DNA from: Patescibacteria group bacterium | GTDB lineage: Bacteria > Patescibacteriota > Doudnabacteria > UBA920 | Assembly (NCBI GenBank): GCA_036726225.1 | Contig: DAIMCS010000005.1 | Span: 3,808 to 67,807 of the forward strand | DNA: 64,000 nt | Direction of reading: 5' to 3' | In this document: one piece after another, positions 1-64,000 of the stretch | Position numbering within the stretch: position 1 is the first letter of the stretch | How the letters are laid out: each line of letters begins with the position of its first letter | Notes under the pieces: model-generated | The model's database searches: none | What the model was told of the DNA's origin: nothing | What the model saw: only the letters and a program-made list of their open reading frames with translations | Program-made: the position numbers and the translations under genes

Positions 1-2
1 GA

Positions 3-161
3 AATAAAGTTGTAAGATACAATTCCACCCTCAACGGCACGCAAGACGTGTGCGTACCAATAGTCGACGATCCTGGACAAGAGCTCTGTGGGGACGACCG
101 CTACGTTGCTAGAAATTCCGATTTAGACCGACAGTTCCAGTCGGAATTAGACGCTTTTAAA
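3..161 (+). CDS. C-terminal fragment of a gene entering from upstream of the window (unknown function)
   Basis: Open frame from the window edge to TGA at 159-161. Followed by hairpin 195-218. Too short to appear in the ORF track. Confidence 0.25.
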
Positions 162-192
162 AGACGGCTGAAATGACTCATGCCGAGAAAAC

Positions 193-232
193 GGGGCTGC
201 GAGAACCATCTCGCAGCCGCCTCATATTTTTA
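193..232. terminator. Bidirectional intrinsic terminator hairpin between convergent genes
   Basis: ggctgcgaga-acca-tctcgcagcc stem followed by a T-run. Lies just 3' of the IMPase stop on the minus strand and 3' of the plus-strand fragment. Confidence 0.4.
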
Positions 233-1006
233 TAAATACTTTTGCACAAGCTTTAAAAGCTGGCTATGCAGGTAACCGTTGGAAATTATTGCCCCCTTAA
301 CCGGCCTGTCGTATCTTTGCTCCCTGCCCCAAAAATCAGTTACCCTCCCGCCCGCTTCTTCCACAATAATTTTTATTGCTGCTACATCATGCGCGGTGTA
401 ATGGGGAAAAGTTATGCCGTCAATTTCGCCGGCTGCCAGCAGCATCGCATTATAAACAATCGATCCCATAGGAAAGCATTGGGCCTTATTTTTGAAAATT
501 AAATCTTCAATAAAACCTTTAAGCGGGTATTGCATCCGTGACCATACGCAATGACTAATGTAAGCCCCCTGCATTTTTTTGTATTTAGAAACTCTCAACT
601 TTTTTCCGTTCAAAAAAGCCCCTTTGCCTTTTTCTGCCACAACCATCCGTTCCATAAAAGGATCGTAGGCGACTCCTAATACTGGACTGCCGTTATGAAC
701 CAACGCTAACGAAAAAGCACAGGTTGGCGTGCCATGCGAGAAAGGGATAGTGCCGTCGACGGGATCGCATAGCCAGGAATATTCGGCATTTTCAATAGCA
801 TGATTTTCTTCTTCCCCAATTACAGCATGAGTTGGAAAATTTTTCTTGACCTCTTTTATTACCATGCTGTTTATGGCCAGGTCGGTCTTTGTCACCGGAG
901 ACCCGTCTTTCTTTATAATTCTGGTCATGCCCAAAGCAAAATTAGAGCGGATAATTTTTCCGGCTTTTTTTGCAATATTAACTGCGAACTTTTTGTAGAT
1001 TGACAT
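230..1006 (-). CDS. Inositol monophosphatase family protein (SuhB/IMPase-like)
   Basis: WLCDPVDGT and GEEE motifs. 258 aa, typical IMPase length. Confidence 0.8.
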   Translation of the reverse strand: MSIYKKFAVNIAKKAGKIIRSNFALGMTRIIKKDGSPVTKTDLAINSMVIKEVKKNFPTHAVIGEEENHAIENAEYSWLCDPVDGTIPFSHGTPTCAFSLALVHNGSPVLGVAYDPFMERMVVAEKGKGAFLNGKKLRVSKYKKMQGAYISHCVWSRMQYPLKGFIEDLIFKNKAQCFPMGSIVYNAMLLAAGEIDGITFPHYTAHDVAAIKIIVEEAGGRVTDFWGREQRYDRPVKGAIISNGYLHSQLLKLVQKYL

Positions 1007-1048
1007 AAAGTAATAAACTATATAGCTTTATCTTTAGGAGGAAAAAAG

Positions 1049-1201
1049 GTGGACCAAAGTGACCTTAGAGAACAGTTCGGCGAACCCTACGATCTGGTGC
1101 CTTGCAGCTTTCAAGACAGCGAATGGATCCTGGCTACCCTGCTTACACCGTGGATAGTCAGCACCCTTTCTTTGCTAGCACTGCACTACTGGGCGCCATA
1201 A
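1049..1201 (+). CDS. Small (50 aa) tail-anchored membrane protein, hypothetical
   Basis: AGGAGG at 1036-1041, 7 nt upstream of GTG 1049. Frame is open to TAA 1199-1201. C-terminal hydrophobic helix. Strong terminator immediately follows. Not in the ORF track because it has a GTG start and is under 60 aa. Confidence 0.35.
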   Translation: MDQSDLREQFGEPYDLVPCSFQDSEWILATLLTPWIVSTLSLLALHYWAP

Positions 1202-1206
1202 ACACA

Positions 1207-1242
1207 GAATGCGGCCGCGCAACTGCGCGGCCGCATTTTTTC
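1207..1242 (+). terminator. Intrinsic terminator (GC hairpin + TTTTTT)
   Basis: atgcggccgcgc-aact-gcgcggccgcat perfect 12-bp stem followed by tttttt. Confidence 0.6.
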
Positions 1243-1245
1243 ATC

Positions 1246-1929
1246 TTATTTATAGAGCTGCTCCACCTGACTTTTTATGCTGTTAATATCCCCTGACGAA
1301 ATTTTAGTGCCGTTAAAGTACAGCGTCGGCGTTGACTCAACCTTTAAACCCAAAGATTCCGAAATATCTTTTTGCAGCTTGTCCTTGTAAGTCTTGTTGG
1401 TTATATCGCTCCTAAATTTATTCAAATCGGCAACGCCCGCAATTTGGGCATATTCTACAAACTTATCTATTGGATCAATTAAATTTGACCATTCAGCCTG
1501 TTTTTCGTAGGCCAAAAATTTCCAGTCCCAAAACTTACCCTGGGCGCTTGCTGCTTCTGCAGCGTAAGCAGCCGGGATGGAATTTGGGTGCAAATCCGCA
1601 CTAAAAATATTTAAAGGAAGATGGCGAAAAACGACTTTGGTATCTTTTAACTGGTCGGGCAACTGTTTAAGCGTGGGCTCAAAAGCTGCGCAAGCCGGAC
1701 ACTGTAAATCCCCGTACTCAACTAATACATTTTTTGCTTCCGGGTTGCCTAAAATATGGTCGTCAAAACTAATATCTTTGGGCTGGGAAATAGTTTCAAA
1801 GTCGCTAAGGTTAAAATCTTGCGCCCAACCACCGCTTCCTGCGGGCTGTTCGGGTGAAATTTTAAACAAAAAGTAACCAAAGCCCAAGGCTACTAAAATA
1901 ATTATAACTATAGTTATTGTTCTCTTCAT
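1246..1929 (-). CDS. DsbA-like thiol:disulfide oxidoreductase (thioredoxin fold) with N-terminal TM anchor
   Basis: CPAC active-site motif. N-terminal hydrophobic segment. DsbA-like length. Confidence 0.7.
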   Translation of the reverse strand: MKRTITIVIIILVALGFGYFLFKISPEQPAGSGGWAQDFNLSDFETISQPKDISFDDHILGNPEAKNVLVEYGDLQCPACAAFEPTLKQLPDQLKDTKVVFRHLPLNIFSADLHPNSIPAAYAAEAASAQGKFWDWKFLAYEKQAEWSNLIDPIDKFVEYAQIAGVADLNKFRSDITNKTYKDKLQKDISESLGLKVESTPTLYFNGTKISSGDINSIKSQVEQLYK

Positions 1930-1943
1930 ACTAAATAAAAAAT

Positions 1944-2876
1944 TTAATTATTTATTAAGGCCGGGGTACTGGTTCCAAAAATAGCCGGTAACCCGTTTAA
2001 AAAAGCTAAGGCCCGGGCTTCTTCGCCTAAGCGCGCCAGATGCTTGGTTTCGTCGTAGGCAGTATACAAATGGTCTTCACCCAAAACCACAATCGCCAAC
2101 TCGCGCCCGTTTTTGTATTTTAAAACTGCGGAAAAGTTGTAGCGGGATTCGTCTAAATAGCCTGTTTTTGCAATTAAAACCTTAATATCGGCGTCACCAA
2201 GCAGCTTATTGGTATTCTTTATTGGCTGATTATAGCGCGAATTGTTGGTTGAACGCAAAGTGTATTGGGATAAGCCGGCAATTTTACGCAAATAAGGGTC
2301 CTGGAAAGCCGCAGCTAAAATTTTACCATAATCGGCGGCTGTAACCACGTTGGCAGGATCCAGCCCCGTAGGTTCGTTAAAATAACTGTTTGTTGCGCCC
2401 AAGCTTGCTGCCTTTGCATTCATTTTTTTGGAAAACTGTTCGGGTGTAAGCCCGGTGCTTCTGGCCAAAGCATTGGCAGCATTGTTTGCTGACAAAATTA
2501 AACTCGCATGGAATAAACCGTCCACGCTAAATTTTACCCCGGCCGCAGACTTTATGCACACGCCCCTCCTGCCACAATATCCCACGACCTGGTCTTCCTT
2601 AGTCATAGCTACGGCTTTGGAAAGTTTTGGCTTGGTATCCAAAACCACCAGCGCGGTTACCAACTTGGTTAGGGATGCAGGAATTTTAGGCGCATCCGGG
2701 TTTTTTGAAATTAAAACTTCCCCGTTTTGCGCGTCAACCACGGCGTAAGCAGAAGCCCTTATGCCGGCAAAGTTGGCCAAATCGTTACCGCTTAACGGAA
2801 TTTGCAAAGCCATAGCCGAAATTGGCGAAAGCAAAAATGCACCAAACAAAATTGTAGCTAAAAATTTTTTTACCAT
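1944..2876 (-). CDS. D-alanyl-D-alanine carboxypeptidase (peptidase S11, PBP5/6-like)
   Basis: Signal peptide. SLTKL (SxxK) and KTG motifs. Confidence 0.8.
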   Translation of the reverse strand: MVKKFLATILFGAFLLSPISAMALQIPLSGNDLANFAGIRASAYAVVDAQNGEVLISKNPDAPKIPASLTKLVTALVVLDTKPKLSKAVAMTKEDQVVGYCGRRGVCIKSAAGVKFSVDGLFHASLILSANNAANALARSTGLTPEQFSKKMNAKAASLGATNSYFNEPTGLDPANVVTAADYGKILAAAFQDPYLRKIAGLSQYTLRSTNNSRYNQPIKNTNKLLGDADIKVLIAKTGYLDESRYNFSAVLKYKNGRELAIVVLGEDHLYTAYDETKHLARLGEEARALAFLNGLPAIFGTSTPALINN

Positions 2877-2910
2877 TTTTTATTTATTTAACTCCATTCC
2901 CTTACTACTA

Positions 2911-3189
2911 TTACTGAAGCATATTCCCAAACTTCTTCTGGAGCATTTTTTTATGCTGCTTAAATAAATCTTCCAAAGCCGAACGGATGTGCCTGGCAAT
3001 TTCGCTTTTGTCCCCCGCTATGTCCGGGCTTACTTCCACGCTTTGGATATTTTGGTTTCCGTCAATAGTTAAAACAATCTTCCCTCCGGAAGATTTGCCG
3101 CTCACAGTCTCTGTAGAAAGCTTAGACTCCATTGCCTTAGCTTGCTTACGCATCTCGTTTATGTCTTTAAGTTTGTCCAATAATCCCAT
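2911..3189 (-). CDS. YbaB/EbfC family nucleoid-associated protein
   Basis: 92 aa. MGLLDKLKD...MRKQAKAME signature of YbaB. Confidence 0.75.
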   Translation of the reverse strand: MGLLDKLKDINEMRKQAKAMESKLSTETVSGKSSGGKIVLTIDGNQNIQSVEVSPDIAGDKSEIARHIRSALEDLFKQHKKMLQKKFGNMLQ

Positions 3190-3240
3190 AAAAATTTTTA
3201 ATTACAATTTATTATAACCGATTGTGCTTACTGCCGCAAT

Positions 3241-4098
3241 TTAACTTGCCAAACACGCGTTATAAGCCCTTACTTGAGAGTTATATTCCTGTTTTAGCGA
3301 CCCTAAAACATCTACTTTATTATTGTAAATTTTAACCAAATTGTTATATTCGGAAACTTTTCTGTTATATTCCTCGTATTCGGCTTTGGTTTTTGGGTCA
3401 CTTGAATCCAGCTCCTGCTTTTTAACGCTTAACTCTGCCGCCAGGGAATCAACTTCAGCCTGTAAAAAATTGATCTGGGTTTTTATATTTGAGTTAACAG
3501 TTGGGCAGCTGCTCGCCGGCCTGCCAAACTCCTGCACCGCCATCCAAACCTTTTTGCCTTTGTACGTGCCCTTGCCCACGGCCACGCCTATTTCGGTATA
3601 TTTTGGATTTAAGATGTTTGCCCTGTGTCCCGGGCTGTCCATCCACGCCTTTACTAAGGCCTCATCGTCTTCAAAATTCCCCAGCGCAAGGTTTTCACCA
3701 ATGGAGATGTAATCATAGCCCGCTTCTTTAGCCAAATCCGCCGCCGCCTTGCCCTGCGGGCTGTCGTGCTCAAAATACTGCTGGACAAACATATCTTTCA
3801 GTTTGTTTTGGGCAGCCACATTCAGCTTGCTGTTAGTTTGTAGGGCGGGCAAATTGCCGTTCTGACTGCGGTTTTGGTTGGTCCAAAACAATACTCCGTT
3901 TACGGTTAAAAAAGTTTCCTGCTCAAATAAACTGCCAATTAAGGGCGGCGGGGTGGAAATATCTTCTTTTATTTCCTCAAATATGGGGCTTTGGACAAGC
4001 TCCGGCAGTTTGTGGGCGTACTTTTGGATTTGGAACCTGTACCGCCAGCCAAAAACCACCAAAACTAAAATGAAAATAAATGCTAAAACTTTCTTCAT
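3241..4098 (-). CDS. CAP (SCP/PR-1-like) domain protein with N-terminal TM and C-terminal coiled coil
   Basis: GHRANILNPKYTEIGVAV CAP motif. C-terminal heptad-rich region. Confidence 0.65.
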   Translation of the reverse strand: MKKVLAFIFILVLVVFGWRYRFQIQKYAHKLPELVQSPIFEEIKEDISTPPPLIGSLFEQETFLTVNGVLFWTNQNRSQNGNLPALQTNSKLNVAAQNKLKDMFVQQYFEHDSPQGKAAADLAKEAGYDYISIGENLALGNFEDDEALVKAWMDSPGHRANILNPKYTEIGVAVGKGTYKGKKVWMAVQEFGRPASSCPTVNSNIKTQINFLQAEVDSLAAELSVKKQELDSSDPKTKAEYEEYNRKVSEYNNLVKIYNNKVDVLGSLKQEYNSQVRAYNACLAS

Positions 4099-4101
4099 AT
4101 G

Positions 4102-4329
4102 TTACCTAATTATCGGCTCCGGAAGGTGTGGGTCTACTATAGATTTGCCGTTGGGAAGCTCGCATGACCTGGGGTAGTAATCTGCTTTAACCGGATAACC
4201 TGCGGCTACGCATTCTTCAAAAGTCGACACCTTAGCCTCTTTGCTTTTTTTAAGTGAAGGATAAAGCAGCATAAACAATACTATTACTGCGGCCAAAAAC
4301 AAAAACATTACGGAAATTATTTTTTTCAT
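4102..4329 (-). CDS. Small membrane protein, hypothetical
   Basis: N-terminal TM. Two Cys. Abuts the neighbouring genes. Confidence 0.3.
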   Translation of the reverse strand: MKKIISVMFLFLAAVIVLFMLLYPSLKKSKEAKVSTFEECVAAGYPVKADYYPRSCELPNGKSIVDPHLPEPIIR

Positions 4330-4586
4330 ACCGTTGCAGACAGGAAACGCTTTAATCTTTGTTTAAGATAACGCTTCCCGAATCCTGATTTTAAATATTT
4401 TTCTCTAACCATTGCATCCAGCTTATTCAGACAGGCCTCATAATAAACTAAAATGAATGGCCCACGACCTTTTGTATAACCAAATAAATTTTTTTGATGT
4501 TGATTAAAGCGTTTCCGTAAATCACTGGTAAATCCTGTATATAGTAGTCCGGTTTTCGTACTTTTTAAAACGTAAACATAATACAT
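4326..4586 (-). CDS. GIY-YIG nuclease domain protein
   Basis: YVYVLKS...LYTGFTSDLRKRFNQH GIY-YIG signature. Confidence 0.7.
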   Translation of the reverse strand: MYYVYVLKSTKTGLLYTGFTSDLRKRFNQHQKNLFGYTKGRGPFILVYYEACLNKLDAMVREKYLKSGFGKRYLKQRLKRFLSATV

Positions 4587-4604
4587 AATGCGTCTGCAAC
4601 GGTA

Positions 4605-5222
4605 TTAAGCTCTTACAAAATAAGTAATCCAGCTTGTAGCGCTGTTTAATTTTGAAGCTTTCCTGCCGCTGGATAAAATAGAAAATTCTGCCAATTCCAA
4701 AATTTTTGAAAATTCTTGTTGTTCATAGTAAGCAAAAAATCGAGAAGCTCCGGAATCCTGCCAAACCTCATTTTTCTCACCCGTACCTTCTTTTAAAGAA
4801 ATAAAACCAACGCCTCCGGGTAAAATAACTTGTTTTATAATTCCTAAAATTTCTTTAATGCTGCTTTTTGGAATATGTAAAAGTGATGATGCTGCCCAGA
4901 AACCGTTAAATTTTCTTCTAAGTTGAGGAATCTCCTCATATAGCATAACTTGGAACTGCGCATTTGGATTATTTTCTTTAGCTATGGCAACCATATTTTG
5001 CGAGCCATCAATCCCTAAATACTCGTAACCATTTTCAATGAACCAAAAAGAATCCGCGCCTGTTCCACAACCTATGTCTAAAATAGAGCCTTGCGATTGC
5101 AATTCCCGAAATTTTTCAAATTCTTCAGCCCACACACTGTCCTTGCCAAGCCTGCGGGCCTTTGCCCAACTTGTTGAAATTGTGTCGTAAGTATTTAAAG
5201 TTTGTTTTTCAGATTCCTGCAT
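4605..5222 (-). CDS. Class I SAM-dependent methyltransferase
   Basis: ILDIGCGTG motif I. Confidence 0.7.
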   Translation of the reverse strand: MQESEKQTLNTYDTISTSWAKARRLGKDSVWAEEFEKFRELQSQGSILDIGCGTGADSFWFIENGYEYLGIDGSQNMVAIAKENNPNAQFQVMLYEEIPQLRRKFNGFWAASSLLHIPKSSIKEILGIIKQVILPGGVGFISLKEGTGEKNEVWQDSGASRFFAYYEQQEFSKILELAEFSILSSGRKASKLNSATSWITYFVRA

Positions 5223-6534
5223 TTATGAAGTTCAAAATTTCCTGTTGTGAAAGTTCTTTTTCCGCAGATTCCTTCAAACTTTTCACTTTATACTTCCCGC
5301 TTTTAACTTCCTCTTCCCCTACCACCAACACAAAAGGAATTTTTTCTTTGTCCGCGGTTTTTACCTGCGCGGAAACTTTGCGGTCTGTAAGGTCAACCGC
5401 TACAGCCAGGCCCTGCTCACGTAAATTTGATGCTAATTTATTTGCAGCCTCAAGATAATTTTCCAAATGGCAAATGTACAGCTTAACCGGTGGCTGGTAT
5501 GGTGGCAACAGATTGTATGTCTCCAAAAAATCCCTGGTTGTCACGTCGCCCCAGCCAAAACCTATGCCCGTAACTTTCTCTACCCCAAAAATTCCGACCA
5601 AATCGTCATAACGGCCGCCGCCAAAAAGCGCGCGCGGATTTTTTGGGTTAGTGTCGTACATTTCAAAAACCGTGCCTGTGTAATAGTCAAAACCGCGCAC
5701 CAGCATTTCGTCTATTACTGCATTTTTTATACCTTTTTTTACGAGCGCTTGTTGAACCGACATAAGCTCTTTGTACTCTTCACTATTTTTATATTTGCTG
5801 TCTTCAAAAAAATCCAGGCCGCGGTTTATAAAATTGGCAACATCTACAGATTTTTCAGAGCCGCCCATTTTTTCTTTTACCATTTCATCCACATCTGCCG
5901 ATGAAATTTTATCCTTTTTGTCCATTATCTTTGAAACAGCCTGGGATTGTTCGGGGTTTAGGCCCAAAACCTCCCGGAGTAAAAAATTTAAAAACTTGCG
6001 GTTGTTAATGCGAATAACAAACTGCTCGGCCGTGGCTCCAAACGCCCTCATAGCATCGTGCGCCAGAGAGATAATTTCAATATCTGCGTCTATGCCGTCC
6101 ACCCCGAACATATCTACATTTAACTGCCAGTGTTCGCGAAGGCGCCCACGCTGTGGGCGTTCGTAGCGAAAAAGATTGGGGATGGAATACCATCTAAGAG
6201 GAAAACTTAACTCTTTACGCTTTTGCGCCACCATCCTCGCAACGGTTGGTGTCATTTCCGGCCGAATAGTGACATCACGCCCGCCCCTGTCTGTAAAAGT
6301 ATAAGTTTGTTCATTAACAATTTCGTCGCCCGACTTAGCTTTGTACAATTCTGTTTCTTCTAAAATTGAAGCTCCATATTCTAAGTAGCCGTAACTTTCC
6401 ACAACTTTGCGCCAAACCGAAAAAATATAGTTTTGCACAAACTGGTCTTGCGGGTAGAAATCCCGCGTACCTTTATAGGGTTCCAAAGATAATTTTTTTG
6501 TATTTTTTTCCATATTTATTGACCAGTAACCCAC
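5209..6534 (-). CDS. hisS: Histidyl-tRNA synthetase
   Basis: Class II aaRS motifs. GTRDFYPQD N-terminus. 441 aa. Confidence 0.9.
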   Translation of the reverse strand: MGYWSINMEKNTKKLSLEPYKGTRDFYPQDQFVQNYIFSVWRKVVESYGYLEYGASILEETELYKAKSGDEIVNEQTYTFTDRGGRDVTIRPEMTPTVARMVAQKRKELSFPLRWYSIPNLFRYERPQRGRLREHWQLNVDMFGVDGIDADIEIISLAHDAMRAFGATAEQFVIRINNRKFLNFLLREVLGLNPEQSQAVSKIMDKKDKISSADVDEMVKEKMGGSEKSVDVANFINRGLDFFEDSKYKNSEEYKELMSVQQALVKKGIKNAVIDEMLVRGFDYYTGTVFEMYDTNPKNPRALFGGGRYDDLVGIFGVEKVTGIGFGWGDVTTRDFLETYNLLPPYQPPVKLYICHLENYLEAANKLASNLREQGLAVAVDLTDRKVSAQVKTADKEKIPFVLVVGEEEVKSGKYKVKSLKESAEKELSQQEILNFINAGI

Positions 6535-6564
6535 TAATTATAACCAAAATTAAGGGTTTTTACA

Positions 6565-6612
6565 AATTATAAAAAACCCCGTACAGTCAGTTATCATAAC
6601 GACTGTACGGGT
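6565..6612 (-). terminator. Intrinsic terminator for the gene at 6724-7167
   Basis: ccccgtacagtc...gactgtacggg stem with an A-run on the plus strand (a U-run on the minus-strand transcript). Confidence 0.5.
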
Positions 6613-6723
6613 TGAAAAAAATGTTCGAACAAGGTCACCATTTCTGGTGCCAGAGATTCCTCCTGTTTGGAGGACAGCCTCCGAAACAATTATCACCCAA
6701 AAAGCAGAAGAAGTCAATGGCTA

Positions 6724-7167
6724 TTAAATTATTAGACCTAAATTATTATTTACAAGAATTGGCCTTAACCCCAAAATTTCTTCTGTCCATGACAAATTAG
6801 GAATTGGGTTAAGTAAATAAATTTTCTTTTCTAAATGAAAAGCCAGGCCCATTTCCATTAAAGTGTTCGGACCAATGTAACCGGCTATGCCGTTTTTGTC
6901 GTAGTTGGTAACTAAAATAACATCTGACCATTTTACTTCTTCAAAATGGTCAATAATTCTCTGACTGTGGTTGTCTAAAAATGAAGGGTCTTTGAATGGA
7001 TCGGTTTTTTTAAATTTGTAATACTCCAGTGTATGCCATTTTTTACCGTGCCCGTCGACAAATTCAACCGGAGGCATATGCGCCTCATGCCCCATACTTT
7101 CCAACTGTTTTTTTACAGCTTCCATTTCTAGAATGAACGCCGTACTGCCGCAAATAGTTATTTTCAT
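6724..7167 (-). CDS. Hypothetical Rossmann-like protein (possibly nucleoside 2-deoxyribosyltransferase-like)
   Basis: MKITICGS N-terminus and the size fit that family. Weak call. Confidence 0.3.
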   Translation of the reverse strand: MKITICGSTAFILEMEAVKKQLESMGHEAHMPPVEFVDGHGKKWHTLEYYKFKKTDPFKDPSFLDNHSQRIIDHFEEVKWSDVILVTNYDKNGIAGYIGPNTLMEMGLAFHLEKKIYLLNPIPNLSWTEEILGLRPILVNNNLGLII

Positions 7168-7197
7168 GTTGACCTATTTACTATATAGTGCTACATT

Positions 7198-7479
7198 TTG
7201 TTAAACTTTTGTTTGGGAGGATTTATGTTCAAGGAAGGCACGAAAGTGCGTTGCACGGTAGTGGATGACGAAACGGCAGATGGAAAGCACATGCCGTCAA
7301 TGGCGCTTCTGAAACAGGGGGCAATTTACACCGTTGATGATTACCAAGGTTCTGAAGAATGCCGGGACCTTTATCCCGACCAGCCTTACCTCATGGAAAA
7401 CGGGGGTAAAATCATGCTTCGTGAACTGCCTGGTTTGGTATTTTTCCCCAGGCGCTTCGAAACAGTCGCTGCAGCATAG
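7198..7479 (+). CDS. Hypothetical protein
   Basis: ORF followed by a terminator at 7499-7534. Confidence 0.4.
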   Translation: MLNFCLGGFMFKEGTKVRCTVVDDETADGKHMPSMALLKQGAIYTVDDYQGSEECRDLYPDQPYLMENGGKIMLRELPGLVFFPRRFETVAAA

Positions 7480-7498
7480 GCCTAACAAAAATCATGAC

Positions 7499-7534
7499 AC
7501 GGGGTCAGAGAGATCTGGCCCCGGTGTTTTATTA
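7499..7534 (+). terminator. Intrinsic terminator
   Basis: ggggtcagagagatctggcccc hairpin followed by gtgttttatt. Confidence 0.45.
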
Positions 7535-7815
7535 TACCAAATTTGACGGTTCCCAAAAATTCCGAAGGATTTTTTGGGATATGGGAAATTGTTCCGAAGG
7601 CTGAAGTAAGCGAAATGTTTTTCGCACACGTAAGCCGCAGGGACAAATGACCCGCTGGAGCGGAATACGGGAATCGGACCCGTGCCTAAACCTTGGGAAG
7701 GTCTCGTACTACCATTATACTAATTCCGCAAGAATTGATTATTGCTGATGTATAATACCAAACTTTTGACCAACCGAAAAGATTATGGCAGAATGACAAA
7801 GGTGTTGATGTTCAA

Positions 7816-7848
7816 CCCCTCCCTAGCCCTCCCCAAACTTGGGGAGGG
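7816..7848. repeat. GC-rich palindromic mini-repeat, family 1 (CCCTCCC...GGGGAGGG), copy a; supplies the SD for the PEPC gene
   Basis: cccctccctagccctccccaaacttggggaggg matches the copies at 10203, 14579, 62964 and 63354. GGGGAGGG lies 8 nt upstream of ATG 7857. Confidence 0.6.
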
Positions 7849-7856
7849 AAATGACA

Positions 7857-9374
7857 ATGAAAAAACTATTTAGAAAAATCCCGACCACCATGGCCACGCA
7901 GCATCCCGACCATGCAGGGCGGCCGTTTTGGTACAAAGATCCATACATTCCGGCAATTGAAGAAGCCAAGGAATGTTTTTTAAATTTCAGCGAACTTGGC
8001 ATTACCGAATACAAATGGGATTGGGAGGGAAAATTGGTGGACGAATCTGTTTTAGAGCGTTTAATTGCCGAACATTTTGCCTATTTTAAAAAGCAACCCC
8101 TGGGCAAAGAAAGATTTTTAACTTTCCGTCTGCCAAACCCCAAAGTCCAAACCGAATTTAGGATGGGCCGGGCGCTTATGGGCATTGCGGGCGCAGCCGG
8201 CCTTGCCAAACAAGTCGGGCTCCATACTCCCCCTCTGTTTGAAGTTATTTTACCCATGACCGAAAGCGAAACCGAGATGCTCGAGATCCAGGAAGCTTTC
8301 CACGAAATCGCTTCTCTCAAGCATCCATTAAACCGTTTTGAAAAAGGCTTGCTTAGCCACGTTTTAATAATCCCGCTTTTCGAGCGCGTGGACACTATTA
8401 TTAATTCAAATGAGATACTGGAACGTTACCTCAAACTCCACAAAGCAAAATTTAAATTCAATCCGCCCTATTTAAGACCGTACACTGCCAGAAGCGACCC
8501 GGCGCTAAACTCAGGGCTTATCCCAACGGTCATTGCAGTAAAAATTGCACTCTCGCGATATAAAAAATTTGAAAAAAAACACAACATTCCCCTTTACCCC
8601 GTAATTGGCTGCGGCACGCTGCCTTTCCGCGGCGGACTTTTCCCAATTAACGTTAAAAGATTTATTAAGGAATATCCGGGCGTGCGCACCGTAACCATCC
8701 AAAGCGCGTTTAGGTATGATTTCCCCAAAGCTTCGGTTATTAAAGCCATTGCCACTTTAGAAAAAGATTTACCAAAAGGCAAGGCAGTAATAATTGCAGA
8801 CAGCGAAGAAGAAAAGTTAATCCACCTAATAAAACCATTCGAAGCGGCTTACAAAAATACTATTTCAGGCATTGCTCCAACCATAAACCGTTTAGCTCAT
8901 TTTTTTCCAAAGCGCAGGGAAAGGGTCCAGCATATCGGTTTGTTTGGATACTCCCGCGGCGAAGGCAAAGTAAAATTGCCGCGCGCTATTACTTTTACCG
9001 GTTCCCTTTATTCGCTTGGCGTGCCTCCCGAACTAATTGGCGCCGGACGCGGCATTTTAGCCGCAAAAAAAGCAGGCCAAGTTGGCCTGCTGGAAAAACA
9101 TTATGTAAATTTAAAGCACGATTTATATTTTGCAGGAAAATTCCTATACAAGCCGGGCTTGATTAACCTTAGTAAACATTCTAAAGCCTGGAAAAGCGTA
9201 CTTAAAGATGTGGAAGAAATAGAAAAATATTTGGGCAAGCCGCTTTCTGCAAAATACCTAAATGAGCAAGAGCATCAATTAATTTCTGCCAGGATCCACA
9301 AAAATTTATCGTCCGGTAAAAACCTTACAAGGCTAATTGAACAATCTGCGCAACTTAGAAGAAGTCTGGGCTAA
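7857..9374 (+). CDS. Archaeal-type phosphoenolpyruvate carboxylase (PpcA-like)
   Basis: N-terminal ...IPTTMATQHPD is the hallmark of atPEPC. About 505 aa. Start chosen at ATG 7857 (SD 8 nt upstream). The track start at 7839 is a TTG inside the repeat hairpin. Confidence 0.75.
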   Translation: MKKLFRKIPTTMATQHPDHAGRPFWYKDPYIPAIEEAKECFLNFSELGITEYKWDWEGKLVDESVLERLIAEHFAYFKKQPLGKERFLTFRLPNPKVQTEFRMGRALMGIAGAAGLAKQVGLHTPPLFEVILPMTESETEMLEIQEAFHEIASLKHPLNRFEKGLLSHVLIIPLFERVDTIINSNEILERYLKLHKAKFKFNPPYLRPYTARSDPALNSGLIPTVIAVKIALSRYKKFEKKHNIPLYPVIGCGTLPFRGGLFPINVKRFIKEYPGVRTVTIQSAFRYDFPKASVIKAIATLEKDLPKGKAVIIADSEEEKLIHLIKPFEAAYKNTISGIAPTINRLAHFFPKRRERVQHIGLFGYSRGEGKVKLPRAITFTGSLYSLGVPPELIGAGRGILAAKKAGQVGLLEKHYVNLKHDLYFAGKFLYKPGLINLSKHSKAWKSVLKDVEEIEKYLGKPLSAKYLNEQEHQLISARIHKNLSSGKNLTRLIEQSAQLRRSLG

Positions 9375-9580
9375 TTTTTTTCAGAATCATTCCCTTCTAA
9401 GTCCGGCGGATGCAAGATTTCTATGCTGTTCCCCTTATTTACCAAAAACTCATCCGGAATTTCCTTGTACTTTTTTGGGACTTTCTGGGTAGGGTTTAGC
9501 GCTTCCTGAGCCTCGGCTTCCGATATTGACTTCTTGTAGTCTGGCTCTAATTTGTAACTGCTGTCTAATTCTTCTGGCAT
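9371..9580 (-). CDS. Small acidic hypothetical protein
   Basis: ORF only; no recognisable motif. Confidence 0.25.
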   Translation of the reverse strand: MPEELDSSYKLEPDYKKSISEAEAQEALNPTQKVPKKYKEIPDEFLVNKGNSIEILHPPDLEGNDSEKN

Positions 9581-9620
9581 AAAGTTTAATTTATCTTATA
9601 ATATCAAATATACTAAAAAA

Positions 9621-10604
9621 ATGAAACTCCTAATAGTCGGTTCAGTCGCATACGATTCCATAAAAACGCCTTTTGGCAAGGCTAATAAAACCCTAGGCGG
9701 CAGCGCCACGTATTTTTCTTTGGCCGCGAGCTTTTTTACCAAACCTTCTCTGGTAGCTGTAGTTGGGCAGGATTTTAAAGATGAAGAAGTATTTAAACGC
9801 CTGGGGATAAACATTAGTGGGTTGGAAAAACAACCAGGCAAAACTTTTGCCTGGGGAGGGGAATATAGTTTTGATTTAAACTCCAGGAAGACTTTGTTTA
9901 CTCATTTGAATGTGTTTGAAAATTTTAAGCCAAAATTATCATCGGATCACAAAAAATCAAAATTTGTTTTTTTGGGCAACATCCACCCATCCCTTCAGCT
10001 GGATGTTTTAAAGCAGGTTAATGCGCCTAAATTTGTTGGGCTGGATACTATGAATTTGTGGATAGAAAAAACTTTAAAAGATTTGAAAACCGTTTTAAAA
10101 AAAGTTGATATTTTAATAATAAACGATTCAGAAGCGCGGGAGTTATCGCGGGAACATAATTTGCTGAAAGGCGCTAAAAAAATTCTGTCGCTAATGCAAT
10201 CACCCTCCCCTAGCCCCTCCCATCAAGGGAGGGGAACCAAAAACATTCCCTCCCCTAGAGGGGGAGGGTTAGGGAGGGGTGAAAAAATTGTGATCATCAA
10301 ACGCGGCGAATTCGGTTTGCTCATGTTCCAAAAAGGAAACATTTTCCATCTTCCCGGCTATCCGCTTGAAGATGTGGTTGACCCCACCGGTGCGGGCGAC
10401 AGCTTTGCCGGCGGGTTTTTTGGCTATTTGGCCAAGACCGATGATATTTCCTGGCCAAACCTAAAAAAAGCATGCGTCGCAGGCTCGGTTATGGCTTCTT
10501 TTTGTGTGGAAAAATTAGGGACTAAAAGGCTATTAGAAATTAAAAGCTTAGACATAACCCAAAGGCTAAAAGATTTTAAAACATTGACTCATTTTGAAAT
10601 TTAG
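9621..10604 (+). CDS. PfkB-family carbohydrate kinase (ribokinase-like) carrying an in-frame repeat-derived insertion
   Basis: DPTGAGDSFAGGF anion-hole motif. GC-rich repeat family 1 at 10203-10282 is in frame and encodes SPSPSPSHQGRG...GGGLGRGEK. Confidence 0.75.
   Translation: MKLLIVGSVAYDSIKTPFGKANKTLGGSATYFSLAASFFTKPSLVAVVGQDFKDEEVFKRLGINISGLEKQPGKTFAWGGEYSFDLNSRKTLFTHLNVFENFKPKLSSDHKKSKFVFLGNIHPSLQLDVLKQVNAPKFVGLDTMNLWIEKTLKDLKTVLKKVDILIINDSEARELSREHNLLKGAKKILSLMQSPSPSPSHQGRGTKNIPSPRGGGLGRGEKIVIIKRGEFGLLMFQKGNIFHLPGYPLEDVVDPTGAGDSFAGGFFGYLAKTDDISWPNLKKACVAGSVMASFCVEKLGTKRLLEIKSLDITQRLKDFKTLTHFEI
10203..10282. repeat. GC-rich palindromic repeat family 1, copy b (two tandem units) inside the PfkB coding sequence
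   Basis: ccctcccctagcccctcccatcaagggaggggaa followed by ccctcccctagagggggagggttagggaggggtg. Matches 14579-14614 almost base for base. Confidence 0.7.
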
Positions 10605-10647
10605 CTTATCTTAGTAAAAAATGAACTTTAACTGAAAAGAGGAAAAT

Positions 10648-10902
10648 GTGGAAGGATTCAGTACTTACGCGTTGTTGTTTGTTATAATCACCGTAGCCCA
10701 GATAATAATTCGACTTCTCGCCCGCCACAGAAGTCAACTCGACGGCCATGAAATAGACATCGATTACTACGTCGACGGAGTTTCGTCCGCCTTTATGGAC
10801 GACAAGCCAATGCGTACCTTCCCCTGGTGGGTTATTGAACATAAATTGTGCATGGTTATTAGAAACCAAATTGTAATGGATCTGCACAGCGACCAACTCT
10901 AA
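10648..10902 (+). CDS. Hypothetical small membrane protein
   Basis: Preferred over the overlapping antisense ORF 10606-10962 because an intrinsic terminator follows its stop. Confidence 0.3.
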   Translation: MEGFSTYALLFVIITVAQIIIRLLARHRSQLDGHEIDIDYYVDGVSSAFMDDKPMRTFPWWVIEHKLCMVIRNQIVMDLHSDQL

Positions 10903-10933
10903 ATCCCGTCCGCTAGCCGGCCGGGATTTTTTA
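10903..10933 (+). terminator. Intrinsic terminator
   Basis: atcccgtccgctagccggccgggat hairpin followed by tttttt. Confidence 0.5.
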
Positions 10934-10949
10934 CTAAAATGATATTTGG

Positions 10950-10992
10950 CACCCAAAAACAAGAGGCGCGCTCGACGATGTCGAGCGCGCCC
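10950..10992 (-). terminator. Intrinsic terminator for the Clp-N gene
   Basis: ggcgcgctcgacgatgtcgagcgcgcc perfect palindrome preceded by an A-run on the plus strand. Confidence 0.5.
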
Positions 10993-11025
10993 CGGGTCAA
11001 ACCCAAAACGCGCTAAAAATTACGC

Positions 11026-11616
11026 TTACTCGTCATTTAAAATTTTTTCTACCTTTTCGACAAGTAGCTTAAGCCTAACGTATGCACGCAAGAGCTCGCC
11101 TTTTGGAACACCGTCTTCAAGTAAAAGCTCAATCCTGTCCAGATAAAAAATCACTCCGGACTCCGTTGGCACTTCAGGCAAGGTTTGGACAACTCCGCGC
11201 CTGATTTGTGCGTCCAGTTTATCCCAAGTCACGCCAAGATCATCTAAAATCCTTGCCCCAACACAATCCTGCAGCTTGAGCATACCCAGCAACAGGTGTT
11301 CGGTGCCAATGTGGCGATGATGGACCCTTTCCGCTTCTGCCTGGGAGTAACCAAGAATAAGCTTGCATGAATCAGACATCGGTAGGTCTATGGAAGTACT
11401 GACCTTTTCACGAGCCGGAGATCTTTCTTCTACGGCTTTGCGAATAGACGGACAAGGATCCTCTACCCCCATCAGTCGGCCCAAAAAAGATTTGTCTTCC
11501 CTGGCAAGCCCTAAAAGCAAATGCTCTGTTTCGATGCGAACATGACCGAATTGGGAAGCCTCGTAACGAGCAAAGAAAATTACCCTTCTGGCTCTTTCTG
11601 TGTATCTTTCGAACAT
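11026..11616 (-). CDS. Clp N-terminal (Clp_N double repeat) domain protein
   Basis: Two repeats of the TEHLLLGL-type Clp_N motif. No AAA domain. Confidence 0.65.
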   Translation of the reverse strand: MFERYTERARRVIFFARYEASQFGHVRIETEHLLLGLAREDKSFLGRLMGVEDPCPSIRKAVEERSPAREKVSTSIDLPMSDSCKLILGYSQAEAERVHHRHIGTEHLLLGMLKLQDCVGARILDDLGVTWDKLDAQIRRGVVQTLPEVPTESGVIFYLDRIELLLEDGVPKGELLRAYVRLKLLVEKVEKILNDE

Positions 11617-11873
11617 TGTTTCCCCCTTTTGGGATGCTATCTGAAAAAAGTATACCTTAACGGCAAGCTGTTTGACAACCTAAAAATATCTGTTAGAATA
11701 ATTTTATAAAATCAAAGTAAGTTTAAAAAAAACACCCTTAAAGCTTTTGGAGGCGACGTAGGTGTTTTTTTAATTAGTTGCTAGACTCAAGATTAAAGTT
11801 TTTAGGATTATCATCTTTAATCTGTAATCTTTAATCTATTAACTAATTAGGGGGAGAAAGCAAAAGCAAAGCT

Positions 11874-12944
11874 ATGACAAGTGGCAAAATAATGGCCGAA
11901 TATATATGGCTAGATGGCCGCAAACCCACAGCCAAGCTCAGGTCCAAGACTAAGATTGTAAACGGGCCTGTAAGGAAATTGGAAGATATCCCTATGTGGG
12001 GATTTGACGGTTCTTCCACCGAGCAAGCCGAAGGAAGTTTTTCCGACTGTATGCTCAAACCGGTGTACTATGTGCCGGACCCAATAAGCAAGGGCGATAA
12101 CCTTTTGGTAATGTGCGAAGTTTTAAACGCCGACGGCACTCCGCACCAAACCAATACCCGGCACATTTTGGAAAAAGTGGCGGAAAAATACAAGGACCAG
12201 GAAGCCTGGTTTGGCATTGAGCAGGAATATACCCTTTACGGTTCCAACGACCGCCCCTTTGGCTGGCCCAAAGAAGGTTTCCCCCATCCACAAGGGCGCT
12301 ACTACTGTGGCGTAGGGTTTGACGAAGTCCACGGCAGGCCGCTGGTGGAAGCGCACCTTAAAGCTTGTTTAGATGCAGGCTTGGCCATTTCCGGCATTAA
12401 CGCGGAAGTTATGCCGGCGCAGTGGGAATTCCAGGTTGGCACTTTAGGGCCGCTGGAAGTGGCTGACCAGCTTTGGCTAGCCCGCTGGCTTTTGTACCGC
12501 CTAGGTGAAGAATACGGCGCGTACGCTAAGCTAGACCCCAAACCCATGACCGGGGATTGGAATGGCGCAGGCGGACACACTAACTACTCAACCCGCGCAA
12601 TGCGCGAAACCGGTGGTATGGAAGTGGTTAAGCAGGCTTGCGAAAAGCTTGGGCAGTACCGAATGCAGCATATGCGCGTTTACGGCGCTGACAACGACAA
12701 GCGTTTAACCGGCAAGCACGAAACCTGTTCTTATAAAGAATTCCGCTACGGAGTAAGCGATCGCGGCGCCTCTATCCGCATCCCGATGGAAACTGCCAAC
12801 AAAGGCCGAGGCTACCTGGAGGACAGGCGCCCGGCAGCAAACTTAGATCCTTACCAAATTTGCACAGCATTAATAGAAACCACCTGCGGCGAAGGTTTTA
12901 ACCCGGACACTTACGGCTGGGGAAACTTTGACCCTACGAGGTAA
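11874..12944 (+). CDS. Glutamine synthetase type II (eukaryote-like GSII)
   Basis: AEYIWLDG N-terminus and GDWNGAGGHTNYST motif. About 356 aa, typical of GSII rather than GSI. Confidence 0.85.
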   Translation: MTSGKIMAEYIWLDGRKPTAKLRSKTKIVNGPVRKLEDIPMWGFDGSSTEQAEGSFSDCMLKPVYYVPDPISKGDNLLVMCEVLNADGTPHQTNTRHILEKVAEKYKDQEAWFGIEQEYTLYGSNDRPFGWPKEGFPHPQGRYYCGVGFDEVHGRPLVEAHLKACLDAGLAISGINAEVMPAQWEFQVGTLGPLEVADQLWLARWLLYRLGEEYGAYAKLDPKPMTGDWNGAGGHTNYSTRAMRETGGMEVVKQACEKLGQYRMQHMRVYGADNDKRLTGKHETCSYKEFRYGVSDRGASIRIPMETANKGRGYLEDRRPAANLDPYQICTALIETTCGEGFNPDTYGWGNFDPTR

Positions 12945-12995
12945 ATGCGTTATCCGCTGATCACACGCGGATATTAACGCTGATAAGGCGCTGAT

Positions 12996-13030
12996 AGTTA
13001 AATCAAAAGCCGCTTCTTAACTGGAGCGGC
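12996..13030. terminator. Bidirectional terminator between GSII and the cupin gene
   Basis: aaagccgcttc-ttaact-ggagcggcttt hairpin flanked by T/A runs. Confidence 0.45.
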
Positions 13031-13080
13031 TTTTAAAGTTCAGCGTTTTATCGGCGTACCAATCCGCGACAAATCAGCGG

Positions 13081-13452
13081 TTATACTCTTCCGTATTGAT
13101 CCTCAAACCTTTCAATATCACCTTCGTCGTAATGCCCGGTTTGGGATTCCACAATTATGAGCTCTAAATCACCAATATTTTTTACGCGATGCTTGTCCCC
13201 TATTTTTATATCCACAAAGCTGCCTACCCCAACTTCAATTGCCTTATCATTTAAAATCACAGTACCTTTCCCCTGCACAATAAACCAATGTTCGTTGCGC
13301 TCTCTGTGAAGCTGGTAAGACAAAGAGGCGCCGGGCTTCAGGCGTAAAATTTTTATGCAAGAATCTTTATAGCCGGGCTCGTCCACTTTAAACTGACTCA
13401 AAATTTCGTAAGAGCCCCAAGGCCTATGTTCAATGTAATGGCTATTTTCCAT
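13081..13452 (-). CDS. Cupin domain protein
   Basis: Cupin_2 motifs G(x)5HxH-like and the H(x)3...beta-barrel pattern. 123 aa. Confidence 0.65.
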   Translation of the reverse strand: MENSHYIEHRPWGSYEILSQFKVDEPGYKDSCIKILRLKPGASLSYQLHRERNEHWFIVQGKGTVILNDKAIEVGVGSFVDIKIGDKHRVKNIGDLELIIVESQTGHYDEGDIERFEDQYGRV

Positions 13453-13516
13453 AAAAGGATTATAGCAAAAAAGTTGATGTCTATGGAAATTTCTGATAAT
13501 ATCGATTTATAAATAC

Positions 13517-14506
13517 ATGCCCCAAAAAAGCAAGCAACTTGCAGTAGAATTACATAGCCATCTAGGCGCCGCGGTAAGCCCGGCAATACTCTGGGCCATT
13601 GCCCACCGCCAGGGCATAAAACTTCCCAGTAAAAATTACTGGGATTTTGAAGATATGATTACGATGACCGGCGCGGAGAAGAATAAAGATTTAGACGAAA
13701 TGCACCGCCACTTTTTCCACTGGACAGAGCTTATACAATCATCACCCGAAGCCATAGAAGAATCTGTAAAGCTCACCATTTCCGGCGGATACCGCAAAAA
13801 CAACATTACAGTCCATGAGCTCCGTTTTGACCCCATGATGCGCAACCGCGGCGGTGAGCGGGATTTAGACCATATTATTATGTCCGCCCTTTGGGGAATG
13901 GATAAAGCCATTTTGGAATACCCCCAGGTCAAAGCCGGAATAATTATAGGTATGCACCGAATGCATAGCTTTAAGCAAAATGAAGTTAAAATACAAAAAG
14001 CCATCCGCTACAAAAATCGAGGCATAATTGGCATTGACCTTGCCGGCCCCAACCGCAGCAGCTTTTCCATGCAAAAACACAAAGATTTATTTATGATGGC
14101 AAAAAAGCACGGCCTTGGAGTTACCATCCACACCGGCGAGGAAAAACAACTGGCAGAAATGCGCTATGTAGTTAGAGAAATAAAGCCGCACAGAATTGGC
14201 CACGGCGTGGAATGCGTGAGGGATAAAAAGCTAATGGCAGATTTGGTAAAAAATAATATTCTTTTGGAAATTTGCCCGACTTCCAACTTACGTAACAGTG
14301 TTATTAAAAACCTAGCGGGATTAAAATCGGTTATAAAAACTTTGCTTAAAAATAAAGTTAAGTTTGCCATTTGCACCGACGGACCGGAAATGTACAAAAC
14401 CGGCATCCACAAAGAACAGCAGTTTTTGCTGGAAAACAAAATAATGACACAAAAAGAAATTGCCCAGTCAAGCCGCCTCGCGCTTGAAGCAAGTTTTATT
14501 CGATAA
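13517..14506 (+). CDS. Adenosine deaminase family amidohydrolase
   Basis: ELHSHLGAA and IHTGE metal-binding motifs. Confidence 0.7.
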   Translation: MPQKSKQLAVELHSHLGAAVSPAILWAIAHRQGIKLPSKNYWDFEDMITMTGAEKNKDLDEMHRHFFHWTELIQSSPEAIEESVKLTISGGYRKNNITVHELRFDPMMRNRGGERDLDHIIMSALWGMDKAILEYPQVKAGIIIGMHRMHSFKQNEVKIQKAIRYKNRGIIGIDLAGPNRSSFSMQKHKDLFMMAKKHGLGVTIHTGEEKQLAEMRYVVREIKPHRIGHGVECVRDKKLMADLVKNNILLEICPTSNLRNSVIKNLAGLKSVIKTLLKNKVKFAICTDGPEMYKTGIHKEQQFLLENKIMTQKEIAQSSRLALEASFIR

Positions 14507-14513
14507 TTATATT

Positions 14514-14616
14514 CCCTCCCCCTTGCCTGCCTACCGCAGGCAGGTGGGGAGGGCAAGGGAGGGGGTAAAAGCATCCGCCACCCTCCCCTAACCCCTCCCA
14601 TCCAGGGAGGGGAATT
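14514..14616. repeat. GC-rich palindromic repeat family 1, copy c (composite, two hairpins) between convergent genes
   Basis: ccctcccccttgcctgcctaccgcaggcaggtggggaggg... then accctcccctaacccctcccatccagggaggggaa. Confidence 0.7.
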
Positions 14617-15501
14617 TTATTTTGCGGGCTTTTTTTCGTATGTAAGCAAAATTAATCCTGCTGACACAGGAATTAAGGAGACCCATTGCCACAAGGTTGG
14701 CGACTGATGTAAAAAAATATAGGCAAAAAATAATGTGCTTAAAGGAGCTACCCCCGAGAACGAAGTCGCCTTAGTAACGCTAATTCGATGAATGCCCTCT
14801 ACCCACAAAAACTTGGTAAATCCTAAAACCACAAAACCATTTAAAATTAGAAGCCACAAGACCCCTTTAACTTCATGGAAAGGCGCAGTAGCTTGAAGCA
14901 AATAAGCCAAAAGGAAGAAAAAAGGGAAACTAAATAGGTTGCGCAAAAATAAGATAGTTTCGCTGCTAATAATTTTACGTAAGCTTTGTTGGTAATAATT
15001 CCCCAGAGTAGCGCAAGCACAAGCAATTAAGATAAACCAATCCCCGCCGGAAAAATCTAAACCTTCCTTCGGCCATAAAATAATTACTGCTCCTATTAAG
15101 ATCAAAACTGCCCCTGTTGTATGCTCTTTGGAGAAAGGTTGTTTTTTCCATACGTTAAAAAATAGATAGCTGAAAAATAATTCCATTAAGGCAAGAATGC
15201 TGGCGTTGCCGGCAGATGTGAATTTTAAACCGGCATAATACAAACCATAGTAAAGCCATCCAATCAAAAACGATATTATCAAAATATGTTTATAGATACC
15301 CTCTTTACGTAATTCAAAAAACTTTCCGCGAATTAGCATTAAGGCGGCAAAAAATACGCAAGAAAACATCGCGCTAAAAGCCAGTGAATAAACTGCTGAT
15401 ACGGTTGAATAAGACAGGATAGTTATAATCGGAAATAAGCCCCACAAAAGCTCATTTGCTATAATTGCTAACTCCCCTTTTCTGGTTTGGCTTAAATTCA
15501 T
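14617..15501 (-). CDS. EamA-like DMT superfamily transporter
   Basis: About 10 TM segments with a duplicated EamA-like architecture. Confidence 0.65.
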   Translation of the reverse strand: MNLSQTRKGELAIIANELLWGLFPIITILSYSTVSAVYSLAFSAMFSCVFFAALMLIRGKFFELRKEGIYKHILIISFLIGWLYYGLYYAGLKFTSAGNASILALMELFFSYLFFNVWKKQPFSKEHTTGAVLILIGAVIILWPKEGLDFSGGDWFILIACACATLGNYYQQSLRKIISSETILFLRNLFSFPFFFLLAYLLQATAPFHEVKGVLWLLILNGFVVLGFTKFLWVEGIHRISVTKATSFSGVAPLSTLFFAYIFLHQSPTLWQWVSLIPVSAGLILLTYEKKPAK

Positions 15502-15513
15502 ACCTTAATTATA

Positions 15514-15549
15514 ACAAAAAAACCGTCCCAAGGTAGGGACGGTTTTTAA
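15514..15549 (-). terminator. Intrinsic terminator for the SH3b gene
   Basis: aaaaaaaccgtccc-aaggta-gggacggttttt. Confidence 0.5.
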
Positions 15550-15556
15550 ATAACAA

Positions 15557-16333
15557 TTATTGCAAAGTTACGTAATCGTCAATAACCCAACCACTCCTGC
15601 CGTCTGTAAGTGTAATTTTATACCATCCGCTCTGGGATTCTGAATAGGAATAAATTTCTCCCGGGTTAACTTTGGTAATAATGCTGTAACTAAGTCCCGG
15701 TCCGCTTCTAAAGTTTAGCCAGCCCGTGGGCGTGGAATTTATTTTTAATTTTTTTTCAGCTGCCACCGGCGGAGTTGGGGTTATGCTGGGGTCTGTACCG
15801 GTTGAATTTTCCGGCAAAATGACCACTGTGGTGGTTGCCGGGTCATCCACAGGCTCTTGGACTTGGTAGTTAGGCTGTGGGTCTTGGCTGTTGGTGTCAT
15901 TTAACCCCCAAACCTGGTAAAGTTGGTAACTGGCGAAGCCCAAAAGTAAAAGAATAATTACCCCGATTATTTTACCCACACCGCCGCGATTTTGGTTATT
16001 TACCCTGTCTACAACGGACTTAGGCAACAGCCTGGGTTCGGCAGCGGGTTTTTCTGCTGCGGCAGTGGGTTTTGTGCCCGGTACGCTTGCAACCATAGGG
16101 CCCTCTGTCTCGGAAATTAAGCGCTTTTCCTGCACAGTCAAATTAGGCGCCTTTACCGTGGGGGCTTCAGAACCGCTTACGGGCGCATTTATCCCTTCCA
16201 AAGTCGGCTTGGGCCGCTTGGCTTTCTTTTCCTTTTCCGCTTTTATTTCTTCATTAAGGGAGTTTTCCAGCAACGATCCAGGAGTTTCTTCGGTAAAAGA
16301 ATTAGTTTGTTCTGAATCTATTTCGTCAGGCAT
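15557..16333 (-). CDS. Bacterial SH3-domain protein with TM anchor and Pro/Thr-rich linker
   Basis: C-terminal GWLNFRSGPG...GWYKI...GWV SH3b pattern. Confidence 0.6.
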   Translation of the reverse strand: MPDEIDSEQTNSFTEETPGSLLENSLNEEIKAEKEKKAKRPKPTLEGINAPVSGSEAPTVKAPNLTVQEKRLISETEGPMVASVPGTKPTAAAEKPAAEPRLLPKSVVDRVNNQNRGGVGKIIGVIILLLLGFASYQLYQVWGLNDTNSQDPQPNYQVQEPVDDPATTTVVILPENSTGTDPSITPTPPVAAEKKLKINSTPTGWLNFRSGPGLSYSIITKVNPGEIYSYSESQSGWYKITLTDGRSGWVIDDYVTLQ

Positions 16334-16448
16334 ATAACTATTTTAACACCTTTTATTTTTAATGCAAATTTTACCTATAAGTCTTAATTTGCGGTTAAAT
16401 TCAAAATTTGAGATAATCTAGGTCAGCTGAAAAGAAGGGAGCTATGAA

Positions 16449-16964
16449 ATGTCTTCAAATACGTTCGAGTTACTTGGCTTTTCCAATCCCTTGGACGATT
16501 ACCCGTCTCCGATTGTCCCCATAGGCAGGCTTAACGGTCAGCTTGTGGCGGTGTACACCACAATGAAAGATGGAGTATCTCACGTTACTGAGACTTTGTC
16601 CGAAGAAGCGGCATTCGATCGGCTCACCCCTGAGCTTAAAGATGCTTTGGGAGGATTCGACTACCTGTTCGATAACCTCTACGCCGTAACGTCAACCGAC
16701 GTTCGCAAATATCATGTTGCCGACCAAAAAGAGTTTTTTCTTTCTTTACTGGCCGACGACAATTTTGCGCCCGACAATCCTTTTGCGCGGTTAAGTATTG
16801 CTCAGCCTACCGGCGAACCAGCCATAATTTTAGCGGAGATAAAAAAATGCTATAAAGGACTGGGTAAAACGCCGAGATTCAAGAAGGCTTGGTTGATCCA
16901 AGAAATCGAACAAATGCGAGCTGATGGGATCGACGTCGCAGAAATCGAAACACTTCTGAAATAG
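16449..16964 (+). CDS. Hypothetical protein
   Basis: ORF with a terminator at 16980-17029. Confidence 0.45.
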   Translation: MSSNTFELLGFSNPLDDYPSPIVPIGRLNGQLVAVYTTMKDGVSHVTETLSEEAAFDRLTPELKDALGGFDYLFDNLYAVTSTDVRKYHVADQKEFFLSLLADDNFAPDNPFARLSIAQPTGEPAIILAEIKKCYKGLGKTPRFKKAWLIQEIEQMRADGIDVAEIETLLK

Positions 16965-16979
16965 ACCTCAAACATCTTT

Positions 16980-17029
16980 TGATATCCGGTGGCAATTTCG
17001 GTTGCTATCGGATATCTTATTTTTTTACA
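16980..17029 (+). terminator. Intrinsic terminator
   Basis: gatatccggtggcaa...ttgctatcggatatc hairpin followed by ttattttttt. Confidence 0.5.
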
Positions 17030-17039
17030 AACATCCTCC

Positions 17040-17069
17040 TTGCCGCAATAGGCTTTTTATTTTATAATA
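17040..17069 (+). promoter_or_regulatory. Sigma70-like promoter for tRNA-Gln
   Basis: TTGCCG, 18-nt spacer, TATAAT. The tRNA 5' end lies 21 nt downstream of the -10 box. Confidence 0.4.
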
Positions 17070-17073
17070 TCTT

Positions 17074-18624
17074 CTAGCTTGTCATATTCTTGGGGCGTAG
17101 CCAAGCGGTAAGGCACGGGCCTTTGAAGCCTGCATTCCCAGGTTCGATCCCTGGCGCCCCAGCCAAGACAAAACTTAGGTTAGTTTTAGAGAAATTTTTT
17201 CGTGCGACGCAGAGCGTCGCCCATTGTTTTACGGGGGATTCTTCAACTTTTTTATTTCGCAAAATCAGGTTCGAGCCGAAGATTTTTTGGAGGGAGGATT
17301 TTTTGGAGGGGAGGTCGTCTCCTTTTGCTATTTCGTCTAGCGTTGAAGCGTCCTTTATCCACTCTCGCATAGGTTCGAGCCACAGACTTCCCCCTCTTTG
17401 CGACTTGGCCAGAACTTCCTCAACCGATCTCTTTTCGGACATAGCCTCTCGCTTCTTGGCGAGGTAGGTTTCTCGGTCTATGTCCTGTTCAACAAAGAGG
17501 TCGGTAAGGCGGTCTATCTTGGCGTTAAAGACGCTTAATCGCTCCCGTAAGCTGTGGACTAAGGTTGCCGTAGTCTTGGAGCTACCTTTCTCGTCCTCGT
17601 CTGCGAGAGCCAATAACCCTTGCGTCCAATCGCTCGGCATTGCGTAATGTGTGAGTATTTCGGATAGGTCGGCGGCGAGGACTTCTTCTCTCACAAAAGG
17701 TTGAGAGCAACGAGCCGCCGATTTTTTTGTACAGCGATAGTAGATGTGGCCTTTCTGCTCCTCTGCGGTTATGCCCATACCGCACTCCCCGCAACGCAAA
17801 AGCCCACAAAAGGCTTTCGGTTCTTTATCTTTTCTCATTGGATGTCCACGACGGACAATTACGATCTGAACTTTATCAAAAAGGTGTTTGTCTATGAGTG
17901 GCGTATGTTTGCCCTCGTACATTTCGCCAGCGTAGCGGAAATGTCCGTAGTAAAAAGGATTAACGAGAATAAATCTTATTCTGTCTTTATGTATGGCGTT
18001 GCCATTTAAACTCTTAACCCCGTTTTCAAAAAGGAATGTAGAAATATCTTCAAGACGAGAGTTGCCTTTAGCGTAAAGCTCAAAGGCGGCTCTGATAAAT
18101 TTCGCTTTCTTCCGATCAACGACTATCGTCTTTGCTCGCACATCATTGAGGTAGCCAACGGGAGCAGTGCCGGGAAACTGTCCGAGCCGTGCCTTATGAT
18201 GTAGCCCTCGGCTTGTATTGGAGCTTAGGTCACGGATAAATTGGTTAGCCATACCAAACTCAACCGACATCATAAGTACATTGTCGTTTGAGAGATGGCT
18301 TCTGTCGTGCGTTTGAATACGCTGAATCGTCCCCTGTTGGAGTAGCCAACTGATCTGTCCGCCGTCCACGGGATTACGAGCCAAGCGATCTAGCTTCCAA
18401 CAAATAATGCCCTGTGCCTCGCCAGTCTGTATGCGTAGGAGCATATCGTTAAAGATCGGGCGACCGGGCATTTTTGCAGTTCGCTTTTCTACAAATTCGG
18501 CCGCAACTTCTAAGCCCTCGCTTTTCGCAAGCGAACGAAGTTCGTCTAATTGACCTTCGATGGAGAGGACTTGTTTATCCTCGACATCAGTAGATTTTCT
18601 AGCGTAAAGAAAGTATCTATTCAT
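17074..18624 (-). CDS. Large serine recombinase (integrase/resolvase family)
   Basis: N-terminal YARKSTD...Q catalytic Ser motif. Recombinase domain. CxxC...C zinc ribbon and coiled coil. ATG at 18624 (MNRYFLYARKST); the track start at 18702 is upstream. The 3' end reads across attL into the tRNA. Confidence 0.85.
   Translation of the reverse strand: MNRYFLYARKSTDVEDKQVLSIEGQLDELRSLAKSEGLEVAAEFVEKRTAKMPGRPIFNDMLLRIQTGEAQGIICWKLDRLARNPVDGGQISWLLQQGTIQRIQTHDRSHLSNDNVLMMSVEFGMANQFIRDLSSNTSRGLHHKARLGQFPGTAPVGYLNDVRAKTIVVDRKKAKFIRAAFELYAKGNSRLEDISTFLFENGVKSLNGNAIHKDRIRFILVNPFYYGHFRYAGEMYEGKHTPLIDKHLFDKVQIVIVRRGHPMRKDKEPKAFCGLLRCGECGMGITAEEQKGHIYYRCTKKSAARCSQPFVREEVLAADLSEILTHYAMPSDWTQGLLALADEDEKGSSKTTATLVHSLRERLSVFNAKIDRLTDLFVEQDIDRETYLAKKREAMSEKRSVEEVLAKSQRGGSLWLEPMREWIKDASTLDEIAKGDDLPSKKSSLQKIFGSNLILRNKKVEESPVKQWATLCVARKNFSKTNLSFVLAGAPGIEPGNAGFKGPCLTAWLRPKNMTS
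17091..17165 (+). tRNA. tRNA-Gln (anticodon UUG)
   Basis: 75 nt. Near-identical in arms to E. coli tRNA-Gln (TGGGG...GCCAAGCGGTAAGGCA...TTCGAnTCC...CCCCAGCCA). Anticodon loop CUUUGAA. Encoded CCA. Confidence 0.85.
17162..17317. repeat. IR-A (left terminal repeat of the element, about 156 bp)
   Basis: Reverse-complement match to 24641-24805, with one roughly 30-bp divergent patch. Confidence 0.8.
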
Positions 18625-18684
18625 AGTTGTAGTATACCACAACGGATGGTTTAAAACACAACTTTCAGCTATAATGGGATAAAT

Positions 18685-18891
18685 ATGAAAAGTGAAGCCC
18701 AAAAATTAGGCGATAATCTAAAACGAATAAGAACAGAGAAAGATATATCGCAGGGAGATATTGCACGAGCCTTAGAAGTGGATAAGAGTTTTGTCAGTAA
18801 TATAGAAAACGGCAAGACTAACCCGACACTTGCGACGATTGCAAAGATAGCAAAGGCAATCGGTGTTTCGGTTGATGAGTTATTAAAGTAA
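18685..18891 (+). CDS. XRE-family HTH transcriptional regulator
   Basis: Classic HTH_3: ISQGDIARALEVDKSFVSNIENG. Confidence 0.8.
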   Translation: MKSEAQKLGDNLKRIRTEKDISQGDIARALEVDKSFVSNIENGKTNPTLATIAKIAKAIGVSVDELLK

Positions 18892-18896
18892 AAATT

Positions 18897-20429
18897 ATGG
18901 CGACTTTAAATTGGATAGGAAAAGAAGCAGTAGTGAATCACGATAAAGAAGTGCCTTTTAAACTGCTCCAAAAAGTGCCGAGTGCTTCGGTGGGTAAGGA
19001 ATCAAAAAACCTTATCATTCACGGAGATAATCTTGAAGCTCTAAAGGCACTTATACCTTTTTATAAAAGTAAGGTGAAGTGCATTTATATTGATCCACCT
19101 TACAACACAGGCAACGAGGGTTGGGTATATAACGACAAAGTTAATTCTCCCAAAATCCAAGAATGGATTAAGAAGGTTGTTGGACGAGAGGGAGAAGATT
19201 TGACCCGCCACGATAAATGGATATGTATGATGTATCCAAGAATGAAGTTGCTACGCGACTTACTTGCAAACGATGGTGTAATTTTCGTAAGTATTGATGA
19301 CAACGAACAGCACTATCTAAGAATGGTTATGGACGAGATTTTTGGCGAAAAAAACTTTGTTGCTGACTTCATTTGGAATCACAGGAAATCAGGTCAAAAT
19401 GATATTGATGTATCTTTGTCTCATAATTATACGCTCTGTTATGCAAAAAAAAGAGCTGGACTCTTTTTGAATCGTCTCGCTATTGATGAAGGAAAGTTTT
19501 CTAATCCAGATAGCGATCCACGGGGCGATTGGGTTGCCGACCCTATGGACGCCCCCGCAATCCGAGAAAATTTAATGTATCCAATCATTAACCCAAATAC
19601 GAAACAAACATTTTTACCCCCTGTTGGGAGACATTGGCGATTTACTAAGGAAAAATACGAACAAGCGTTGAAGGATAATAGAATTGTTTTCGGGAAAACT
19701 GGCAAGTCCAAACCACAATTCAAACGCTTTAAAAGCGAAGCAGAGGAAAAAGGCATAAATGTTTTTACTATTTGGGACGATGTAGGAACTGCAACAGAAG
19801 GAACAAAAGAAATAATGGAGCTTTTTGGTGGAAAAAAAATCTTTGATACTCCTAAGCCAACTTCGTTTATTAAGAAAATTATTAAAATTGCTACGAAAGA
19901 TAATTCAATCGTATTGGATTCTTTTGCTGGTTCTGGGACAACTGGACACGCCGTTTTGGATTTAAATAAAGAAGATGGAATCAAACGCAGTTTTATTTTA
20001 GTAGAAATGGAAAATGATGTTGCTAAGAAAATTACCGCCGAGCGTATAAAGAGGGCTATCAAAAAGTATAAATATGATGACGGCTTTGAATATTGCGAAC
20101 TAGCCAAACCGCTTTTCAATGAGAAAGGGCAAATCAATGAGCAATGCACATATGGAGAACTTGCTACTTATATTTATTTTACCGAGACGCGAACAAATGC
20201 GGAAAAGAAGACTATCAAGTCGCCATTCATAGGAGAAAGTGGAGGCGTTTCTTACTACCTTATTTATGAAGGCAGAGATAAGAACGATCTCACTCGTTCA
20301 GCCCTTACGAAGTTGAAAATAAAGAAGCCAGCCGTAGTTTATGCGGATCGCTGTTTGGTGGACGAAGATGAGTTAAGAGAAAAAGGGATTGTATTCAAAC
20401 AAATCCCATACGAGATAAAAGTTTACTAA
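18897..20429 (+). CDS. Type III restriction-modification methyltransferase (Mod, N6-adenine, beta class)
   Basis: DPPYN motif IV precedes FAGSGTTG motif I (permuted order). The adjacent Res helicase-nuclease supports the call. Confidence 0.8.
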   Translation: MATLNWIGKEAVVNHDKEVPFKLLQKVPSASVGKESKNLIIHGDNLEALKALIPFYKSKVKCIYIDPPYNTGNEGWVYNDKVNSPKIQEWIKKVVGREGEDLTRHDKWICMMYPRMKLLRDLLANDGVIFVSIDDNEQHYLRMVMDEIFGEKNFVADFIWNHRKSGQNDIDVSLSHNYTLCYAKKRAGLFLNRLAIDEGKFSNPDSDPRGDWVADPMDAPAIRENLMYPIINPNTKQTFLPPVGRHWRFTKEKYEQALKDNRIVFGKTGKSKPQFKRFKSEAEEKGINVFTIWDDVGTATEGTKEIMELFGGKKIFDTPKPTSFIKKIIKIATKDNSIVLDSFAGSGTTGHAVLDLNKEDGIKRSFILVEMENDVAKKITAERIKRAIKKYKYDDGFEYCELAKPLFNEKGQINEQCTYGELATYIYFTETRTNAEKKTIKSPFIGESGGVSYYLIYEGRDKNDLTRSALTKLKIKKPAVVYADRCLVDEDELREKGIVFKQIPYEIKVY

Positions 20430-20430
20430 T

Positions 20431-22704
20431 ATGAAACTAAAACGCTACCAAGAAAACGCAATAGAAAAACTGGAAGAGTTTTTAGCGTTGCTCAAAAAGC
20501 AAAAGCCAAAACTTGCTTTCTATGAATTGACCGAAGAAAAATATAATGCCGAGTGGTTCGGTGATGTGCCTTTTGTTTGTATACGCATACCGACTGGTGG
20601 CGGAAAAACACTCGTCGGCTGTAAGTCAGTTGAACGGATAATGTCTATCGCATTACAGCACAAAATGGATACGGGTATTGTGATGTGGTTCGTGCCGTCC
20701 GATTCAATAAAGACGCAGACACTAAAAAAGTTTAGAGATTTGAAAGACTACCACTATGAAATGCTCAACGATTCTTTTGATACTAAGTTCAAAGTCTTTT
20801 CTAACGAGGAAGCACTTACCATTACGCCCGAAGATGTAAGAAATAATCTTTGTATTGTAGTCGCCAGTTTAGACGCTTTCCGTAAAGATCAGAAGATACA
20901 AAATAAATACAAGGTTTACAAAGAGAACGGGTCATTGATGGATCATTTCCAAAACCTTAAAGATGATTCGGCTCTTGAAAAAGATAAAGCGGGAACAGTC
21001 GTAAGTTCGTTAGCGAATGTCGTTCGTAAAAATAACCCACTCATTGTGATAGACGAAGGTCACCATACGCAAACAGAGCTATCAGTAGATATGCTTAAAG
21101 GACTTAGACCCTCTTTCATTATTGAGTTCACGGCTACGCCAAGAGACGGGAGCAATGTGCTTGTTCATACAAGTGCTTCGGAATTGAAAATTGAGGAGAT
21201 GGTAAAGATTCCTATTGTGCTTGAAAGTCGGACACAATGGGAACAGGTAGTCGCTGACGGAATAGCAAAGCGTGAGGAGCTTGAAAAACGAGCTAAGAAA
21301 CTTAAAGGCGAGTACATCCGCCCAATAGTTTTGCTTCAAGCCCAACCGAAAAGCAAAGTTAAAGCGACAATAACGATAGAGCAACTCAAACAGATGTTGC
21401 TTGATAAAAAAATTCCTGAAGAACAAATAAAAATAAAGACTTCGGAAGCTGATGAATTAGAAGGAATTGATTTGTTCTCTAAGAAATGTGAGGTGCGATA
21501 TATTCTCACAGTAAACGCACTTGCAGAAGGTTGGGACTGCTCCTTCGCTTATGTGCTTATTTCTGTTGCGAACTTAGGAGCAAGAATAGCAGTAGAGCAG
21601 ATTATCGGACGTGTTATCAGAATGCCTAACGCTCGCCGCAAAGAAGACGAAGCAATGAATCGCAGTTATGTATTTGCTTCTTCAGTAGATTTTAACGAGG
21701 CGGCGGACAAGGTTATCAAGGGACTTGTGGATAACGGATACAGCAAGAACGACCTTATTAGTGTTGCTGACGAGAAAGACTACTCCGATCCGTTAGAAGC
21801 GAAGAAGGCAATCAAAAAAGATTTGAAAGTGCCGATGATGACGCTCGGCAAAGACAAACTTTCCTTTGAAGACCTCTTGGGTGAGGACTTCAAATTAGCA
21901 AAACAGGACGCAGACTTTGATTTTAAAATCCATTATGACTTTGACGGGCAAGCAACGATAGATATTACGGAAGATGATGAGTGGCTACAAGGCAAACAGT
22001 TGAGCTTGCCGTATCAGTATCTTGAAGGCAATCACTCCGTTGAGGAATTAGCGTCTTGGCTTGATAAGAAGCTCCGCTTCCCAATGCTCAACCCCGACGA
22101 CAAAGCCGTCTTTATTGAAAGGGCTGTTCAAACGCAGATAAAGAAAAAGCGTAAACTCGCTGAATTATCGGTGAATAGATATTTACTCGCCGATCGCCTA
22201 AGTGTGGTGATAAATGAAATTCTTGAATTGTATACGAAAAAGATTTTTAACGGCTTGATGGCAAAAAAGAGCATTACTCTTGGTCTATTTGATTCGTATC
22301 CGACAACGATCACTCTCAAGTCGCCTGTGCCGAGGGTGTTTAATAAAAACCTATACGAGAGAATAGATGGTATCAACGGCGAGGAACGCGCGTTTGTAGA
22401 GCGTATTGACTTGGGGGCTTTGGATAATATTGAATACTGGGTGAGAAACCGAGAAAAAGTAGACCCGTTCTACATTCAAGGTTGGCGTAAAGGAAAGTTT
22501 TATCCCGACTTTGTGGCTATAACCAAGAAAGGCAACATCGTTGCCCTTGAATGGAAGGGAGAAGATCGCGTAAGCAACGAGGATACCGCCTACAAAGTAG
22601 AAATAGGAAATATTTGGGAAAAACTTGGTCGTGGTAAAACCTATTTCTTTCTCGTTCATAATGGGAATACCGAAGAAGTTTTAGGTAAACTGCGAAACCT
22701 ATAA
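20431..22704 (+). CDS. Type III restriction enzyme Res subunit (SF2 helicase + PD-(D/E)xK nuclease)
   Basis: Walker A PTGGGKT. DEGH box VIDEGHH. C-terminal YPDF...EWK nuclease motif. Start codon overlaps the mod stop. Confidence 0.8.
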   Translation: MKLKRYQENAIEKLEEFLALLKKQKPKLAFYELTEEKYNAEWFGDVPFVCIRIPTGGGKTLVGCKSVERIMSIALQHKMDTGIVMWFVPSDSIKTQTLKKFRDLKDYHYEMLNDSFDTKFKVFSNEEALTITPEDVRNNLCIVVASLDAFRKDQKIQNKYKVYKENGSLMDHFQNLKDDSALEKDKAGTVVSSLANVVRKNNPLIVIDEGHHTQTELSVDMLKGLRPSFIIEFTATPRDGSNVLVHTSASELKIEEMVKIPIVLESRTQWEQVVADGIAKREELEKRAKKLKGEYIRPIVLLQAQPKSKVKATITIEQLKQMLLDKKIPEEQIKIKTSEADELEGIDLFSKKCEVRYILTVNALAEGWDCSFAYVLISVANLGARIAVEQIIGRVIRMPNARRKEDEAMNRSYVFASSVDFNEAADKVIKGLVDNGYSKNDLISVADEKDYSDPLEAKKAIKKDLKVPMMTLGKDKLSFEDLLGEDFKLAKQDADFDFKIHYDFDGQATIDITEDDEWLQGKQLSLPYQYLEGNHSVEELASWLDKKLRFPMLNPDDKAVFIERAVQTQIKKKRKLAELSVNRYLLADRLSVVINEILELYTKKIFNGLMAKKSITLGLFDSYPTTITLKSPVPRVFNKNLYERIDGINGEERAFVERIDLGALDNIEYWVRNREKVDPFYIQGWRKGKFYPDFVAITKKGNIVALEWKGEDRVSNEDTAYKVEIGNIWEKLGRGKTYFFLVHNGNTEEVLGKLRNL

Positions 22705-22710
22705 AAAGAT

Positions 22711-24558
22711 ATGAGACTACTCAATTTTAGAATTAAAAATTATAAGTCCATCACCGATTCAAAAGATGTATTCCTCTCCGAGTTGGATAACATTACTATC
22801 CTCGCGGGACAAAATGAATCTGGTAAAAGTTCTATTTTACGGGCTTTGAATGATTTTGAAAGCGGAGAATTTGAAAAAGATTCAGTTCCTTTTTCACTTG
22901 AAAACGAAACTCAACAATCCGTGAGTTGCACTTACCGGATTGAGGATCAAGACAACCTAATTGAGCTTTTGACCGATTCAGTCATTGAAGATTTTTCTCT
23001 TAAATTACAGGAGGGTGAACAGATTTTGGATAAAGAGAAAATTGCGAGAATAAAAAACTTTACCCTAAGCCGCATAAGTGAAAAAGACGCTGTTCGTCTT
23101 GAGTTAGATGACGCAACTTTCAATATTTTTAAATCCGCCGTTCTTGAAAAACCGGCAATACCAAATCCAACTGCCGAGCAAGAACAGGGTGATGTTGTGA
23201 AAGAAAAGTATATCGCTGTTTCTGAAGATATGAATAGTAAAGTTGCCGAAATATTTTGGGCAAATTGCCCAAAGGTTGTTTACTTTGATGATTTTTGTGA
23301 CTTACTACCGGACAAGATTTTTATTTCAGCTCTAAAAAATAAGCAAAAAGATACACAGGGATATAAAGCCGTGAGGAACTTAGAGAATATTCTCAAAACG
23401 GATTTTGTATCAAAGGACGGAGAAGTTGATTCCCGACGAAGAACCAAAGAGACGCGAGAAAACGATACTCTTTCAATTGATTTCCAAAATGATTGGGGTC
23501 AAAGGATACACGGAGAGAACAAGGTTATCGTCAAGTATAATTTTGAGAAGCGTGTCGGTGATAATGAAAATGGTTCTTATGTTAATTTCTTTGTAGAAAC
23601 GAAGGAGGGGCAACCTCTACCACCTAAGCAAAGGAGTAAAGGATTGATTTGGTTTCTATCTCTTTGGCTTGAACTCAAAGCACAAAATGCTTCCGGTAAT
23701 GATTTAATTCTTCTATTAGATGAGCCAGATCAACATTTACATGTTAAAGCTCAAAAAGATATTTTAAAACTTATAAATAAACTTGCGACAACTACCGAAG
23801 TTGAAGAATCAGAAGCAGAGCGACGCGGCGATCAAATAATCTACGCTACTCATTCGCCCTACCTCATTGAGATAGAGCGTTTAAATCGCGTAAAGTTGAT
23901 AATCAATTCAGAAAAGCAAGGAACTCAAGTTGAAGATATTGCGACAAGCAAGATAAATACCGAGTTCAAAAAAGACGCCCTACAACCTATTGTGGACGCA
24001 ATAGGGTTAAGTGTTAATGAGTTTTCTTCGTTAGACAAAAACAATATTATTCTTGAGGGGATTTCGGATTTTTATTATTTCTCTGCTTTTAAGAAGCTCT
24101 TACAACGCACCGAAGAGTATAAGTTTATTCCGGGAATCGGCGTTAGGCAGATAAATAATCTAATATCTCTTGCTATCGGCTACGATCTCAACTGGTTGGT
24201 TATCATTGATGATGATCCAACTATTGGCGGGAAAGATTCAAAGAAGAAATATGACGAGATAAAAGACCATGTTTTTGATGGTGATTCAGCAAAAACGGAC
24301 AAGAAGGTAAATATTTTGAGCGGAATCGTTGGAGTAGAAAACATGTTTACGATTGACGACTTAAAATTAGTTGATTCAAAGGTTAATACTAATACCGATA
24401 TGGTTAAGGTTGTGGGGAAAAGGAGAAAAGTCTTGTTTGCTCAAATGTTTTATGAAAAAGTCTTGAGTGGAGAGATTACAAAGGATAAGCTATCACAATC
24501 TTCCATCAATAACTTTACCCAAGCCTTTGATTTTATTGACAGAGGTATGACCATCTAA
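22711..24558 (+). CDS. OLD-family ABC-ATPase/Toprim nuclease (class 1 OLD or fused PARIS-like AriAB)
   Basis: GQNESGKSS Walker A. LLLDEPDQHLH Walker B/D-loop. C-terminal Toprim with EGISD and IIDDD motifs. No adjacent helicase. Confidence 0.7.
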   Translation: MRLLNFRIKNYKSITDSKDVFLSELDNITILAGQNESGKSSILRALNDFESGEFEKDSVPFSLENETQQSVSCTYRIEDQDNLIELLTDSVIEDFSLKLQEGEQILDKEKIARIKNFTLSRISEKDAVRLELDDATFNIFKSAVLEKPAIPNPTAEQEQGDVVKEKYIAVSEDMNSKVAEIFWANCPKVVYFDDFCDLLPDKIFISALKNKQKDTQGYKAVRNLENILKTDFVSKDGEVDSRRRTKETRENDTLSIDFQNDWGQRIHGENKVIVKYNFEKRVGDNENGSYVNFFVETKEGQPLPPKQRSKGLIWFLSLWLELKAQNASGNDLILLLDEPDQHLHVKAQKDILKLINKLATTTEVEESEAERRGDQIIYATHSPYLIEIERLNRVKLIINSEKQGTQVEDIATSKINTEFKKDALQPIVDAIGLSVNEFSSLDKNNIILEGISDFYYFSAFKKLLQRTEEYKFIPGIGVRQINNLISLAIGYDLNWLVIIDDDPTIGGKDSKKKYDEIKDHVFDGDSAKTDKKVNILSGIVGVENMFTIDDLKLVDSKVNTNTDMVKVVGKRRKVLFAQMFYEKVLSGEITKDKLSQSSINNFTQAFDFIDRGMTI

Positions 24559-24563
24559 GGGAG

Positions 24564-24597
24564 TTTGCCGATCTTCCAAGACGGCAAAAGTTTTTAA
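24564..24597 (+). terminator. Putative terminator of the XRE-mod-res-OLD operon
   Basis: ttgccg...cggcaa hairpin followed by aagttttta. Confidence 0.35.
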
Positions 24598-24640
24598 CAC
24601 GCGCACGGGTAGGGTGGGGCAAGTGTTATGTCTTGCGTGA

Positions 24641-24805
24641 CGACCTCCCCTCCAAAAAATCCTCCCTCCAAAAATCTTCGGCTTTGTATTCTTGAATCTG
24701 TATTTTGCGAAATAAAAAAGTTGAAGAATCCCCCGTAAAACAATGGGCGACGCTCTGCGTCGCACGAAAAAATTTCTCTAAAACTAACCTAAGTTTTGTC
24801 TTGGC
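24641..24805. repeat. IR-A' (internal inverted copy of the left end)
   Basis: Reverse complement of 17162-17317. Shares the 5-bp GCCAA core with IR-B. Confidence 0.8.
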
Positions 24806-25091
24806 TCGTCTTTATAGTACCGCTCGAACGATTTTCATGGAAGATTTGGGCTAGTTTACCTAGTCACGCGGGTAGTCACTCGCTCCTTGCCCGAATGACT
24901 AGGGAGTATTGCTGAAAGCCCTAGTGAACACGGGGTCTTTCATCAATACCATCTCACAAAAAAGCAGTCCTACTTCACTCCGCTCCTCCTAGCGTCCGTC
25001 GCTCCGTGAAAATGTCACGGGTTCGTGTCTGGTGGCTCGGCCTTTGCTTCCGTCCTGCTAATTCTTTTTGCTCGTTGGTGGGGGGGGGTAA
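24801..25091. repeat. IR-B (internal inverted copy of the right end, 291 bp)
   Basis: Perfect reverse-complement match to 31010-31299, except G9 versus C8 in the homopolymer tract. Confidence 0.85.
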
Positions 25092-25146
25092 ATCGTGATT
25101 GAAAAATAAAATAAAAAATCGTTCAAGGCCGCTAGGCCGAGCGAAT

Positions 25147-26478
25147 TTATTTTTCAAACCAATTTTTTAGTTTTTCTTCTACAATATCGCGTGGAGTAGC
25201 GTAGCGTTCCCGCGATATTTTTAAAATAGTTTCTCGGTCTGCTTCGTATCCCGATGTTTTGAGCGGGGGCATAGTGATCGCCGAGAAAGCGTGAGACATT
25301 TTTCCGTCTATAAGAAGACGGAGAGCAATATGGTGGTTATCTAAATGCTCCAAGTCTTCGCTCGTAAATACTGGCTTCATTTCTTCCGCTAATTCCTTAG
25401 CGTCGTAATTCCCAACGCGGAAAGAAAGTATACTGCCTACATTGCCAAAAACAGCGTGTTTTATGGCCTCCGGTAGCTGATAGAGGTATTGGTGGGCTAT
25501 GTTTAAATTAAGGCGGTATTTACGAGCTTCGGAGAGGATAGACGGGAAAATGTCGGTGGAGAAGTTTTGAAACTCATCTATGTAGAGGTAAAAGTCTTTG
25601 CGTTGTTCTTCGGGTAGATTCTGACGTTCCAAAGCGGAGAGATACATTTTAGTAATAATGGCCGACCCTAAAAGGTTGGATTTATCCTCGCCGACTTTCC
25701 CTTTGGATAAATTGGCCAAGAGGATTCTTTTGTTGTCCATAACAAAACCGAAGTCCACCGAGCTTTTGGGTTGGCCGACAATATTCCGCATTTGAGGAGA
25801 AGTGAGAAGTTGTCCGACTTTGTTTTGAACTGGCGAGATTATTTCTTTACGAAAACGCTCGTCATAGTTTTCGTAATCATCTACCCAAAACATTTTTACA
25901 ATCGGGTCTTTGATATTCCCGACAATGAGTTTTCTGAACTCATTGTCCACGAGCATACGATACACGCCGAGTAAAGTTTGTCCGGGCGTATCCATCAAAG
26001 CCAAGACGCAGTTGTATAAAATGTGTTCAAGACGCGGACCCCAAAAATCTTTCCACAAGTGCCTGAAAACGGAAATCAGAGACGAGGCGACGAGATGTTT
26101 TTCATCATCACCTTTCGCTTCCAGAATATTGATAGCGACGGGGAAAGATGTGTCCGCAGGATTGAAATAGACAACTTCGTTCGTGCGAGTTTTCGGTATG
26201 TAGTTTAATAAATCTTCAACCAAGTCGCCGTGAGGATCAATCAAAGCAACGCCGTGATTCAAGCGTAAGTCTTGAATCACCATATTTTTAAGGAGCGTTG
26301 ATTTGCCCGTTCCTGTTTTACCGATAATGTAGATATGATTCCGGCGATCTTGCGTCTTTATGCCGAACGCGCGACGCTGTTCCCTGAATGTCGTTTCGCC
26401 GAGAGATTCTATTTCGTCTAAATGATATTCGTCCAAAGGCGTAAAAACTGTTTCCCGAAGTTTTCCTTCCAAAGACAA
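25147..26478 (-). CDS. Soluble TraD/VirD4/TrwB-like P-loop ATPase (type IV coupling-protein-like, FtsK-HerA superfamily), no TM anchor
   Basis: IIGKTGTGKST Walker A. ALIDPHGD. FYLYIDEFQNF Walker B. LNIAHQ. Paralog of 27204-28712. Confidence 0.55.
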   Translation of the reverse strand: MSLEGKLRETVFTPLDEYHLDEIESLGETTFREQRRAFGIKTQDRRNHIYIIGKTGTGKSTLLKNMVIQDLRLNHGVALIDPHGDLVEDLLNYIPKTRTNEVVYFNPADTSFPVAINILEAKGDDEKHLVASSLISVFRHLWKDFWGPRLEHILYNCVLALMDTPGQTLLGVYRMLVDNEFRKLIVGNIKDPIVKMFWVDDYENYDERFRKEIISPVQNKVGQLLTSPQMRNIVGQPKSSVDFGFVMDNKRILLANLSKGKVGEDKSNLLGSAIITKMYLSALERQNLPEEQRKDFYLYIDEFQNFSTDIFPSILSEARKYRLNLNIAHQYLYQLPEAIKHAVFGNVGSILSFRVGNYDAKELAEEMKPVFTSEDLEHLDNHHIALRLLIDGKMSHAFSAITMPPLKTSGYEADRETILKISRERYATPRDIVEEKLKNWFEK

Positions 26479-26703
26479 AGGAGCGATTACTCGCTCCTTG
26501 TCGTGTGCCTATATGTTTTCGTTATGTTCATTCCGTCTTTAACCAATCGGGGAACGATTGCCTAAAGTTCGGGATTAGCTCGTATTCCCCAAGCTGTCCC
26601 GCCCGCAACATCTTTTTAGCAAGAGAAGCGAGGGTAATGAAACTTAATGAAGTTTATACAACAAATGCCGTAAATAAGTCAAGGTAATGGTAAAATAACA
26701 CAA

Positions 26704-27207
26704 ATGGATTATAAAATTGATGTTGAAAATTTCACTCTACCAAACGGACAGACAGTTGAGGTTTCCAAACGCATTTATTCTTTCCAAAAGTGGAGAGGAG
26801 ATGAAATAAAAAACGACTACGGCGGTAAGGCGGTATTAGACAATGAAGGTAGTCCGCTTTTCGCTGAACTTGTAATACTACGGCTTTTGGAAAAAGAAGG
26901 TTGGTCTGGTATTTGGGTTGATACTTACGGCAAAAAGTTTAGGATGGGTTTACCAGAGAAATCTGATCCTATTTCGTTGCCTCCCGAGAAGCAAAGTTTA
27001 TTAGATAATATTTCAAAACAGGCGGGCGGATTTAAGGGTTGCTGGGATGTTTTTGCTTGGAAGGACAACGAATATCTTTTTGCCGAATCTAAGCGTATCG
27101 GCAAAGATTCAATACGCGATACTCAAATCAATTGGCTCTTTACCGCTCTCCAAGTGGGTATTCCTATCAAATCGTTTTTGCTCGTAGAGTGGAATATACA
27201 GAATTAA
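26704..27207 (+). CDS. Hypothetical small protein with a possible PD-(D/E)xK nuclease motif
   Basis: CWDVFAW...FAESKR fits D-x(n)-E-x-K. Sits between the two paralogous ATPase genes on the opposite strand. Confidence 0.3.
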   Translation: MDYKIDVENFTLPNGQTVEVSKRIYSFQKWRGDEIKNDYGGKAVLDNEGSPLFAELVILRLLEKEGWSGIWVDTYGKKFRMGLPEKSDPISLPPEKQSLLDNISKQAGGFKGCWDVFAWKDNEYLFAESKRIGKDSIRDTQINWLFTALQVGIPIKSFLLVEWNIQN

Positions 27208-28712
27208 AGTTTTCTTTTCGGCTCTCTAAAACTCTTTGGTTCGTCTAATTTCATTAACTCCTCTCGTCGTGCTTGATATTCTTCCTCAATTTCTTTGCGT
27301 TCCCGCAGATAGTTTTTTCCTATCTCACTTGAAGCTACCGCCGCAACGAATTCTTTTTCGTCCATTTCTGCAAATTCGTGAGGCGGAGGGAGATCGAGCG
27401 TTCGGACGGCGATAACTCCACCATCATTTTTATTTTTAATAACACATGACCGCCGTGGGAGTTCCTGAAGCCCTTGTATGTATGCTTCCCATCCCGGCGG
27501 GTCGTTGTAAATTGAGGCGAGAGATTCTTTAGCTAAAATATTAGAATCGTCCCGTGAGATTCTAAAATACGCTTGAAGTTCGCAGTTGGTAAGAATAGAG
27601 GCTCTCAAAGTTGTGGGAAGTTGAGCGAGATTTTGATGTGCCAGCAAAAGAGCGAGCTGATACTTGCGGGCTTCTGCGAGCATATCTTTAAAACTATCCG
27701 TTGCAAAGTTTTGAAACTCGTCTATGTAGAGATAAAACTTTCGGCGTTGAGGCTCTGGTGTATCTGTTCGGGAGAACGCCGCCGCCTGTATTTTCGCAAT
27801 AAGTAATGAGCCTAAAAGATCAGCACTCCCTTTTAGTCTGCCTTTATCCAGTTTAACGAGCAAGATTTTACCATCGTCCATAATTTCACGCAGATTGAAA
27901 GAACTTTTAGGCGAGGAAAGCATTTGTCCAACCTTGCCGTTAAACAAAAAGGCGTTCACTTTATTCAGAGTGGATTCTGCCCACTCGTCCTGTGTCCTGC
28001 GGGGTAAGCTATTAAATCTCTGAAAATATTCTCGGCAAACGCCGTGTTCAACTTTCTCTAAAATCTTGTTGCGTACTTCAAGGTCGGTAAGAAATAGAGG
28101 CAGTTCCGCAAGCGTAAGGTTATTTTGAATAAGAGCGACTAAAGTATTTTTTAGCAAAGCCTCCATTCTTGCACCCCAAGCGTCAATCCAAATTTTCTCA
28201 AATGCCCCTGTGAGTTCCAAGGCAATAGAATCAGCGTCTTCTCCCTTAGTGATTTCTAGCGGATTGAAAGTCACAATCCGTTCCGTGTTAGTTAGGTCAA
28301 CAAGAACGACACGCTCTTGGAGAAATTCGGGGTTATCTTTATTGAGAGCATACAAATATCCTTTTATGTCTTCCGTTAGGTCGCCGTGAGGATCAATAAC
28401 GCCAAACCCTAAACCATTTTCTATATCCTGCTTTACGAGCGATTCCAAAAATTTAGTTTTGCCGCTTCCCGAAGCACCAATAACATAAAAGTGAGTAGCT
28501 CGTGCCTCTTGCGACACGCCTTTCAGTTGGTATACCTCTTTGCCCTCGTCTATATTCTCAAACGAGGCGATACCCAAAGCCAACTCGTTAGGTGCGGGTT
28601 TTCTCATACGCACCTCTGGCACGAGTTCACGCTCGGAAAAGAGCGGGGCTTTGGGCTTTTTCGTGGTAAGCCAACGCCACAAAATTTTGAGGCGATCTTT
28701 TAACATATACAA
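27204..28712 (-). CDS. Soluble TraD/VirD4-like P-loop ATPase, paralog 2, with a charged C-terminal tail
   Basis: IGASGSGKTKF Walker A. VIDPHGD. FYLYIDEFQNF. LLAHQ. Collinear with 25147-26478. Confidence 0.55.
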   Translation of the reverse strand: MYMLKDRLKILWRWLTTKKPKAPLFSERELVPEVRMRKPAPNELALGIASFENIDEGKEVYQLKGVSQEARATHFYVIGASGSGKTKFLESLVKQDIENGLGFGVIDPHGDLTEDIKGYLYALNKDNPEFLQERVVLVDLTNTERIVTFNPLEITKGEDADSIALELTGAFEKIWIDAWGARMEALLKNTLVALIQNNLTLAELPLFLTDLEVRNKILEKVEHGVCREYFQRFNSLPRRTQDEWAESTLNKVNAFLFNGKVGQMLSSPKSSFNLREIMDDGKILLVKLDKGRLKGSADLLGSLLIAKIQAAAFSRTDTPEPQRRKFYLYIDEFQNFATDSFKDMLAEARKYQLALLLAHQNLAQLPTTLRASILTNCELQAYFRISRDDSNILAKESLASIYNDPPGWEAYIQGLQELPRRSCVIKNKNDGGVIAVRTLDLPPPHEFAEMDEKEFVAAVASSEIGKNYLRERKEIEEEYQARREELMKLDEPKSFREPKRKL

Positions 28713-28720
28713 AAATGGCT

Positions 28721-29239
28721 TTATGAAATGTTCAAAAAGCCGTGCGTGTGGGTATCAACTTTAGTGAAATCAAGATTCAATTCCTTTAGCGATTCGTTCA
28801 CGGCACTTTTCAACGATTCGTGGACGATTGTGACAAAAGCCGACAATTCCTCGGTCTTGAAAATATCAAGCTCCATTATATTACTTCCACCAATCGCTCT
28901 TGCGAGGTGCGGTAGTTCTTTCTCGTCCACGACGAGATACCATGAGACCAGTAATTGCTTGCCATAGTCTCTTGCTCCCGCATAGATAATCCAACCTAAC
29001 ATTGCTTCGTTTTTGATCTCAATCATCTCCCGCATTTGGCTACCGCCACCGCCACGAAATAAGCCCTTTACGGCCGCTCCCAATCCCGTGCTGATATTTT
29101 TCTTTTCTGCCACAATGCCGGGGATACCCGCCGCTTGAACATTGGACATAAAAGCCCGTAAGATTTTCTCGCTCTGCCCATTCGCTCCACCGATTGAAGC
29201 AAACCAACGCTCGGTAATGTTTTGATTTTTTAGGGACAT
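28721..29239 (-). CDS. Hypothetical protein
   Basis: ORF in an operon with the ATPase and the DHFR-like gene. No motif recognised. Confidence 0.35.
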   Translation of the reverse strand: MSLKNQNITERWFASIGGANGQSEKILRAFMSNVQAAGIPGIVAEKKNISTGLGAAVKGLFRGGGGSQMREMIEIKNEAMLGWIIYAGARDYGKQLLVSWYLVVDEKELPHLARAIGGSNIMELDIFKTEELSAFVTIVHESLKSAVNESLKELNLDFTKVDTHTHGFLNIS

Positions 29240-29360
29240 ATAAGATTTTGTTAAACAACTGCTTAATTAAGGCCGAACGACTAGACGGCCAAGAAACATT
29301 ATCTACATTTTAGCACTATTTTAAGTTTTTCTTTGGCGGCAAATTCTTTGCTCTTCAAAC

Positions 29361-29975
29361 CTATTTCACTAAAGATTCAGTCTTGAGCGGTCCGGTCGGT
29401 TCGTAGGTTGCAAATATTATGCCCGTAGGTAGAATTTTTGCGTATACCTGTTTGAAGCGTTCCGGTTGTGTGCCATCAGCGAATAATTTTTTGCCGGTGC
29501 CGATAGTAACGGGAAATGTCCAGATATGCATTCGATCTATGAGGTTGTTTTTAAGAAGCGTTTGTATAAGGTTGCTGCTACCGTACATCAACAGGTCAGG
29601 ACCATTTGATTTTTTAAGCTTTTTTATTTCTGCCACTACGTCTCCCGTAATAAGCTCGGAATTGCTCCAAGAGGGTTTAAAAGGTTTATGTGACACAACA
29701 TACTTTTTCGCGCGATCGAACTTCTTTCCCCACCGCGGCTCTGTTTTGTGTTTCGGCCAGTAACCGGCAAAAATATCATAGGTGAGTCTTCCCAAGAGCA
29801 GATCAAAAAGAGCATCCTGTATTTTTGTGTCGAATATATTGTCCCCTTCTTCGCCCCCATAACCGCCCTGCCAACCTCCGTATTTGAACCCTTCAGCTGT
29901 ATCTTCCTTCGAGCCACCGGGAGCTTGCATAACCCCGTCAAGGGTAATCATTGTGGTTGTGATAATTTTTCTCAT
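29361..29975 (-). CDS. Dihydrofolate reductase-like protein (RibD C-terminal domain family)
   Basis: MRKI...TLDGVMQAPGG start, a central GxxxL...VSHK region and a C-terminal YAKILPTGIIFATYEP pattern typical of RibD_C/DHFR-like proteins. Confidence 0.6.
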   Translation of the reverse strand: MRKIITTTMITLDGVMQAPGGSKEDTAEGFKYGGWQGGYGGEEGDNIFDTKIQDALFDLLLGRLTYDIFAGYWPKHKTEPRWGKKFDRAKKYVVSHKPFKPSWSNSELITGDVVAEIKKLKKSNGPDLLMYGSSNLIQTLLKNNLIDRMHIWTFPVTIGTGKKLFADGTQPERFKQVYAKILPTGIIFATYEPTGPLKTESLVK

Positions 29976-30066
29976 AATGTTTTATGGTTAATGTTAAATT
30001 ATTTCAAAAGTTCTTCCATTGGAACGCCTAACGCTTTGTGGCAAATTCTTAAATCTATTTTACCAC

Positions 30067-30930
30067 TTATTCCAAAATCGTGTGAGGCGTGTCGTCTTTA
30101 GGTGACTTCCAAATTGCCTCTAAAATCTTTTTGGCTGTTGTTAGGGTATATTCCGTTTCGGGAGCGAATAAAAACAATCTGCTTCCCGTACCTGCATTGT
30201 CGCCGCTCTTTCCAGCGTTCCGTAAACTCTCACTCCGTCCTTTGGACGGGGTGAGAGTGAGGACGCGGAAACGAGAAAGGCGGAGTTTCTCTTTTAATCT
30301 GTTGTCGCTCCACCACGACCAGTAAATCTTCAATTTATTTACAAACCTCTCGGTCGTCATTGTGCCTCTGTCGGCTTCAAGAAAATAGTTTATTTCCCCT
30401 CCTTCGTGAAGGATTGTAAAAAATGCGTCGGGAACGAGTGAGGGATTTTCGCCGCTCGCTTTTCGCAAAAGTTCTTTCAAGTCGTGTCCTTGAAACCAAC
30501 GGAGAATTTTTATCCCGCTCTCTTCGGTGGCGAGCGTAAGACAAATTCTAAATTGAGAAATCATTAAGGAATGGGCAATCAAGGGGAGTGTTCTTTCATT
30601 TTCCCGCAGACGGCGATAAATCCCTGCACGCTCGGTAGCGTCTTTTGAGAGTAGTTCCGCACCTTTGCGTCCAAGGGTGTAAACCATGTGCAACGAGGAA
30701 AGTTTGGCGGAGGTTTGGCTTTTCGGCCGATCAAGGTAGCCGTGCTGAAAGAGAGAAGCGAGCCGTCGGAGTAGATTCCTCTCTCCGCCTTGGTGCAAAG
30801 CCAAAATCTGGGGAGTGTTCATAAAGCGAAACTCTCCCACCGAGCGTAAGAGTTCAATGTCACGGGGCTGGAGCTGGAGGGGGTCGGCGACCTCGCTACG
30901 GACAAATTTTTTATGTATAAGGTTAGACAT
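30067..30930 (-). CDS. Replication-relaxation family protein (HTH N-terminus), putative mobilization/replication initiator
   Basis: N-terminal LQPRDIELLRSVGEFRFMNTPQILALH is Replic_Relax-like. This family commonly neighbours TraD/VirD4-like ATPases. A TATAAT box lies in 30931-30960. Confidence 0.5.
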   Translation of the reverse strand: MSNLIHKKFVRSEVADPLQLQPRDIELLRSVGEFRFMNTPQILALHQGGERNLLRRLASLFQHGYLDRPKSQTSAKLSSLHMVYTLGRKGAELLSKDATERAGIYRRLRENERTLPLIAHSLMISQFRICLTLATEESGIKILRWFQGHDLKELLRKASGENPSLVPDAFFTILHEGGEINYFLEADRGTMTTERFVNKLKIYWSWWSDNRLKEKLRLSRFRVLTLTPSKGRSESLRNAGKSGDNAGTGSRLFLFAPETEYTLTTAKKILEAIWKSPKDDTPHTILE

Positions 30931-31009
30931 AGAGGAATACCCTAATTATACGCCTACCGACCCCCTCAAACGAGGCCTTCTGCTTCCGTCCTATCCTTTT
31001 TTCTTCGTC

Positions 31010-31299
31010 TTACCCCCCCCACCAACGAGCAAAAAGAATTAGCAGGACGGAAGCAAAGGCCGAGCCACCAGACACGAACCCGTGACATTTTCACGGAGCG
31101 ACGGACGCTAGGAGGAGCGGAGTGAAGTAGGACTGCTTTTTTGTGAGATGGTATTGATGAAAGACCCCGTGTTCACTAGGGCTTTCAGCAATACTCCCTA
31201 GTCATTCGGGCAAGGAGCGAGTGACTACCCGCGTGACTAGGTAAACTAGCCCAAATCTTCCATGAAAATCGTTCGAGCGGTACTATAAAGACGAGCCAA
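31010..31299. repeat. IR-B' (right terminal repeat of the element)
   Basis: Reverse complement of 24801-25091. Ends at the GCCAA core abutting attR. Confidence 0.85.
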
Positions 31300-31341
31300 C
31301 AAAAAACTCATCCACGTTAGGCGGATGAGTTTTTTGTTTTG
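31300..31341 (+). terminator. Displaced intrinsic terminator of tRNA-Gln (right half of the ancestral attB)
   Basis: ctcatcc-acgttaggc-ggatgag hairpin followed by ttttttgtttt, immediately after attR. Confidence 0.55.
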
Positions 31342-31369
31342 CAGCCAAGATAAGTGATATAATAGATTT

Positions 31370-31747
31370 ATGGATTCAGACAAAAAACTTGAAGAACAAA
31401 TAAACGAATATGCCGCGCTTGCCAAGGAAAACCCCAAGATTGATGCAGCGGCCCTAATGGTAAGCGCGCTTCAAAGCCAAAGACCCCAGTCAGTTTCACC
31501 CAAGGCTAAAAGGTGGGCGTATTTAATTTCCATTGGCATACCACCTTTAGGCTTACTGTTCGCCTTAAATTATTTTATGAAAGACGACGACGAATCCAAG
31601 CAAGTGGCCTGGATGTGCGTAATTTTAACAATTGCCGCTATTATTATGTTTTGGCTATTCACCAAACTTTTATTTTCCGGGTCCGGGACTTCCCTGCAGC
31701 AAATCCAACAAATCAAACCTAACGACATATACCAGCTCAGCCAATGA
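31370..31747 (+). CDS. Hypothetical membrane protein
   Basis: Two predicted TM segments. ORF only. Confidence 0.4.
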   Translation: MDSDKKLEEQINEYAALAKENPKIDAAALMVSALQSQRPQSVSPKAKRWAYLISIGIPPLGLLFALNYFMKDDDESKQVAWMCVILTIAAIIMFWLFTKLLFSGSGTSLQQIQQIKPNDIYQLSQ

Positions 31748-32004
31748 ACCTAGAACAAGAAATTCAGACAATTAAAGACAGAAACAGAAATGTGGAGATG
31801 GATAAGGCCTGGGAAACCTCGGCTGTGCGGAGATTTTTTATTGCTGTTGTAACTTATGTTATTGCTTTTGTCTGGCTACTTATGATCCACGACACTACTC
31901 CTTTTTTAAAAGCTTTTGTACCCGCGGCCGGATATATACTTTCCACTCTTTCTCTACCTGTACTTAAAAAATGGTGGCTCACAAAAAATCAAAAACATGC
32001 ATAG
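31744..32004 (+). CDS. Hypothetical membrane protein
   Basis: Two TM segments. Overlapping start/stop with its neighbours. Confidence 0.4.
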   Translation: MNLEQEIQTIKDRNRNVEMDKAWETSAVRRFFIAVVTYVIAFVWLLMIHDTTPFLKAFVPAAGYILSTLSLPVLKKWWLTKNQKHA

Positions 32005-32318
32005 TGGCACTGGAGGACTATATGGATTGCCCATTTCCAATTGGCAGCTTGGTAACCTGGACAGACAATGCCCCTAAAACCTGGAGAACCGTCATTACGC
32101 CGGGACCAATGAAGGTAATTTCTTTTCGCTGGGACGAAGGCCATGCAAGCCTATATTCCATGCAATTTGGCGGAATACCGCGAAGTCCGGGTTGGATCAT
32201 AAATGTTGAATACGACCCCGACTCAACAGACTACTACGATCCCCCGCTAAGTTTGTTGTTTTGGCAAAATACCTTCCAAAAGGAAATTCATGAAATGTGG
32301 CTTGCAAGAGCGGACTAA
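31971..32318 (+). CDS. Hypothetical protein
   Basis: ORF followed by the terminator at 32320-32356. Confidence 0.4.
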   Translation: MVAHKKSKTCIVALEDYMDCPFPIGSLVTWTDNAPKTWRTVITPGPMKVISFRWDEGHASLYSMQFGGIPRSPGWIINVEYDPDSTDYYDPPLSLLFWQNTFQKEIHEMWLARAD

Positions 32319-32319
32319 C

Positions 32320-32356
32320 AAAACCCCCTGTTATCACCGGATAACAGGGGGTCTCT
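32320..32356. terminator. Bidirectional terminator
   Basis: ccccctgttatc-accgg-ataacaggggg. Confidence 0.5.
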
Positions 32357-32365
32357 TTAAAAGCT

Positions 32366-34108
32366 CTACTTAACTATTTCCCTGGTCGGCGCAATATGGT
32401 AGTAGTTTAAAATAAACTGGGCCATTTCTCCCCAAGCCGGGGCTGCCGTGCTTTCGGCATAGCTCACGTCGCGGGGATGGTCAATCCTGACTAACATAAC
32501 AAATTGAGGGTCATCCACCGGGCCATAACCAATAAAAGAACCAATGTTGTTATTTTCTTCGTAGCCCTTGCCGTCTTTTTTTGGGACCTGGGCAGTTCCG
32601 GTTTTACCGGCTAAATAATACCCGGGCACGCCTGCTCTTTTTCCGTGGCCGTTTTCTATAACCGACACCAACATCGCGCCAATGGAATTGGCTGTCCTTG
32701 GCGAAATTACTTCCCTTACCTCACGCGTGGAAGTATTCTCTGTTTTGCCTTCTGCGTAAATTTTAGACTGAATAATGTACGGCTGCATCATTTTGCCCTG
32801 GTTAGCCAAAGCCCCGTAAGCTTGAATAAGCTGGATAGGAGTTACGCTAATGCCCTGGCCAAAACTTGCGGCGTGGTAGTTTACCTGGATATTGCCTTTA
32901 AGTGAATCTAAATTGCCCTGGCTTTCGGGCAATTCCACTTCCGTAGGTTTACCAAAGCCAAAATTTTTAACATATTCCAAAAATTTACTGTTGCCAATTT
33001 GTTCTTTTGCAAAAATCGCGCCGGTATTTAAAGATTCGTCCAAAACTTGCGTCATATTTTGCTTTCCGTGGGCAAGCAAATCCGAATTTTTAATTTTATA
33101 GCCGTCAACCTCCACAATCCCTTCATCTATATATGTGGTTTCGGGGGTAACTTTTTCTTCATTTATTGCCGCTGCCATAGTTATGGGCTTAAATACCGAG
33201 CCGGGTTCGTAGTTGCCCACCATGGCTATATTGGAAAAACTTTTCGGGTCTTCCACTTTGTTATATTCGTTTGGGTTAAAATCGGGAAAATTTGCTATAG
33301 CCAAAACCGCGCCGGTCTTGGGGTTAGCCACAATTATTGAACCGGCGTCAGCGCCGTGCTTGGTTACACTGTCTTTAATTACGCTTTGGGCCTTAAACTG
33401 GATGCTTTTGTCTATAGTTAAAATTAAAGTCGCGCCGTCCACTGCCGGGCTGCCTTTGTTTTCCGCTCCCGCTATGGTTGAACCGCTGCTGTCTTTTTCC
33501 GTTACCAATTCACCCGCCTCACCGGTCAGCTCTTTGTCAAAATATTTTTCCAGCCCGTACAAACCCAGCTTTTGGCTGGATTTGTCCTTGTAGCCCACAA
33601 AACCCACCACCTGGCTTAACAAATTATTTTCCGGGTAAAAACGCGTGTCCTCGGAGTCAAAAAATATGCCGGAAAGTTTTAGTTTAAAAATTTTTGCCTG
33701 CTCTTCCTCGGTCAGTGCTTTTTTTATGGGCACGTATTTTTTATCTAAGCGGGTAATTTTTTCCAAAACCTCATTTTTATCCAGCTGTAAAATTTCAGCT
33801 AAACTGGCCGCAGTCTGGTTGGGGTTGATTACACTGTTTGGCACCGCGTAAACCAAAAAACTTTCCAAATTGGTGGCAACCGCAGTCGTGCCTTTGGAAA
33901 GCGGGTCCATAAGCTTAATTTCGCCGCGTGTGGGAAGCAATTTTCTATAAATGCTGTGCTGGGCGTCGGCCTTCTGTTTTGCTGTGTGCCCGTTTATAAT
34001 TTGCAAACTGAAAAGCTTTGCCAGGACAACAACAAAACAAAGTAACAAAAAAGCGGTCAAAAGGCCGCTCCTTTGGCTGAAAGTAAAATTTTGGCGACGA
34101 TCAACCAT
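32366..34108 (-). CDS. ftsI: Peptidoglycan D,D-transpeptidase (FtsI/PBP2-like class B PBP)
   Basis: N-terminal TM and dimerisation domain. SVFKP (SxxK) and KTGTA motifs. Position downstream of ftsL. Confidence 0.85.
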   Translation of the reverse strand: MVDRRQNFTFSQRSGLLTAFLLLCFVVVLAKLFSLQIINGHTAKQKADAQHSIYRKLLPTRGEIKLMDPLSKGTTAVATNLESFLVYAVPNSVINPNQTAASLAEILQLDKNEVLEKITRLDKKYVPIKKALTEEEQAKIFKLKLSGIFFDSEDTRFYPENNLLSQVVGFVGYKDKSSQKLGLYGLEKYFDKELTGEAGELVTEKDSSGSTIAGAENKGSPAVDGATLILTIDKSIQFKAQSVIKDSVTKHGADAGSIIVANPKTGAVLAIANFPDFNPNEYNKVEDPKSFSNIAMVGNYEPGSVFKPITMAAAINEEKVTPETTYIDEGIVEVDGYKIKNSDLLAHGKQNMTQVLDESLNTGAIFAKEQIGNSKFLEYVKNFGFGKPTEVELPESQGNLDSLKGNIQVNYHAASFGQGISVTPIQLIQAYGALANQGKMMQPYIIQSKIYAEGKTENTSTREVREVISPRTANSIGAMLVSVIENGHGKRAGVPGYYLAGKTGTAQVPKKDGKGYEENNNIGSFIGYGPVDDPQFVMLVRIDHPRDVSYAESTAAPAWGEMAQFILNYYHIAPTREIVK

Positions 34109-34189
34109 AAGCTAAATGAACAAAAATTACAGGAATTAAATTAATTATTTTTGCCAATTTTCTTTTATTTAATTTTGTCGTTATTTTTA

Positions 34190-34567
34190 TTATCTCTGCG
34201 TAAAATGGTTTAGGTCAATTTCCAAAAACCTTGGAGTGCCTGCGGGCACAAAATTAGCCATAGTCGTGCCGTTTTGGACGCTAACTATGGAACCGGATTC
34301 TGCGGCCGTTAAATTCAATTTTTTATTCTCTTCAACTAGAACAGTATGTTTTTTTTCTAAAGATTTCATTACATAACCTTTGGAAGCCAAATCGTTAACC
34401 CCGTAAACATAAGCAAAAAGTAAAGTTATGTTGGCAGCTATTAAAAGGATTGCGAACCTAAACCTGGCGGATGTTTTTTCTTTAACTGCAGCTTTAACTA
34501 ATGTCGGTCTTTTTGTTTTAAATAATCCTGCCGGCCAAAAACCTTCTAAGACAGATGCTTTTAACAT
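34190..34567 (-). CDS. ftsL: FtsL/DivIC-like cell-division protein (single TM + coiled coil)
   Basis: Size, single TM, and position between rsmH and ftsI. Confidence 0.45.
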   Translation of the reverse strand: MLKASVLEGFWPAGLFKTKRPTLVKAAVKEKTSARFRFAILLIAANITLLFAYVYGVNDLASKGYVMKSLEKKHTVLVEENKKLNLTAAESGSIVSVQNGTTMANFVPAGTPRFLEIDLNHFTQR

Positions 34568-34597
34568 TGTTTAAAAATTAATTTTTTTGTTTTGTTT

Positions 34598-35533
34598 TTA
34601 TATTTTTTGAATCGCCCTTAGCTTTGCCGGCTTAGCACGAGGGTTTGTATGTAATTCCTCGGCCGAAGCAAGCAGAACTTTTTTTGTGAGGATTTTCCCC
34701 TGCGGGTTTTTGCCACAAACACACTGCGGGAAATCTAGCGGACAAACACAGCCTTTGCTTAATTGGTTAAAAAACTGCTTTACAATCCTGTCTTCCAAAG
34801 AATGGAAACTCACTATTACCAACCTGCCACCGGGACTTAAAACGTCGAATGCCTTGGGTAAAAATTCTTTTAAATTTTCCAGTTCGTGGTTAACTTCTAT
34901 TCTTAAAGCCTGGAAAATTCTTCTGGCGCTGTCATCTGCTCTGTGTTTAACCGGTTTTGGTAGTGCATCAACAATCACTTGATACAGATCGGTCGTATTA
35001 CTTAGCGCTACACCCTTAGCCCTTAGCCCTAAAATTTTATTAACAATCTGCTTACTAAATTTTTCCTCTCCAAATTCTGTAAAAATTTTGTATAGTTGAT
35101 GTTCGTTGTAATTATTTAAAACAAATTTTGCGTCTATGTGCTCCCCGCTCTGGTTAAACCTCATATCCAGCGGCTGGTCGGTTTGAAAACTCATTCCCCG
35201 ATGTTCCAGTTCGTACGATGACAGACCAAGATCGGCTACTATACCGTTGATATTACTAAATTTGTAATGCTCAACAATTTTATCTACGTGCGCAAAATTC
35301 CCGTGATGTAAAATTAAATTCTTAGCCCTTAGCCCTATACCCTTAGCGCTCTCATCGATTGCGTCTTGGTCCAAATCAATCGCCAAGACCTTCCCATCCG
35401 GCCTATTTTTAGCGATGATGGCCGATGTATATCCCCCGCCCCCTAACGTGGCGTCAACAAAATTCTTGCCGGGGCTAACGTCCAAATATTCAATAACCTC
35501 TTTAAGTAAAACTGGAATGTGTTCATAAGCCAT
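34598..35533 (-). CDS. rsmH: 16S rRNA (cytosine1402-N4)-methyltransferase RsmH (MraW)
   Basis: MAYEHIPVLL...DATLGGGG N-terminus. dcw context. Confidence 0.9.
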   Translation of the reverse strand: MAYEHIPVLLKEVIEYLDVSPGKNFVDATLGGGGYTSAIIAKNRPDGKVLAIDLDQDAIDESAKGIGLRAKNLILHHGNFAHVDKIVEHYKFSNINGIVADLGLSSYELEHRGMSFQTDQPLDMRFNQSGEHIDAKFVLNNYNEHQLYKIFTEFGEEKFSKQIVNKILGLRAKGVALSNTTDLYQVIVDALPKPVKHRADDSARRIFQALRIEVNHELENLKEFLPKAFDVLSPGGRLVIVSFHSLEDRIVKQFFNQLSKGCVCPLDFPQCVCGKNPQGKILTKKVLLASAEELHTNPRAKPAKLRAIQKI

Positions 35534-35618
35534 TTAAATGATTGGCCATGATTGACAAAATTGACATGATTTCCAATCTTGCTCAATCTTTTAATTCTTT
35601 TAAATCTTGATCAATTCC

Positions 35619-36053
35619 TCAAACTCCTAAACTTCCCAATTGCTCTGCTATTGCATTGCTCTGCGCCTCGGTCTGCGTCTTGTAAGCCTGCCAAAGTTCA
35701 TCACTCCAAATTTCTATACGGTTATAAAGTCCGGCAATAACTACCTTCTTGTTTATTCTCGCAAATTCCTTCAAATATTGAGGCAAAATAATTCTGCCCT
35801 GCTTGTCTATTTCGCAGTCCATAGCTCCGGCCAGCATAAGGCGGGAAAAAGCTCTTGTATTGGCAGTAGAAATTGGGAGACTAGCCAATTTTTCCGCCAG
35901 CTTTTTCCATTCATCTAAGCTGTAAAGGAACAACGAATTGTCTAAACCTCTGGTAACCACGACTTTTTTTGATTTCAGCTGCGGTCTAAACTTAGAGGGG
36001 ATGGAAATTCGCCCTTTTTCATCAATATTTGCCTGATATTCTCCAATAAACAT
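35619..36053 (-). CDS. mraZ: Transcriptional regulator MraZ
   Basis: MFIGEYQANIDEKGRISIPSKFR. Duplicated MraZ fold. Confidence 0.85.
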   Translation of the reverse strand: MFIGEYQANIDEKGRISIPSKFRPQLKSKKVVVTRGLDNSLFLYSLDEWKKLAEKLASLPISTANTRAFSRLMLAGAMDCEIDKQGRIILPQYLKEFARINKKVVIAGLYNRIEIWSDELWQAYKTQTEAQSNAIAEQLGSLGV

Positions 36054-36329
36054 ATTAACTCGCTGATTTGTCGCTGATGAGTACGCCGATTTGTCGCTGA
36101 GCGCTTTTTTCAGCGTTTATTCAGCGACTGCAGTCGATCAGCGTAGCTTCAGCGTGTTAAGGTTTTCCACAGCAACACCCACTTATCCCCACTTTCAACC
36201 ACTTTTTACCATTACCTAGGTATTATACTCCACAATTACCCAAAAGTCAAAGCTGTGAAAAAAGTGTAAAACAAAAAAATACCCCTTACACAAGAGGTAT
36301 TTTATAAACTCTATATTTTGTACTAATTC

Positions 36330-36812
36330 CTATCCACAAAGGCTTATTTCATACGCCGCGACGCCAAAAGCAACCGATACATTTAGACTTTCTTTTTTGC
36401 CCAGCATTGGAATTTCAACAACTCGGTCGCATAATTCCAAAATGGGCTTCGATATTCCCCTAACCTCTTCGCCTAAAACCAAAGCCAGCGGGAATTTAGG
36501 TTTGAATTTGCCTATATATATCGAGCCTTTTATGTTTTCCAGCGCAATGATATTAATTTTCTTTAATCTTAAATCTTTAATCAGCCTTACTGCCGAAGCC
36601 TTGTATTCCCACGGCACAAAATTTTCTGCCCCAAGGGAAACTTTGCCCATACGTTTTTTGTGGAATTCGTTTGCCGGCGTGCCGGTATAGCCGGTTAAAT
36701 AAATTTTACTAATACCAAAAGCGTCGGCTGTGCGGAAAATAGAGCCGACGTTAAGTAACGAACGGATGTTATGCGCAATTACAAAAAACTCTTTTGCCGC
36801 TTTCTTCTTCAT
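36330..36812 (-). CDS. SpoU/TrmH/TrmL-family RNA 2'-O-methyltransferase
   Basis: SPOUT motifs: ENIKGSIYIGK...GEE...VAFGVAAYE. Confidence 0.7.
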   Translation of the reverse strand: MKKKAAKEFFVIAHNIRSLLNVGSIFRTADAFGISKIYLTGYTGTPANEFHKKRMGKVSLGAENFVPWEYKASAVRLIKDLRLKKINIIALENIKGSIYIGKFKPKFPLALVLGEEVRGISKPILELCDRVVEIPMLGKKESLNVSVAFGVAAYEISLCG

Positions 36813-36813
36813 T

Positions 36814-37194
36814 TTAGGTGTTAGCAGACAAAATATTTCTTACAATTGCAACAATACTAAAGGAAAGCAGCGCAAAAACCAGGCCTAAAACCGCCCACTG
36901 AATGGTTTTTTTGGCTTTAATCAACCGTTCTTCATTCCCGGCCGAAGAAATCATTTGGAAAGCGCCGACTAAAATAAACAAAACCGAAACTATGGGTATA
37001 ATTTGTAAAATGTCCCGGATAATTAAAATAAAAAATTCCGCTAAATCGCAAGCCCTGCTCAAACAAACCAGCTGGTTTTCGGGCAGCGGATTATATAATT
37101 TTTCGTAAGTTTCGCTGAAATCCGCTGCCCTGCCAAGCAATGGGGCTAAAAGCAAAAAAATAAAAAAATAGACCTTGTTTAAAATTTTACGCAT
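36814..37194 (-). CDS. Small secreted two-helix membrane protein (VirB2/TrbC pilin-like architecture), hypothetical
   Basis: Signal peptide, then two hydrophobic helices separated by a short charged loop. About 126 aa. Confidence 0.3.
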   Translation of the reverse strand: MRKILNKVYFFIFLLLAPLLGRAADFSETYEKLYNPLPENQLVCLSRACDLAEFFILIIRDILQIIPIVSVLFILVGAFQMISSAGNEERLIKAKKTIQWAVLGLVFALLSFSIVAIVRNILSANT

Positions 37195-37197
37195 TTA

Positions 37198-37617
37198 TTA
37201 ATTCAATAAATGTAAATTAACCTTTGGATTATACAGCCGCGTCATTTCCCCGCGTAATTTTGTCAACAACATTTCGCAGGTTGCGGAAATTGTCATCTTA
37301 TACACATGCCCGCCCAGAGTGCTAAAATCTGTACGGCCAAACACGCCATGGGCGTGGATAAAATGCTTGCCTTCTTTTAAGCTGCCATTCCCGTTAAAAA
37401 CCAAAATTTCCAGGTCTTCCGAAAATTCTTTTTTTTCAAAAGTTTTGCTTTCAGACACGTAGCTACCCAGTTCCAATTGGTTTGAGGCGCCAATCGCATT
37501 AAAAACACACGCGTCTATTTCGTGGTTTTTTAAAAATTCTCCCAACGCAAAAATTACTTCTTCGCCTTTCTCAAACCGAAGAACCAGCTTGTCGCTTTCT
37601 TCAAGTATGACCTGCAT
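37198..37617 (-). CDS. PPC/DUF296 domain protein (putative DNA-binding)
   Basis: Length and the GxHxH (HAHGVFG) pattern of DUF296. Confidence 0.5.
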   Translation of the reverse strand: MQVILEESDKLVLRFEKGEEVIFALGEFLKNHEIDACVFNAIGASNQLELGSYVSESKTFEKKEFSEDLEILVFNGNGSLKEGKHFIHAHGVFGRTDFSTLGGHVYKMTISATCEMLLTKLRGEMTRLYNPKVNLHLLN

Positions 37618-37619
37618 AC

Positions 37620-38006
37620 TTAATTTGGGTAATTTACGCTCCTGGCTAAGACTTCTTTGACCTTACGAATAATATCGTCCACCGACTGGTCGGACTTAAG
37701 CAAATAGTCAGCTCCGCCGGCTTCAACAATTTTACTAATAGTTTCTACGTCGCCAATGTTGGTTAAAACTATGACCGAGGTTCTTTCCGTCTCGGGGTTG
37801 GATTTAATTTCCCTTAAAACCGAAATTCCGTCTTTTTTCGGCATCATAATGTCGAGCAGCACCAAGTCAGGCTTGGTTTCGACAATTTTGGCAACCGCTT
37901 CTTCGCCGTCGTAGGCAGGGATAGGTTCGTAACCTTCGACTTTTAAAGCGTCACACAGGGAATTGGATATTAACTTGTCATCTTCGGCTACTACAATTTT
38001 AGGCAT
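37620..38006 (-). CDS. Stand-alone response regulator receiver domain (CheY-like)
   Basis: DD...D57-like LLDIMMP...K pattern. No output domain. Confidence 0.8.
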   Translation of the reverse strand: MPKIVVAEDDKLISNSLCDALKVEGYEPIPAYDGEEAVAKIVETKPDLVLLDIMMPKKDGISVLREIKSNPETERTSVIVLTNIGDVETISKIVEAGGADYLLKSDQSVDDIIRKVKEVLARSVNYPN

Positions 38007-38070
38007 ATGTATAATTTTATTACTCTTTTTTACTCCTATATATTAGCACACTTGTTAAAAAACCAAAAAC

Positions 38071-39744
38071 TCACTTGTTTAAAGGCAAACTGAAATAAAA
38101 AGTTGAACCCAAATTTTCCCCGGCGCTTTCCGCCCAAATTCTGCCTCCGTGCGCCTCCACAATTCCGCGGGTAACCACCAACCCCAAGCCCGTGCCTTTG
38201 CGGCTGCGGTCCCCGCTTTGCAGTTGTTTAAATTTGGAAAATAGCTGGTTTAAATCTTCCCTGGCCACGCCAATGCCCGTGTCTTTTATTGCAACTATAG
38301 CCTGTCCCTTGTCTTTGTCCTCGCTGACATTTAAATCTATTTGTCCGGCGTCCGTATATTTTATGGAATTACTTAACAGGTTGCCCAAAACCTGGGAAAT
38401 TCTTACCTTGTCAAATTTAACCGGCATTTTTTCCGGCGCTGAAACATTTATGACCAAATGTTTGGTCTCGGCCTGCGGAGTAAAAGTTTTTGCCTGCTCT
38501 TTAACAATTTCTACAAGATCGTAAGCCTGCACATTCAGCTCGAATTTCCCGGCCTCTATTTTTGCCACGTCGAGCAAGTCGTTGACCAGCTCCAGCATAT
38601 TGTTAGATGCCGTCTCTATTGTGACCATAGTGTCCTTAACTTTGGCCGGATCGGTTCCTGTAGACGCGCTTAAATTTTTAAGCAGGCTTTCGGAAGACCA
38701 GCGCACTGCGGTAAGCGGGGCGCGCAGCTCGTGGACCATCATAGCGGTAAACTCTTGCCTTAATTTTTCCAAAGATTTTTCAGTGGTAACGTCGTGAAAG
38801 AGCACGCTGGCCGCAATGGTTTTGCCCTGGCTGTCTTTAACCGGTGAAATAGTCATTTCCAACGCTTTATCTTTTAGCAAAACTTCGGGCAGCGTAATGG
38901 TTTTATTTTGAGCCACGGCCTGTTCAATTTTAGTCCTAAGGTCCACTTTGCCTGCGAGCCCGTCTATTATGTCAAACATCGTCAGCGGCTTTTCGGTTTC
39001 CCTGTGTATGCCTAAAATATCCTGGACTATGGGGTTGTAAACACCAAGCTGGTTATTTAAATCAACGGTTATGACTCCGTCGCTTAAAGAGTAAAGTATG
39101 GCGGAAAGTTTGCCCCTCTCGCTTTCCAAAACCGCTTCTAATTTGGTAACCGCCGTTGAAGCCTGGTTTATGACAGTATATAAAATAGATGCCTCGCCGG
39201 CGCCATACTTGCCGGGAATGACTGAAGCAACATTAATTAAACAAACTAATTTTTGTGAAATTATTACCGGCAGGTTAAAATAAGATTTCACCTGCACTCT
39301 TAAACTGTCGTCCAAAATATTACCGGTTAAACTTTCATCTAACTCTTTTGTGTCTAAGGGTTTGTCTAAAATCGCCCCGTAAGAAACAAACATTTTTTCT
39401 TTAACCTCTTCTATAAAATCCTGGCTAACCGCGTTTTCCACATGGCATTTAAAAACCTTTTTGCCGTCTTTGTCAATGGTTAAAGAAGAAACCGTGTCAT
39501 AGTCTAAAAGGTTAGCTAAGCTGCTGGTAATAATGTCCACAATCTTGGAAGTGTCTAAAGAATAGCCAATACGCTCACTAATTTCCTTTAAAACCTGGGA
39601 TTGGTAGACTTTTTGCTGCAATTCCAAAGACTGCCCGGCTTTCTCGCGCAAATATCTTCGCTCTTTCATGGAAGAGAAAATATAAGCGCTGACAACAACC
39701 GCCAACATTACAAAGTCAACTATCAGTAAAATATTTATGATCAT
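38071..39744 (-). CDS. Sensor histidine kinase (TM + PAS-like + HisKA + HATPase_c)
   Basis: HELRAPL H-box. N, G1 (DTGIGV) and G2 (GTGLGL) boxes. Confidence 0.8.
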   Translation of the reverse strand: MIINILLIVDFVMLAVVVSAYIFSSMKERRYLREKAGQSLELQQKVYQSQVLKEISERIGYSLDTSKIVDIITSSLANLLDYDTVSSLTIDKDGKKVFKCHVENAVSQDFIEEVKEKMFVSYGAILDKPLDTKELDESLTGNILDDSLRVQVKSYFNLPVIISQKLVCLINVASVIPGKYGAGEASILYTVINQASTAVTKLEAVLESERGKLSAILYSLSDGVITVDLNNQLGVYNPIVQDILGIHRETEKPLTMFDIIDGLAGKVDLRTKIEQAVAQNKTITLPEVLLKDKALEMTISPVKDSQGKTIAASVLFHDVTTEKSLEKLRQEFTAMMVHELRAPLTAVRWSSESLLKNLSASTGTDPAKVKDTMVTIETASNNMLELVNDLLDVAKIEAGKFELNVQAYDLVEIVKEQAKTFTPQAETKHLVINVSAPEKMPVKFDKVRISQVLGNLLSNSIKYTDAGQIDLNVSEDKDKGQAIVAIKDTGIGVAREDLNQLFSKFKQLQSGDRSRKGTGLGLVVTRGIVEAHGGRIWAESAGENLGSTFYFSLPLNK

Positions 39745-39756
39745 TTTTTCAAAACC

Positions 39757-40071
39757 TTACAGACCCTTTATTTGGGGATATTTTGCCTCAAGTCCCTCCA
39801 AAATTTTAAGTGTTACCGCCTGGGAAAGCCCGCTGAATTCATGTGTCAAAGCTTTTAGCACCATTGCAAAATCACCTGAAATTCCAAAAGCCCTGCCATC
39901 TTCGGCCAACTTTAAACCCACAACCTTGCGAGCCGTGTCCAAAGCAATGTTTGGACCCAAAACCAGCATTTGCTTTTGGATGAATTCAGTAAGTATTTTT
40001 TCGTTTTCCTCCGAACCGGCCATATTTTGTTTCAAAAGCCCTTCCTTATTTTTCTCTCCCAAAAGCACCAT
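39757..40071 (-). CDS. Hypothetical protein
   Basis: ORF. The SD is provided by the adjacent family-2 repeat. Confidence 0.4.
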   Translation of the reverse strand: MVLLGEKNKEGLLKQNMAGSEENEKILTEFIQKQMLVLGPNIALDTARKVVGLKLAEDGRAFGISGDFAMVLKALTHEFSGLSQAVTLKILEGLEAKYPQIKGL

Positions 40072-40080
40072 TCTTTATTT

Positions 40081-40166
40081 CCTTCTCCCTTTGGGAGAAG
40101 GTGGTCCGCCTCTGGCGGACCGGATGAGGGTTGGGAGAGATGTCGCCGTAGGCGACAGAGAGGGCT
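40081..40166. repeat. GC-rich palindromic repeat family 2 (CCTTCTCCCTTTGGGAGAAGG + GGTCCG...CGGACC), copy f
   Basis: Matches 47534-47590 with a changed loop. Contains three stem-loops. Confidence 0.7.
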
Positions 40167-40260
40167 TTTTAATAGTTTTTTCAATTTTATTATAGCATAA
40201 ATTGACTAAAAACAAAAAAGCCCCTTAAAGGACTTTTTTTATTTGAACCGGCTTTTTATA

Positions 40261-40449
40261 TTAGTTAGGTCGATTGCGTTCTAAAAGGTCGAAACCGGCT
40301 GCTGTCTTAGCATCATCATCTTCTTTTGCCTGAACGTCATTGGAAACTGCAGCTGCCTTATCAATATTATCAGAATGCATTTTAGCGTAATCCGGAGTTC
40401 CGCTTGGGTCTACCAAACCATCTTCAATTTTTATTCCTCTTGATCCCAT
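40261..40449 (-). CDS. Small acidic hypothetical protein
   Basis: ORF only. Confidence 0.2.
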   Translation of the reverse strand: MGSRGIKIEDGLVDPSGTPDYAKMHSDNIDKAAAVSNDVQAKEDDDAKTAAGFDLLERNRPN

Positions 40450-40500
40450 AATATTATAAAATTAATAATACAATTATATTATAACATATTTTTAATTTGG

Positions 40501-41787
40501 CTATTTCTCTTTTATCCTCCCAAACCCCACCGACTCCTGGAAAGCGTCTTTGGCTGCTAAAATTGGCACGCGGCAAATGGTAAAATCGCCGTATTTGGCG
40601 TTAATGCTGTCTAAAGCCGTAACCAATCCTTTCAGCCGTTTTTCATGGCCAAACAAACTTAACTGGTTTACGTAAGGCTTGAGTCCTGCCACGGTTACGC
40701 CAATTAATTTAAATTCGCCGGGCTGCATGGAAAAATTTTCAAAAATTTTCATACACTGCAAAAAAATTTCCCGGCCGTCGTAAACGTAAAAACCCAATTT
40801 TAAACTTTTGCCAAAACCATTATAGTCTTTGTCATGTAAGTAAAAATGAATAACGTTACCCATAAGCTCTTGTTTGCGCAGGCGCTTTGCCACCATTTCG
40901 CAAAGTTTATACAGCACGGGCACAAAAACTTTTTTCTCCCTAAACTGGGTGGGCAAAGTATACATATGGCCAATGGATTTTATTTGCTCGTCCAGTTCCA
41001 CTTTGGGTTTGAAGCTGCCCTCCAGCTGCCCCATTTTGTGCAAATGGTAGCCTTGGATGGCGCCAAAAGCATTTATAAGCCAGCTAAGCGGATAATTTTT
41101 TAAATCCGGCAAAGTCTTAATGCCGAGCCTGTTTAAGTTTTTTTCCTGCCTGTGGCCTATGCCGGGAATGTCTGTAAGTTTAAGCTGATTATAAAGATCG
41201 GCCTTAGATAAAATCCGGCACCCTTCACTTACAACCCGTAACCCGTCACTAATAACCACCAACCCGTCCGGTTTTTGCATATCCGAGGCAATTTTGGCAA
41301 GCAATTTATTTTCCGCAATGCCAATTGAGCAGGTAAGCCAGTCCCCAACTTCTTTTTTCATTCTGCGTTTAATTTCTTTGGCAATACTCACCGCTTCCTC
41401 AAATGGGTTACTGTCCACTGTCCACTGATCACTGATCACTTTTTTTATATTACACGCCTTGCTCATGTCTGCAAACAACTCGTCTATGCTGTATTGCTCC
41501 ACAAACGCCGTGTAATCGCTTACGACTTTAATTACGCGATTTATATACATACGATAACGGCCCGGGCTGGTTTTGGTTAAAATAATTTTTGGATAAAGCC
41601 TGCGCGCTTCCCATACCGGCGTGCCGGTTTTTATGCCCCAGCGTTTAGCTTCTACACTGGCAGCGATAATGATTCCGCCTAAATGTTCGCACACGCCCAA
41701 AGGCTTTCCGCGCCAGGCAGGGTTGTCCTGCTGCTCAACCGTGGCAAAATAGCTGTTCATATCGAGATGGAAGATGACGGAAGGCAT
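40501..41787 (-). CDS. dinB: DNA polymerase IV (Y-family, DinB-like)
   Basis: HLDMNSYFATVEQ N-terminus. IMS/UmuC domain layout. Confidence 0.8.
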   Translation of the reverse strand: MPSVIFHLDMNSYFATVEQQDNPAWRGKPLGVCEHLGGIIIAASVEAKRWGIKTGTPVWEARRLYPKIILTKTSPGRYRMYINRVIKVVSDYTAFVEQYSIDELFADMSKACNIKKVISDQWTVDSNPFEEAVSIAKEIKRRMKKEVGDWLTCSIGIAENKLLAKIASDMQKPDGLVVISDGLRVVSEGCRILSKADLYNQLKLTDIPGIGHRQEKNLNRLGIKTLPDLKNYPLSWLINAFGAIQGYHLHKMGQLEGSFKPKVELDEQIKSIGHMYTLPTQFREKKVFVPVLYKLCEMVAKRLRKQELMGNVIHFYLHDKDYNGFGKSLKLGFYVYDGREIFLQCMKIFENFSMQPGEFKLIGVTVAGLKPYVNQLSLFGHEKRLKGLVTALDSINAKYGDFTICRVPILAAKDAFQESVGFGRIKEK

Positions 41788-41883
41788 AATAATAAACTTA
41801 TTAATTGATAACTAATAACTTCTTATTGGTTATCAATTATAAATTATCAGTTACTTAATGGTATACTATCGTTCACCTTATTG

Positions 41884-41922
41884 TCAAACAAAAAATCCGG
41901 CCTTTTTTAGGCCGGATAATTT
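41884..41922 (-). terminator. Intrinsic terminator
   Basis: aaaaaatccggcc-tttttt-aggccggat. Confidence 0.5.
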
Positions 41923-41928
41923 TGATAT

Positions 41929-42327
41929 TTAATGTTTCTTATGCCCGTGCGCCTGAGCGTGAAATTCATGGCGCACCTGGATATGCCGCTTTTTGTGGAC
42001 CAGGAAAATAACCACGTTCATAACTCCCAAACTCGCCCAATAGCTAACGTCGGAAAAAATATCCAGACCCGTAATTAGGCTTGTAATAAGCAAGTCGGAA
42101 AAAGCGTCGCCCACACTCCAGACAATCATAACAAAAACTGCTTCCATATAATTTATTACGCCCAAACGCCTGACCATTGCAGCGGCGACTATGGCCGTTG
42201 CCGTCCAAAAAGCAATGGCTTCCACTCCCCCATTTGTAAAAATATCGTAATTAAAATAACAAATTTTTAGCGCGGTAAAAAAGACCCACTGTAAAAAAGC
42301 TATGAGTAAAAAATTCTTGGTGTTCAT
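41929..42327 (-). CDS. Multi-TM membrane protein (possibly MreD-like), hypothetical
   Basis: Four hydrophobic segments. Downstream of mreB. Confidence 0.35.
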   Translation of the reverse strand: MNTKNFLLIAFLQWVFFTALKICYFNYDIFTNGGVEAIAFWTATAIVAAAMVRRLGVINYMEAVFVMIVWSVGDAFSDLLITSLITGLDIFSDVSYWASLGVMNVVIFLVHKKRHIQVRHEFHAQAHGHKKH

Positions 42328-42330
42328 ATA

Positions 42331-42894
42331 CTAAACCCCGACAACCGTTTTCTTTTTGGGCGCTTTTTTGCGCACCACTTTTTTCCCGCCCAAAGACAGC
42401 CCGCCCCTGGCGGACTTTTTTTGCGGCTCAAGGGCCGGGGGCTCTATAATAGTCGGACTTATAATAGTTTCTTCTATTATGACAGGCCGGCTTTGCTGGG
42501 GTTCTTCTGAAATTGCGTCGGCAATTTCTCCAACCTGCTCAGCGTCCTGGGCCAGCCTTTCTTTGGCAATGGCCAGCATTTCTTTTAACTTCTCGTTATT
42601 GTCGGAAAAAACTTTTGTGGACAAATGGTTAAAAAATCCGCCGTGTGTTTTTTCTTCGTACACTCTGTTAAACCAGGAAACCCCCAGCCAAATTCCGTAC
42701 CAAACGCCCATCATTAAAACAAGAATTAAAGTAAAATACTCTACTGCTAAAAATTCTCTGTAGTTTAGGTTGATGTTAATAGTTCCAATAGCAACAAGGT
42801 ATAGGAATATAAACACTATAACCCGGTGGAGAATTAAAAACAGCAACGCACCCAAAAGGGCACTTAAAAAAATATATAAAGATTTGTGAGCCAT
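42331..42894 (-). CDS. Membrane protein with a C-terminal basic tail, hypothetical
   Basis: Multiple TM segments. Lys/Arg-rich C-terminus. Confidence 0.35.
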   Translation of the reverse strand: MAHKSLYIFLSALLGALLFLILHRVIVFIFLYLVAIGTININLNYREFLAVEYFTLILVLMMGVWYGIWLGVSWFNRVYEEKTHGGFFNHLSTKVFSDNNEKLKEMLAIAKERLAQDAEQVGEIADAISEEPQQSRPVIIEETIISPTIIEPPALEPQKKSARGGLSLGGKKVVRKKAPKKKTVVGV

Positions 42895-42974
42895 TTTTGT
42901 TTCTTAAAGACTTTTTATTGTTTTATTTATTATAACAAAACCAAAACTTCGATGCAAATTTTTAAACCAAAAAG

Positions 42975-43991
42975 CTATTTTGCGCTTAAAATGCTTCGTT
43001 TGTAGCTGTCTAAATTGTCCAATGCCACGCCCGTACCTTTGGCTACGCACAAAAGCGGCTCTTCAGCCACAAAACACGGCACGCCCACGGCCCCGGCAAT
43101 GTAATGGTCCAAATTTCGCAAAAGCGCCGTGCCCCCTGTCATAACCATACCTTTGTCTATAATGTCAGAAGCCAGCTCAGGCGGAGTTTCCTGGAGCACA
43201 ATTTTAACCGCTCTGGCAATTTCCGACAATTCGTCGGAAATTGCCTGCACTACGTCGTTGGTGGAAACAGTCACAGTCTTAGGCAGTCCCGTTAAATTGT
43301 CGCGGCCTTTTATTTCCATAAGCTCCTCTTCGTTAAGCCCCAAAGCGCTGCCAATTGTAATTTTTATTTCTTCTGCTGTCCTGTCCCCAATAGCAAGGCC
43401 GTATCGTTTTCTTACAAATTCTATTATGGACTGGTCCAAACGGTTGCCGGCAACGCGAACTGAAGTAGAGTTAACAATGCCGCCCAGGGAAAGCACGGCT
43501 ACATCTGTAGTGCCGCCGCCTATATCTATAACCAAATTACCGCGCGACTCCGCAATAGAAATGCCCGCGCCAATTGCCGCGGCAACAGTTTCTTTAATTA
43601 CAAAAGCGGCTTTAGCGCCGGCAGCAACGGCCGCATCTATTACCGCACGCCTTTCAGTAGAAGTAATTCCGCCGGGCACGCTTATCATAACTTCCGGCCT
43701 GAAAAACCGAATGTTGCCCAAAGCTTTATTTATAAAATACCTAAGCATAGCTTCCGTAACTCTGTAGTCCGCAATTACCCCGTCTTTCATAGGGCGGCTG
43801 GCCACTATAGTTTCCGGAGTTCTGCCCAACATTTCTTTTGCTTCCTGGCCTACGGCTAAAACCCGGTTGTCCTCTACCGAAATGGCAACCACTGTGGGTT
43901 CGTTTATTATAATGCCTCTCTTAGGAACGTAAACTAGTGTGTTGGCTGTGCCTAAATCTATGCCTATTTTTGTCTCAAACATACATCGCAA
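42975..43991 (-). CDS. mreB: Rod-shape-determining actin homolog MreB
   Basis: IGIDLGTANTLVY phosphate-1 motif. MreB length. Confidence 0.85.
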   Translation of the reverse strand: MRCMFETKIGIDLGTANTLVYVPKRGIIINEPTVVAISVEDNRVLAVGQEAKEMLGRTPETIVASRPMKDGVIADYRVTEAMLRYFINKALGNIRFFRPEVMISVPGGITSTERRAVIDAAVAAGAKAAFVIKETVAAAIGAGISIAESRGNLVIDIGGGTTDVAVLSLGGIVNSTSVRVAGNRLDQSIIEFVRKRYGLAIGDRTAEEIKITIGSALGLNEEELMEIKGRDNLTGLPKTVTVSTNDVVQAISDELSEIARAVKIVLQETPPELASDIIDKGMVMTGGTALLRNLDHYIAGAVGVPCFVAEEPLLCVAKGTGVALDNLDSYKRSILSAK

Positions 43992-44139
43992 ATCTTGCGG
44001 ATTTTAATAAATCGGGGATATCTCGCGGATCTGCGTAATTCCCGCGCTGACATCCGCGTGTTTTCCGCGGTTGGATAACCATTATAACAAACTGCTGCTA
44101 GTTGTAAAAGACCGCCACTTGAGATAAGATTATTCTAAT

Positions 44140-45435
44140 ATGACCAAAAAGTCTCGTTACCTGTTGCTTTTAGCAGGCTTTATAGCCTTCCTCATTGCGG
44201 CTCCGCTAATGGTGCTTTATGTTCAGGGCATTAGCGTAGATTTTACCAACCGAAGCTTTATTCAAACCGGAATCCTCACAGCCAAAACTGAACCTAAAGA
44301 TGCGGAAATTTATTTAAACGGCGAGCTGGCGCGTAAAAGTAACGGCAGCATTAGGTTCTTAATGCCTTCCGAATACAAGGTGGAAATTAAAAAAGAAGGC
44401 TACCTTACCTGGGCAAAACGCTTAAAAATTCAAAGCGCCGAGGTGACGGCCGCCAACCCGCCTTTTAACAATATTTATCTTTTTTACCAGGACCCGAAAG
44501 TTAAAACAATAGAAAGCCGGGTTGTAGATTTTTACCATGGCCAAAATGCTTTGGGGTTTTTAACCCAAAACGATTTTGTGGTAATACCTGCCGACGGGGA
44601 CACGGTGAGAACCGACAACCGCCATGTGCTGCCTAAAATGGTGAATAAAATTTTGGCTGTGGATGCCGATGAAAATAATTTCCTGCTTGGCGACGGCGTC
44701 CGGACTATGCTGGTTTTCAATGCCGATTCCGAAGAATTTTACGACATTAGCAGCATAGTCAACAACGAGGCTAAAATGCAGCTTGCCTCAAGCGGCAAGC
44801 TCTATGCCCAATTCAAAGACGTTTTATACGAAATTAACCCGCAAAGCAAAACCATAAAACCCATACTTTCTTCGGTCAAAGCTTTTTTTCTGCTGGAAAA
44901 CGACCTTTACTATATTAAAGAAGACGCCCAGAGCGGTTTGACGCTCTTTGTCACGCCCTCTCCCTTTAGCCAAAACCAAACGCTTATAAATGACATCCCG
45001 CAATTTTCACAAGGCCAACTGTTTGTGACCTTTGAAAAACAAATTTTCCTGCTTGGCGACGGCAGCCTGTACCGCATAAGTATGGATTCAAAAAAAATTC
45101 AAAGCAACGTGAGTGATTTTAGTTTTGATGCAGCCAATTCCACCTTGGCGGTTTTGTCTGCGGGCGAATTTGATTACATAAGCGGTATGGACAAAAATTT
45201 AAACGTGGTCACCAGGAGCGCTGAAACAATTAAAAATTTAAGCATAAGCCACCACGCCTATTATGGATTCTATTTAAAAAACGGCTCTGTCACGGCGGTG
45301 GAGTTGGACACTAGAGATACCCAAAACACTTACACTTTATATTCCGGCCAAGCCGAAAAATTTAGTGTGGACGACGAAGCAAAAAATATTTGGGTTTTAG
45401 ACGGAGGCGAACTCAAACTAATAGCAATTAGGTAA
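44140..45435 (+). CDS. PEGA-domain membrane-anchored protein
   Basis: N-terminal TM, then AEIYLNGE...GSI...YKVEIKKEGY PEGA motif. Confidence 0.55.
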   Translation: MTKKSRYLLLLAGFIAFLIAAPLMVLYVQGISVDFTNRSFIQTGILTAKTEPKDAEIYLNGELARKSNGSIRFLMPSEYKVEIKKEGYLTWAKRLKIQSAEVTAANPPFNNIYLFYQDPKVKTIESRVVDFYHGQNALGFLTQNDFVVIPADGDTVRTDNRHVLPKMVNKILAVDADENNFLLGDGVRTMLVFNADSEEFYDISSIVNNEAKMQLASSGKLYAQFKDVLYEINPQSKTIKPILSSVKAFFLLENDLYYIKEDAQSGLTLFVTPSPFSQNQTLINDIPQFSQGQLFVTFEKQIFLLGDGSLYRISMDSKKIQSNVSDFSFDAANSTLAVLSAGEFDYISGMDKNLNVVTRSAETIKNLSISHHAYYGFYLKNGSVTAVELDTRDTQNTYTLYSGQAEKFSVDDEAKNIWVLDGGELKLIAIR

Positions 45436-45838
45436 TTCCCAAAGCTTCGTCTATTGCCCGGTTAACCAGTTTGTCCGCCTGTTTATTTAACTCTCTTACA
45501 ACGTGGGTAAACCCCACGTTTTTAAATTTGTTTGTAAGTTTAAAAACTTCCTGGGCCAAAAGTTTTAAAGTCGGCTCTTTAATTTTATACTGGCCAAGCA
45601 TTTGCCTAACTATTAACTCGGAATCCATATTTATTTGCAAATTCTCCCCTCCTAACTCCAAAGCTTTTTTTAGCGCTAAAATTAACGCGCGATATTCAGC
45701 AACGTTGTTGGTAGTTTCGCCAATATACTCTTTTAGTTCAGCCAGGTTCTTGCCGGATGCATCTTTAATAACCGCTCCGATGCCGGCCGGACCGGGGTTG
45801 CCTCTTGCACCCCCATCTGTAAAAATAGTTAGGTTCAT
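45428..45838 (-). CDS. rnhA: Ribonuclease HI
   Basis: TDGGARGNPGPAG and the DEDD catalytic pattern. Confidence 0.8.
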   Translation of the reverse strand: MNLTIFTDGGARGNPGPAGIGAVIKDASGKNLAELKEYIGETTNNVAEYRALILALKKALELGGENLQINMDSELIVRQMLGQYKIKEPTLKLLAQEVFKLTNKFKNVGFTHVVRELNKQADKLVNRAIDEALGIT

Positions 45839-45898
45839 ATTTTATAATTTATTATACTACCATTCTAATATCTAAACCAAAACTTCGCTGCTAAAATC

Positions 45899-47662
45899 TT
45901 AGGATGCCTTTACATCAACTATTCTTAGCTTAAGGTTTTTGCTTCCGTTCCATCCGTCTTCTATTAATTCGCAGGCTATGTCCACGTTAGTAATTTGTAA
46001 TGGTTTAAAGTTAAATGCTATGGCAGAAAAGGTGGAATTATTTAACCCTAAATTTAGCTGCAGGTGCTGACTTTGCGTCCCCACTTGCCGCTGCGACAAA
46101 ACCTTGGCTGCCTTAACCAAAAATTTGGGCTTAGGGTTACCAACTCCAAAAGGTTCTAAATTTTTAATTTGTTCCAAATTTTCCACATTTATGTCAAAAG
46201 CCTGAAGCTCGGCCTCCAGCTCTAAAACTTTATCTGCGTTAGTTTCATTAATGTGCAAATCTGCATGCTCTAAAATTTTTTGGTAAAACAAATCGAACTT
46301 GGAAATTTCTACCGTCAAACCGGCAGCTTGTTTGTGTCCGCCAAACTTCACTATGTGTTCAGAACTGAATTTTAAGGCCTCAATTAAGTTAAATTCCCCG
46401 GCGGTCCTGGCCGAACCTGTGCACAAATTTTCCGTCTGCTCCAGCACAATTACGGGCTTAAAATACTCCTCCGCAAGCCTGCCGGCCACAAGCCCCATTA
46501 CACCCTTAGGCCAGCCCTGCCCGACCATAACCAGGACTTTCCTGTCCATTAGCATTATGGCTTTTTCCTTAGCCTCGCTTAAAACGGTCTGGGTGAGCTG
46601 CTGGCGGCGTTGGTTTATTTGTTCCAGCCTGGCTGCTTTTTCTTTTGCCAAAAAAGGATTTTGCTCCAGCAGCAAATCTAAAGCAATCCCCGCGTGCTCA
46701 AGCCGGCCGGCGGCATTCAAGCGGGGCGCAATTACAAAACCCAACGTATAAGTGTCAGGCAGCTTTTGGCTAAAATCCAACCCACCGGCCTGGGCCAAAG
46801 CTTTCAGGCCAATCCACTTTGTCTTAGCCAAAACTTTAAGCCCGTATTTTACAAGGATACGGTTTTCTCCAAGCAAACTATGGCAGTCAGCCACAGTGCC
46901 TATTGCCACAAGATCCAGCAGCCACTTCTCGTATCCTTCGGCATATTTTGGAACCTGGAGTTTGGTTCTTGGATCTTTCAAAATAGCACACGCAAGCTTA
47001 AAAGCCACACCCACCCCTGTAATTTCCCTGTACGGATAACTATCGTTACCATTTTTGGGATTAATTAACGCATAAGCGTCCGGCTCCTGCCCAATTATTT
47101 CGTGGTGATCGGTTATTATAAAATCTATGCCGCGGGCTTTGCACCAATCCGCCGCATCTATAGAGTTAGTTCCGCAATCCACGGTAATAATTATTTTTGC
47201 CCCATTTTGGGCAATTTTTTCCAAAGCTTCAATGTTTACCCCGTAGCCTTCGGAAAAACGGTCCGGGATGTAGCTGTCGGCTTCCACGTCTAAAAAATTA
47301 AAAGTTTGCCTAAGTACCGCATTGGCCGTGACCGCGTCTGCGTCGTAGTCGCCGTAAATGCAAATTTTTTCGCGGTGGTTAATTGCCTGCCAAATCCTGT
47401 CCACGGCCTGTTGCATATCCTTAAAAAGAAAAGGGCTGTGTAACTTTTCATAAGTCGGGTTTAAAAAATCGGCTACTTGATCTTTATTGCTTAGTCCGCG
47501 GTTATAAAGCAGCTGCGATAGCAGCTCCAAATTTCCTTCTCCCTTTGGGAGAAGGTGGTCCGTCGACTGACGGACCGGATGAGGGGTCTGTAACAAAAAA
47601 TTTACGATCTCTATCCCTTTTTCCTGAGGAATTTGCGATTTTAGTTTCCAAAGTTTTGGCAT
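45899..47662 (-). CDS. recJ: Single-stranded-DNA-specific exonuclease RecJ; N-terminus contains an in-frame family-2 repeat
   Basis: DHH motifs DCGTNS and TDHHE plus a DHHA1 domain. The repeat at 47534-47590 encodes ...HLLPKGEGNLELL. Confidence 0.8.
   Translation of the reverse strand: MPKLWKLKSQIPQEKGIEIVNFLLQTPHPVRQSTDHLLPKGEGNLELLSQLLYNRGLSNKDQVADFLNPTYEKLHSPFLFKDMQQAVDRIWQAINHREKICIYGDYDADAVTANAVLRQTFNFLDVEADSYIPDRFSEGYGVNIEALEKIAQNGAKIIITVDCGTNSIDAADWCKARGIDFIITDHHEIIGQEPDAYALINPKNGNDSYPYREITGVGVAFKLACAILKDPRTKLQVPKYAEGYEKWLLDLVAIGTVADCHSLLGENRILVKYGLKVLAKTKWIGLKALAQAGGLDFSQKLPDTYTLGFVIAPRLNAAGRLEHAGIALDLLLEQNPFLAKEKAARLEQINQRRQQLTQTVLSEAKEKAIMLMDRKVLVMVGQGWPKGVMGLVAGRLAEEYFKPVIVLEQTENLCTGSARTAGEFNLIEALKFSSEHIVKFGGHKQAAGLTVEISKFDLFYQKILEHADLHINETNADKVLELEAELQAFDINVENLEQIKNLEPFGVGNPKPKFLVKAAKVLSQRQVGTQSQHLQLNLGLNNSTFSAIAFNFKPLQITNVDIACELIEDGWNGSKNLKLRIVDVKAS
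47534..47590. repeat. GC-rich palindromic repeat family 2, copy g (inside the recJ 5' coding region)
   Basis: ccttctccctttgggagaaggtggtccgtcgactgacggaccggatgagggg. Confidence 0.7.
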
Positions 47663-47683
47663 AAATCCATTCTATCACGAATT

Positions 47684-47714
47684 GGTAAAAATAAAACAGG
47701 CTTTTGGGGCCTGA
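47684..47714 (-). terminator. Intrinsic terminator at the end of the glycolytic gene block
   Basis: caggcttttggggcctg preceded by an A-run on the plus strand. Confidence 0.5.
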
Positions 47715-47746
47715 ATTTTACATCTTAAATCCCTATGTTTAGCAGG

Positions 47747-49363
47747 CTAATTATTTTGAGGCACTTCGTCTATCTCTTCCAATAAATTTACGCCTGTCAT
47801 TTCCTCCGGCTTTTTTACTCCGAACAAATCCAAAACAGTCGGCGCAATGTCACACAAAGCTCCGGCCGGAACCCTTTCGGACAAAAAACCAAAATTCCTG
47901 ACAAAAGGCTTTTTAAACTTAAACTCGTCCGCAATAAGTAAAAATGGTACCGGGCTGGTGGTGTGGTCTTTGTCTATGCCGCCGGTTTTTGGGCTTATCA
48001 TTTGTTCAACGTTGCCATGATCTGCGGTAATAATGAGCAAAGCTCCGCGTTTTAAGCACGCGTCAAGAATTTTTTTTACACATGTATCTAAACACTGCAC
48101 GGCTAAAACTGCCGCCTGCAAACTGCCCGTATGCCCAACCATGTCACCATTGGCAAAATTGGCTACAAAAAAGTTAGTTTCACTTTCTAAAATTTTTTTC
48201 ACCAAATTTTCGGTAAGCTGTTCCGCCGACATTTTCGGGTTGTCAGAATAATTGTTAGCATTATTTGGGCTGTTAACAATTAGCCTTTCCTCATTTACAT
48301 AAGGCTCTGCCAGACCGCCGTTAAAAAAAGAAGTCACGTGAGCATACTTTTCACTTTCTGCTATATGAAACTGGCTCAAACCGCGGGTGGCGATAACCTC
48401 TGCCAAATTATTCTTTAACTCCATTTGAGCAAATGCAACTTTCACCGGCAAGCCCGGCAAATATTCTGTCATAGTGACAAAACATAAATTTTGCGGCACC
48501 AGACGCCTAAACTCCTCGGGCAATTTTTCGGGGCTGGCAAAGCTTTGAGTCAGCTGTAAGGCCCTGTCTGAACGGAAATTAAAAAAAATAACTCCATCGT
48601 TGTCAGAAATTTTTCCAATTGGCTGGCCGTTTATGTCTAAAATAACAGTCGGGCGTATCATTTCGTCAAAAATTTGGGAGCCATAGGCTTTATAAATTGC
48701 ATCTTGGGCGCTTTGGGCGGTTTCCCCTTTCCCGTTAACTAAAGCGTCAAAAGTTTGCAGCGTTTGGCCCCAGTGCCCGCCCCTGTCCATTGCATAAAAT
48801 CTCCCGCTAATTGTGGCAACCGCACCTGCCCCGATTTCAGAAATTCTCTCAGTCAATTTTTTTAAAGACTCTATGGCAATTTTAGGTTCAGTATCCCGCC
48901 CGTCGGTAAACATATGGATAAAAATTTTTTTCAGTCCCTGCTCCACAGCCATTGCCAACAGAGCATACACATGTTCGTCTGAACTGTGCACGCCACCGGG
49001 GCTTACCATGCCCAACAAATGCAGCGCCGAATTATTTTGCCTGACATGCTCAACGCACTCCAAAAAAGCGGGATTGTAAAAAAAATCTTTGCTTTGAATG
49101 TTGCTGTTTATCCTGGGCAAATCCTGTCCGGCTATTCTGCCCGCGCCAATGTTTAAATGCCCAACCTCAGAATTACCCATTTCACCCCAGGGCAGGCCTA
49201 CCAAAGGCCCGCTGGCCTGCAAAGTCAGGCTGGGAAAATTATTTACAATATAATCGAACGTAGGGATTTTCGCCTGCGAAATGGCATTGCCGTGGCCGTC
49301 CGGGGCAGAGCCAAAACCGTCCAAAATTACCAACACAACTTTTTTATATATTTTATGATGCAT
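47747..49363 (-). CDS. gpmI: 2,3-bisphosphoglycerate-independent phosphoglycerate mutase
   Basis: VVLVILDGFG N-terminus and the Mn-binding TADHGN motif. ATG at 49363 (MHHKIY...) is preferred over the track start. Confidence 0.85.
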   Translation of the reverse strand: MHHKIYKKVVLVILDGFGSAPDGHGNAISQAKIPTFDYIVNNFPSLTLQASGPLVGLPWGEMGNSEVGHLNIGAGRIAGQDLPRINSNIQSKDFFYNPAFLECVEHVRQNNSALHLLGMVSPGGVHSSDEHVYALLAMAVEQGLKKIFIHMFTDGRDTEPKIAIESLKKLTERISEIGAGAVATISGRFYAMDRGGHWGQTLQTFDALVNGKGETAQSAQDAIYKAYGSQIFDEMIRPTVILDINGQPIGKISDNDGVIFFNFRSDRALQLTQSFASPEKLPEEFRRLVPQNLCFVTMTEYLPGLPVKVAFAQMELKNNLAEVIATRGLSQFHIAESEKYAHVTSFFNGGLAEPYVNEERLIVNSPNNANNYSDNPKMSAEQLTENLVKKILESETNFFVANFANGDMVGHTGSLQAAVLAVQCLDTCVKKILDACLKRGALLIITADHGNVEQMISPKTGGIDKDHTTSPVPFLLIADEFKFKKPFVRNFGFLSERVPAGALCDIAPTVLDLFGVKKPEEMTGVNLLEEIDEVPQNN

Positions 49364-49383
49364 TTTTGTTTTAGTTTGATCCT

Positions 49384-50634
49384 CTAAGAACTCATTAAAT
49401 CCGAGATTTCCATGAGGCGATTGTACTTGCATACCCGCTCACCCCTACTCGGCCCAACTTTTATCCATTCACTCCCCACACAAACCCCCAAGTCTACCAA
49501 AAACGTGTCATTAGTTTCGCCACCGCCCCTATGTGAAGGGATGGTAAAAAATCCGTGCTGGTTTGCAAGCACGCAACAATCTACGGTTTCGGTAACCGTG
49601 CCCGCCTGGTTAAGTTTTATTAAAATGGAGCTCGCCACCTTTTTATTTATTGCCTCCTGCAAAAGCTCCACACTGGTAACAGTTAAGTCGTCCGCCACAA
49701 TTTTTACTTTTCCCGCGCCCTCCAAAAGTTTTGGCCAGCTTTCCCAGTCAAATTCCGAAAGACCGTCCTCTAAAGCAACAATCGGGTATTTTTTAAACCA
49801 TCCCACATATTTTTCTATAAGCTGCGAAGAACTTAACAACTGGTTTTCAATTGCTAAATTATATTGCGAATCTTTGTAAAATTCAGAAGCGGCAGCATCT
49901 ATATAAATTGCAGCATCATTAACCGGTTTATAGCCGGCCCGGCTTATTGCCTCGGTTATGAATTTAAGGGGCAGTTCGTTGTCACCTATGCCGCCGGGCG
50001 CAAATGCCCCTTCGTTGCCCACATTAGTGGAAAAATTATTCTCTTTTAATATTTTTTTAAGCGCCTGGTAAATTTCTTCCATCATCCTAATATTTTGTGC
50101 GGCTGGTTGGTTTTTGGTAACAGCTAAAATGTATTCCTGCAAGTCTGTGGAATTGTCAGCGTGCCTGCCGCCTTCAATAAAAACAGCAAGCGGCTTGGGC
50201 AGCTTAAGGGCTGTCCCCAAATTGTAAGCCTTGGATAAATACGCATACAATTCTAAATTTTCAGATGCCGCAGCAGCCCTACAGACTGCCATAGACACTC
50301 CCAAAATAGCGTTTGCGCCCAAATTTTTCTTGTTTTCCGTACCGTCGGCATTAATAAGGATTTTATCAACCGCACGCTGGTCTAAAGAATCTTTGCCTAT
50401 TAACAGCGGGGAAATTTTCTCGTTCACATTTTCCACAGCTTTAAGCATACCCTTGCCGTTGTAGCGACTTTTGTCCCCGTCAAACAAAACAAATGCCTCC
50501 TTGCTACCCGCAGATGCGCCGTAGGAAACAGACGCAATGCCAATTGCCCCCGACTCCAACTCCACTTTCACCTCCACACTCGGCTCGCCTCCGCTCGCCA
50601 AAATTTCCCTCGCTCGTATTTTCTTGATTTTCAT
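49384..50634 (-). CDS. eno: Enolase
   Basis: N-terminus IKKIRAREILASGGEPSVEV. Confidence 0.9.
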   Translation of the reverse strand: MKIKKIRAREILASGGEPSVEVKVELESGAIGIASVSYGASAGSKEAFVLFDGDKSRYNGKGMLKAVENVNEKISPLLIGKDSLDQRAVDKILINADGTENKKNLGANAILGVSMAVCRAAAASENLELYAYLSKAYNLGTALKLPKPLAVFIEGGRHADNSTDLQEYILAVTKNQPAAQNIRMMEEIYQALKKILKENNFSTNVGNEGAFAPGGIGDNELPLKFITEAISRAGYKPVNDAAIYIDAAASEFYKDSQYNLAIENQLLSSSQLIEKYVGWFKKYPIVALEDGLSEFDWESWPKLLEGAGKVKIVADDLTVTSVELLQEAINKKVASSILIKLNQAGTVTETVDCCVLANQHGFFTIPSHRGGGETNDTFLVDLGVCVGSEWIKVGPSRGERVCKYNRLMEISDLMSS

Positions 50635-50647
50635 AGATGGTTTTTAA

Positions 50648-50676
50648 TTGGTGTAGGGCCCGCCAATGGCGGGCCG
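50648..50676. repeat. REP-like hairpin with a GTAG-type head (left flank of the RAYT gene)
   Basis: tgtagggcccgccaatggcgggccg. Confidence 0.6.
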
Positions 50677-50677
50677 T

Positions 50678-51178
50678 TTATTTAATTATAGCAAATTTTT
50701 GATTATATTCGTCCAATTCCCACTGCTTAGGATTATTGACTATATATTCGCGGATTCGCGTTAAATCCTCTTGAGAACGAATAACATGATCATAAAATGA
50801 ATGTTGCCATTCAAAATTTGAATTTATATTGCGGATAGCTTTAGAAACAACATTTTTATATGAGCCTATAATTTTAGAAAGACTTACCTGTTTGTAGGGC
50901 CGGCCATCGGCCGGCAGCTGTTTGATTATGACTATTCCGTGAATATGATTCGGCATAACGACAAAAACATCTAAGCCTACATTAGGGTAATGGTTGGGCA
51001 CTTCTTTCCAAAATTTTTCTGCAATTATACCCTGTTCATCCAGAACTACCAGATCATTTTTTACCTTCCCGAAACATTCTAATCGATTTTGAACGCAGAT
51101 CGTTACAAAATAATAACCGGGGGTTGTATAATCAAATTTTTGCAAACGATAAGAGCTTCTTTGCGGCAATTTATTCAT
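50678..51178 (-). CDS. REP-associated tyrosine transposase (IS200/IS605-family HUH, RAYT-like)
   Basis: HUH motif MPNHIHGIV. Size around 165 aa. Flanked by inverted REP hairpins. Confidence 0.7.
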   Translation of the reverse strand: MNKLPQRSSYRLQKFDYTTPGYYFVTICVQNRLECFGKVKNDLVVLDEQGIIAEKFWKEVPNHYPNVGLDVFVVMPNHIHGIVIIKQLPADGRPYKQVSLSKIIGSYKNVVSKAIRNINSNFEWQHSFYDHVIRSQEDLTRIREYIVNNPKQWELDEYNQKFAIIK

Positions 51179-51193
51179 TTGTTCCAATTTAAA

Positions 51194-51218
51194 CGGCCAG
51201 GCAATGCCTGGCCCTACA
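51194..51218. repeat. REP-like hairpin (right flank of the RAYT gene, inverted relative to the left one)
   Basis: cggccaggcaatgcctggccctaca. Its reverse complement begins tgtagggcc. Confidence 0.6.
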
Positions 51219-51236
51219 ATATACTAAATCTCAACT

Positions 51237-52457
51237 TTATTTCAAAGCTTCAACGCCGGGGAGTTTTTTGCCGGCCAAGTATTCAAGCATTGCCCCGCCG
51301 CCGGTGGAGACGTGGTCTATGTGGCTAAATTGGTGAGCCTGGCGAATGGCATCAACAGTGTCGCCACCGCCGGCAACAACGAAGGCATGACCTTTGCCGC
51401 GGCCGCCAATAAGACGGCAGAGCGCTTTGGTAGCCGTGTCAAAAGGTTTTTTTTCAAACAGGCCCAAAGGACCGCTCCACACAATAGTTTTAGCTAACTT
51501 TAATTCTTTAGCAAAAAGTAAAATAGTTTTGGGACCTGCGTCTAAAACAATTTCTTTTTTGCCTATTTCATGGGGCGCGCAAACCCGAATGGAATTTTTG
51601 TCCATTTCCGCATTTGCCACAACAACATCTACAGGCAACACAAGTTTTCCTTTAAAATTCTTTTCTATTTGAAAAGCGGTCTTCATTTCGCCTTCTTCAA
51701 TTTTTGAAAGGCCAATTTCCAGTCCCTTAGTCTTAAAAATTAAATTCGCTACTCCCCCGCCCACCAGAATTTTGTCAGCCTTTGTGCCCAAATTTTCCAG
51801 AGCACCAATTTTTTCCGACAGCTTAATCCCGCCCGTCATTACCACAAACGGATGCTTTACAGTTTTTAAAACGGCGTCAAGCGATTTTATTTCTTTTTCC
51901 AAAAGCAAACCGCAGTAACTGGGCAAATGCTTTGCCACGCCGGTAACCGAAACAGAAGCGTGGTGATCCACCCCAAAAGCGTCGTTAACGTAAACTTCGG
52001 CTAAATCTGACATATGCTTGGCAAAACTTTCGTCGTTGTCTTCTTCCTGCTTGTAAAAACGCATATTCTCCAAAAATATGACATCTTGGTCGCCCATGTT
52101 TTTAACTTGCGCTCTATGCGCGCTTTCCAGCAAATTTCCGGTATAAAAAATTAAATGCCCTCCGCCTTCGGGAATTTTTGCGTCAGTCGCAAAAAATTTT
52201 AAGCCCAAAGAGTGGGCCAGTTTTTCCGCCACCGGCTTAAAGCTTAACTCTTCCTTCCACTGGCCTTTTGGACGTCCCAAGTGCCCACAAATAATAAGTT
52301 TGTTGTCATCATCTATAAGTTTTTTAATCGTCGGCAAACTTTCATGAATTCTAAAATCGTCTGTCACCTTACCGTTTTCCACGGGACAATTCAAATCCGG
52401 CCGTAGCAGCACGGTTTTATTTTTGACTGACGATGTTCTTAAATACTTAATTGCCAT
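51237..52457 (-). CDS. pgk: Phosphoglycerate kinase
   Basis: 406 aa. N-terminal VLLRPDLNCP motif (the PGK RxD-N-P signature) and a C-terminal GGGD...GG glycine-rich region. Confidence 0.9.
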   Translation of the reverse strand: MAIKYLRTSSVKNKTVLLRPDLNCPVENGKVTDDFRIHESLPTIKKLIDDDNKLIICGHLGRPKGQWKEELSFKPVAEKLAHSLGLKFFATDAKIPEGGGHLIFYTGNLLESAHRAQVKNMGDQDVIFLENMRFYKQEEDNDESFAKHMSDLAEVYVNDAFGVDHHASVSVTGVAKHLPSYCGLLLEKEIKSLDAVLKTVKHPFVVMTGGIKLSEKIGALENLGTKADKILVGGGVANLIFKTKGLEIGLSKIEEGEMKTAFQIEKNFKGKLVLPVDVVVANAEMDKNSIRVCAPHEIGKKEIVLDAGPKTILLFAKELKLAKTIVWSGPLGLFEKKPFDTATKALCRLIGGRGKGHAFVVAGGGDTVDAIRQAHQFSHIDHVSTGGGAMLEYLAGKKLPGVEALK

Positions 52458-52460
52458 AAA

Positions 52461-53483
52461 TTACTTCTGCCCAACTAAGATAACTTCCTCTACCAACCTG
52501 TTACTATATCCGAATTCGTTATCATACCAGGCAACAACTTTAAGAAAATTTCCGTCCACGACTTGAGTGAGGCCTAAATCAACTATTGCGGAAGCCGGGT
52601 TACCAACAATGTCCGCCAAAACCAGCTGCTCATCACTGACTTCCAAAATGCCTTTGTATTTTGAAGTCTTAGATGCTTCTATGAAGGCCTGGTTGACTTC
52701 TTCTTTTGTGACGTTCTTTTTAAGTAATAACGTAAAATCTGATAACGACCCTACGGGGGTGGGAACACGAAAAGCCACGCCGTCAAATTTTCCTTTAAGG
52801 GATGGAATTGCTTGGGTTGCGGAGATAGCGGCGCCGGTAGTTGTTGGGATTATGTTAACTGCGGCAGCGCGGGCACGGCGAAGATCATTAGCCTTGCCTC
52901 CTGGCGGATTCCCGTCAACCAAATTTTGCTCTGCGGTATAACTGTGGATGGTGGACATAAAAGCTTTTTCAATGCCAAACTTGTTATGCAAAACGTCTAA
53001 AACCGGAGTAATACAATTAGTTGTGCAGGAAGCATTGCTAACTATAGGCTGGCCGTTGTAATCCTCGCCGTTAACACCTAAAACAATAGTTGGGGTAACG
53101 CCTTCATCTTTCGCCGGGGCTGATATCACTACGTGTCTGGCTCCGGCTTTAATATGCGCCGATGCCGAAGCGCTGTCTGTAAACCTGCCGGTGCATTCAA
53201 TTACCACATCCACGCCTAATTTGCCCCAAGGCAACGCACTTGGGTCTTTTTCAGCAAACACCGGATACTTGTGCCCGTCTATAATTACGTTTTTTTCGTC
53301 AAAGGAAACGTCGTGAGGGTATTTACCGTAGTTACTGTCGTATTTTAAAAGATGAGCCAAAACCGAAGGCGCGCCCAGGTCGTTGACTCCAACAATTTCA
53401 ATTTCTTCTTTTTCCAAAGCAATTTTAAAAGCCTGTCTACCAATGCGCCCAAAGCCGTTTATTCCAATTTTTATTTTTTTCAT
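52461..53483 (-). CDS. gap: Glyceraldehyde-3-phosphate dehydrogenase (type I)
   Basis: INGFGRIGR NAD-binding motif. SNASCTTNC active-site Cys. Confidence 0.9.
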   Translation of the reverse strand: MKKIKIGINGFGRIGRQAFKIALEKEEIEIVGVNDLGAPSVLAHLLKYDSNYGKYPHDVSFDEKNVIIDGHKYPVFAEKDPSALPWGKLGVDVVIECTGRFTDSASASAHIKAGARHVVISAPAKDEGVTPTIVLGVNGEDYNGQPIVSNASCTTNCITPVLDVLHNKFGIEKAFMSTIHSYTAEQNLVDGNPPGGKANDLRRARAAAVNIIPTTTGAAISATQAIPSLKGKFDGVAFRVPTPVGSLSDFTLLLKKNVTKEEVNQAFIEASKTSKYKGILEVSDEQLVLADIVGNPASAIVDLGLTQVVDGNFLKVVAWYDNEFGYSNRLVEEVILVGQK

Positions 53484-53508
53484 ATTTTAATTCTTAATAA
53501 TATTTAAA

Positions 53509-54060
53509 TCAATTAGTTGAACTCGGCCGCAACGTAGCTTCCGGAGTTAAATATTTTTTTGCAAAATACATTATCGCTAATAACATTAAAGGCTGCCAGA
53601 CTAAAAATAAAATCCCAAAATCATTAAAATGAATTGGTATATATACGGAAAACCCAAGCACGCCTCCCCACAAGCTTAGCTTAATAACTTCAGCGATACT
53701 TATTGATACTAGCATCCACCTCACAGCCATAACGCTTAAAAACGCTCCGATACACCCTCCGAAAAAAAAGCTTAAGGGCTCCAGAAAGTCCACAGTATAA
53801 AGGGTAGCCCAAAAAGCTGCCATGTAGGCAATTATGCTCGCTAGAACAAACCCTACAAACCCCAACCATTTAGTGTGCCCACAGATAATTATAAAAGCCA
53901 AGCATGTTGAGAGCCCAAAAAATAAACCGGGAAAAATATCAAAATATACCGCATTTCCAGAATATATTTGGTATAAATCAAGCTTGGGAGGGACGTATAC
54001 AGTTAACGCTCCTGAAATTAAACCGAGTACTAAGCTAAAAAAAATATTTTTGATATTCAT
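53509..54060 (-). CDS. Multi-TM membrane protein, hypothetical
   Basis: Five or six hydrophobic segments. Confidence 0.35.
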   Translation of the reverse strand: MNIKNIFFSLVLGLISGALTVYVPPKLDLYQIYSGNAVYFDIFPGLFFGLSTCLAFIIICGHTKWLGFVGFVLASIIAYMAAFWATLYTVDFLEPLSFFFGGCIGAFLSVMAVRWMLVSISIAEVIKLSLWGGVLGFSVYIPIHFNDFGILFLVWQPLMLLAIMYFAKKYLTPEATLRPSSTN

Positions 54061-55076
54061 TAATCTTTTTTCTTATTTACTTTCGCGAGTAATTTCTTTT
54101 TAAATTTCTCAGTGGTAATTTCTACAGGCTTAAAACTTTTCATTTTGGAAAGCTTGGCGAGCATTTCTTTCTTATACAAAAGGCCTGCCTGAGGGCCAAC
54201 TTGCAGAACACAAGAGCCGGCATTCATTGGGCCCCAGCGCAATGCTTCTTTATGCGGGTTGCCGTAAAACAAAGCAGACACATAGCCCGTGGTAAACGCA
54301 TCACCTGCGCCTGTAGCCTCAATACGAGGCCCTGGAAATTCTTGCAGATAGTAGAACCCTTCATCGCTGTAGCTGTATGCGCCTTTTCGGCCGTCAGTAA
54401 GCACAATGGCTTTTGGCCCTAGCTTCTTGAGTTTTTTGCAAAGGTCCTCCGGGTCGCGTCCGCTGTTTCCGACCCAAGCTTGGGCCTCTTCTACGTTGAG
54501 TGATAGTAAAGTTGTATTTTCTAAAATTATTTTATTAGCTTTTACGCCCGCCCTAAGCTGGAAGGTGCCGGGGTTGTAAGCTAATTTAACATTATTTTTC
54601 TTTAAATAATTTACTAAATCTTTGTGGATGGTTTCAAAGCCGTGTCCCGTGCTGGTTAAATACACCCATTTAGCCGGCGCCAGTTTTGGCAGTTTATATT
54701 TTCTGTGTTCATGGTAAACCAAAATGGTGCGCTCGCCTTGGTAAGAAATTACGGTTGACGCGTTGGTCGGGTGTTTGTCGTTCTTATCTATATAGATAGG
54801 CGAAACTCCCTCTTTTACCATTTTGTGAACAATTTCGCGTCCGCCGGTGTCGTGCGCCACAACGCAGTAAAAAGCGACTTTTAAGCCTAAACGGGATGCG
54901 CCAACTGCATTGTTAGCCGCATTGCCTGCCACGGTGCGGTAAAATTCATCCACCGGCAATTTGTCACCCCAGTTTATAATTGCTTTCTTCGCGCCATTGA
55001 TTTTTTTAATTTCAATGTCGTGGATCATTAAAAACGTGTCGATTGTCGGGTCTCCTATGGAAATGATGTCGAACAT
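54060..55076 (-). CDS. PfkB-family sugar kinase with a Lys-rich C-terminal extension
   Basis: GAGDAFTTGY motif. Confidence 0.7.
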   Translation of the reverse strand: MFDIISIGDPTIDTFLMIHDIEIKKINGAKKAIINWGDKLPVDEFYRTVAGNAANNAVGASRLGLKVAFYCVVAHDTGGREIVHKMVKEGVSPIYIDKNDKHPTNASTVISYQGERTILVYHEHRKYKLPKLAPAKWVYLTSTGHGFETIHKDLVNYLKKNNVKLAYNPGTFQLRAGVKANKIILENTTLLSLNVEEAQAWVGNSGRDPEDLCKKLKKLGPKAIVLTDGRKGAYSYSDEGFYYLQEFPGPRIEATGAGDAFTTGYVSALFYGNPHKEALRWGPMNAGSCVLQVGPQAGLLYKKEMLAKLSKMKSFKPVEITTEKFKKKLLAKVNKKKD

Positions 55077-55093
55077 AAGTTAGTGAATAGTGG

Positions 55094-55453
55094 TTAGTGA
55101 TTAGTTATTAGTTTTTTAATTCTAAAATATTTAATTAAACTCAAACCAATAAAACTAAGTCCAATATAAGTTAATGCATTAACATAAAAATTTTTTTGAT
55201 AATAGCTAGGTACATTCTCATTCACTTCTAAGCAACGTTTTATTTTTAAAGGCCAACCAACGTGATAGCAAGTAGCATCAGCGTCATAAAAATTTAGCCA
55301 AAACTTAGGCAAGTTTTTAATATCACCATCGATTACGCTTTGATTGCCGGCAAATATATTATAGTAATTCATTACAAAATAATTTACAGCCAGTCCAATA
55401 ATTATGCTCCATATAACCAAACTCGTTTTTGTTTGCAGACTGAAAATTTTCAT
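55094..55453 (-). CDS. Small two-TM membrane protein, MKIFSLETKKH paralog family, member 1
   Basis: N-terminal MKIFSLQTK, the GWP motif and a C-terminal TM + basic tail shared with 57810-58674. Confidence 0.45.
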   Translation of the reverse strand: MKIFSLQTKTSLVIWSIIIGLAVNYFVMNYYNIFAGNQSVIDGDIKNLPKFWLNFYDADATCYHVGWPLKIKRCLEVNENVPSYYQKNFYVNALTYIGLSFIGLSLIKYFRIKKLITNH

Positions 55454-55465
55454 TTACTTTTTTAC

Positions 55466-55553
55466 GGCGTCATTCTGAGGGAGTGCATCCGACCGAAGAA
55501 TCCCTTAATTGAGATCCTTCGCCCTCAGATGCATTCGGGCTCAGGATGACGCC
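55466..55553. other. 88-nt imperfect palindrome (long stem-loop) 13 nt upstream of the start codon of 55094-55453
   Basis: ggcgtcattctgagg...cctcagatgcattcggg...ctcaggatgacgcc. Confidence 0.4.
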
Positions 55554-55586
55554 AAGCTTCGGATGTTAATTGTTAATTGTTTTATT

Positions 55587-55630
55587 CCTGTAGACATCTG
55601 TAGTTAAATTTATAGATTCTGTAGTTTATA
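55587..55630. promoter_or_regulatory. Conserved CTGTAG/ACTACAG triple-repeat motif (copy 1) at the tkt-C 3' end
   Basis: 40/45-nt identity with 62548-62591. Confidence 0.4.
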
Positions 55631-56603
55631 CCTTCTTTCTCTTTAAAACTTTTTTAACCGCTTCAATAACCGCCGTCTTACCCATTCCATACTTTTCTAT
55701 TAATTCTTCCGGCTGGCCGGATTCGCCAAACGAATTGGGCATGCCAACCATTTCTACAGGTACAGGATGATTTTGGGCAAGCACTTCGCATACAGCCGAG
55801 CCGCAACCCGCCATGGTTTGGTGTTCTTCTAAAGTTACCACGGCCCCACAAGTTTTAGCCGCGTTGATAATTGTAGCAGCGTCAATGGGTTTAATAGTGT
55901 GGTTATTTACAACCATAACCGAAATCCCCTCTTTTTCCAGCTCTATTGCCGCCAAAAGGCCGTTATACAAAACCGGGCCTGAAGCTATTATAGCAACATC
56001 TTTGCCTTCTTTAAAAATTTCCGCCTTACCTACTGCAAAAGGCGTTTGTTCGGTGGTTATAATAGGCGTTTTACTTCTTCCTAAACGAAAATACGCCGGT
56101 CCGAGCATTGTGCCTAAAGCCCGAACAGTTTTACGCGCTTCAATAGCATCGCACGGCACCTCTACTATAATATTTGGCAAGACGCGGGTAATGGCTACAT
56201 CTTCTAAAGCCTGATGCGTAGCGCCGTCCGGACCGACTGATATGCCCGTATGCGCTCCGGCAACTTTTACATTTGCCTGGCTATAGCAAACAGAAACTCT
56301 AAGCTGGTCCCAAGAGCGTCCCGGTGAAAAAGTTGCATAAGACGAGACGAATGCGGTTTTTCCGGTAAGCGCTAACCCTGCTGCAATGCCCATCATATTC
56401 TGCTCGGCCACGCCGCATTCCACAAACCTTTCCGGATATTTTTTTGCAAAATCTAAAACCATGGTGGACTCCGCCAAATCTGCAGTCAGCACCACAACAT
56501 TTTCATCGTGTCCGCCCAAATCTAAAACTCCCTGCCCGTAACCTTTACGAGTGGCTTCCTGTTCAACGTCTTTTTGTCCGATTTTTGGGTTTAATTGAAT
56601 CAT
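55626..56603 (-). CDS. Transketolase C-terminal subunit (pyrimidine-binding + C-terminal domain)
   Basis: Split tkt. ATG at 56603 (MIQLNPK...) preferred. Confidence 0.85.
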   Translation of the reverse strand: MIQLNPKIGQKDVEQEATRKGYGQGVLDLGGHDENVVVLTADLAESTMVLDFAKKYPERFVECGVAEQNMMGIAAGLALTGKTAFVSSYATFSPGRSWDQLRVSVCYSQANVKVAGAHTGISVGPDGATHQALEDVAITRVLPNIIVEVPCDAIEARKTVRALGTMLGPAYFRLGRSKTPIITTEQTPFAVGKAEIFKEGKDVAIIASGPVLYNGLLAAIELEKEGISVMVVNNHTIKPIDAATIINAAKTCGAVVTLEEHQTMAGCGSAVCEVLAQNHPVPVEMVGMPNSFGESGQPEELIEKYGMGKTAVIEAVKKVLKRKKV

Positions 56604-56613
56604 AAAAATAGGT

Positions 56614-56835
56614 TTAGGAAAAAGCTCCAGGAGGAAAATCAATTTTTATTGGCATAAACGCCAATAAGGCATTATAAATTAATACAATTATGCCTAAAAT
56701 TAAAAGTATCAGGCCTAAAATACGTTGCATGCTGGTTTTCTGATTTTCATCGAGCTTATTATGCCTAAGAAGAAATATACCCAGAATGATAGCAATGATT
56801 GACCCGACAAATTGTTTCCAAAATATTATTATCAT
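56614..56835 (-). CDS. Small membrane protein, hypothetical
   Basis: Two TM segments. Lies between the tkt halves. Confidence 0.3.
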   Translation of the reverse strand: MIIIFWKQFVGSIIAIILGIFLLRHNKLDENQKTSMQRILGLILLILGIIVLIYNALLAFMPIKIDFPPGAFS

Positions 56836-56858
56836 CTATTTACAGATTTACTTTCTAA

Positions 56859-57758
56859 TTATTGATGTTCGCTTTGAATTTTCCCTCGGAGTGTCCTAAG
56901 TTCATCAAGGGCTATTCTTGCCTGTTCCGCTTTAGGTGGCGCACCGGCAACATCTTGAGCTCCGGGAGGCATGCCGTGCCATTTGTAATCGTATTCCATA
57001 AAATCCACGCCTTTGCCGGCAATGGTATGAGCAATAATGATGGTGGGTTTTTCGTAAATGGCTTTTGCCTCGTGGCAGGCATCTATAATTTCTTGAATAT
57101 TATGGCCGTCTATTTCCAAAACATGCCAGTTAAAAGCTTCATACTTAGCGCGTAAATTTTCCAGCGGCATTATGTCTTCTGTGTAGCCGTCTATTTGGAT
57201 GTTGTTGCGGTCCATAATTGCCGTAATGTTGTGAAGTTTATTTTTTCCTGCAAACATAACTGCTTCCCAAGTTTGGCCTTCCTGCTGCTCGCCGTCCGAC
57301 ATTACCAAATACACCCGATTTTTCATGCGGTTCATTTTAAGCGCCAGCGCTATTCCAACTGCCTGTGATGATCCTTGAGCCAAAGGACCGGAGGATGTTT
57401 CAACGCCAGGCAATGCCAGATTATGAGGATGGCCGTGCAGCCTTGTGCCAAGCTTTCTTAAAGTCTTTAGCTCTTCTTTTGGAAAATATCCGGCTTCGGC
57501 AAGCGTGGCGTACAAAACAGGATTAATATGGCCGCAAGACAAAACAAAACGGTCCCTGCCTTCCCATTTGGGATTTTGAGGGTCGTGCTCCATTACGTTA
57601 AAATAAAGTGACGCAAAAACATCGGCCATATCCAAAGGACCGGCGGAATGCCCGCTTCCTGCAGCCACCAGCATTTCAATAATATCCTGCCTTATGTCGT
57701 TGGCTTTGTATGTTAGCTCATTTAAAGATAATTTTTGCATTTTTTTATGTTTTCCCAT
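56859..57758 (-). CDS. Transketolase N-terminal subunit (TPP-binding)
   Basis: GHSAGPLDMA and GDG motifs. Confidence 0.85.
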   Translation of the reverse strand: MGKHKKMQKLSLNELTYKANDIRQDIIEMLVAAGSGHSAGPLDMADVFASLYFNVMEHDPQNPKWEGRDRFVLSCGHINPVLYATLAEAGYFPKEELKTLRKLGTRLHGHPHNLALPGVETSSGPLAQGSSQAVGIALALKMNRMKNRVYLVMSDGEQQEGQTWEAVMFAGKNKLHNITAIMDRNNIQIDGYTEDIMPLENLRAKYEAFNWHVLEIDGHNIQEIIDACHEAKAIYEKPTIIIAHTIAGKGVDFMEYDYKWHGMPPGAQDVAGAPPKAEQARIALDELRTLRGKIQSEHQ

Positions 57759-57809
57759 TTCGATTCCGACAAAGTCGGAAGAGAAATCTGTTTTTTTATA
57801 GATCTCTCC

Positions 57810-58169
57810 CTACGGTCGAGATGGTGGGAATGTTTGATTTTTCTTTCTAAAATGTCTTACTAAACTTAAAATGATCAAGGAGATGGCTATCCAAAACAAA
57901 GTGTCTAAAGAGTACGCGCGAAAATATCCTGGCTCAGTATAAAATGGCGGTTTTATATCATAGCATGGGTCGCAGATTACTCTCGATACTGAGAAGGGCC
58001 ATCCAATTTGCTGCTTTACATTAACCCATACTGAAGGATCTATTAGAAAAGTACCGTCCGCGCTTTGGTCTCTATAACTTAAATTGAATACAAAAAAATT
58101 TATCGCCACCCCAAGTACCAAACCCCAACCTACCAAATGTTTTTTTGTTTCCAAACTAAAGATTTTCAT
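57810..58169 (-). CDS. MKIFSLETKKH-family small membrane protein, member 2
   Basis: Paralogous to 55094-55453. Confidence 0.45.
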   Translation of the reverse strand: MKIFSLETKKHLVGWGLVLGVAINFFVFNLSYRDQSADGTFLIDPSVWVNVKQQIGWPFSVSRVICDPCYDIKPPFYTEPGYFRAYSLDTLFWIAISLIILSLVRHFRKKNQTFPPSRP

Positions 58170-58423
58170 ACTTTTTGTTTTCTAAGATGTCTTAATAGAC
58201 TTAAAACAATAAAAGCTACGAGAATCCAAAATAACAAATCTAAATTTTGATTATTGAAAGGCCAACTCAAACTTTCCAAGCAATCGATCTGGTCATTAAT
58301 TATTGAAGCGCAATTATACCTATTTTGAAGTGCTTTAAAGGTAATTGCATAATTAATAAAAACACCCAATAAAAGACTCCAAATTACTAAATGTTTTTTT
58401 GTTTCCAGGCTAAAAATTTTCAT
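58166..58423 (-). CDS. MKIFSLETKKH-family small membrane protein, member 3
   Basis: Tandem paralog with an overlapping stop/start. Confidence 0.45.
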   Translation of the reverse strand: MKIFSLETKKHLVIWSLLLGVFINYAITFKALQNRYNCASIINDQIDCLESLSWPFNNQNLDLLFWILVAFIVLSLLRHLRKQKV

Positions 58424-58674
58424 ACAGAGCCTTTATTTCTAAAATGCTTTACTAAACTTAAAATTCCCAAAAAAATCAGAAACCAAAAAATAAAACTGAA
58501 AAATAAGGAGCTAAACGGCCAATATGCCTTAAGCGCCTGGTCGCAAGAATTGGTTACTACGCAATTGTTATGCTGCCATGATCTTTTAAAAGAAATAATA
58601 TTATTTATAGCAACGGACAAACCAGCGCTCCATCCCAACAAATGCCTAATTGTCTCCAAACTAAAAAAGTTCAT
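58420..58674 (-). CDS. MKIFSLETKKH-family small membrane protein, member 4
   Basis: Tandem paralog starting MNFFSLETIRH. Confidence 0.45.
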   Translation of the reverse strand: MNFFSLETIRHLLGWSAGLSVAINNIISFKRSWQHNNCVVTNSCDQALKAYWPFSSLFFSFIFWFLIFLGILSLVKHFRNKGSV

Positions 58675-58763
58675 AGACTTTCATTATTACTCTCCCCAAT
58701 TTATGGGGAGATGTCCCGACATCAGTCGGGACAGAGGGGTTAAGCTAAAGCATTAACCTCTCC

Positions 58764-59405
58764 CTAAGAGTTTACTGCCATTTGTAGCTTTTCGTAAGCC
58801 AAATTTACATCATCCGCTTTAACCAAAGCAGAGCCTACGCAAATTAAGTCCGCCCCAGCTTCTTTTATCGCTTTTATGTTGGTTTCGTTAACTCCGCCGT
58901 CTACCTCTATTATAGCATGCGGTTTTAACTCCTTTAATTGCTTAATTCTGCCCAAAGTCGACTCTATAAACTGTTGTCCCTGCTTACCTGGAACCACGCT
59001 CATTATTAAATATTGGTCTGCCTCAACATCGGCTAATGCCTTAACAGCCGTTTTAGGATTTATAGCCACAGATGTCTTAAAATTCATTGCCTTAATTGTT
59101 GCCAAAGCTTTCTTTAAATCAGCAGGCGAGGAGTAGGCTTCGTAATGAACAATAATAGTTTTAAAGCCGCAAATTTGATAGTCTAAAAAATCGTTCGGGG
59201 CTTTAAGCATTAAATGCGCTTCCCATTGGAAGGCGGGGTTTAGCGTGTCCATTTCGGCAGCAGACAACAATTTATTTTCAATAAACTCGCCGTCACCAAA
59301 ATCCACCTGAATTCTTTCTAAGGCCGGCAACTTGGAAATTCTGAAAACTTTTTCTAAAAAGCCTTCTTTAGTTTGCTCTAAAATTGCTGGTAGAATTAAG
59401 GACAT
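58764..59405 (-). CDS. rpe: Ribulose-phosphate 3-epimerase
   Basis: HLML and VDGG motifs. Size. Confidence 0.75.
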   Translation of the reverse strand: MSLILPAILEQTKEGFLEKVFRISKLPALERIQVDFGDGEFIENKLLSAAEMDTLNPAFQWEAHLMLKAPNDFLDYQICGFKTIIVHYEAYSSPADLKKALATIKAMNFKTSVAINPKTAVKALADVEADQYLIMSVVPGKQGQQFIESTLGRIKQLKELKPHAIIEVDGGVNETNIKAIKEAGADLICVGSALVKADDVNLAYEKLQMAVNS

Positions 59406-59410
59406 GGGAA

Positions 59411-59776
59411 CTAGGAGTTAGGAGTTAGATTTTTAATCATTGTATTTAACATCCGCATTATTTCATCAAGCAAAGGGTCAACTTTTGAAAAATTTAAATT
59501 CTTGCCAAAAGGTAATTTTTTAGCAACAGCGATGTGACTTTCAAGCTCGGCGCCGGAACCAAAAGCAATTACTAAAAATTGACGGAATTCTTTTTTACTG
59601 CCAAGACGTCGGCCTTCGGCTATATTAGCTGGGATAGACACTCCGGCTCTTCTAGTTTGTGAAGTTAATCCATATATCTCTATTTTTGGATAGTCATCAG
59701 TTAACTCATAGATGGCTACCACAAGTTCCACTGATTTCTGCCAAACAATTAAATCTTTATAACTTTGGATTTCCAT
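59411..59776 (-). CDS. Four-helix-bundle protein (23S rRNA IVS protein family)
   Basis: YKDLIVWQKS...AEG pattern typical of PF05635. Confidence 0.6.
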   Translation of the reverse strand: MEIQSYKDLIVWQKSVELVVAIYELTDDYPKIEIYGLTSQTRRAGVSIPANIAEGRRLGSKKEFRQFLVIAFGSGAELESHIAVAKKLPFGKNLNFSKVDPLLDEIMRMLNTMIKNLTPNS

Positions 59777-59783
59777 CTAATTT

Positions 59784-60242
59784 CTATTTCCTATCTCCTA
59801 ATTCCTCTAACTTAGCAATTTTCTCGACCCTCCTCTGGTGCCTGCCGCCTTCAAACCGGGTTTCAATAAATAAATCTATGGCTCGCTTTACTTCATCAAC
59901 ATTCAAAAACTGGGCTCCTAAAGACAAAATATTTGCGTTATTGTGCTGCCTGGACAAACTCACAATATCCTCGTGCCCGCCATAAAACAAGGCTGCCCGA
60001 ATACCCTTAACCTTATTTGCCGCCATTGCCTCCCCGTTTCCCGACCTGCCTAAAATAATCCCAATGCTGCCGGGATTGGCAGCAACTTTTTGGGCGCAGG
60101 GAAAAATAAAATCAGGATAGTCGTCGTCCGGGTCAAAGGTATGAGGACCGCAGTCTTCAATTTCCTGGTCCGTATTTTTTAAATGCTCCAGTATTTGTTT
60201 TTTTAATTCAAACCCTGCGTGGTCAGATGCGATATAGATCAT
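59784..60242 (-). CDS. rpiB: Ribose-5-phosphate isomerase B
   Basis: MIYIASDHAGFELK N-terminus. ATG at 60242 preferred over the track start. Confidence 0.8.
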   Translation of the reverse strand: MIYIASDHAGFELKKQILEHLKNTDQEIEDCGPHTFDPDDDYPDFIFPCAQKVAANPGSIGIILGRSGNGEAMAANKVKGIRAALFYGGHEDIVSLSRQHNNANILSLGAQFLNVDEVKRAIDLFIETRFEGGRHQRRVEKIAKLEELGDRK

Positions 60243-60302
60243 AAATATTGAAGCTTGAAATTTGAAGCATGAACAAGCTTGCTTCATTTTTCATGCTTTA
60301 TG

Positions 60303-60986
60303 CTACATATTAATTATCTGGTTAAAATCTTTCGCAATTAAACTCGCCCCGCCCACTAGAAGACCGTCAACATTTCTTTCAGCTAAAAGAGCGGGTCCTG
60401 TAGACACATTCGCGCTGCCGCCATACAAAACTGTTTTAACGCCGTACTTAGACTTTATAAATAAAGACACCTTTTCCGCGTGTTCAGGCGTTGGGGTTTT
60501 GCCGGAACCAATTGCCCAAACCGGTTCATAGGCGACGACAACCAAAGACGCGTCGAGATTTGCCAAGCCAATATCCAACTGGGACTTTAAAACATCAATA
60601 ACTTCCAAATCGTCCTGCTCAACAGTTGTGCCGTAGCCAACGCACAACACCGGCGTAACATTATTTTCTAACAGCGATTTTACTTTTGCGTTAACCATTT
60701 CATCGCTGTCCCCCACTGCCCGTTTTTCACTGTGGCCAATAATGCAATATTTCGCGCCCAGATCTTTTAACTGTGCGGCAGATGTCTGGCCCGTGTAAGC
60801 TCCTTTGTCAGCCCAAAAACAATCTTGGGCCCCGATATTGGGATATTGGATATTGGATATATAAATGGTGGGCGGGCAAAGCACAACTTTATTTTTAGCC
60901 TTGATGTTTATCGAAGCCGCCAAACCTTGCGCTTCTTTCAGAGTGGTTGGATTAAGCTTCCAGTTAGCGATAATCAATTTTTTCAT
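60303..60986 (-). CDS. tpiA: Triose-phosphate isomerase
   Basis: ANWKLN and the catalytic Glu loop. Confidence 0.9.
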   Translation of the reverse strand: MKKLIIANWKLNPTTLKEAQGLAASINIKAKNKVVLCPPTIYISNIQYPNIGAQDCFWADKGAYTGQTSAAQLKDLGAKYCIIGHSEKRAVGDSDEMVNAKVKSLLENNVTPVLCVGYGTTVEQDDLEVIDVLKSQLDIGLANLDASLVVVAYEPVWAIGSGKTPTPEHAEKVSLFIKSKYGVKTVLYGGSANVSTGPALLAERNVDGLLVGGASLIAKDFNQIINM

Positions 60987-61026
60987 AAATATATCGAATC
61001 AACGAATAAGACGAATCTGCGAAGGA

Positions 61027-61410
61027 CTACGAATCCCTGCGCAAGACCCGATGGGGCAGGGCGGATTTGGCCCAAAAATTAATTAATAAACCTAATTTCA
61101 AATTTAAAACCTTTAAATATCTTTGGACTTGGGCAAAATCATCTTCATTTAAAAAAGGCTTTGCCTTAACTTCAACTAAAATTTTATCAAACAAAACTAA
61201 ATCCGCGCGATTGCCGGTACCCGAAGCGACCAATTCTCTTCTGCATGGAATTTCCAGTTCTTTTGCCCTGTCCTCAAAACTATCGCAAAACTGCCTTTCT
61301 TTAGCAAACCTTCCCAGCCTATTTTGGACATAAAAACAAATGCCGTTGATTTGAAAACATTCATCAGCATATAAGACTTTGGTTTTGTCCACTTGGTATC
61401 GTGTTTGCAT
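61027..61410 (-). CDS. GxxExxY-like PD-(D/E)xK family small protein, hypothetical
   Basis: DLVLFDKILVEVKA nuclease-like motif. About 127 aa. Flanked by inverted cgaatcaacgaata / cgaatctgcgaa modules. Confidence 0.4.
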   Translation of the reverse strand: MQTRYQVDKTKVLYADECFQINGICFYVQNRLGRFAKERQFCDSFEDRAKELEIPCRRELVASGTGNRADLVLFDKILVEVKAKPFLNEDDFAQVQRYLKVLNLKLGLLINFWAKSALPHRVLRRDS

Positions 61411-61461
61411 TCGTTTATTCGTAGTTATTCGTTGATTCGTTCCATTCGCAGATTCGATGTA

Positions 61462-62463
61462 TTACTCTCCCTTTAAAAATTTCGTACTAACTTCCGGCGG
61501 GATGGGGTTTACGGGAATGCCGGTGGCAAACTCAAACCCTGCCCAAATAGTAATGCGCGGAAAAATAGTTAAGTGCCAGTGGTAAGCCTCTTCCTCGTGC
61601 GCGCTGTGGCGGCCCGCCCCATCCCGCCCTTTTAGCGGCATATTATGAATATAAAAATTAAGCGGCGGGTCGGACAATTTGGTGTAAAGCTGGCCCAAAG
61701 TAACCTTTAAGACAAAAGATAAATGCCTTATTTCATCTTCTGACATATGTTCAAAGCGCGCGCCGTGCTTTTTGGGCAGGATCCAGGTTTCAAACGGACT
61801 TCGGCTGGCATAAGCCGAAATAACCACAAAATGCTCACTCTCGTAAACCAGCCGGTCCTTAACTTTTATCTCCTCTTTAATAATATCACAATAAATACAA
61901 GTTTTGTGGGTCTGGTAATAGTGGTAACAGCCTAAAATTTCGGAATGGATGTGGGGCGGCACAATTGGCGTGGTAATAAGCTGGTAGTGGGGGTGGATAA
62001 TAGAAGCCCCGGCATCCCGCCCGTGGTTATGGAAAATTTGGATGTAACTTAGCTTTTGGTGCTGGTCTAAATCTTTTATCCGTTCTATAAAAGTTCTAAG
62101 CGTTAATTCCACCGTGGCAATGGACTGCAGGGCCACGGGCTCGTTATGCGCGCGGGTAATAATAACTTCGTGGTCGCCGTTACCCGAATGCGACACATAA
62201 AATTCTTTATGGCTATAAGTTGCGACATGTTCCAAGGTTGCAAATTTATTGGGGATGACCCTAATTTGCCAATCTTTATTGTTTGGGGTTTTTACAATTT
62301 CCGGGTTAGTGTGCTCATTACCGGGACAAAAAACACATTTATTGTCTACTTCCGGAATGCCGTGCATAACCGAATAGGTTTTATACTGGTCCGGCCGTTT
62401 GCCTCTGGAGGGCGCTATAAGCACCCAGTGTTTTGTAATTGGATTTTGCCTAAATTCGGACAT
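61462..62463 (-). CDS. Galactose-1-phosphate uridylyltransferase-like (HIT-family GalT)
   Basis: CVFCPGNE zinc motif and HPHYQ histidine-triad-like active site. Confidence 0.65.
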   Translation of the reverse strand: MSEFRQNPITKHWVLIAPSRGKRPDQYKTYSVMHGIPEVDNKCVFCPGNEHTNPEIVKTPNNKDWQIRVIPNKFATLEHVATYSHKEFYVSHSGNGDHEVIITRAHNEPVALQSIATVELTLRTFIERIKDLDQHQKLSYIQIFHNHGRDAGASIIHPHYQLITTPIVPPHIHSEILGCYHYYQTHKTCIYCDIIKEEIKVKDRLVYESEHFVVISAYASRSPFETWILPKKHGARFEHMSEDEIRHLSFVLKVTLGQLYTKLSDPPLNFYIHNMPLKGRDGAGRHSAHEEEAYHWHLTIFPRITIWAGFEFATGIPVNPIPPEVSTKFLKGE

Positions 62464-62547
62464 AAAATTATTGTAATAAACTACAGAATACTATTTTAAA
62501 CCTACAGATAACTACAGAAGTTCCGTAAAAATCTCTGGTTTTCCAAA

Positions 62548-62591
62548 TTCTGTAGTCATCTGTAGTAATTTATAGCTTTTGTAGTTTATTC
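62548..62591. promoter_or_regulatory. Conserved CTGTAG triple-repeat motif (copy 2), overlapping the ruvX stop
   Basis: Matches 55587-55630. An inverted partner ctacagataactacag sits at 62499-62514. Confidence 0.4.
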
Positions 62592-62962
62592 CTACTATCC
62601 AAATAATTTTGCAACAAAATTTGTGCTGCTAAACTGTCCAGATCTTTTTTACCACCGCTGATATTTTCCGCCATAGCCGATGATAAGCGCTCGTCAGTAA
62701 TATCTATTTTAATATCTATTAATTTCTCCAATTTCTCTTTGAAAGCTTTCACCTCTTCCGTTTTTTTTGTTTCCTGTCCACTCATATTTAGCGGCCAGCC
62801 TAGAACAATTTGTGATACCTGATTTTCGTCGATGACCGATTTTATAGTTTCCCAAAATTCTTTTGGTGAAAGTATTTTAAGCTCTCTGGCAAACGTCAAA
62901 GATTCGTCGGAAATTGCCAAACCAATCCTTTTTTCACCAAAATCAATTCCAAGGGTTTTCAT
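62570..62962 (-). CDS. ruvX: Holliday-junction resolvase-like YqgF/RuvX
   Basis: LGIDFGEKRIGLAISD N-terminus. Confidence 0.85.
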   Translation of the reverse strand: MKTLGIDFGEKRIGLAISDESLTFARELKILSPKEFWETIKSVIDENQVSQIVLGWPLNMSGQETKKTEEVKAFKEKLEKLIDIKIDITDERLSSAMAENISGGKKDLDSLAAQILLQNYLDSRNKLQKL

Positions 62963-63351
62963 ACTCCCCTCCCCTTATTAATAAGGGGAGGTTGGGAGGG
63001 GATATTCTTTATTTCCTGGATTATCCTCTCAACAACTCCTTCTAAATTGTTTAATACTTCGTTATCGTAAAACCTCAGTACACTTATATTTTTGGAATTA
63101 AAAAATCGGGTTCTATTTTTGTCATAAGTAATGTTGTCTTTTTGCATATGCTGACTACCGTCTAACTCTACTGCCAACCTTAAAGACGGACAATAAAAGT
63201 CGGCTATAAATTTTCCCACACTATATTGCCTTGTAAATTTAAAACCCATAATTTGATTTCTTCTTAATACTGACCACATTTTTCTTTCGGCATCTGTGGA
63301 ATTATTTCTCAATTCTTTTCTGAAACCTTTTAAAATTTTATCCTGATACAT
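62959..63351 (-). CDS. DUF559 (Vsr-like endonuclease domain) protein, selfish-type insertion
   Basis: FYCPSLRLAVELDGSQH pattern of DUF559. Flanked by GC palindromes at both ends. Confidence 0.65.
   Translation of the reverse strand: MYQDKILKGFRKELRNNSTDAERKMWSVLRRNQIMGFKFTRQYSVGKFIADFYCPSLRLAVELDGSQHMQKDNITYDKNRTRFFNSKNISVLRFYDNEVLNNLEGVVERIIQEIKNIPSQPPLINKGRGV
62964..63002. repeat. GC-rich palindromic repeat family 1, copy d (encodes the DUF559 C-terminus; supplies the SD for ruvX)
   Basis: ctcccctccccttattaataaggggaggttgggaggggat. Confidence 0.6.
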
Positions 63352-63353
63352 AT

Positions 63354-63388
63354 CACCCCCTAACCCCCTCTTATTATAAGAGGGGGAA
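63354..63388. repeat. GC-rich palindromic repeat family 1, copy e (upstream of the DUF559 start)
   Basis: caccccctaaccccctcttattataagagggggaa. Confidence 0.55.
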
Positions 63389-63967
63389 CTACTTACTCTC
63401 CCCTAAAATCACTATTAGTGTCTTTTCACTGCCCTTACTATAAACTTTAAGCCTAACGCTGTCTCCAACGTTAAAATCTTTTAACAAATCCCCTAAGGGA
63501 TGTTCTTCGTCAACCTTTTGGCCATTTACTTCCAAAATAATATCGTTTTCCATAAGGCCTGCTTTGTCCGCGGGCGACCCGGGCAGCACTGCGTAATCAT
63601 CGGCAGTTTGTCCGTGTACTATTAAGGCACCGTAAGTTTGAGCCAGCTTTTCCTGTTCAACCAAAGCCGGGGTCACCATTACATATCTCACACCCAAAAA
63701 TGGTCTGGTAATTTTTCCATTTTTTTGAAAGCTTAGCAAAGCTTTGGCGGCATCTTTAGAAGCTATGGCAAACCCAACCAACTGCCCTTGCTGGTCAATT
63801 GCGGTATTAATACCAATAACCTGGCCTGCAAGATTAAGTAACGGCCCGCCGCTGTTGCCGGGGTTTATGGCCGCATCGGTCTGAATAACGCCGGAAAGGT
63901 TTTCTATACTTTGGCTGCTGCCGGCAGTAATTCTCCTGCCTATGCCGGAAATAATTCCCGATGTCAC
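63389..63967 (-). CDS. HtrA/DegP-like serine protease, C-terminal part (catalytic Ser + PDZ); the N-terminus lies beyond the window
   Basis: [10 protein letters not shown] catalytic serine motif. A PDZ-like tail. The frame is open to the window edge. Confidence 0.7.
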
Positions 63968-64000
63968 CGTGTTATGATACTGCCCTAAAGAATTGCCAAT

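Follow-up and report, generated by a model that had tools for sequence, protein, structure and literature searches.

Does the OLD-family ATPase-nuclease that closes a small restriction operon in this Patescibacteria genome act together with the restriction system, or does it only travel beside it? The operon lies in a window of 64,000 nucleotides, the whole stretch of DNA that was analysed, and is composed of four co-oriented plus strand open reading frames spanning 18685-24558. In order, they encode an XRE protein, a Type III Mod, a Type III Res and an OLD-family protein of 68, 510, 757 and 615 aa, with spacers of 5, 1 and 6 nt. A sequence-only reading had described four tightly packed genes with these identities on a serine-recombinase island; the coordinates are exact, and both the gene assignments and the divergent recombinase gene were recovered by profile search, with family matches well outside what chance would give. 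The overlap that it reported between the mod stop and the res start is instead a 1-nt gap, as the TAA at 20427-20429 is followed, in the sequence as read, by a single T and the res ATG at 20431.

The first gene (18685..18891, +) encodes an XRE/Cro-type HTH protein with matches to Pfam HTH_3 (9.8e-18) and to the PADLOC models HTH_VI (3e-16) and Control_protein (2.8e-14). Its size, position and Control_protein match fit an RM controller, for which the operator is only a candidate inverted repeat, and it is the probable controller (C) protein of the operon. The recombinase and XRE genes diverge from a 60-nt control region (18625..18684), which, read directly, has a TATAAT 9 nt upstream of the XRE ATG and an inverted repeat, GTTGT-N8-ACAAC, at 18628-18645, which is a possible operator. 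In 13 of 30 related elements, the first cargo gene is a homologous small XRE gene. Mod (18897..20429, +) matches PADLOC MTase_III over its full length (3.9e-182) and Pfam N6_N4_Mtase (5.6e-39). It has the N6-adenine methyltransferase motifs DPPY (66-69) and FAGSGTT (343-349), and a three-way alignment revealed that its central target-recognition region (residues ~155-330) is exchanged between cassette variants. It is thus predicted to be a beta-class N6-adenine methyltransferase with a central target-recognition domain, as in Type III Mod proteins. Res (20431..22704, +), directly 3' of mod, matches REase_III (5.3e-95) and ResIII (1.2e-16). Its SF2 helicase part (ResIII, DEGH box) is clear, and a C-terminal PD...ExK nuclease motif, YPDF...ALEWKG, is found at residues 690-712; the nuclease assignment comes solely from this YPDF...EWK motif, aligned to the RE_endonuc-positive stretch of the homologous locus L006. 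Together, 18897-22704 is predicted to form a Type III restriction-modification system of Mod plus Res.

The last gene (22711..24558, +) encodes the OLD-family nuclease, in which an ABC ATPase with an inserted domain (residues 1-~400) is followed by a Toprim and helical C-terminal region (~440-615). Pfam AAA_15 (3.8e-23) and AAA_21 both match above the cut-off. The motifs on which the earlier assignment relied, a GxNxSGKS ATPase N-terminus and a Toprim with EGISD ... IIDDD, are real, and the nuclease residues are kept in homologues: A32-GQNESGKS-40 (Walker A GQNESGKS, 33-40), the signature-like RSKG (308-311), DEP (337-339) with the Walker B pair D337-E338, the H-loop H381, E449-G-I-S-D453 with the Toprim E449, D500-D-D502 and E543 are invariant across 42 homologues of 44-94% identity. 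Grouped at 50% identity, the members of the clade (E up to 1e-30) fall into 1,091 clusters. Sequence searches of the PDB gave marginal ATPase matches only (phmmer against 6P74, E 0.006), and the family profile reached 6P74 at 4.8e-9 through the ATPase but not the Toprim domain. Because these searches stop short of the Toprim, structure prediction was needed. The top fold matches of the full-length model are TsOLD, GajA and retron-Eco8 OLD, with 6P74 as the best full-length match and 6NK8 as the best domain match. The isolated C-terminal domain, whose fold had been named as a check, has OLD Toprim domains, including that of GajA, as its top structural matches. [quoted passage not shown] The two refuting outcomes named in the sequence-only reading, a C-terminal domain that is no Toprim and homologues devoid of nuclease residues, did not arise.

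Regarding gene context, RM genes lie in one co-oriented cluster with the OLD homologue at no fewer than 27 of 74 genome loci. At 14 of these, spread over at least six phyla, the OLD gene lies between the hsd genes of a single Type I system, in an order (hsdM-hsdS-X-hsdR) that matches the prr locus. The closest relatives, of 60-69% identity (L001-L004, L018 and L042), come after an XRE gene and Type II RM genes, one of 93% identity (L075) comes directly after Mod-Res, and that of L006 comes after a helicase/RE_endonuc protein. About half of the family loci have no recognisable RM neighbour, and some neighbours are housekeeping genes, for example trigger factor and MiaA. The neighbourhoods suggest a clade whose usual place is within RM operons of Types I, II and III and which is not really stand-alone. 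An earlier description of OLD-ABC proteins in RM-like systems was probably given by Krishnan et al. in 2020. OLD nucleases of class 1 are single genes that are not proximal to other defence genes (PMC10568477), and the class 1, stand-alone label given in the sequence-only reading does not suit a gene 6 nt after a Type III res whose relatives are RM-linked at this frequency. Class 1 (P2 Old; Thermus scotoductus OLD, 6P74) and class 2 (GajA; B. pseudomallei OLD C-terminal region, 6NK8) proteins have a similar fold with marginal sequence similarity; the former are isolated genes and the latter have a GajB partner, whereas the RM-embedded clade has neither property.

Since this clade is habitually found in RM operons of three types, we take the OLD protein to be a second layer linked to RM, which would serve as back-up or guardian nuclease when restriction fails or is inhibited, and give this reading a probability of roughly 60%. 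The small XRE protein would probably control the cargo as one operon; Mod would methylate host sites, and the Res helicase-nuclease would cut unmodified incoming DNA. Restriction would act first, and then the OLD protein, in which the ABC ATPase would govern a two-metal Toprim nuclease. Its trigger, its substrate (DNA or RNA) and a physical contact with Mod or Res are points that we infer. There are precedents for such an arrangement. PrrC and PARIS are guardians of RM systems (PMC12707154), RloAB is encoded within Type I RM (PMC10802264), and an OLD-ABC plus TOPRIM pair is embedded in BREX loci (PMC12839542). Like the protein described here, RloAB (Campylobacter Type I RM) and PrrC (EcoPrrI) are NTPase-plus-nuclease accessories inside an RM operon (PMC10802264, PMC12707154). 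The resemblance to RloAB is one of context only: RloAB is two genes, whereas here ATPase and Toprim are fused in a single protein, the RM system is Type III, and the RloB domain (PF13707) gives no Pfam signal in the fused protein. PrrC has an anticodon nuclease in place of the Toprim. PARIS and the BREX-embedded modules (PMC12839542) also place an ABC ATPase over a Toprim nuclease in methylation-based defence, and are proposed, as here, to be a back-up against anti-restriction.

The strongest alternative, which we consider unlikely, is that the OLD protein is an autonomous, class 1-like single-gene defence nuclease merely co-packaged with the RM genes, so that the two layers are independent; the locus would then be an ordinary defence island. 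Its fold is closest to that of class 1 TsOLD, and the family loci without an RM neighbour speak for autonomy and against a guardian. So does the element L034, which carries a recombinase and, as its only cargo, an OLD gene (split by a frameshift), suggesting that the OLD protein can travel, and perhaps work, by itself. The carrier family, moreover, is indiscriminate in the defence genes that it accepts, which makes co-carriage by itself a weak argument for coupling. No anti-restriction sensor domain was identified in the OLD protein, which also counts against a guardian. In contrast, clustering in islands does not explain the 14 loci with genes of one Type I system on both sides of the OLD gene, and only 6 nt separate Res and OLD in the window. 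The sister cassette L171 also argues against an independent passenger: it has an identical XRE, a near-identical Res, the same right arm and a retained Mod, but its OLD slot holds an AAA_15 ATPase of 484 aa whose C-terminus differs. Comparison of L171 with the present cassette suggests that the design of RM plus ABC-ATPase effector is kept while the effector is exchanged.

A fused PARIS (AriA-AriB) had been suggested as well, and we regard it as improbable; in such a protein, recognition of an Ocr-like anti-restriction protein by the ATPase would set free a tRNA-cutting Toprim RNase. The logic of RM association fits, a sister element (L083) carries a true fused AAA_15-DUF4435 protein, PADLOC reports AriA (2.4e-24) and AriAB (2.6e-15) for the OLD protein, and AriA chains were found in the PDB profile search at 5e-8. 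However, the two best AriA models equal Pfam AAA_15 and AAA_21 in length (373 and 304 positions) and in match range, so the AriA matches look generic. The AriAB model is limited to residues 318-490, while the alignments to the Old and GajA models continue across the Toprim. The profile searches that had been proposed returned AAA_15 and AAA_21 but, at E up to 10, no DUF4435 (AriB) match. AriB is not among the structural matches of the full-length protein or of the C-terminal domain, which resembles OLD and GajA Toprims instead. Compared with PARIS (class 4), the protein is a single polypeptide with no DUF4435-type AriB Toprim, either separate or fused.

Even less probable is a Gabija (class 2) or retron (class 3) OLD with an overlooked partner: GajA and retron-Eco8 OLD are strong fold matches and GajA HMMs match at 9e-17, but no plus strand ORF lies between the OLD gene and the repeat arm. 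The ORF list, profile search and sequence show non-coding DNA and the inverted repeat 3' of the OLD gene and no helicase gene, in agreement with the earlier view that a partner UvrD helicase is absent and the system is not Gabija. A UvrD/PcrA/Rep-like GajB ORF is absent from this neighbourhood, and the next genes, beyond the right repeat arm, encode T4SS-coupling-like ATPases on the opposite strand. No GajB-like helicase partner was seen beside the homologues in the neighbourhood map, no RT domain was found, and Rfam reports two tRNAs in the window and nothing else, hence no msr/msd-type match. It is equally far-fetched that the ATPase-Toprim protein serves the element itself in replication, resolution or partition, as its place as the last gene before the element end and the Toprim domains of topoisomerases and primases might suggest, because homologues occur in RM operons without any recombinase, most recombinase-family elements have no OLD gene, and 18 have no cargo at all.

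The RM-linked OLD gene and its operon are carried by a large-serine-recombinase element that measures 7,646 bp from one outer repeat end to the other (17161-24806) and has about 100 nt of conserved far flank in addition. It is inserted at the 3' end of a tRNA-Gln(UUG) gene, its integration target (17091..17165, +; ARAGORN, Rfam tRNA 63.3 bits). The last 5 nt of the tRNA gene, AGCCA (17161-17165), are the first 5 nt of the left inverted-repeat arm (17161..17319), whose two blocks of 105 nt (17161-17265) and 36 nt (17284-17319) show 100% complementarity to the right arm and flank an 18-nt non-matching patch. This arm codes for recombinase residues ~436-488 and contains a GC hairpin with a T-run at 17204-17220, a terminator-like match; covariation examined across 24 loci is cited as support for the hairpin. 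The right arm (24639..24806; 36 nt at 24639-24674 and 105 nt at 24702-24806) repeats the recombinase 3' end in inverted, non-coding form, from which it differs by a 1-nt deletion and a 27-nt patch, and carries the same hairpin at 24763-24747(-). The recombinase (17074..18624, -; 516 aa from the ATG at 18624) has the three domains of a large serine recombinase, all above cut-off (Resolvase 2e-17, Recombinase 3e-13, Zn_ribbon_recom 8e-10), and its NCBIfam matches to CcrB (7e-26) and XisF (3e-22) are both below cut-off. The gene converges on tRNA-Gln, and its ORF passes through the left arm and runs antisense across the tRNA gene. The conserved far flank (24807..24910, -), whose outer limit is uncertain, reads inward as TAGTCAC repeats (24861-24902), CATGAAAAT, CGTTCGAGC and a TATAAA 4 nt before the arm, a series that appears promoter-like and T-loop-like. 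It is present in about 25 independent loci, and the genes beyond it are unrelated between loci.

Several other accounts of this structure were considered. An assembly artefact is ruled out by the same architecture in independent assemblies and genomes (L034, L004 and 57 of 73 related metagenome loci), and is also contradicted by the internal patch, which differs between the two arms. An invertible, phase-variable segment is disfavoured: in all resolved loci the recombinase 3' end points toward the tRNA and the other arm toward the conserved far flank, and the flipped order is absent from every one. Two simple models of attP and attB recombination, one placing a 2-bp core where the arm ends and the other assuming a perfectly palindromic attP followed by host DNA past the right arm, disagree with the sequences of the junctions; the far flank is conserved between unrelated genomes. 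A larger element including the T4SS-coupling-like genes is unsupported, as the genes past this flank show no conservation from one locus to the next. No target-site duplication or direct repeat of the tRNA end was found. Neither an empty site nor a circular junction was found in same-population contigs or in 125 tRNA flanks (all fetched loci), and viral contigs contained neither these nor relatives of the element.

The element family targets at least ten different tRNA types and carries diverse defence cargo. SCC-type cassettes (Ccr large serine recombinases) and tycheposons, which target tRNA (bioRxiv 10.1101/2020.12.28.424599), are likewise small site-specific-recombinase elements with accessory or defence cargo at a fixed chromosomal site, and the recombinase described here is CcrB/XisF-like in matches below cut-off. 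The element differs from both in its near-perfect inverted repeats of ~120 nt, with direct repeats not found, in that the 3' coding end of the recombinase itself forms one repeat, the first 5 nt of which belong to the tRNA, and in its range of tRNA types. A literature search returned nothing specific on such a recombinase element or on an RM-embedded fused OLD; the carrier looks undescribed in the literature searched, and the kinds of cargo gene are already known. Tentatively, and with the odds somewhat against the whole, we propose jointly an undescribed Patescibacteria family of defence shuttles, with concerted repeats and an antisense RNA, and a fifth OLD class. The shuttles may be large-serine-recombinase elements of 1.6-10 kb in Patescibacteria and relatives, whose insertion may fall precisely on the CCA end of many different tRNA genes, each element with one defence system behind a small XRE gene. 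The ~120-nt inverted repeats that frame them, one arm being the recombinase C-terminal coding sequence, may evolve in concert. Behind its promoter-like, T-loop-like box, the right arm could give a ~70-nt RNA that has the same sequence as the tRNA 3' trailer and is antisense to the mRNA of the recombinase; such an RNA could provide a built-in control of mobility. The RM-embedded clade would form a fifth OLD class, defined by context, whose members accompany restriction systems as portable guardians.

The classification of OLD nucleases goes by gene context and has four classes, none of which fits the clade wired into RM systems of Types I, II and III. A fused, single-protein OLD is a tractable model for ATPase-Toprim effectors backing up restriction, and recombinases that apparently recognise generic tRNA ends are of possible interest to genome engineers. 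The genomes of candidate-phyla bacteria are tiny, and few mobile elements are known from them. Transfer of single defence systems between tRNA sites by a recombinase element would help to explain how immunity is exchanged in these phyla.

The operon proposed in the sequence-only reading (18685-24558) is present, with four called ORFs on the forward strand: a small XRE regulator (18685-18891), a Type III Mod (18897-20429), a Type III Res (20431-22704) and a 615-aa OLD-family protein (22711-24558), separated by spacers of 5, 1 and 6 nt, respectively. The proposed overlap of the mod stop with the res start was not found, as one base lies between the mod TAA (20427-20429) and the res ATG (20431). 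Mod matches the PADLOC Type III methyltransferase model from end to end (3.9e-182) and has the motifs DPPY and FAGSGTT. Res matches Type III restriction models (5.3e-95) and also Pfam ResIII. Its C-terminus gave no match in a Pfam search and contains YPDF...ALEWKG, the only stretch of Res that could be aligned to the RE_endonuc-positive region of a helicase-nuclease adjoining an OLD homologue at locus L006. XRE matches Pfam HTH_3 (1e-17) and the PADLOC 'Control_protein' models (2.8e-14); from its size and position it is probably the controller of the restriction-modification (RM) system, and the operator is only a candidate. As judged from the sequence, the Type III RM operon is complete, with a probable controller.

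Regarding the last gene, Pfam identified the domains AAA_15 and AAA_21, and the C-terminal third searched alone gave only a sub-threshold match to OLD-like_TOPRIM (E 0.006). The PADLOC Old and GajA models align across residues ~320-547. Two PADLOC AriA models also match, but these were treated as generic because their lengths and match ranges are the same as those of Pfam AAA_15 and AAA_21. Among 42 homologues (44-94% identity), the ATPase residues are invariant (Walker A GQNESGKS, RSKG, Walker B D337-E338-P339 and H381), as are the Toprim residues (E449-G-x-S-D453, D500-D-D502 and E543). The full-length predicted structure (pLDDT 82.8) has as its best PDB matches the T. scotoductus OLD (1.8e-18), GajA and the retron-Eco8 OLD effector. 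Thus the suggested Toprim fold is present in the model and the homologues retain the nuclease residues. The protein is a full-length nuclease with intact ATPase and Toprim domains, its activity being predicted from sequence and model. It is a member of the OLD family; by the published context definitions, however, it is neither the class 1 OLD nor the fused PARIS effector first suggested, and falls outside classes 1, 2 and 3 and PARIS (PMC10568477). Its own family is remote in sequence from every solved OLD, and comprises 673 matches in a word-indexed search and 1,091 clusters at 50% identity (E up to 1e-30) in an exhaustive search.

No relatives of the window Mod or Res were found in 74 genome loci encoding OLD homologues. 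RM genes nevertheless adjoin the homologue in at least 27 of the 74, a lower bound because neighbours were labelled from our own ORF calls and by iterative searches that started from proteins checked against Pfam. In 14 loci (L011, L017, L019, L020, L022, L026, L027, L038, L043, L051, L053, L055, L060 and L066) the homologue is flanked on both sides by genes of a single Type I system, ordered hsdM-hsdS-OLD-hsdR or hsdM-OLD-hsdS, in Patescibacteria lineages, Ignavibacteria, Chitinophagales, Bdellovibrionales and Clostridia. The closest relatives (60-69% identity) are preceded by a small XRE and by various Type II systems, for instance N6_N4 with MvaI/BcnI, EcoRI-methylase with GmrSD/HNH, D12 with N6_N4, or an Eco57I/TaqI_C-type enzyme; the more distant L046 has NgoPII and a C5 methylase. 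Among Type III neighbours, P0001, 93% identical to the window protein, comes after Mod-Res. As the linkage spans homologues at 26% to 93% identity, embedding in RM operons is family-wide in this clade. Within a Nanoarchaeota MAG (L006; 3-1250 and 1247-3076), a 60%-identical homologue overlaps the stop of the helicase/RE_endonuc protein; the contig is binned as a DPANN archaeon, which suggests that an RM-OLD pair has moved between Patescibacteria and DPANN archaea, unless the contig was misbinned.

We infer that Type III restriction would act as the first defence layer and the OLD protein as an RM-linked second layer, which would fire when restriction is bypassed or inhibited. Precedents for such an arrangement are PrrC in EcoPrrI, RloAB in Campylobacter Type I loci and PARIS (PMC12707154, PMC10802264), and the OLD-ABC plus TOPRIM modules found within BREX loci offer another parallel (PMC12839542). 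The protein would resemble other RM-embedded ATPase-nuclease accessories in its mode of working; it differs from them in that it is fused and of the OLD type, and in this cassette it accompanies a Type III system. The main rival to this second-layer reading is that OLD is a passenger gene acting independently, which is favoured by L034, a recombinase element with OLD as its only cargo, and by the large number of family loci that lack RM genes nearby. Some of the latter have HTH-IrrE or AbiJ neighbours and some housekeeping neighbours, while for others the contig is too short for a judgement.

The view of the locus as a serine-recombinase island is supported, the operon being the cargo of a site-specific recombinase element located at a tRNA. 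The large serine recombinase (17074-18624, reverse strand; ORF call and domain search) is divergent to the operon, with 60 nt between it and the XRE start, and both are bracketed by perfect inverted repeats of 105 nt (17161-17265/24702-24806) and 36 nt (17284-17319/24639-24674). The left arm corresponds to the last ~50 recombinase codons and begins 5 nt inside tRNA-Gln (17091-17165), through which the recombinase ORF extends antisense. In JGI contigs of the same population (L156, L157, L160, L166 and L167) the source gene calls omit the recombinase, while ENA contigs have it called (516 aa); the omission may be due to the ORF/tRNA overlap, and automatic annotation may under-report this recombinase family. 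Just outside the element are two paralogous TrwB/VirD4-like coupling-protein ATPases (25147-26478 and 27204-28712, both reverse strand), which also match PADLOC mad8 and share DNA stretches 73-83% identical. The former falls in a >=90%-identity cluster whose members come from several Parcubacteria and Zambryskibacteria assemblies, suggesting that it is itself mobile.

The same design is found in L034 (tRNA-Thr; arms 6644-6746/10161-10263) and L004 (3731-3826/5314-5409). Among 80 metagenome loci (L076-L155; recombinases 45-92% identical), 73 have the recombinase 3' end, and 57 of these carry its inverted copy upstream of the gene (medians: arm length 119 nt, identity 97%). Wherever a tRNA was called, its last 4-6 nt, usually 5, lie within the arm, and the tRNAs are of ten types (Leu, Gln, Glu, Thr, Val, Gly, Arg, Tyr, Ile and Met). 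Contigs of independent assemblies begin or stop exactly in the arms (L159, L162-L165, L169, L172 and many of L076-L155), and unitigs consisting of exactly the inter-arm segment occur frequently; therefore these elements are systematically fragmented in metagenome assemblies. The logic resembles that of SCC/Ccr cassettes and tycheposons, from which the window element differs in its long concerted inverted repeats overlapping the recombinase gene and tRNA end, a feature of which we found no description in the literature searched.

The arms diverge strongly between loci and match within a locus. Each has a GC-rich hairpin ~40 nt from its outer end (in the window 17204-17220, forward; 24763-24747, reverse), with compensatory changes in five of six pairs across 24 loci while the encoded peptide varies; 12 of 30 loci, the window among them, have a T-run after it. 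The hairpin may replace the terminator of the tRNA, or it may belong to an RNA of ~70 nt that is antisense to the mRNA of the recombinase. Outside the far arm, the flank (24807-24910, reverse strand, reading inward) is conserved across ~25 loci as TTTTTG..AAAAT.GGTTC(G/T)AGC-N8-GTATAAT, the TATAAT-like box lying 1-5 nt before the arm begins. Short locus-specific repeats are also present, in the window TAGTCAC twice plus an inverted copy (24861-24902). The sequence of this flank resembles an inward-facing promoter, and also a tRNA T-loop set ~4 nt further out than in the real tRNA. Genes beyond it are unrelated between loci. For the arms we considered three roles: they may supply the tRNA with a substitute terminator and an insulator and also encode a small RNA antisense to the recombinase mRNA, they may be extended binding sites for the recombinase, or they may form a single-strand panhandle. 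An invertible switch is opposed by the fixed orientation in all resolved loci. Neither an empty site nor a circular junction was found in same-population contigs, in 125 tRNA flanks from the loci examined or in viral contigs.

Eighteen elements are cargo-free (~1.6-1.9 kb); in the others, 0.5-8 kb separates the far arm from the start of the recombinase. The cargo mostly points away from the recombinase, and its first gene is a homologous small XRE in 13 of 30 elements. The cargo includes Type II and III RM, Shedu (SduA in three of the aligned elements), CBASS cyclases (two), Hachiman HamA (one), KAP NTPases, AbiEii, a fused AAA_15-DUF4435 protein and OLD; the family samples much of the known defence repertoire. 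IS110-family transposases occur in two cargo regions.

Contigs with an identical XRE protein revealed three variants of the cassette, in the window, in the sister cassette L171 and in L075. Mod is near-identical at both ends and unrelated at residues ~155-330 (window 19360-19890), the signature in sequence of a classic target-recognition-domain swap, which would imply that closely related populations with otherwise near-identical cassettes have three different specificities of methylation and restriction. L171 has the same XRE, a near-identical Res and the right arm, and in place of OLD a 484-aa AAA_15 ATPase (4244-5698), 26% identical to OLD over the ATPase. Its C-terminus of ~100 aa is unrelated to OLD, had no match in a Pfam search and contains RNSIHH, and the protein may be an ATPase-RNase effector. 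We read this as a slot, RM followed by an ABC-ATPase effector, that is kept while its occupant varies.

What the first reader, a model, noticed from the sequence alone, without database searches (positions are those of the whole stretch)
25147..30930. Mobilization-like (or novel defence?) arm: two paralogous TM-less VirD4/TraD-like ATPases, a small PD-(D/E)xK protein, a DHFR-like protein and a Replic_Relax-like HTH protein
Both ATPases share Walker A, DPHGD, FYLYIDEFQNF and AHQ blocks but lack the N-terminal membrane anchor of genuine type IV coupling proteins. No relaxase of a known MOB family and no VirB4/VirB genes are present. A duplicated soluble coupling-protein-like ATPase pair with a tiny nuclease-like gene wedged between them, on an element also carrying RM and OLD, could be a minimal dsDNA-transfer or replication module, or an uncharacterised ATPase-based defence system. 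A pilin-like two-helix protein (36814-37194) exists elsewhere in the window.
Basis: inference. Interest (0 to 1): 0.7.

Follow-up and report, generated by a model that had tools for sequence, protein, structure and literature searches.

The report
Mobilization backbone of a CPR integrative element
The region is the conserved DNA-processing core (a relaxase-type nuclease, a small adaptor and two soluble coupling-protein-like ATPases) of a 14-kb element integrated in a tRNA-Gln gene of a candidate-phyla-radiation bacterium; it is not a defence system, and it is framed by an unusual, conserved pair of 300-bp inverted repeats.

Summary
All six ORFs exist as described. The two ATPases are true paralogs (35% identity over 335 aa, E 1e-65), have no TM segment, and match coupling-protein families best, though weakly.

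1. Replic_Relax (PF13814) is the Pfam family of MOBC relaxases (TraX of pAD1). The model is a winged HTH plus a PD-(D/E)xK nuclease.
2. The arm lies in a 14.1-kb island (17161-31299) in the 3' end of tRNA-Gln. The island also holds a large serine recombinase (LSR), type III RM and OLD.
3. The arm is bounded exactly by 296-nt, 99% inverted repeats (24792-25087 / 31013-31308). These are two inverted copies of the element's attP-side region.

The unit RR - p172 - ATPase B - [variable cargo] - ATPase A, framed by these repeats, recurs in many independent CPR assemblies. It sits beside LSRs, tRNA genes and changing defence cargo, in both inversion isomers. The VRR-NUC-like and RibD_C genes are cargo. 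Longer p172 homologs carry a TM helix, which suggests a split coupling protein. ATPase A is 56% identical to a chromosomal CPR gene that follows SecDF.

Best reading: the mobilization module of an integrative mobilizable element, a new variant of a known kind. The role of the repeats is unexplained.

The parts
17091..17165 (+). tRNA-Gln(ttg); integration target (left half of attB)
   Evidence: ARAGORN and Rfam. The element starts at its 3' end.
17161..17166 (+). attL common core AGCCAA
   Evidence: The same 6-mer sits at the break in similarity at all three sites.
17074..18702 (-). Large serine recombinase (integrase). The ORF crosses the att core near codon 513 and reads on antisense through the tRNA.
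   Evidence: Resolvase + Recombinase + Zn_ribbon_recom. The C-terminal tail differs between the attL and attP configurations.
17161..17319 (+). P' arm (3' end of the LSR gene); inverted repeat of 24639-24806
   Evidence: I2 is 105 nt at 100%, I3 is 36 nt at 100%.
18897..24558 (+). Defence cargo: type III mod (18897-20429), res (20431-22704), OLD/AriA-like ATPase-nuclease (22711-24558)
   Evidence: Pfam and PADLOC.
24639..25087 (-). Internal, inverted, intact attP-like site. It holds a P' copy (24639-24806), the core TTGGCT (24801-24806) and a P copy (24792-25087). This is the left inverted repeat of the arm.
25147..26478 (-). ATPase A: soluble VirD4/TrwB-like P-loop ATPase
   Evidence: It is 56% identical to a chromosomal CPR paralog.
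26704..27207 (+). p167: VRR-NUC-like PD-(D/E)xK nuclease; variable cargo
   Evidence: 900 representatives found; 9 of 26 homologs hit VRR_NUC. A homolog sits at the same position in L119. Absent from L001 and L004.
27204..28712 (-). ATPase B: soluble VirD4/TrwB-like P-loop ATPase
28721..29239 (-). p172: conserved partner directly upstream of ATPase B. Here it lacks the TM helix that the longer homologs carry.
29361..29975 (-). RibD_C (DHFR-fold reductase-like); cargo of this element and its exact-RR relatives (RR-RibD_C adjacency also in L132)
   Evidence: No homolog in the loci scanned with phmmer; present next to the identical RR in L132.
30067..30930 (-). RR: Replic_Relax (MOBC-type) winged HTH + PD-(D/E)xK nuclease; putative relaxase
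31013..31308 (+). P region, the right inverted repeat of the arm. It contains the C8-ACCAACGAGCAAAAAGAA block (31013-31038), a hairpin (31080-31096), an invariant GGAGCGGAGTGAAGT (31114-31128), a covarying triple site (31196-31204, 31222-31230, 31234-31241) and the attR core AGCCAA (31294-31299). Candidate RR-binding/oriT region.
31298..31338 (+). Terminator-like hairpin; right half of attB (B')
   Evidence: I19; sequence.

Best explanation
The arm is the mobilization (DNA-processing and coupling) backbone of an integrative mobilizable element (IME) that is widespread in Patescibacteria/CPR.

Shown:
- A 14.1-kb island lies between the 3' end of tRNA-Gln and that gene's terminator. A short common core (AGCCAA) sits at both junctions.
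- A large serine recombinase gene spans the left junction.
- The unit [P repeat - RR - p172 - ATPase B - variable cargo - ATPase A - inverted P repeat] recurs in many independent assemblies. It sits next to LSRs, tRNA genes and ever-changing defence cargo, in both relative orientations.
- RR belongs to the Pfam family of MOBC relaxases and models as a winged HTH plus a restriction-endonuclease-like domain with invariant D168, E185, D187 and K199.
- The ATPases are closest to type IV coupling proteins.

Inferred mechanism:
1. The LSR excises the island as a circle.
2. RR binds the three covarying 8-9-nt sites in the conserved P region and nicks nearby, as TraX does at a distance from its bind site.
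3. ATPase B, with p172 as its partner, and ATPase A act as a split, soluble coupling-protein pair. p172 is membrane-anchored in many sister elements.
4. The pair hands the DNA to a transport channel that the element does not encode. The likely channel is the chromosomal MPF-FATA-like T4SS common in CPR genomes.
5. The LSR then integrates the DNA into a tRNA gene of the recipient.

p167 (VRR-NUC), RibD_C, type III RM and OLD are cargo. Why a full second copy of the attP-side region is kept in inverted orientation, framing the module, is not explained by this model.
For: Island and att logic.

Same two-repeat architecture elsewhere:
- L001/L002
- L004
- L090, L091 and L010
- L094, L107, L120 and L124

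The C-run motif lies about 100 nt upstream of RR in 18 loci and about 60 nt downstream of ATPase A in 11 loci. It always points outward.

Inversion isomers: L001 versus L002, which carry the identical ATPase B, and the window versus L131.

tRNA genes abut the LSR end in the window, L131, L102 and L011.

RR:
- PF13814 at 92.9 bits.
- PF13814 equals MobC by CONJscan, and streptococcal IME_Class_8 is serine integrase + MobC + VirD4 (PMC5357655).
- The TraX homolog of MOBC-typed pTEF1 hits PF13814 and sits next to a T4CP with the same Pfam trio.
- Invariant residues.
- TraX architecture and distant bind site (PMC12857230).

ATPases. The best PDB matches of the profile are TrwB and DotL. Homologs in plasmids include the T4CP inside a Tcp-type conjugation operon of a 65-kb B. 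subtilis plasmid.

ArdC-N cargo lies between the ATPases in L004.

p172 family: the long forms have an N-terminal TM helix.

The site variant in P tracks the RR recognition helix.

The field has reported 5,713 T4CP homologs in CPR genomes, mostly far from virB4, with MOBC the commonest relaxase class and 39 relaxases near t4cp (PMC12102498).
Against: - No T4SS gene among the window ORFs scanned. Whether the genome has one cannot be seen from this window.
- Neither ATPase nor this p172 has a membrane anchor.
- Direct similarity of RR to a TraX homolog is not significant (hhalign E 0.31). Nuclease-fold matches are weak (best E 2.4e-3).
- All matches to curated T4CP equivalogs are far below their cut-offs.
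- Minimal sister modules keep RR and the repeats but lack the ATPases (L091, L107). The ATPases are therefore not obligatory.
- In distant relatives a RuvC-like gene stands where RR does (L011, L012).
- ATPase A is 56% identical to a chromosomal gene in a housekeeping SecDF context. The family therefore has a non-element role in CPR.
- No empty attB and no circular form were found.
Confidence: 0.55

Rival explanations
1. Replication/maintenance module of the excised circle. RR ('replication-relaxation') initiates replication at the P region. The ATPases act as DNA translocases or helicase-like motors for replication or segregation. The two inverted copies of the recombinase target make the circle a 2-micron-like flip-flop replicon.
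For: - The family was named for roles in both plasmid replication and relaxation (PMC3424549).
- Two inverted repeats split the element into two unique arcs. The recombinase crossover lies at the repeat boundary, and both isomers exist in nature.
- Minimal modules keep RR plus the repeats without the ATPases.
- 240 of 300 plasmids carrying similar ATPases are typed non-mobilizable.
Against: - No circular contig or plasmid-like copy was recovered; all resolved copies are chromosomal, next to tRNA genes.
- No primase, helicase or partition genes lie in the module.
- The ATPases are closest to coupling proteins, not to replicative helicases.
- Inversion between 300-bp repeats needs only RecA.
Confidence: 0.2
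2. RR is an accessory factor of the serine recombinase: a directionality or inversion control factor, as XisH/XisI are for XisF. It binds the accessory sites in P. The ATPases are a separate passenger function.
For: - RR and the P repeats are the most constant pair, always tied to LSR att sites. They persist when the ATPases are absent.
- XisH-family structures are among the best fold matches of the nuclease domain (probability 0.97-0.99).
- The triple site lies about 55-100 nt from the crossover.
Against: - The fold match is generic PD-(D/E)xK (E 0.014-0.027).
- RR is a strong member of PF13814, whose characterised member is a relaxase.
- RR is co-oriented with, and in most elements immediately followed by, p172 and the coupling-protein-like ATPases.
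Confidence: 0.1
3. An uncharacterised ATPase-based anti-phage or anti-plasmid defence system, consisting of the ATPase pair plus nucleases.
For: - PADLOC mad8 matches (E 4e-13 and 3.5e-15), with weaker HerA and DndH matches.
- Many ATPase B homologs carry a C-terminal AlbA_2/Schlafen domain.
- A VRR-NUC nuclease lies between the ATPases, and its homologs are fused to HNH, SIR2, Mrr and GmrSD domains.
- The neighbours are RM and OLD.
Against: - The module is the invariant part, while the recognised defence genes vary.
- It is always tied to RR, the att-side repeats, an LSR and tRNA genes.
- No other MADS, Dnd or SIR2 partner is present in the arm.
- p167 is absent from most sister elements.
- The mad8 scores are no better than the T4CP scores.
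Confidence: 0.07
4. A self-mobile transposon-like cassette. The 300-bp repeats are terminal inverted repeats, and RR is a PD-(D/E)xK (TnsA-like) transposase helped by ATPases.
For: - The inner ends of the repeats are fixed next to RR and ATPase A in all elements.
- Each repeat carries the same triple binding site.
Against: - The outer ends of the repeats coincide with the LSR crossover core.
- The internal copy continues into a duplicate of the LSR 3' end, so it is an attP copy, not a transposon end.
- There is no target-site duplication: the core is inverted at the internal site.
- The module was not seen away from LSR/att contexts.
Confidence: 0.03

Closest known systems
Streptococcal IME_Class_8 (Coluzzi et al. 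2017, PMC5357655)
   Same: Compact integrative mobilizable element with a serine integrase, a PF13814/MobC relaxase and a VirD4-type coupling protein, and no T4SS of its own.
   Different: - Here there are two paralogous coupling-protein-like ATPases, both without a TM domain, plus a dedicated small partner (p172).
- The host is a CPR bacterium.
- The target is the 3' end of a tRNA gene.
- The module is framed by inverted copies of the attP-side region.
- Heavy defence cargo is present.
pAD1/pTEF1 TraX (MOBC relaxase) with its TraG-like coupling protein; CloDF13 MobC/MobB
   Same: - A winged HTH + PD-(D/E)xK nuclease of Pfam PF13814, encoded next to a coupling-protein gene.
- In pAD1 the relaxase binds repeats at a distance from nic (PMC12857230).
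   Different: - Direct sequence similarity to the pTEF1 TraX homolog is not significant (hhalign E 0.31).
- The pTEF1 coupling protein is 737 aa with TM segments and lies in a full conjugation region.
- CloDF13 ORFs gave no Pfam hit, so no comparison was possible.
Orphan VirD4-type T4CP homologs of Patescibacteria (PMC12102498, 2025)
   Same: These are almost certainly the same gene families. That study found thousands of T4CP homologs far from virB4, MOBC as the commonest relaxase class, and some relaxases next to t4cp.
   Different: The passages of that study read here do not mention the element, its paired ATPases, p172, the LSR/tRNA integration or the inverted repeats. They leave open that the t4cp may have been exapted for other functions.
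Yeast 2-micron plasmid (FLP/FRT within 599-bp inverted repeats); invertible segments such as P1 C/Cin. From general knowledge, not tested here.
   Same: - Two long inverted repeats divide the element into two unique arcs.
- A site-specific recombinase is encoded in one arc, with its crossover site inside or at the edge of the repeats.
- Both isomers are found.
   Different: - The recombinase here is a large serine integrase that also integrates into a tRNA gene.
- No autonomous replication has been shown.
- Inversion may simply be RecA-dependent.
XisF/XisH/XisI of the Anabaena fdxN element (from general knowledge plus the fold hits)
   Same: A large serine recombinase working alongside a PD-(D/E)xK-fold accessory protein.
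   Different: RR is a much larger wHTH fusion belonging to PF13814. The fold similarity is generic.

Membership tests
Type IV coupling protein (VirD4/TraD/TrwB) | P-loop NTPase domain of the FtsK/HerA/TrwB type with Walker A and Walker B; Pfam T4CP families above gathering score | tested here: met
   TrwB_AAD_bind 40.3 bits (A) and 41.2 bits (B) against a 20.5 cut-off. TraG-D_C 31.9 and T4SS-DNA_transf 25.7 for B. The best PDB sequence matches are TrwB and DotL.
Type IV coupling protein (VirD4/TraD/TrwB) | N-terminal transmembrane anchor | tested here: not met
   The highest KD19 mean is 0.96 (A) and 1.30 (B); 0 of 120 homologs exceed 1.6. The pTEF1 T4CP has 4 segments above 1.6. A TM helix is present instead on long p172 homologs in sister elements.
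Type IV coupling protein (VirD4/TraD/TrwB) | Membership of a curated T4CP equivalog (NCBIfam) | tested here: not met
   conju_CD1115 scores 43 and 56 bits against a 250 cut-off. SXT_TraD scores 42 and 48 bits against 366.
Type IV coupling protein (VirD4/TraD/TrwB) | Genetic linkage to a relaxase | tested here: met
   RR lies in the same gene string in the window and in sister elements.
Type IV coupling protein (VirD4/TraD/TrwB) | Works with a T4SS channel (VirB4 and others) | not testable with these tools
   None found among the window ORFs scanned. The rest of the genome is not available.
MOBC relaxase (TraX/MobC; Pfam PF13814) | PF13814 domain above gathering score | tested here: met
   92.9 bits against a 25.3 cut-off. 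The TraX homolog of MOBC-typed pTEF1 scores 28.5 bits.
MOBC relaxase (TraX/MobC; Pfam PF13814) | N-terminal winged HTH | tested here: met
MOBC relaxase (TraX/MobC; Pfam PF13814) | C-terminal PD-(D/E)xK nuclease fold with conserved acidic and lysine residues | tested here: inconclusive
   The model has alpha-beta-beta-beta-alpha-beta topology. D168, E185, D187 and K199 are invariant in 24 sequences. The best Foldseek hits are restriction enzymes, nickases and XisH, but with E of 2.4e-3 or worse.
MOBC relaxase (TraX/MobC; Pfam PF13814) | Direct homology to a characterised member | tested here: inconclusive
   hhalign against the pTEF1 TraX homolog gives E 0.31, although the D and E motifs align.
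MOBC relaxase (TraX/MobC; Pfam PF13814) | Site-specific nicking at an oriT; recognition by the MOBscan/CONJscan MOBC profile | not testable with these tools
   Requires biochemistry or MOBscan.
Integrative mobilizable element (IME) | Own integrase and att sites at the island borders | tested here: met
   LSR. tRNA-Gln 3' end, AGCCAA core at 17161-17166 and 31294-31299, and a terminator as B'.
Integrative mobilizable element (IME) | Relaxase and/or oriT present, but no mating-pore genes | tested here: met
   Putative relaxase RR is present. No T4SS gene lies in the island.
Integrative mobilizable element (IME) | Demonstrated excision and mobilization | not testable with these tools
   The search for an empty site found nothing.
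MADS / HerA-type defence ATPases | Presence of the other system genes (mad1-7; SIR2, NurA or Dnd partners) in the operon | tested here: not met
   Only mad8-like and weak HerA/DndH matches to the ATPases themselves. The other four arm proteins have no PADLOC hit.
FtsK/TraB/TcpA dsDNA translocases | FtsK_SpoIIIE domain above threshold | tested here: not met
   17.5 and 18.4 bits against a 24 cut-off.

The most novel reading that the evidence does not exclude
The conserved, inverted second copy of the whole attP-side region, each copy carrying the three putative RR-binding sites, is functional. It would turn the excised element into a flip-flop circle, 2-micron-like. LSR- or RR-driven inversion would then amplify or switch the element. 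Alternatively, it would provide two opposed transfer origins.

Together with a soluble, split coupling-protein pair (p172 + ATPase B, and ATPase A) related to a chromosomal CPR ATPase encoded after SecDF, this would be a CPR-specific DNA donation system. It would not follow the canonical relaxase-T4CP-T4SS scheme. One possibility is a 'push' module feeding the recipient's competence machinery.
Probability: 0.15. Interest if true: 0.8.

Novelty: new variant of a known kind. Interest (0 to 1): 0.55.

Why it matters
CPR/Patescibacteria make up a large share of bacterial diversity, yet nothing is known experimentally about how their mobile elements move. A 2025 survey (PMC12102498) found thousands of VirD4-type genes in CPR genomes far from any virB4, and very few relaxases. 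It left open whether these bacteria conjugate at all.

This window shows two homes for those 'orphan' genes:
- An abundant, well-delimited family of tRNA-integrating elements. It has a MOBC-type nuclease, a conserved 300-bp cis region with candidate binding sites, and defence cargo.
- A chromosomal operon that follows SecDF.

That gives concrete, testable parts for the first mobilization assays in CPR co-cultures:
- RR plus the P region for binding and nicking.
- The LSR plus tRNA att sites for integration.
- p172 with ATPase B for interaction.

It may also provide a compact LSR/att pair and a vehicle for genetic tools in these organisms. The inverted-att architecture is unusual for a serine-integrase element and has no explanation yet.

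Tried and rejected
- CloDF13 (MOBC prototype): ORFs of the stored record gave no Pfam hit, so no comparison with MobC/MobB was possible.
- tblastn of RR against plasmids found only two weak hits.
- hhalign of the RR profile against the pTEF1 TraX homolog was not significant.
- P region as a structured RNA: the RNAalifold consensus is weak (-13.7 kcal/mol), with covariation only in the triple-site hairpin. There was no Rfam match even at E of 1 or less. It was rejected as an ncRNA in favour of protein-binding sites.
- Promoter and terminator scans were at chance level.
- RR relatives in IMG/VR: none, so there is no sign of a phage.
- Empty attB 30-mer in metagenomes: none.
- Exact look-up of ATPase B: not on record. 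The RR look-up gave only short contigs, so the organism was not identified beyond CPR.
- MADS membership was rejected.
- Assembly artefact as the cause of the repeats was rejected. The same architecture occurs in assemblies from NCBI, ENA and JGI.

Full report
**1.

The six ORFs are present at the stated coordinates:
- ATPase A, 25147-26478(-), 443 aa
- p167, 26704-27207(+)
- ATPase B, 27204-28712(-), 502 aa
- an unmentioned 172-aa gene (p172), 28721-29239(-)
- a RibD_C protein, 29361-29975(-)
- a Replic_Relax protein (RR), 30067-30930(-)

The two ATPases are genuine paralogs: 35% identity over 335 aa, E 1e-65. They share the Walker A, IDPHGDL, FYLYIDEFQNF and AHQ blocks.

Neither has a hydrophobic segment. 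The highest 19-residue Kyte-Doolittle mean is 0.96 (A) and 1.30 (B). None of 120 homologs exceeds 1.6, whereas the coupling protein of pTEF1 has four such segments.

Both pass the Pfam thresholds of TrwB_AAD_bind, and B also passes TraG-D_C and T4SS-DNA_transf. Their best NCBIfam matches are VirD4-like and TraD families, but far below the curated cut-offs. A profile of the family finds TrwB and DotL as the best solved relatives, though only weakly.

p167 has no Pfam hit itself, but 9 of 26 homologs hit VRR_NUC, so the PD-(D/E)xK label is reasonable.

None of the other window ORFs scanned encodes a VirB4 or other T4SS component; those scanned are housekeeping genes. 36814-37194 is a borderline T4SS_pilin match.

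**2. The arm is part of an integrated element, and inverted repeats frame it exactly**

A repeat search and the junction sequences show three related sites:
- Site 1: tRNA-Gln (17091-17165) - AGCCAA - P'. P' (to 17319) is the 3' end of a large serine recombinase gene (17074-18702).
- Site 3: P (31013-31308) - AGCCAA - a terminator-like hairpin.
- Site 2: between them, at 24639-25087, an intact P-AGCCAA-P' in inverted orientation.

Sites 1 and 3 thus read as attL and attR of a 14.1-kb island. Joining the outer flanks restores a tRNA followed by its terminator. Site 2 reads as an internal, inverted attP copy.

This divides the island into two arcs, each flanked by inverted repeats:
- the LSR + type III RM + OLD arc, with 105+36-nt repeats at 100%
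- the finding's arm, with 296-nt repeats at 99%

The LSR reading frame crosses the core near codon 513. Its last 15-29 residues therefore differ between the integrated and excised configurations.

**3. The module and its frame recur widely**

ATPase B has more than 6000 detectable relatives, and the sources that name an organism among the best hits give CPR lineages (Curtissbacteria, Levybacteria, Parcubacteria). RR has 637 cluster representatives of constant length.

In independent contigs the order is RR - p172-family gene - ATPase B - [nothing / small ORF / ArdC-N + S49 peptidase / p167-like] - ATPase A. Beside it lie an LSR and changing defence cargo, such as OLD-like ATPases, methylases, SIR2+HerA, type III RM, SinI RM and Mrr.

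Long inverted repeats frame the module in these loci:
- L001, L002 and L004
- L090, L091 and L010

A 24-nt block at the inner edge of the repeat (C6-8ACCAACGAGCAAAAAGAA) retrieved 39 metagenome loci. In these:
- It lies about 100 nt upstream of RR in 18 loci.
- It lies about 60 nt downstream of ATPase A in 11 loci.
- It always points outward.
- All loci with two copies have them inverted.
- Many contigs end at the repeat, as expected for a repeated sequence.

L094 reproduces the window's integrated arrangement. L001 and L002 carry the identical ATPase B but have the two arcs in opposite relative orientation, and L131 is a relative of the window's element with the arm inverted. Both isomers therefore exist.

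tRNA genes (Gly, Arg, Trp, Lys) abut the elements elsewhere.

Because the architecture appears in NCBI, ENA and JGI assemblies, it is not an assembly artefact.

**4. What the proteins are**

RR:
- It is a strong member of PF13814.
- The literature assigns this family to the PD-(D/E)xK fold (PMC3424549).
- It equates the family with the MobC relaxase superfamily. It describes streptococcal IMEs with a serine integrase, a PF13814 relaxase and a VirD4 coupling protein (PMC5357655).
- The TraX homolog of the MOBC-typed plasmid pTEF1 hits PF13814 and lies next to a coupling protein with the same Pfam domains as the window ATPases.
- The AF2 model (pLDDT 85) shows a MarR-like winged HTH followed by an alpha-beta-beta-beta-alpha-beta domain. 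The best fold matches of that domain are restriction enzymes, nickases and XisH.
- D168, E185, D187 and K199 are invariant.
- Direct comparison with the pTEF1 protein is not significant. Membership therefore rests on the shared Pfam family and architecture.

p172:
- It is conserved, lies directly upstream of ATPase B, and has a generic alpha+beta fold.
- The longer homologs (211-237 aa) in sister elements start with a TM helix.
- This suggests that p172 and ATPase B form a split coupling protein. The window's version has lost or never had the anchor.

ATPase A:
- It is 56% identical to a gene found in 70 of 80 species-level genome loci.
- In those loci the commonest neighbours are SecD/SecF, a HARE-HTH/sigma-r4 protein (38 loci) and, directly upstream, a 454-aa membrane protein (42 loci).
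- The family therefore also has a chromosomal, probably cellular, role in CPR.

Related soluble ATPases occur on plasmids of many phyla, including inside a Tcp-type conjugation operon of a B. subtilis plasmid. A Sulfitobacter locus has two of them with an RR.

**5. The conserved cis region**

Twenty-nine distinct P copies align well. They share invariant blocks and a triple site made of one inverted and two direct copies of an 8-9-mer. The 8-9-mer changes in concert between elements: TGACTAGG, TGAAGGGG, TGTAGGGG or TGATGGGG.

RNAalifold gives only a weak structure, and Rfam finds nothing. I therefore read these as protein-binding sites.

The site type tracks the predicted recognition helix of the adjacent RR in the three classes available. 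This is suggestive only, because shared ancestry could give the same pattern.

The sites lie about 55-100 nt from the crossover core. This recalls the distant bind site of TraX (PMC12857230).

**6. Interpretation**

The best-supported reading is an integrative mobilizable element. Its backbone is the finding's arm, in which RR is a MOBC-type relaxase acting on P, and p172/ATPase B and ATPase A are a soluble, split coupling apparatus. The LSR handles excision and integration at tRNA genes. The channel would be supplied in trans, plausibly by the chromosomal T4SS common in CPR (PMC12102498).

Evidence that weakens this reading:
- There is no T4SS in view.
- There is no membrane anchor here.
- Similarity to characterised members is weak.
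- Sister modules exist that lack the ATPases (L091, L107).
- RuvC-like genes stand in place of RR in distant relatives.
- ATPase A has a housekeeping paralog.

Rivals are:
- a replication/maintenance module with a 2-micron-like flip architecture
- RR as an accessory factor of the serine recombinase
- a defence system
- a transposon-like cassette

The last two are poorly supported. The defence genes are the variable part, and only the ATPases themselves match mad8 or HerA models. The outer ends of the repeats are LSR crossover sites, not transposon ends.

**7. Novelty**

The gene families have been counted before as orphan T4CPs and MOBC relaxases in CPR (PMC12102498). The combination of serine integrase, MobC relaxase and VirD4 is known from streptococcal IMEs.

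The following features were not mentioned in any of the papers I read or retrieved:
- the duplicated soluble ATPases
- the p172 partner
- the tRNA-targeting LSR whose gene spans the att core
- the conserved inverted duplicate of the attP-side region

I rate it a new variant of a known kind, of moderate interest. The purpose of the inverted repeats is the open point.

Noticed in passing
L014-L088 (e.g. L045:9938-11701, L044:3100-4464, L069:11-1102, L014:1515-2456): A close paralog of ATPase A (56% identity; 500-650 aa; the one scanned, L045, has a C-terminal treble-clef zinc finger) was found in 70 of 80 species-level genome loci, mostly CPR. The commonest upstream neighbours are SecD/SecF, a HARE-HTH/sigma70-r4 protein (38 loci) and a 454-aa protein with N-terminal TM segments (42 loci). 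It may be a cellular split 'coupling protein' of unknown role.
   Followed up: partly
window 17074-18702 and 24702-24860: The serine recombinase ORF crosses the att core near codon 513 and continues antisense through tRNA-Gln. The integrated form ends ...VLAGAPGIEPGNAGFKGPCLTAWLRPKNMTS. The attP configuration would end ...VLARLYSTARTIFMEDLG.
   Followed up: partly
window 31196-31241 and 24859-24904; alignment A6: Triple site (one inverted and two direct copies) that covaries between elements. The variant correlates with the predicted recognition helix of the adjacent RR (ERNLLRRL, RRNLMERL or DRNIGNRL).
   Followed up: partly
L011:8767-9279; L012:6320-7396: In more distant relatives (ATPase B about 48% identical), ORFs with an N-terminal I(L)AIDPGT motif, read by eye as RuvC/YqgF-like and not scanned against any family library, stand upstream of the p172-like gene and ATPase B. 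No RR is detected there. This may be a non-orthologous replacement of the nuclease.
   Followed up: no
L091:1-3615; L107:10369-13230: Minimal repeat-framed modules that keep RR but lack both ATPases. L091 has RR, an unrelated 236-aa ORF (weak Peptidase_M78 hit, no p172 match) and SinI RM. L107 has RR and a 437-aa coiled-coil protein. RR plus the P repeats is the most constant pair.
   Followed up: partly
L004:4235-5860: A 509-541-aa HINT/intein-like domain protein ends 9 nt before the element's repeat in the Parcubacteria contigs. No LSR lies within the 20 kb shown.
   Followed up: no
L079:9908-17027; L133 (NZ_CP081110.1): A Sulfitobacter (Alphaproteobacteria) locus carries two soluble T4CP-like ATPases with a Replic_Relax gene. 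A Sulfitobacter plasmid has an LSR-type recombinase 1.3 kb from such an ATPase. The association is therefore not limited to CPR.
   Followed up: partly
P0006-P0030 and other 660-aa homologs; L004:7909-9891: Many ATPase B homologs carry a C-terminal AlbA_2/Schlafen-type domain (PF04326). The window copy lacks it.
   Followed up: no
window 36814-37194: 126-aa protein with a borderline T4SS_pilin match (26.0 bits against 26.6). It lies between a SpoU methylase and a PCC-domain gene, outside the island.
   Followed up: partly
L001:11100-13610 versus L001:1-2100: The contig carries a second, 72-73% diverged OLD/AAA_15 arc beyond the second repeat. This suggests arrays of more than two arcs, or tandem elements.
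   Followed up: no
L093-L131: About a third of the contigs holding the C-run motif end within about 100 nt of it (roughly 14 of 39 loci). Elements of this family are therefore probably under-assembled and under-counted in metagenome bins.
   Followed up: no

Follow-up and report, generated by a model that had tools for sequence, protein, structure and literature searches.

Why should one short palindromic sequence stand both inside the reading frame of recJ and ahead of a small gene in a single 64-kb stretch of Doudnabacteria DNA (the window)? The repeat reported in an earlier note proved real and both copies lie where that note placed them, sharing an element of 50 nt in copy f and 51 nt in copy g; the extent given there for copy f (40081-40166) held only for its first part, as 40133-40166 belongs to a second, outer element (Table 1). 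All three 9-nt boxes, as well as the first loop, are identical between the two copies; each also has an inner hairpin of 8 bp, the stems of which differ by one compensatory pair change (C-G to T-A). Identity was 100% over 32 nt (40077-40108 versus 47531-47562) and again over the last 15 nt; the 21-nt hairpin core matched only at copies f and g (expected 0; 100 shuffles), which are the only two copies of the exact subfamily within the window.

In both copies CCTTCTCCC pairs with GGGAGAAGG across the ttt loop in a 9-bp stem free of mismatches, and GGATGAGGG, read 3' to 5' against GGGAGAAGG, follows the reverse-Hoogsteen rule (G·G-C, A·A-T, T·A-T), with 0 mismatches to either rule. The inner hairpin occupies the second loop (f, 20 nt; g, 21 nt). 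Either strand of either copy was predicted to fold into two adjacent hairpins of about -19 kcal/mol (z -5.9 to -6.9), the nearest-neighbour computation being one that cannot score Hoogsteen triples and yields only the two hairpins. The flanks are TTTATTT and TTGGGAG for copy f and CAAATTT and GTCTGTA for copy g, with no flanking direct repeat and no terminal inverted repeats beyond the hairpin. No Rfam family matched the elements at gathering score, the matches in the window being two tRNAs only, and nothing came near threshold at 39950-40300, the region of copy f.

Table 1. Positions of the repeat elements and associated features in the window.
Feature	Position	Strand	Description
Copy f	40081-40130	+ (G-rich strand)	in probable 5' leader of small gene on - strand
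Copy f, Y box	40081-40089	+	CCTTCTCCC
Copy f, first loop		+	TTT, between Y box and R box
Copy f, R box	40093-40101	+	GGGAGAAGG, then T
Copy f, inner hairpin	40103-40121	+	GGTCCGCC TCT GGCGGACC
Copy f, mirror (RH) box	40122-40130	+	GGATGAGGG
Copy g	47535-47585	+ (G-rich strand)	recJ codons 26-43 on - strand
Copy g, Y box	47535-47543	+	CCTTCTCCC
Copy g, first loop		+	TTT, between Y box and R box
Copy g, R box	47547-47555	+	GGGAGAAGG, then T
Copy g, inner hairpin	47557-47576	+	GGTCCGTC GACT GACGGACC
Copy g, mirror (RH) box	47577-47585	+	GGATGAGGG
Outer element	40053-40164	+	would enclose copy f; outer boxes paired with each other in predicted fold of 40050-40170
Outer element, first box	40053-40060	+	TCTCTCCC
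Outer element, first loop		+	72 nt; contains copy f and ATG 40071
Outer element, second box	40133-40140	+	GGGAGAGA
Outer element, hairpin	40141-40157	+	TGTCGCC GTA GGCGACA
Outer element, mirror box	40157-40164	+	AGAGAGGG
Small gene	39757-40071	-	conserved, upstream of histidine kinase; longest ORF, from ATG 40071
Candidate extended -10	40189-40197	-	TGcTATAAT; conserved in window, L003 and L007
recJ	45899-47662	-	587 aa; DHH, DHHA1, RecJ_OB domains; start ATG 47662
Canonical-loop element	7816-7848	-	CCCTCCCC aagttt GGGGAGGG cta GGGAGGGG
Inverted element pair	10203-10280		10203-10234 and 10248-10280; in frame in PfkB-family kinase gene 9621-10604
Element	14581-14612	-	between convergent adenosine deaminase and EamA genes
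Element with hairpin in second loop	58691-58745	+	TCTCCCC aatttat GGGGAGA TGTCCCGAC atcag TCGGGACA GAGGGG
Element	62968-63003	+	encodes C-terminal tail of DUF559 ORF
Element	63352-63386	-	mirror box adjoins ATG (63351) of DUF559 gene

Copy g is translated as TPHPVRQSTDHLLPKGEG, close to the codons (about 24-42) given before. Two accounts had been offered for it, a downstream non-ATG start of recJ or tolerance of an N-terminal insertion. Residues 1-23, upstream of the insert (MPKLWKLK..IPQE), were conserved in orthologs with and without it, which lends the downstream start no support; judged from this alignment, recJ starts at ATG 47662. The insert spans 51 nt in the present gene; among orthologs it ranges from 33 to 105 nt, and in all ten measured its length was a multiple of 3. 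In an AlphaFold2 model (mean pLDDT 89.7), residues 4-25 were confident and pLDDT fell below 50 at residues 31-42 only, between helices 13-25 and 45-54; the alignment to a RecJ structure (PDB 8y30) begins at query residue 47. Because of the upstream conservation, the preserved frame and the model, copy g would be translated from ATG 47662 into an 18-residue, probably disordered insert in a surface loop that this DNA-repair enzyme tolerates, as the second account had it; the N-terminal strand/helix would precede the insert site and the first conserved helix would follow it. Copy g thus shows that three-box elements can live inside essential genes. Alignment of orthologs did reveal similar residues (NPHP..PLPEGEG) in relatives, yet the DNA there is the same repeat, and at least three of these loci have further such repeats; the repeat-free relatives with matching residues that the earlier note had named as a refutation were thus not encountered.

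The small gene next to copy f raises its own start-codon question. Homologs of its protein in two syntenic loci (L003 and L007) begin at the position of Met17, and the start context AACAAAATATGGCC is conserved at the corresponding ATG 40023, 48 nt beyond ATG 40071. ATG 40023 is probably the conserved start, and copy f would therefore lie in the 5'UTR; given the homologs' starts and the conserved context, copy f was more probably inserted in the 5'UTR and gave rise to the upstream in-frame ATG 40071 by chance. The earlier proposal that copy f supplies a Shine-Dalgarno (SD) sequence stands in so far as GGGAGAAGG ends 9 nt before ATG 40071, but becomes doubtful with the conserved start at ATG 40023. 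A candidate extended -10 would put copy f within the transcript leader, although a consensus promoter scan did not call it, because it has no -35 matches. Copy f itself appears to be nested in the first loop of the outer element.

The window holds at least nine elements of one architecture, namely a pyrimidine box, a loop, a complementary purine box, a spacer and a mirror-image purine box. A motif finder returned 10 matches in the 64 kb, overlapping pair combinations being counted separately, against 0 in each of 30 dinucleotide shuffles. Second loops of 3 nt were found in other window elements and in the recJ copies of five related loci (L004, L005, L007, L008 and L011). Enolase, RNase H, the PfkB kinase and a second site in recJ contain in-frame copies too, the enolase copy reading the same nucleotides in another frame (TLTP..SQRERE), and at least L004, L005 and L009 have such repeats in other genes as well. 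The element at 63352-63386 is the sole gene-proximal copy with its G-rich strand in mRNA sense.

This common architecture is also that of a published class, so the label of a second family did not survive. In E. coli and 262 proteobacterial genomes the consensus is CCCTCNCCC N3-6 GGGNGAGGG N3 GGGNGAGGG (Holder et al. 2015, NAR 43:10126, PMC4666352, which cites the earlier work on BoxC and PIT elements by Bachellier, 1990s, and Hoyne & Maher 2000). The orthologous recJ copy of L005 (CCCTCTCCC tct GGGAGAGGG tcg GGGTGAGGG) matches this consensus exactly, and those of L011 and L003 match apart from loop 2. Copies f and g have the C-rich stem of about 9 nt, the loop of 3-6 nt, the complementary G-rich stem and the second, antiparallel G-rich stem (0 mismatches, where the class allows one); each of their boxes departs from the literal consensus at one position, and their second loops replace the 3-nt loops of TTA or CCG type. 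By predicted architecture, then, f and g are no separate family but members of the BoxC / PIT / TM_ECO class of intrastrand triplex motifs.

Natural variation among ten recJ orthologs followed the boxes. A change of GAG to GAA in the R box, synonymous, always accompanied a Pro to Leu change in the Y box (CCT to CTT) and a change of CAC to CAT in the third box (3/3 versus 7/7); likewise, GGA to GGG always accompanied Leu to Pro (CTC to CCC; 3/3 versus 7/7), and positions just outside the boxes varied freely. The hairpin thus covaries at two positions, by way of amino-acid changes, and the third box follows at one; at the second position (Y6/R4) the third box was unchanged in L006, L008 and L009, and third-strand covariation is therefore seen at one position only. 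Among metagenome copies with a simple loop 2, 110 of 113 were C/C/G or T/T/A, a three-way association that was lost in the 40 composite matches (of 153), in which the first box comes from a neighbouring element. Copies on viral contigs numbered 94 + 38 for C/C/G, 2 + 13 for T/T/A and 4 others; pooled, about 257 of 264 copies were of the two types. Instead of many compensations that arose independently, the two types of box could reflect the amplification of two subfamilies. Because the hairpin covaries, the comparison shows the elements to be dispersed genomic repeats, kept at the nucleic-acid level and not as protein motifs.

In this architecture the 9-nt pyrimidine box pairs with the 9-nt purine box across the 3-nt loop, and the third box mirrors the second, to which it can thus bind in antiparallel orientation by triples of the G·G-C, A·A-T and T·A-T kinds. 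What is otherwise a spacer of 3 nt ahead of the third box has grown into an 8-bp stem-loop in the f/g subfamily. The elements were probably copied or converted between sites, a step we only infer, because neither a mobilising enzyme nor a target-site duplication nor an empty-site junction came to light. Taken as a whole, this explanation (membership of the triplex class, a tolerated translated copy g, a leader copy f and maintenance at the nucleic-acid level) is in our judgement highly probable. That the elements are held by selection on the nucleic-acid fold, rather than being junk, is a separate and doubtful proposition. It draws on their breadth (Doudnabacteria, an Acidobacteriota-like contig, many metagenome contigs of 55-70% GC and published Proteobacteria, with the hairpin-bearing subfamily itself in metagenome contigs of that GC range, an Acidobacteriota-like one included), on the third box changing along with the hairpin (the pooled 257 or so of 264 copies) and on core genes (recJ, enolase and RNase H) in which the fold is kept at amino-acid cost in species 57-70% identical to the query. 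Were it true, the third strand would dock in cells, probably on transiently single-stranded DNA, as transcription mostly uses the G-rich strand for its template and the inner-hairpin loop on that strand is a GNA triloop in 58 of 103 copies; GNA triloops are a stability motif specific to DNA. The element would then have either a conserved role in the cell or copying machinery that is itself conserved.

It is most improbable that selection for a protein motif (NPHP...PLPxGEG) in Doudnabacteria RecJ accounts for the recJ segment, the intergenic copy being incidental. The block does occupy the same site and frame in about 23 of about 110 orthologs (those carrying it being 57-70% identical to the query), and filled alleles share four extra upstream codons outside the element; yet its distribution is patchy, it is absent from most orthologs and even from one member of an 86%-identical pair (P0022 versus P0020), the changes that keep the hairpin alter residues (P to L, L to P) while their partners are synonymous, the same nucleotides serve in a 5'UTR and, in another frame, in enolase, and the modelled segment is of low confidence. 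Action at the RNA level, in which an SD-like purine box locked by a CCUCC-like box, possibly as a pyrimidine-motif RNA triple, would tune downstream initiation or pause ribosomes inside recJ, is somewhat less remote but still decidedly unlikely. R boxes do stand 5-9 nt before candidate starts, including ATG 40071, the in-frame ATG 7857 of PEP carboxylase (8 nt from the + strand R box of the element at 7816-7848) and the ruvX ATG at 62962 (5 nt from GGGGAGG), and the C-rich strand is in mRNA sense at 9 of 11 independent transcribed sites. Against this, that bias falls short of significance (about p = 0.07), the small gene has its conserved start elsewhere, the element at 58691 sits 16 nt from the ATG of its gene, and the prevalent GNA triloops point to DNA; PIT elements in E. 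coli, as PMC4666352 summarises, showed no promoter or terminator activity and left RNA polymerase unaffected.

Non-autonomous transposition (MITE- or REP-like elements with a transposase encoded elsewhere, the recJ site being an insertion hot spot) is also unlikely, if the least far-fetched of the alternatives. Near-identity of f and g, nesting of copy f, frequent composite or paired copies, presence of the recJ block in at least five separate clades of a rough NJ tree, an IS200-like Y1 transposase in the relative L005 and the motif in at least 120 viral contigs all speak for it. Nonetheless, f and g lack the termini and direct repeats of such elements; tblastn with the L005 Y1_Tnp protein against the window and L001-L011 found only itself; no transposase or integrase remnants were found near the E. 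coli copies (Holder et al., PMC4666352); and the extra codons common to filled alleles are more readily explained by common descent or allele exchange than by repeated insertion. That the conserved feature is a G-quadruplex, or an i-motif formed by the C strand, in place of a triplex is scarcely credible: GGGAGAGGG-N3-GGGTGAGGG and the window's GGGAGGGG cta GGGGAGGG do offer four G3 tracts with short loops, but f, g and the whole T/T/A subfamily (41/113 and 13/54 copies) reduce two tracts to GG and retain the mirror and hairpin rules, a 20-nt hairpin separates the tracts in f and g, and for the E. coli motif the CD and NMR data in the literature pointed to a triplex.

For annotation, the upstream ATG is the start of recJ and its 18 odd residues are repeat-encoded, not an error, and the annotated start of the small gene should probably be 40023. 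A repeat class documented chiefly in E. coli, and there confined to intergenic DNA, is extended into the candidate phyla radiation; new are a widespread hairpin-bearing subfamily, in-frame copies at orthologous sites in several core genes and the co-variation of three boxes in natural sequences, which provides a comparative handle on the relevance of the third strand in vivo, a question since 2000.

Among known systems, the Rickettsia palindromic elements (RPE; Ogata et al. 2000) are reportedly palindromic repeats that enter conserved protein-coding genes in frame, yield surface insertions that the proteins tolerate and are present in intergenic DNA too; they are, however, said to be 100-150 bp, AT-rich and specific to Rickettsia, against 50 nt here, and by description have neither a mirror-repeat third box nor sequence similarity to the present element. 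REP/BIME sequences likewise are imperfect palindromes of 20-40 bp, dispersed and frequently arranged as inverted pairs, but are extragenic, have a conserved GTAG-type head recognised by RAYT and lack a third mirror box; neither that head nor a cognate Y1 transposase accompanies f and g, and no RAYT homolog was found in the window. Bacterial MITEs (Correia, ERIC, Nezha and others; a review is PMC10969869) are small non-coding repeats with stem-loops that can land in 5'UTRs or in frame in genes, but they have terminal inverted repeats and target-site duplications, which f and g do not, and usually measure 100-400 bp. The BoxC / PIT / TM_ECO elements agree in the order of C-rich box, short loop, complementary G-rich box, spacer and mirror G-rich box, in the 9-nt box length, in a T·A-T 'mismatch' at the same position (GGGTGAGGG or GGATGAGGG) and in being multi-copy, dispersed, often paired or nested and without an associated transposase. 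Copies f and g differ from them by one triple (C-G·G to T-A·A), by a hairpin of 20-21 nt that stands where the second loop has 3 nt in the class and by their host, a CPR bacterium of 42% GC; and whereas the E. coli copies were reported to be always intergenic, with no triplex footprint in vivo (PMC4666352), several copies here lie in frame inside the conserved genes recJ, PfkB, enolase and RNase H.

Copies f and g of the palindromic repeat, both present where the earlier note had placed them, follow a common layout on the plus strand, CCTTCTCCC-TTT-GGGAGAAGG-T, an 8-bp stem-loop and GGATGAGGG. The two copies have an identical stretch of 32 nt and an identical last 15 nt, and their inner stems differ by a single compensatory pair change. 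The 21-nt hairpin core occurred at these two sites only in the window and was absent from 100 shuffles; when folded, both strands of either copy gave two adjacent hairpins (about -19 kcal/mol, z about -6 to -7). Copy f had been described as extending to 40166, of which 40081-40130 is common to copy g; the 3' part, 40133-40166, is absent from g and belongs instead to an outer element, in which 40133-40164 (GGGAGAGA, a hairpin, AGAGAGGG) was predicted by folding to pair with TCTCTCCC at 40053-40060, with copy f enclosed by the first loop.

A search of the window for pyrimidine/purine hairpins was followed by one with a three-box finder written for the purpose. At least nine elements followed one plan: a pyrimidine (Y) box, a loop of 3-7 nt, a complementary purine (R) box, a spacer, and a third box that mirrors R. 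The finder returned 10 matches, overlapping pair combinations being counted separately, as against 0 in 30 dinucleotide shuffles. The spacer is mostly TAG, TAA or TTG, with a hairpin instead in f, g and the element at 58691. Because the plan is shared, the "first" and "second" families that had been distinguished previously are variants of one architecture, and the label of a second family for f and g no longer stands. A Y/R hairpin followed by a mirror purine box corresponds in layout to a class II (purine-motif) intrastrand triple helix, and in f and g all triples are of permitted types (one T·A-T, the others G·G-C or A·A-T). A G-quadruplex reading was rejected for the f/g subfamily, since two of the tracts are cut to GG while the mirror and hairpin rules are kept, and a hairpin lies between the tracts.

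Three-box elements in the window and in-frame elements in related loci (L-numbers)
Feature	Location	Strand	Detail
Three-box element	7816-7848		window scan
Three-box element	10203-10234		window scan
Three-box element	10248-10280		window scan
Three-box element	14581-14612		window scan
Three-box element, copy f	40081-40130	+	window scan; inner stem-loop GGTCCGCC TCT GGCGGACC
Three-box element, copy g	47535-47585	+	window scan; inner stem-loop GGTCCGTC GACT GACGGACC
Three-box element	58691-58745		window scan
Three-box element	62968-63003		window scan
Three-box element	63352-63386		window scan
In-frame element, enolase	L004:7293-7325, L005:6450-6482, L009:7270-7338		other frame, TLTP..SQRERE
In-frame element, RNase H	L004:12204-12239, L005:12252-12287
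In-frame element, second recJ loop (mid)	L001:10652-10687

Within the PfkB-family kinase gene 9621-10604, an inverted pair of elements at 10203-10280 is in frame (PSPSPSHQGRG...PSPRGGGLGRG), and the Pfam match of this gene falls in two separate stretches. The DUF559 ORF (62959-63351) has a C-terminal tail, IPSQPPLINKGRGV, encoded by a three-box element; its TGA overlaps the ATG of ruvX (62570-62962) as ATGA, and the element gives GGGGAGG 5 nt upstream of ruvX.

Copy g lies in recJ (ORF 45899-47662, minus strand), which encodes DHH, DHHA1 and RecJ_OB domains and whose product has its closest relatives among RecJ proteins of Candidatus Doudnabacteria. Orthologs with and without the insert alike conserve the first 20-odd residues (MPKLWKLKSQIPQE...). 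In the window and ten orthologs, the insert measured 33 (five times), 42, 48 (twice), 51, 75 and 105 nt; all 11 lengths are multiples of three, and none of the inserts contains a stop codon. AlphaFold2 modelled RecJ with a mean pLDDT of 89.7, including a good-confidence strand at residues 4-7 and helix at 13-25 and another helix at 45-54; values below 50 were confined to residues 31-42. Alignment to the solved RecJ 8y30 begins at query residue 47, which corresponds to chain residue 30. Conservation, frame and model together show that ATG 47662 is the recJ start and that the repeat is translated, and therefore that RecJ tolerates a repeat-encoded loop of 18 residues (TPHPVRQSTDHLLPKGEG). The earlier note had thus correctly placed one copy in frame in the recJ N-terminus; of the two explanations it offered, a tolerated N-terminal insertion accounts for the data, and a downstream non-ATG start is unneeded, the N-terminal ortholog alignment supporting ATG 47662. 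Most orthologs do have an in-frame TTG or ATG 4-13 nt past the R box, at the conserved Leu of an LLAQLL helix; in insert-free orthologs, the first Leu of LLAQLL is encoded by TTG in one and by CTG or CTT in the others. An internal start at this codon was rejected, since the same conserved Leu is found in the insert-free orthologs.

A block at exactly the copy g site was present in about 23 of about 110 full-length RecJ orthologs (57-70% identity to the query), reading either NPHP..(variable)..PLPxGEG or its decayed version; the remaining orthologs read LSxYPxLL. DNA was compared for ten alleles with the block (filled) and three without it (empty). Each of the ten filled alleles is a three-box element at the DNA level, with constant orientation and frame. 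The copy in L005 reads CCCTCACCC cga CCCTCTCCC aga GGGAGAGGG, the complement of which is the exact E. coli consensus of the BoxC motif; in L003, L002, L006, L009 and the window, the second loop is taken up by a hairpin or a longer insert (12 to 75 nt). After removal of the insert columns, a rough NJ tree put the filled alleles in no fewer than five positions: one clade of 12, a group of the query, P0002 and P0003, another of P0076 and P0020, and P0007, P0013 and P0017 each alone. P0020, with a decayed block, is 86% identical to P0022, which has none. Three codons upstream of the element, the filled alleles have four additional codons in common (I-I/V-x-x), which are more readily explained by common descent or exchange of alleles than by repeated clean insertion. 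For P0007, P0013, P0017, P0076 and P0020, a window-by-window comparison of identity on either side of the insert with that in the remainder of the protein showed no clear sign of recombination. The RecJ orthologs have three more insertion hot spots, after query residues 234, 297 and 540, where the peptides resemble translations of other palindromic repeat families, e.g. SFRAVASESRNPL...GRDD and RRHSDPERSEGEESQ...ILRSAQDDA.

The boxes of the recJ copies covary. In 3 loci vs 7, a synonymous change of GAG to GAA in R goes together with CCT to CTT (Pro to Leu) in Y and with CAC to CAT in the third box; GGA to GGG in R accompanies CTC to CCC (Leu to Pro) in Y, also in 3 loci vs 7; third codon positions directly outside the boxes vary freely. 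Pairing is thus kept at the expense of protein sequence, which argues against the view that the block is explained at the protein level and renders that view highly improbable. At the second covarying position, Y6/R4, the third box shows no matching change, so that a third-strand constraint is supported in part only.

An RNA-level role of the three-box elements was also considered. The ORF next to copy f, 39757-40071 (104 codons), is a real conserved gene; its homologs in L003 and L007 (90 and 87 aa), located between dinB and a histidine kinase gene, start where the window protein has Met17. The start context AACAAAATATGGCC is common to the window gene and L003, and TGnTATAAT is kept upstream in all three loci, which together would place copy f and the outer element in the 5' leader. 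A consensus promoter scan upstream of the small gene made no call at the conserved TGcTATAAT, which, judged by its sequence, is a candidate promoter; a terminator-like hairpin of the gene upstream lies at 40214-40239. The R box of copy f, GGGAGAAGG, ends 9 nt before ATG 40071, in keeping with the earlier proposal that copy f supplies a Shine-Dalgarno (SD) sequence; the conserved start at Met17 makes this role doubtful, and ATG 40071 is probably a by-product, a 16-codon extension of the ORF. R boxes also stand at SD distance 8 nt before the PEP carboxylase ATG 7857 and 5 nt before ruvX, which favours a role in RNA; overall we consider such a role unlikely. On the minus strand at 58675-58697, the R box of the 58691 element precedes a nearby ATG by 6 nt and the start codon of ORF 58420-58674 by 16 nt; an SD role was dropped here, as the adjacent ATG opens a mere 7-codon ORF.

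In relatives, the in-frame elements of enolase and RNase H occupy orthologous positions. In-frame copies that occur singly all have the C-rich strand as mRNA sense, as do 9 independent transcribed sites vs 2 in the opposite sense, a bias that is suggestive only. The syntenic relative L005 also contains an IS200-like Y1 transposase gene (PF01797; L005:18861-19535) with the palindrome GGCCATTGCTATATTGCAATGGCC in front; with this transposase as query, no homolog was found in the window.

The metagenome pattern CCCTCAYCC N10-40 CCYTCTCCC NNN GGGAGARGG matched at least 120 stretches. Among the matches listed, contig GC was mostly 55-70%, and 113 copies had a simple second loop; a hairpin of at least 4 bp formed in that loop in 103 of these, and 110 of the 113 carried C/C/G or T/T/A at the covarying triple. 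The triple association was absent from the 40 composite matches listed, in which the first box comes from a neighbouring element, and these serve as an internal control for the covariation. One contig, L040, Acidobacteriota-like by its neighbouring gene, reads CCCTCATCC GGTCCTTCGGGCCA CCTTCTCCC AGA GGGAGAAGG, with boxes as in f and g. On the G-rich strand, inner loops among the matches listed included a GNA triloop in 58 copies (GAA in 39); GNA triloops make DNA mini-hairpins unusually stable, and their presence hints at folding at the DNA level. At least 120 IMG/VR viral contigs (L134-L213 and additional loci) also carry the motif, and part of these may be proviruses with host flanks. Among the viral matches listed, T/T/A was nearly restricted to long second loops (13/54 vs 2/97 others), and the metagenome and viral triple counts may represent two amplified subfamilies instead of many independent events.

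Other repeats were seen in the window. Near-perfect inverted repeats join 17161-17265 to 24702-24806 (105 nt, 100%) and 24792-25087 to 31013-31308 (296 nt, 99%), beginning directly after tRNA 17091-17162, and the segment of about 14 kb that bears them may be rearranged or mobile; within the long inverted repeat, direct motifs that are G-rich and SD-like (TTTTTGGAGGGAGGATTTTTTGGAGGGGAGG) are located at 17284-17319 and 24639-24674. The stretch 57810-58674 is occupied by three or four small paralogous ORFs in tandem (about 85-119 aa, period about 254 nt), and a Pfam search with one of these ORFs gave no match.

Apart from two tRNAs in the window, an Rfam search of the window and the copy f region gave no match at gathering or E-value thresholds. 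Text-searching the literature for the boxes identified Holder et al. 2015 (PMC4666352), in which the same motif, formerly the BoxC or PIT element, is given the consensus CCCTCNCCC N3-6 GGGNGAGGG N3 GGGNGAGGG and 3610 copies are reported across 262 genomes of Proteobacteria. That study found the motif intergenic without exception in E. coli, and the G-rich strand in isolation formed a triplex in vitro, with no footprint in vivo; neither promoter nor terminator activity, a linked transposase nor a link to phages in E. coli was found, and the motif was associated with local genomic instability (PMC4666352). Copies f and g are alike in architecture to this motif, but do not match its literal consensus and have a hairpin as second loop; the f/g element thus belongs to a known class of repeats as a variant with a hairpin. 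Three features are new relative to Holder et al. 2015: a host from the CPR, a hairpin subfamily with a broad distribution, and in-frame copies that occupy orthologous sites in core genes and have covarying boxes.
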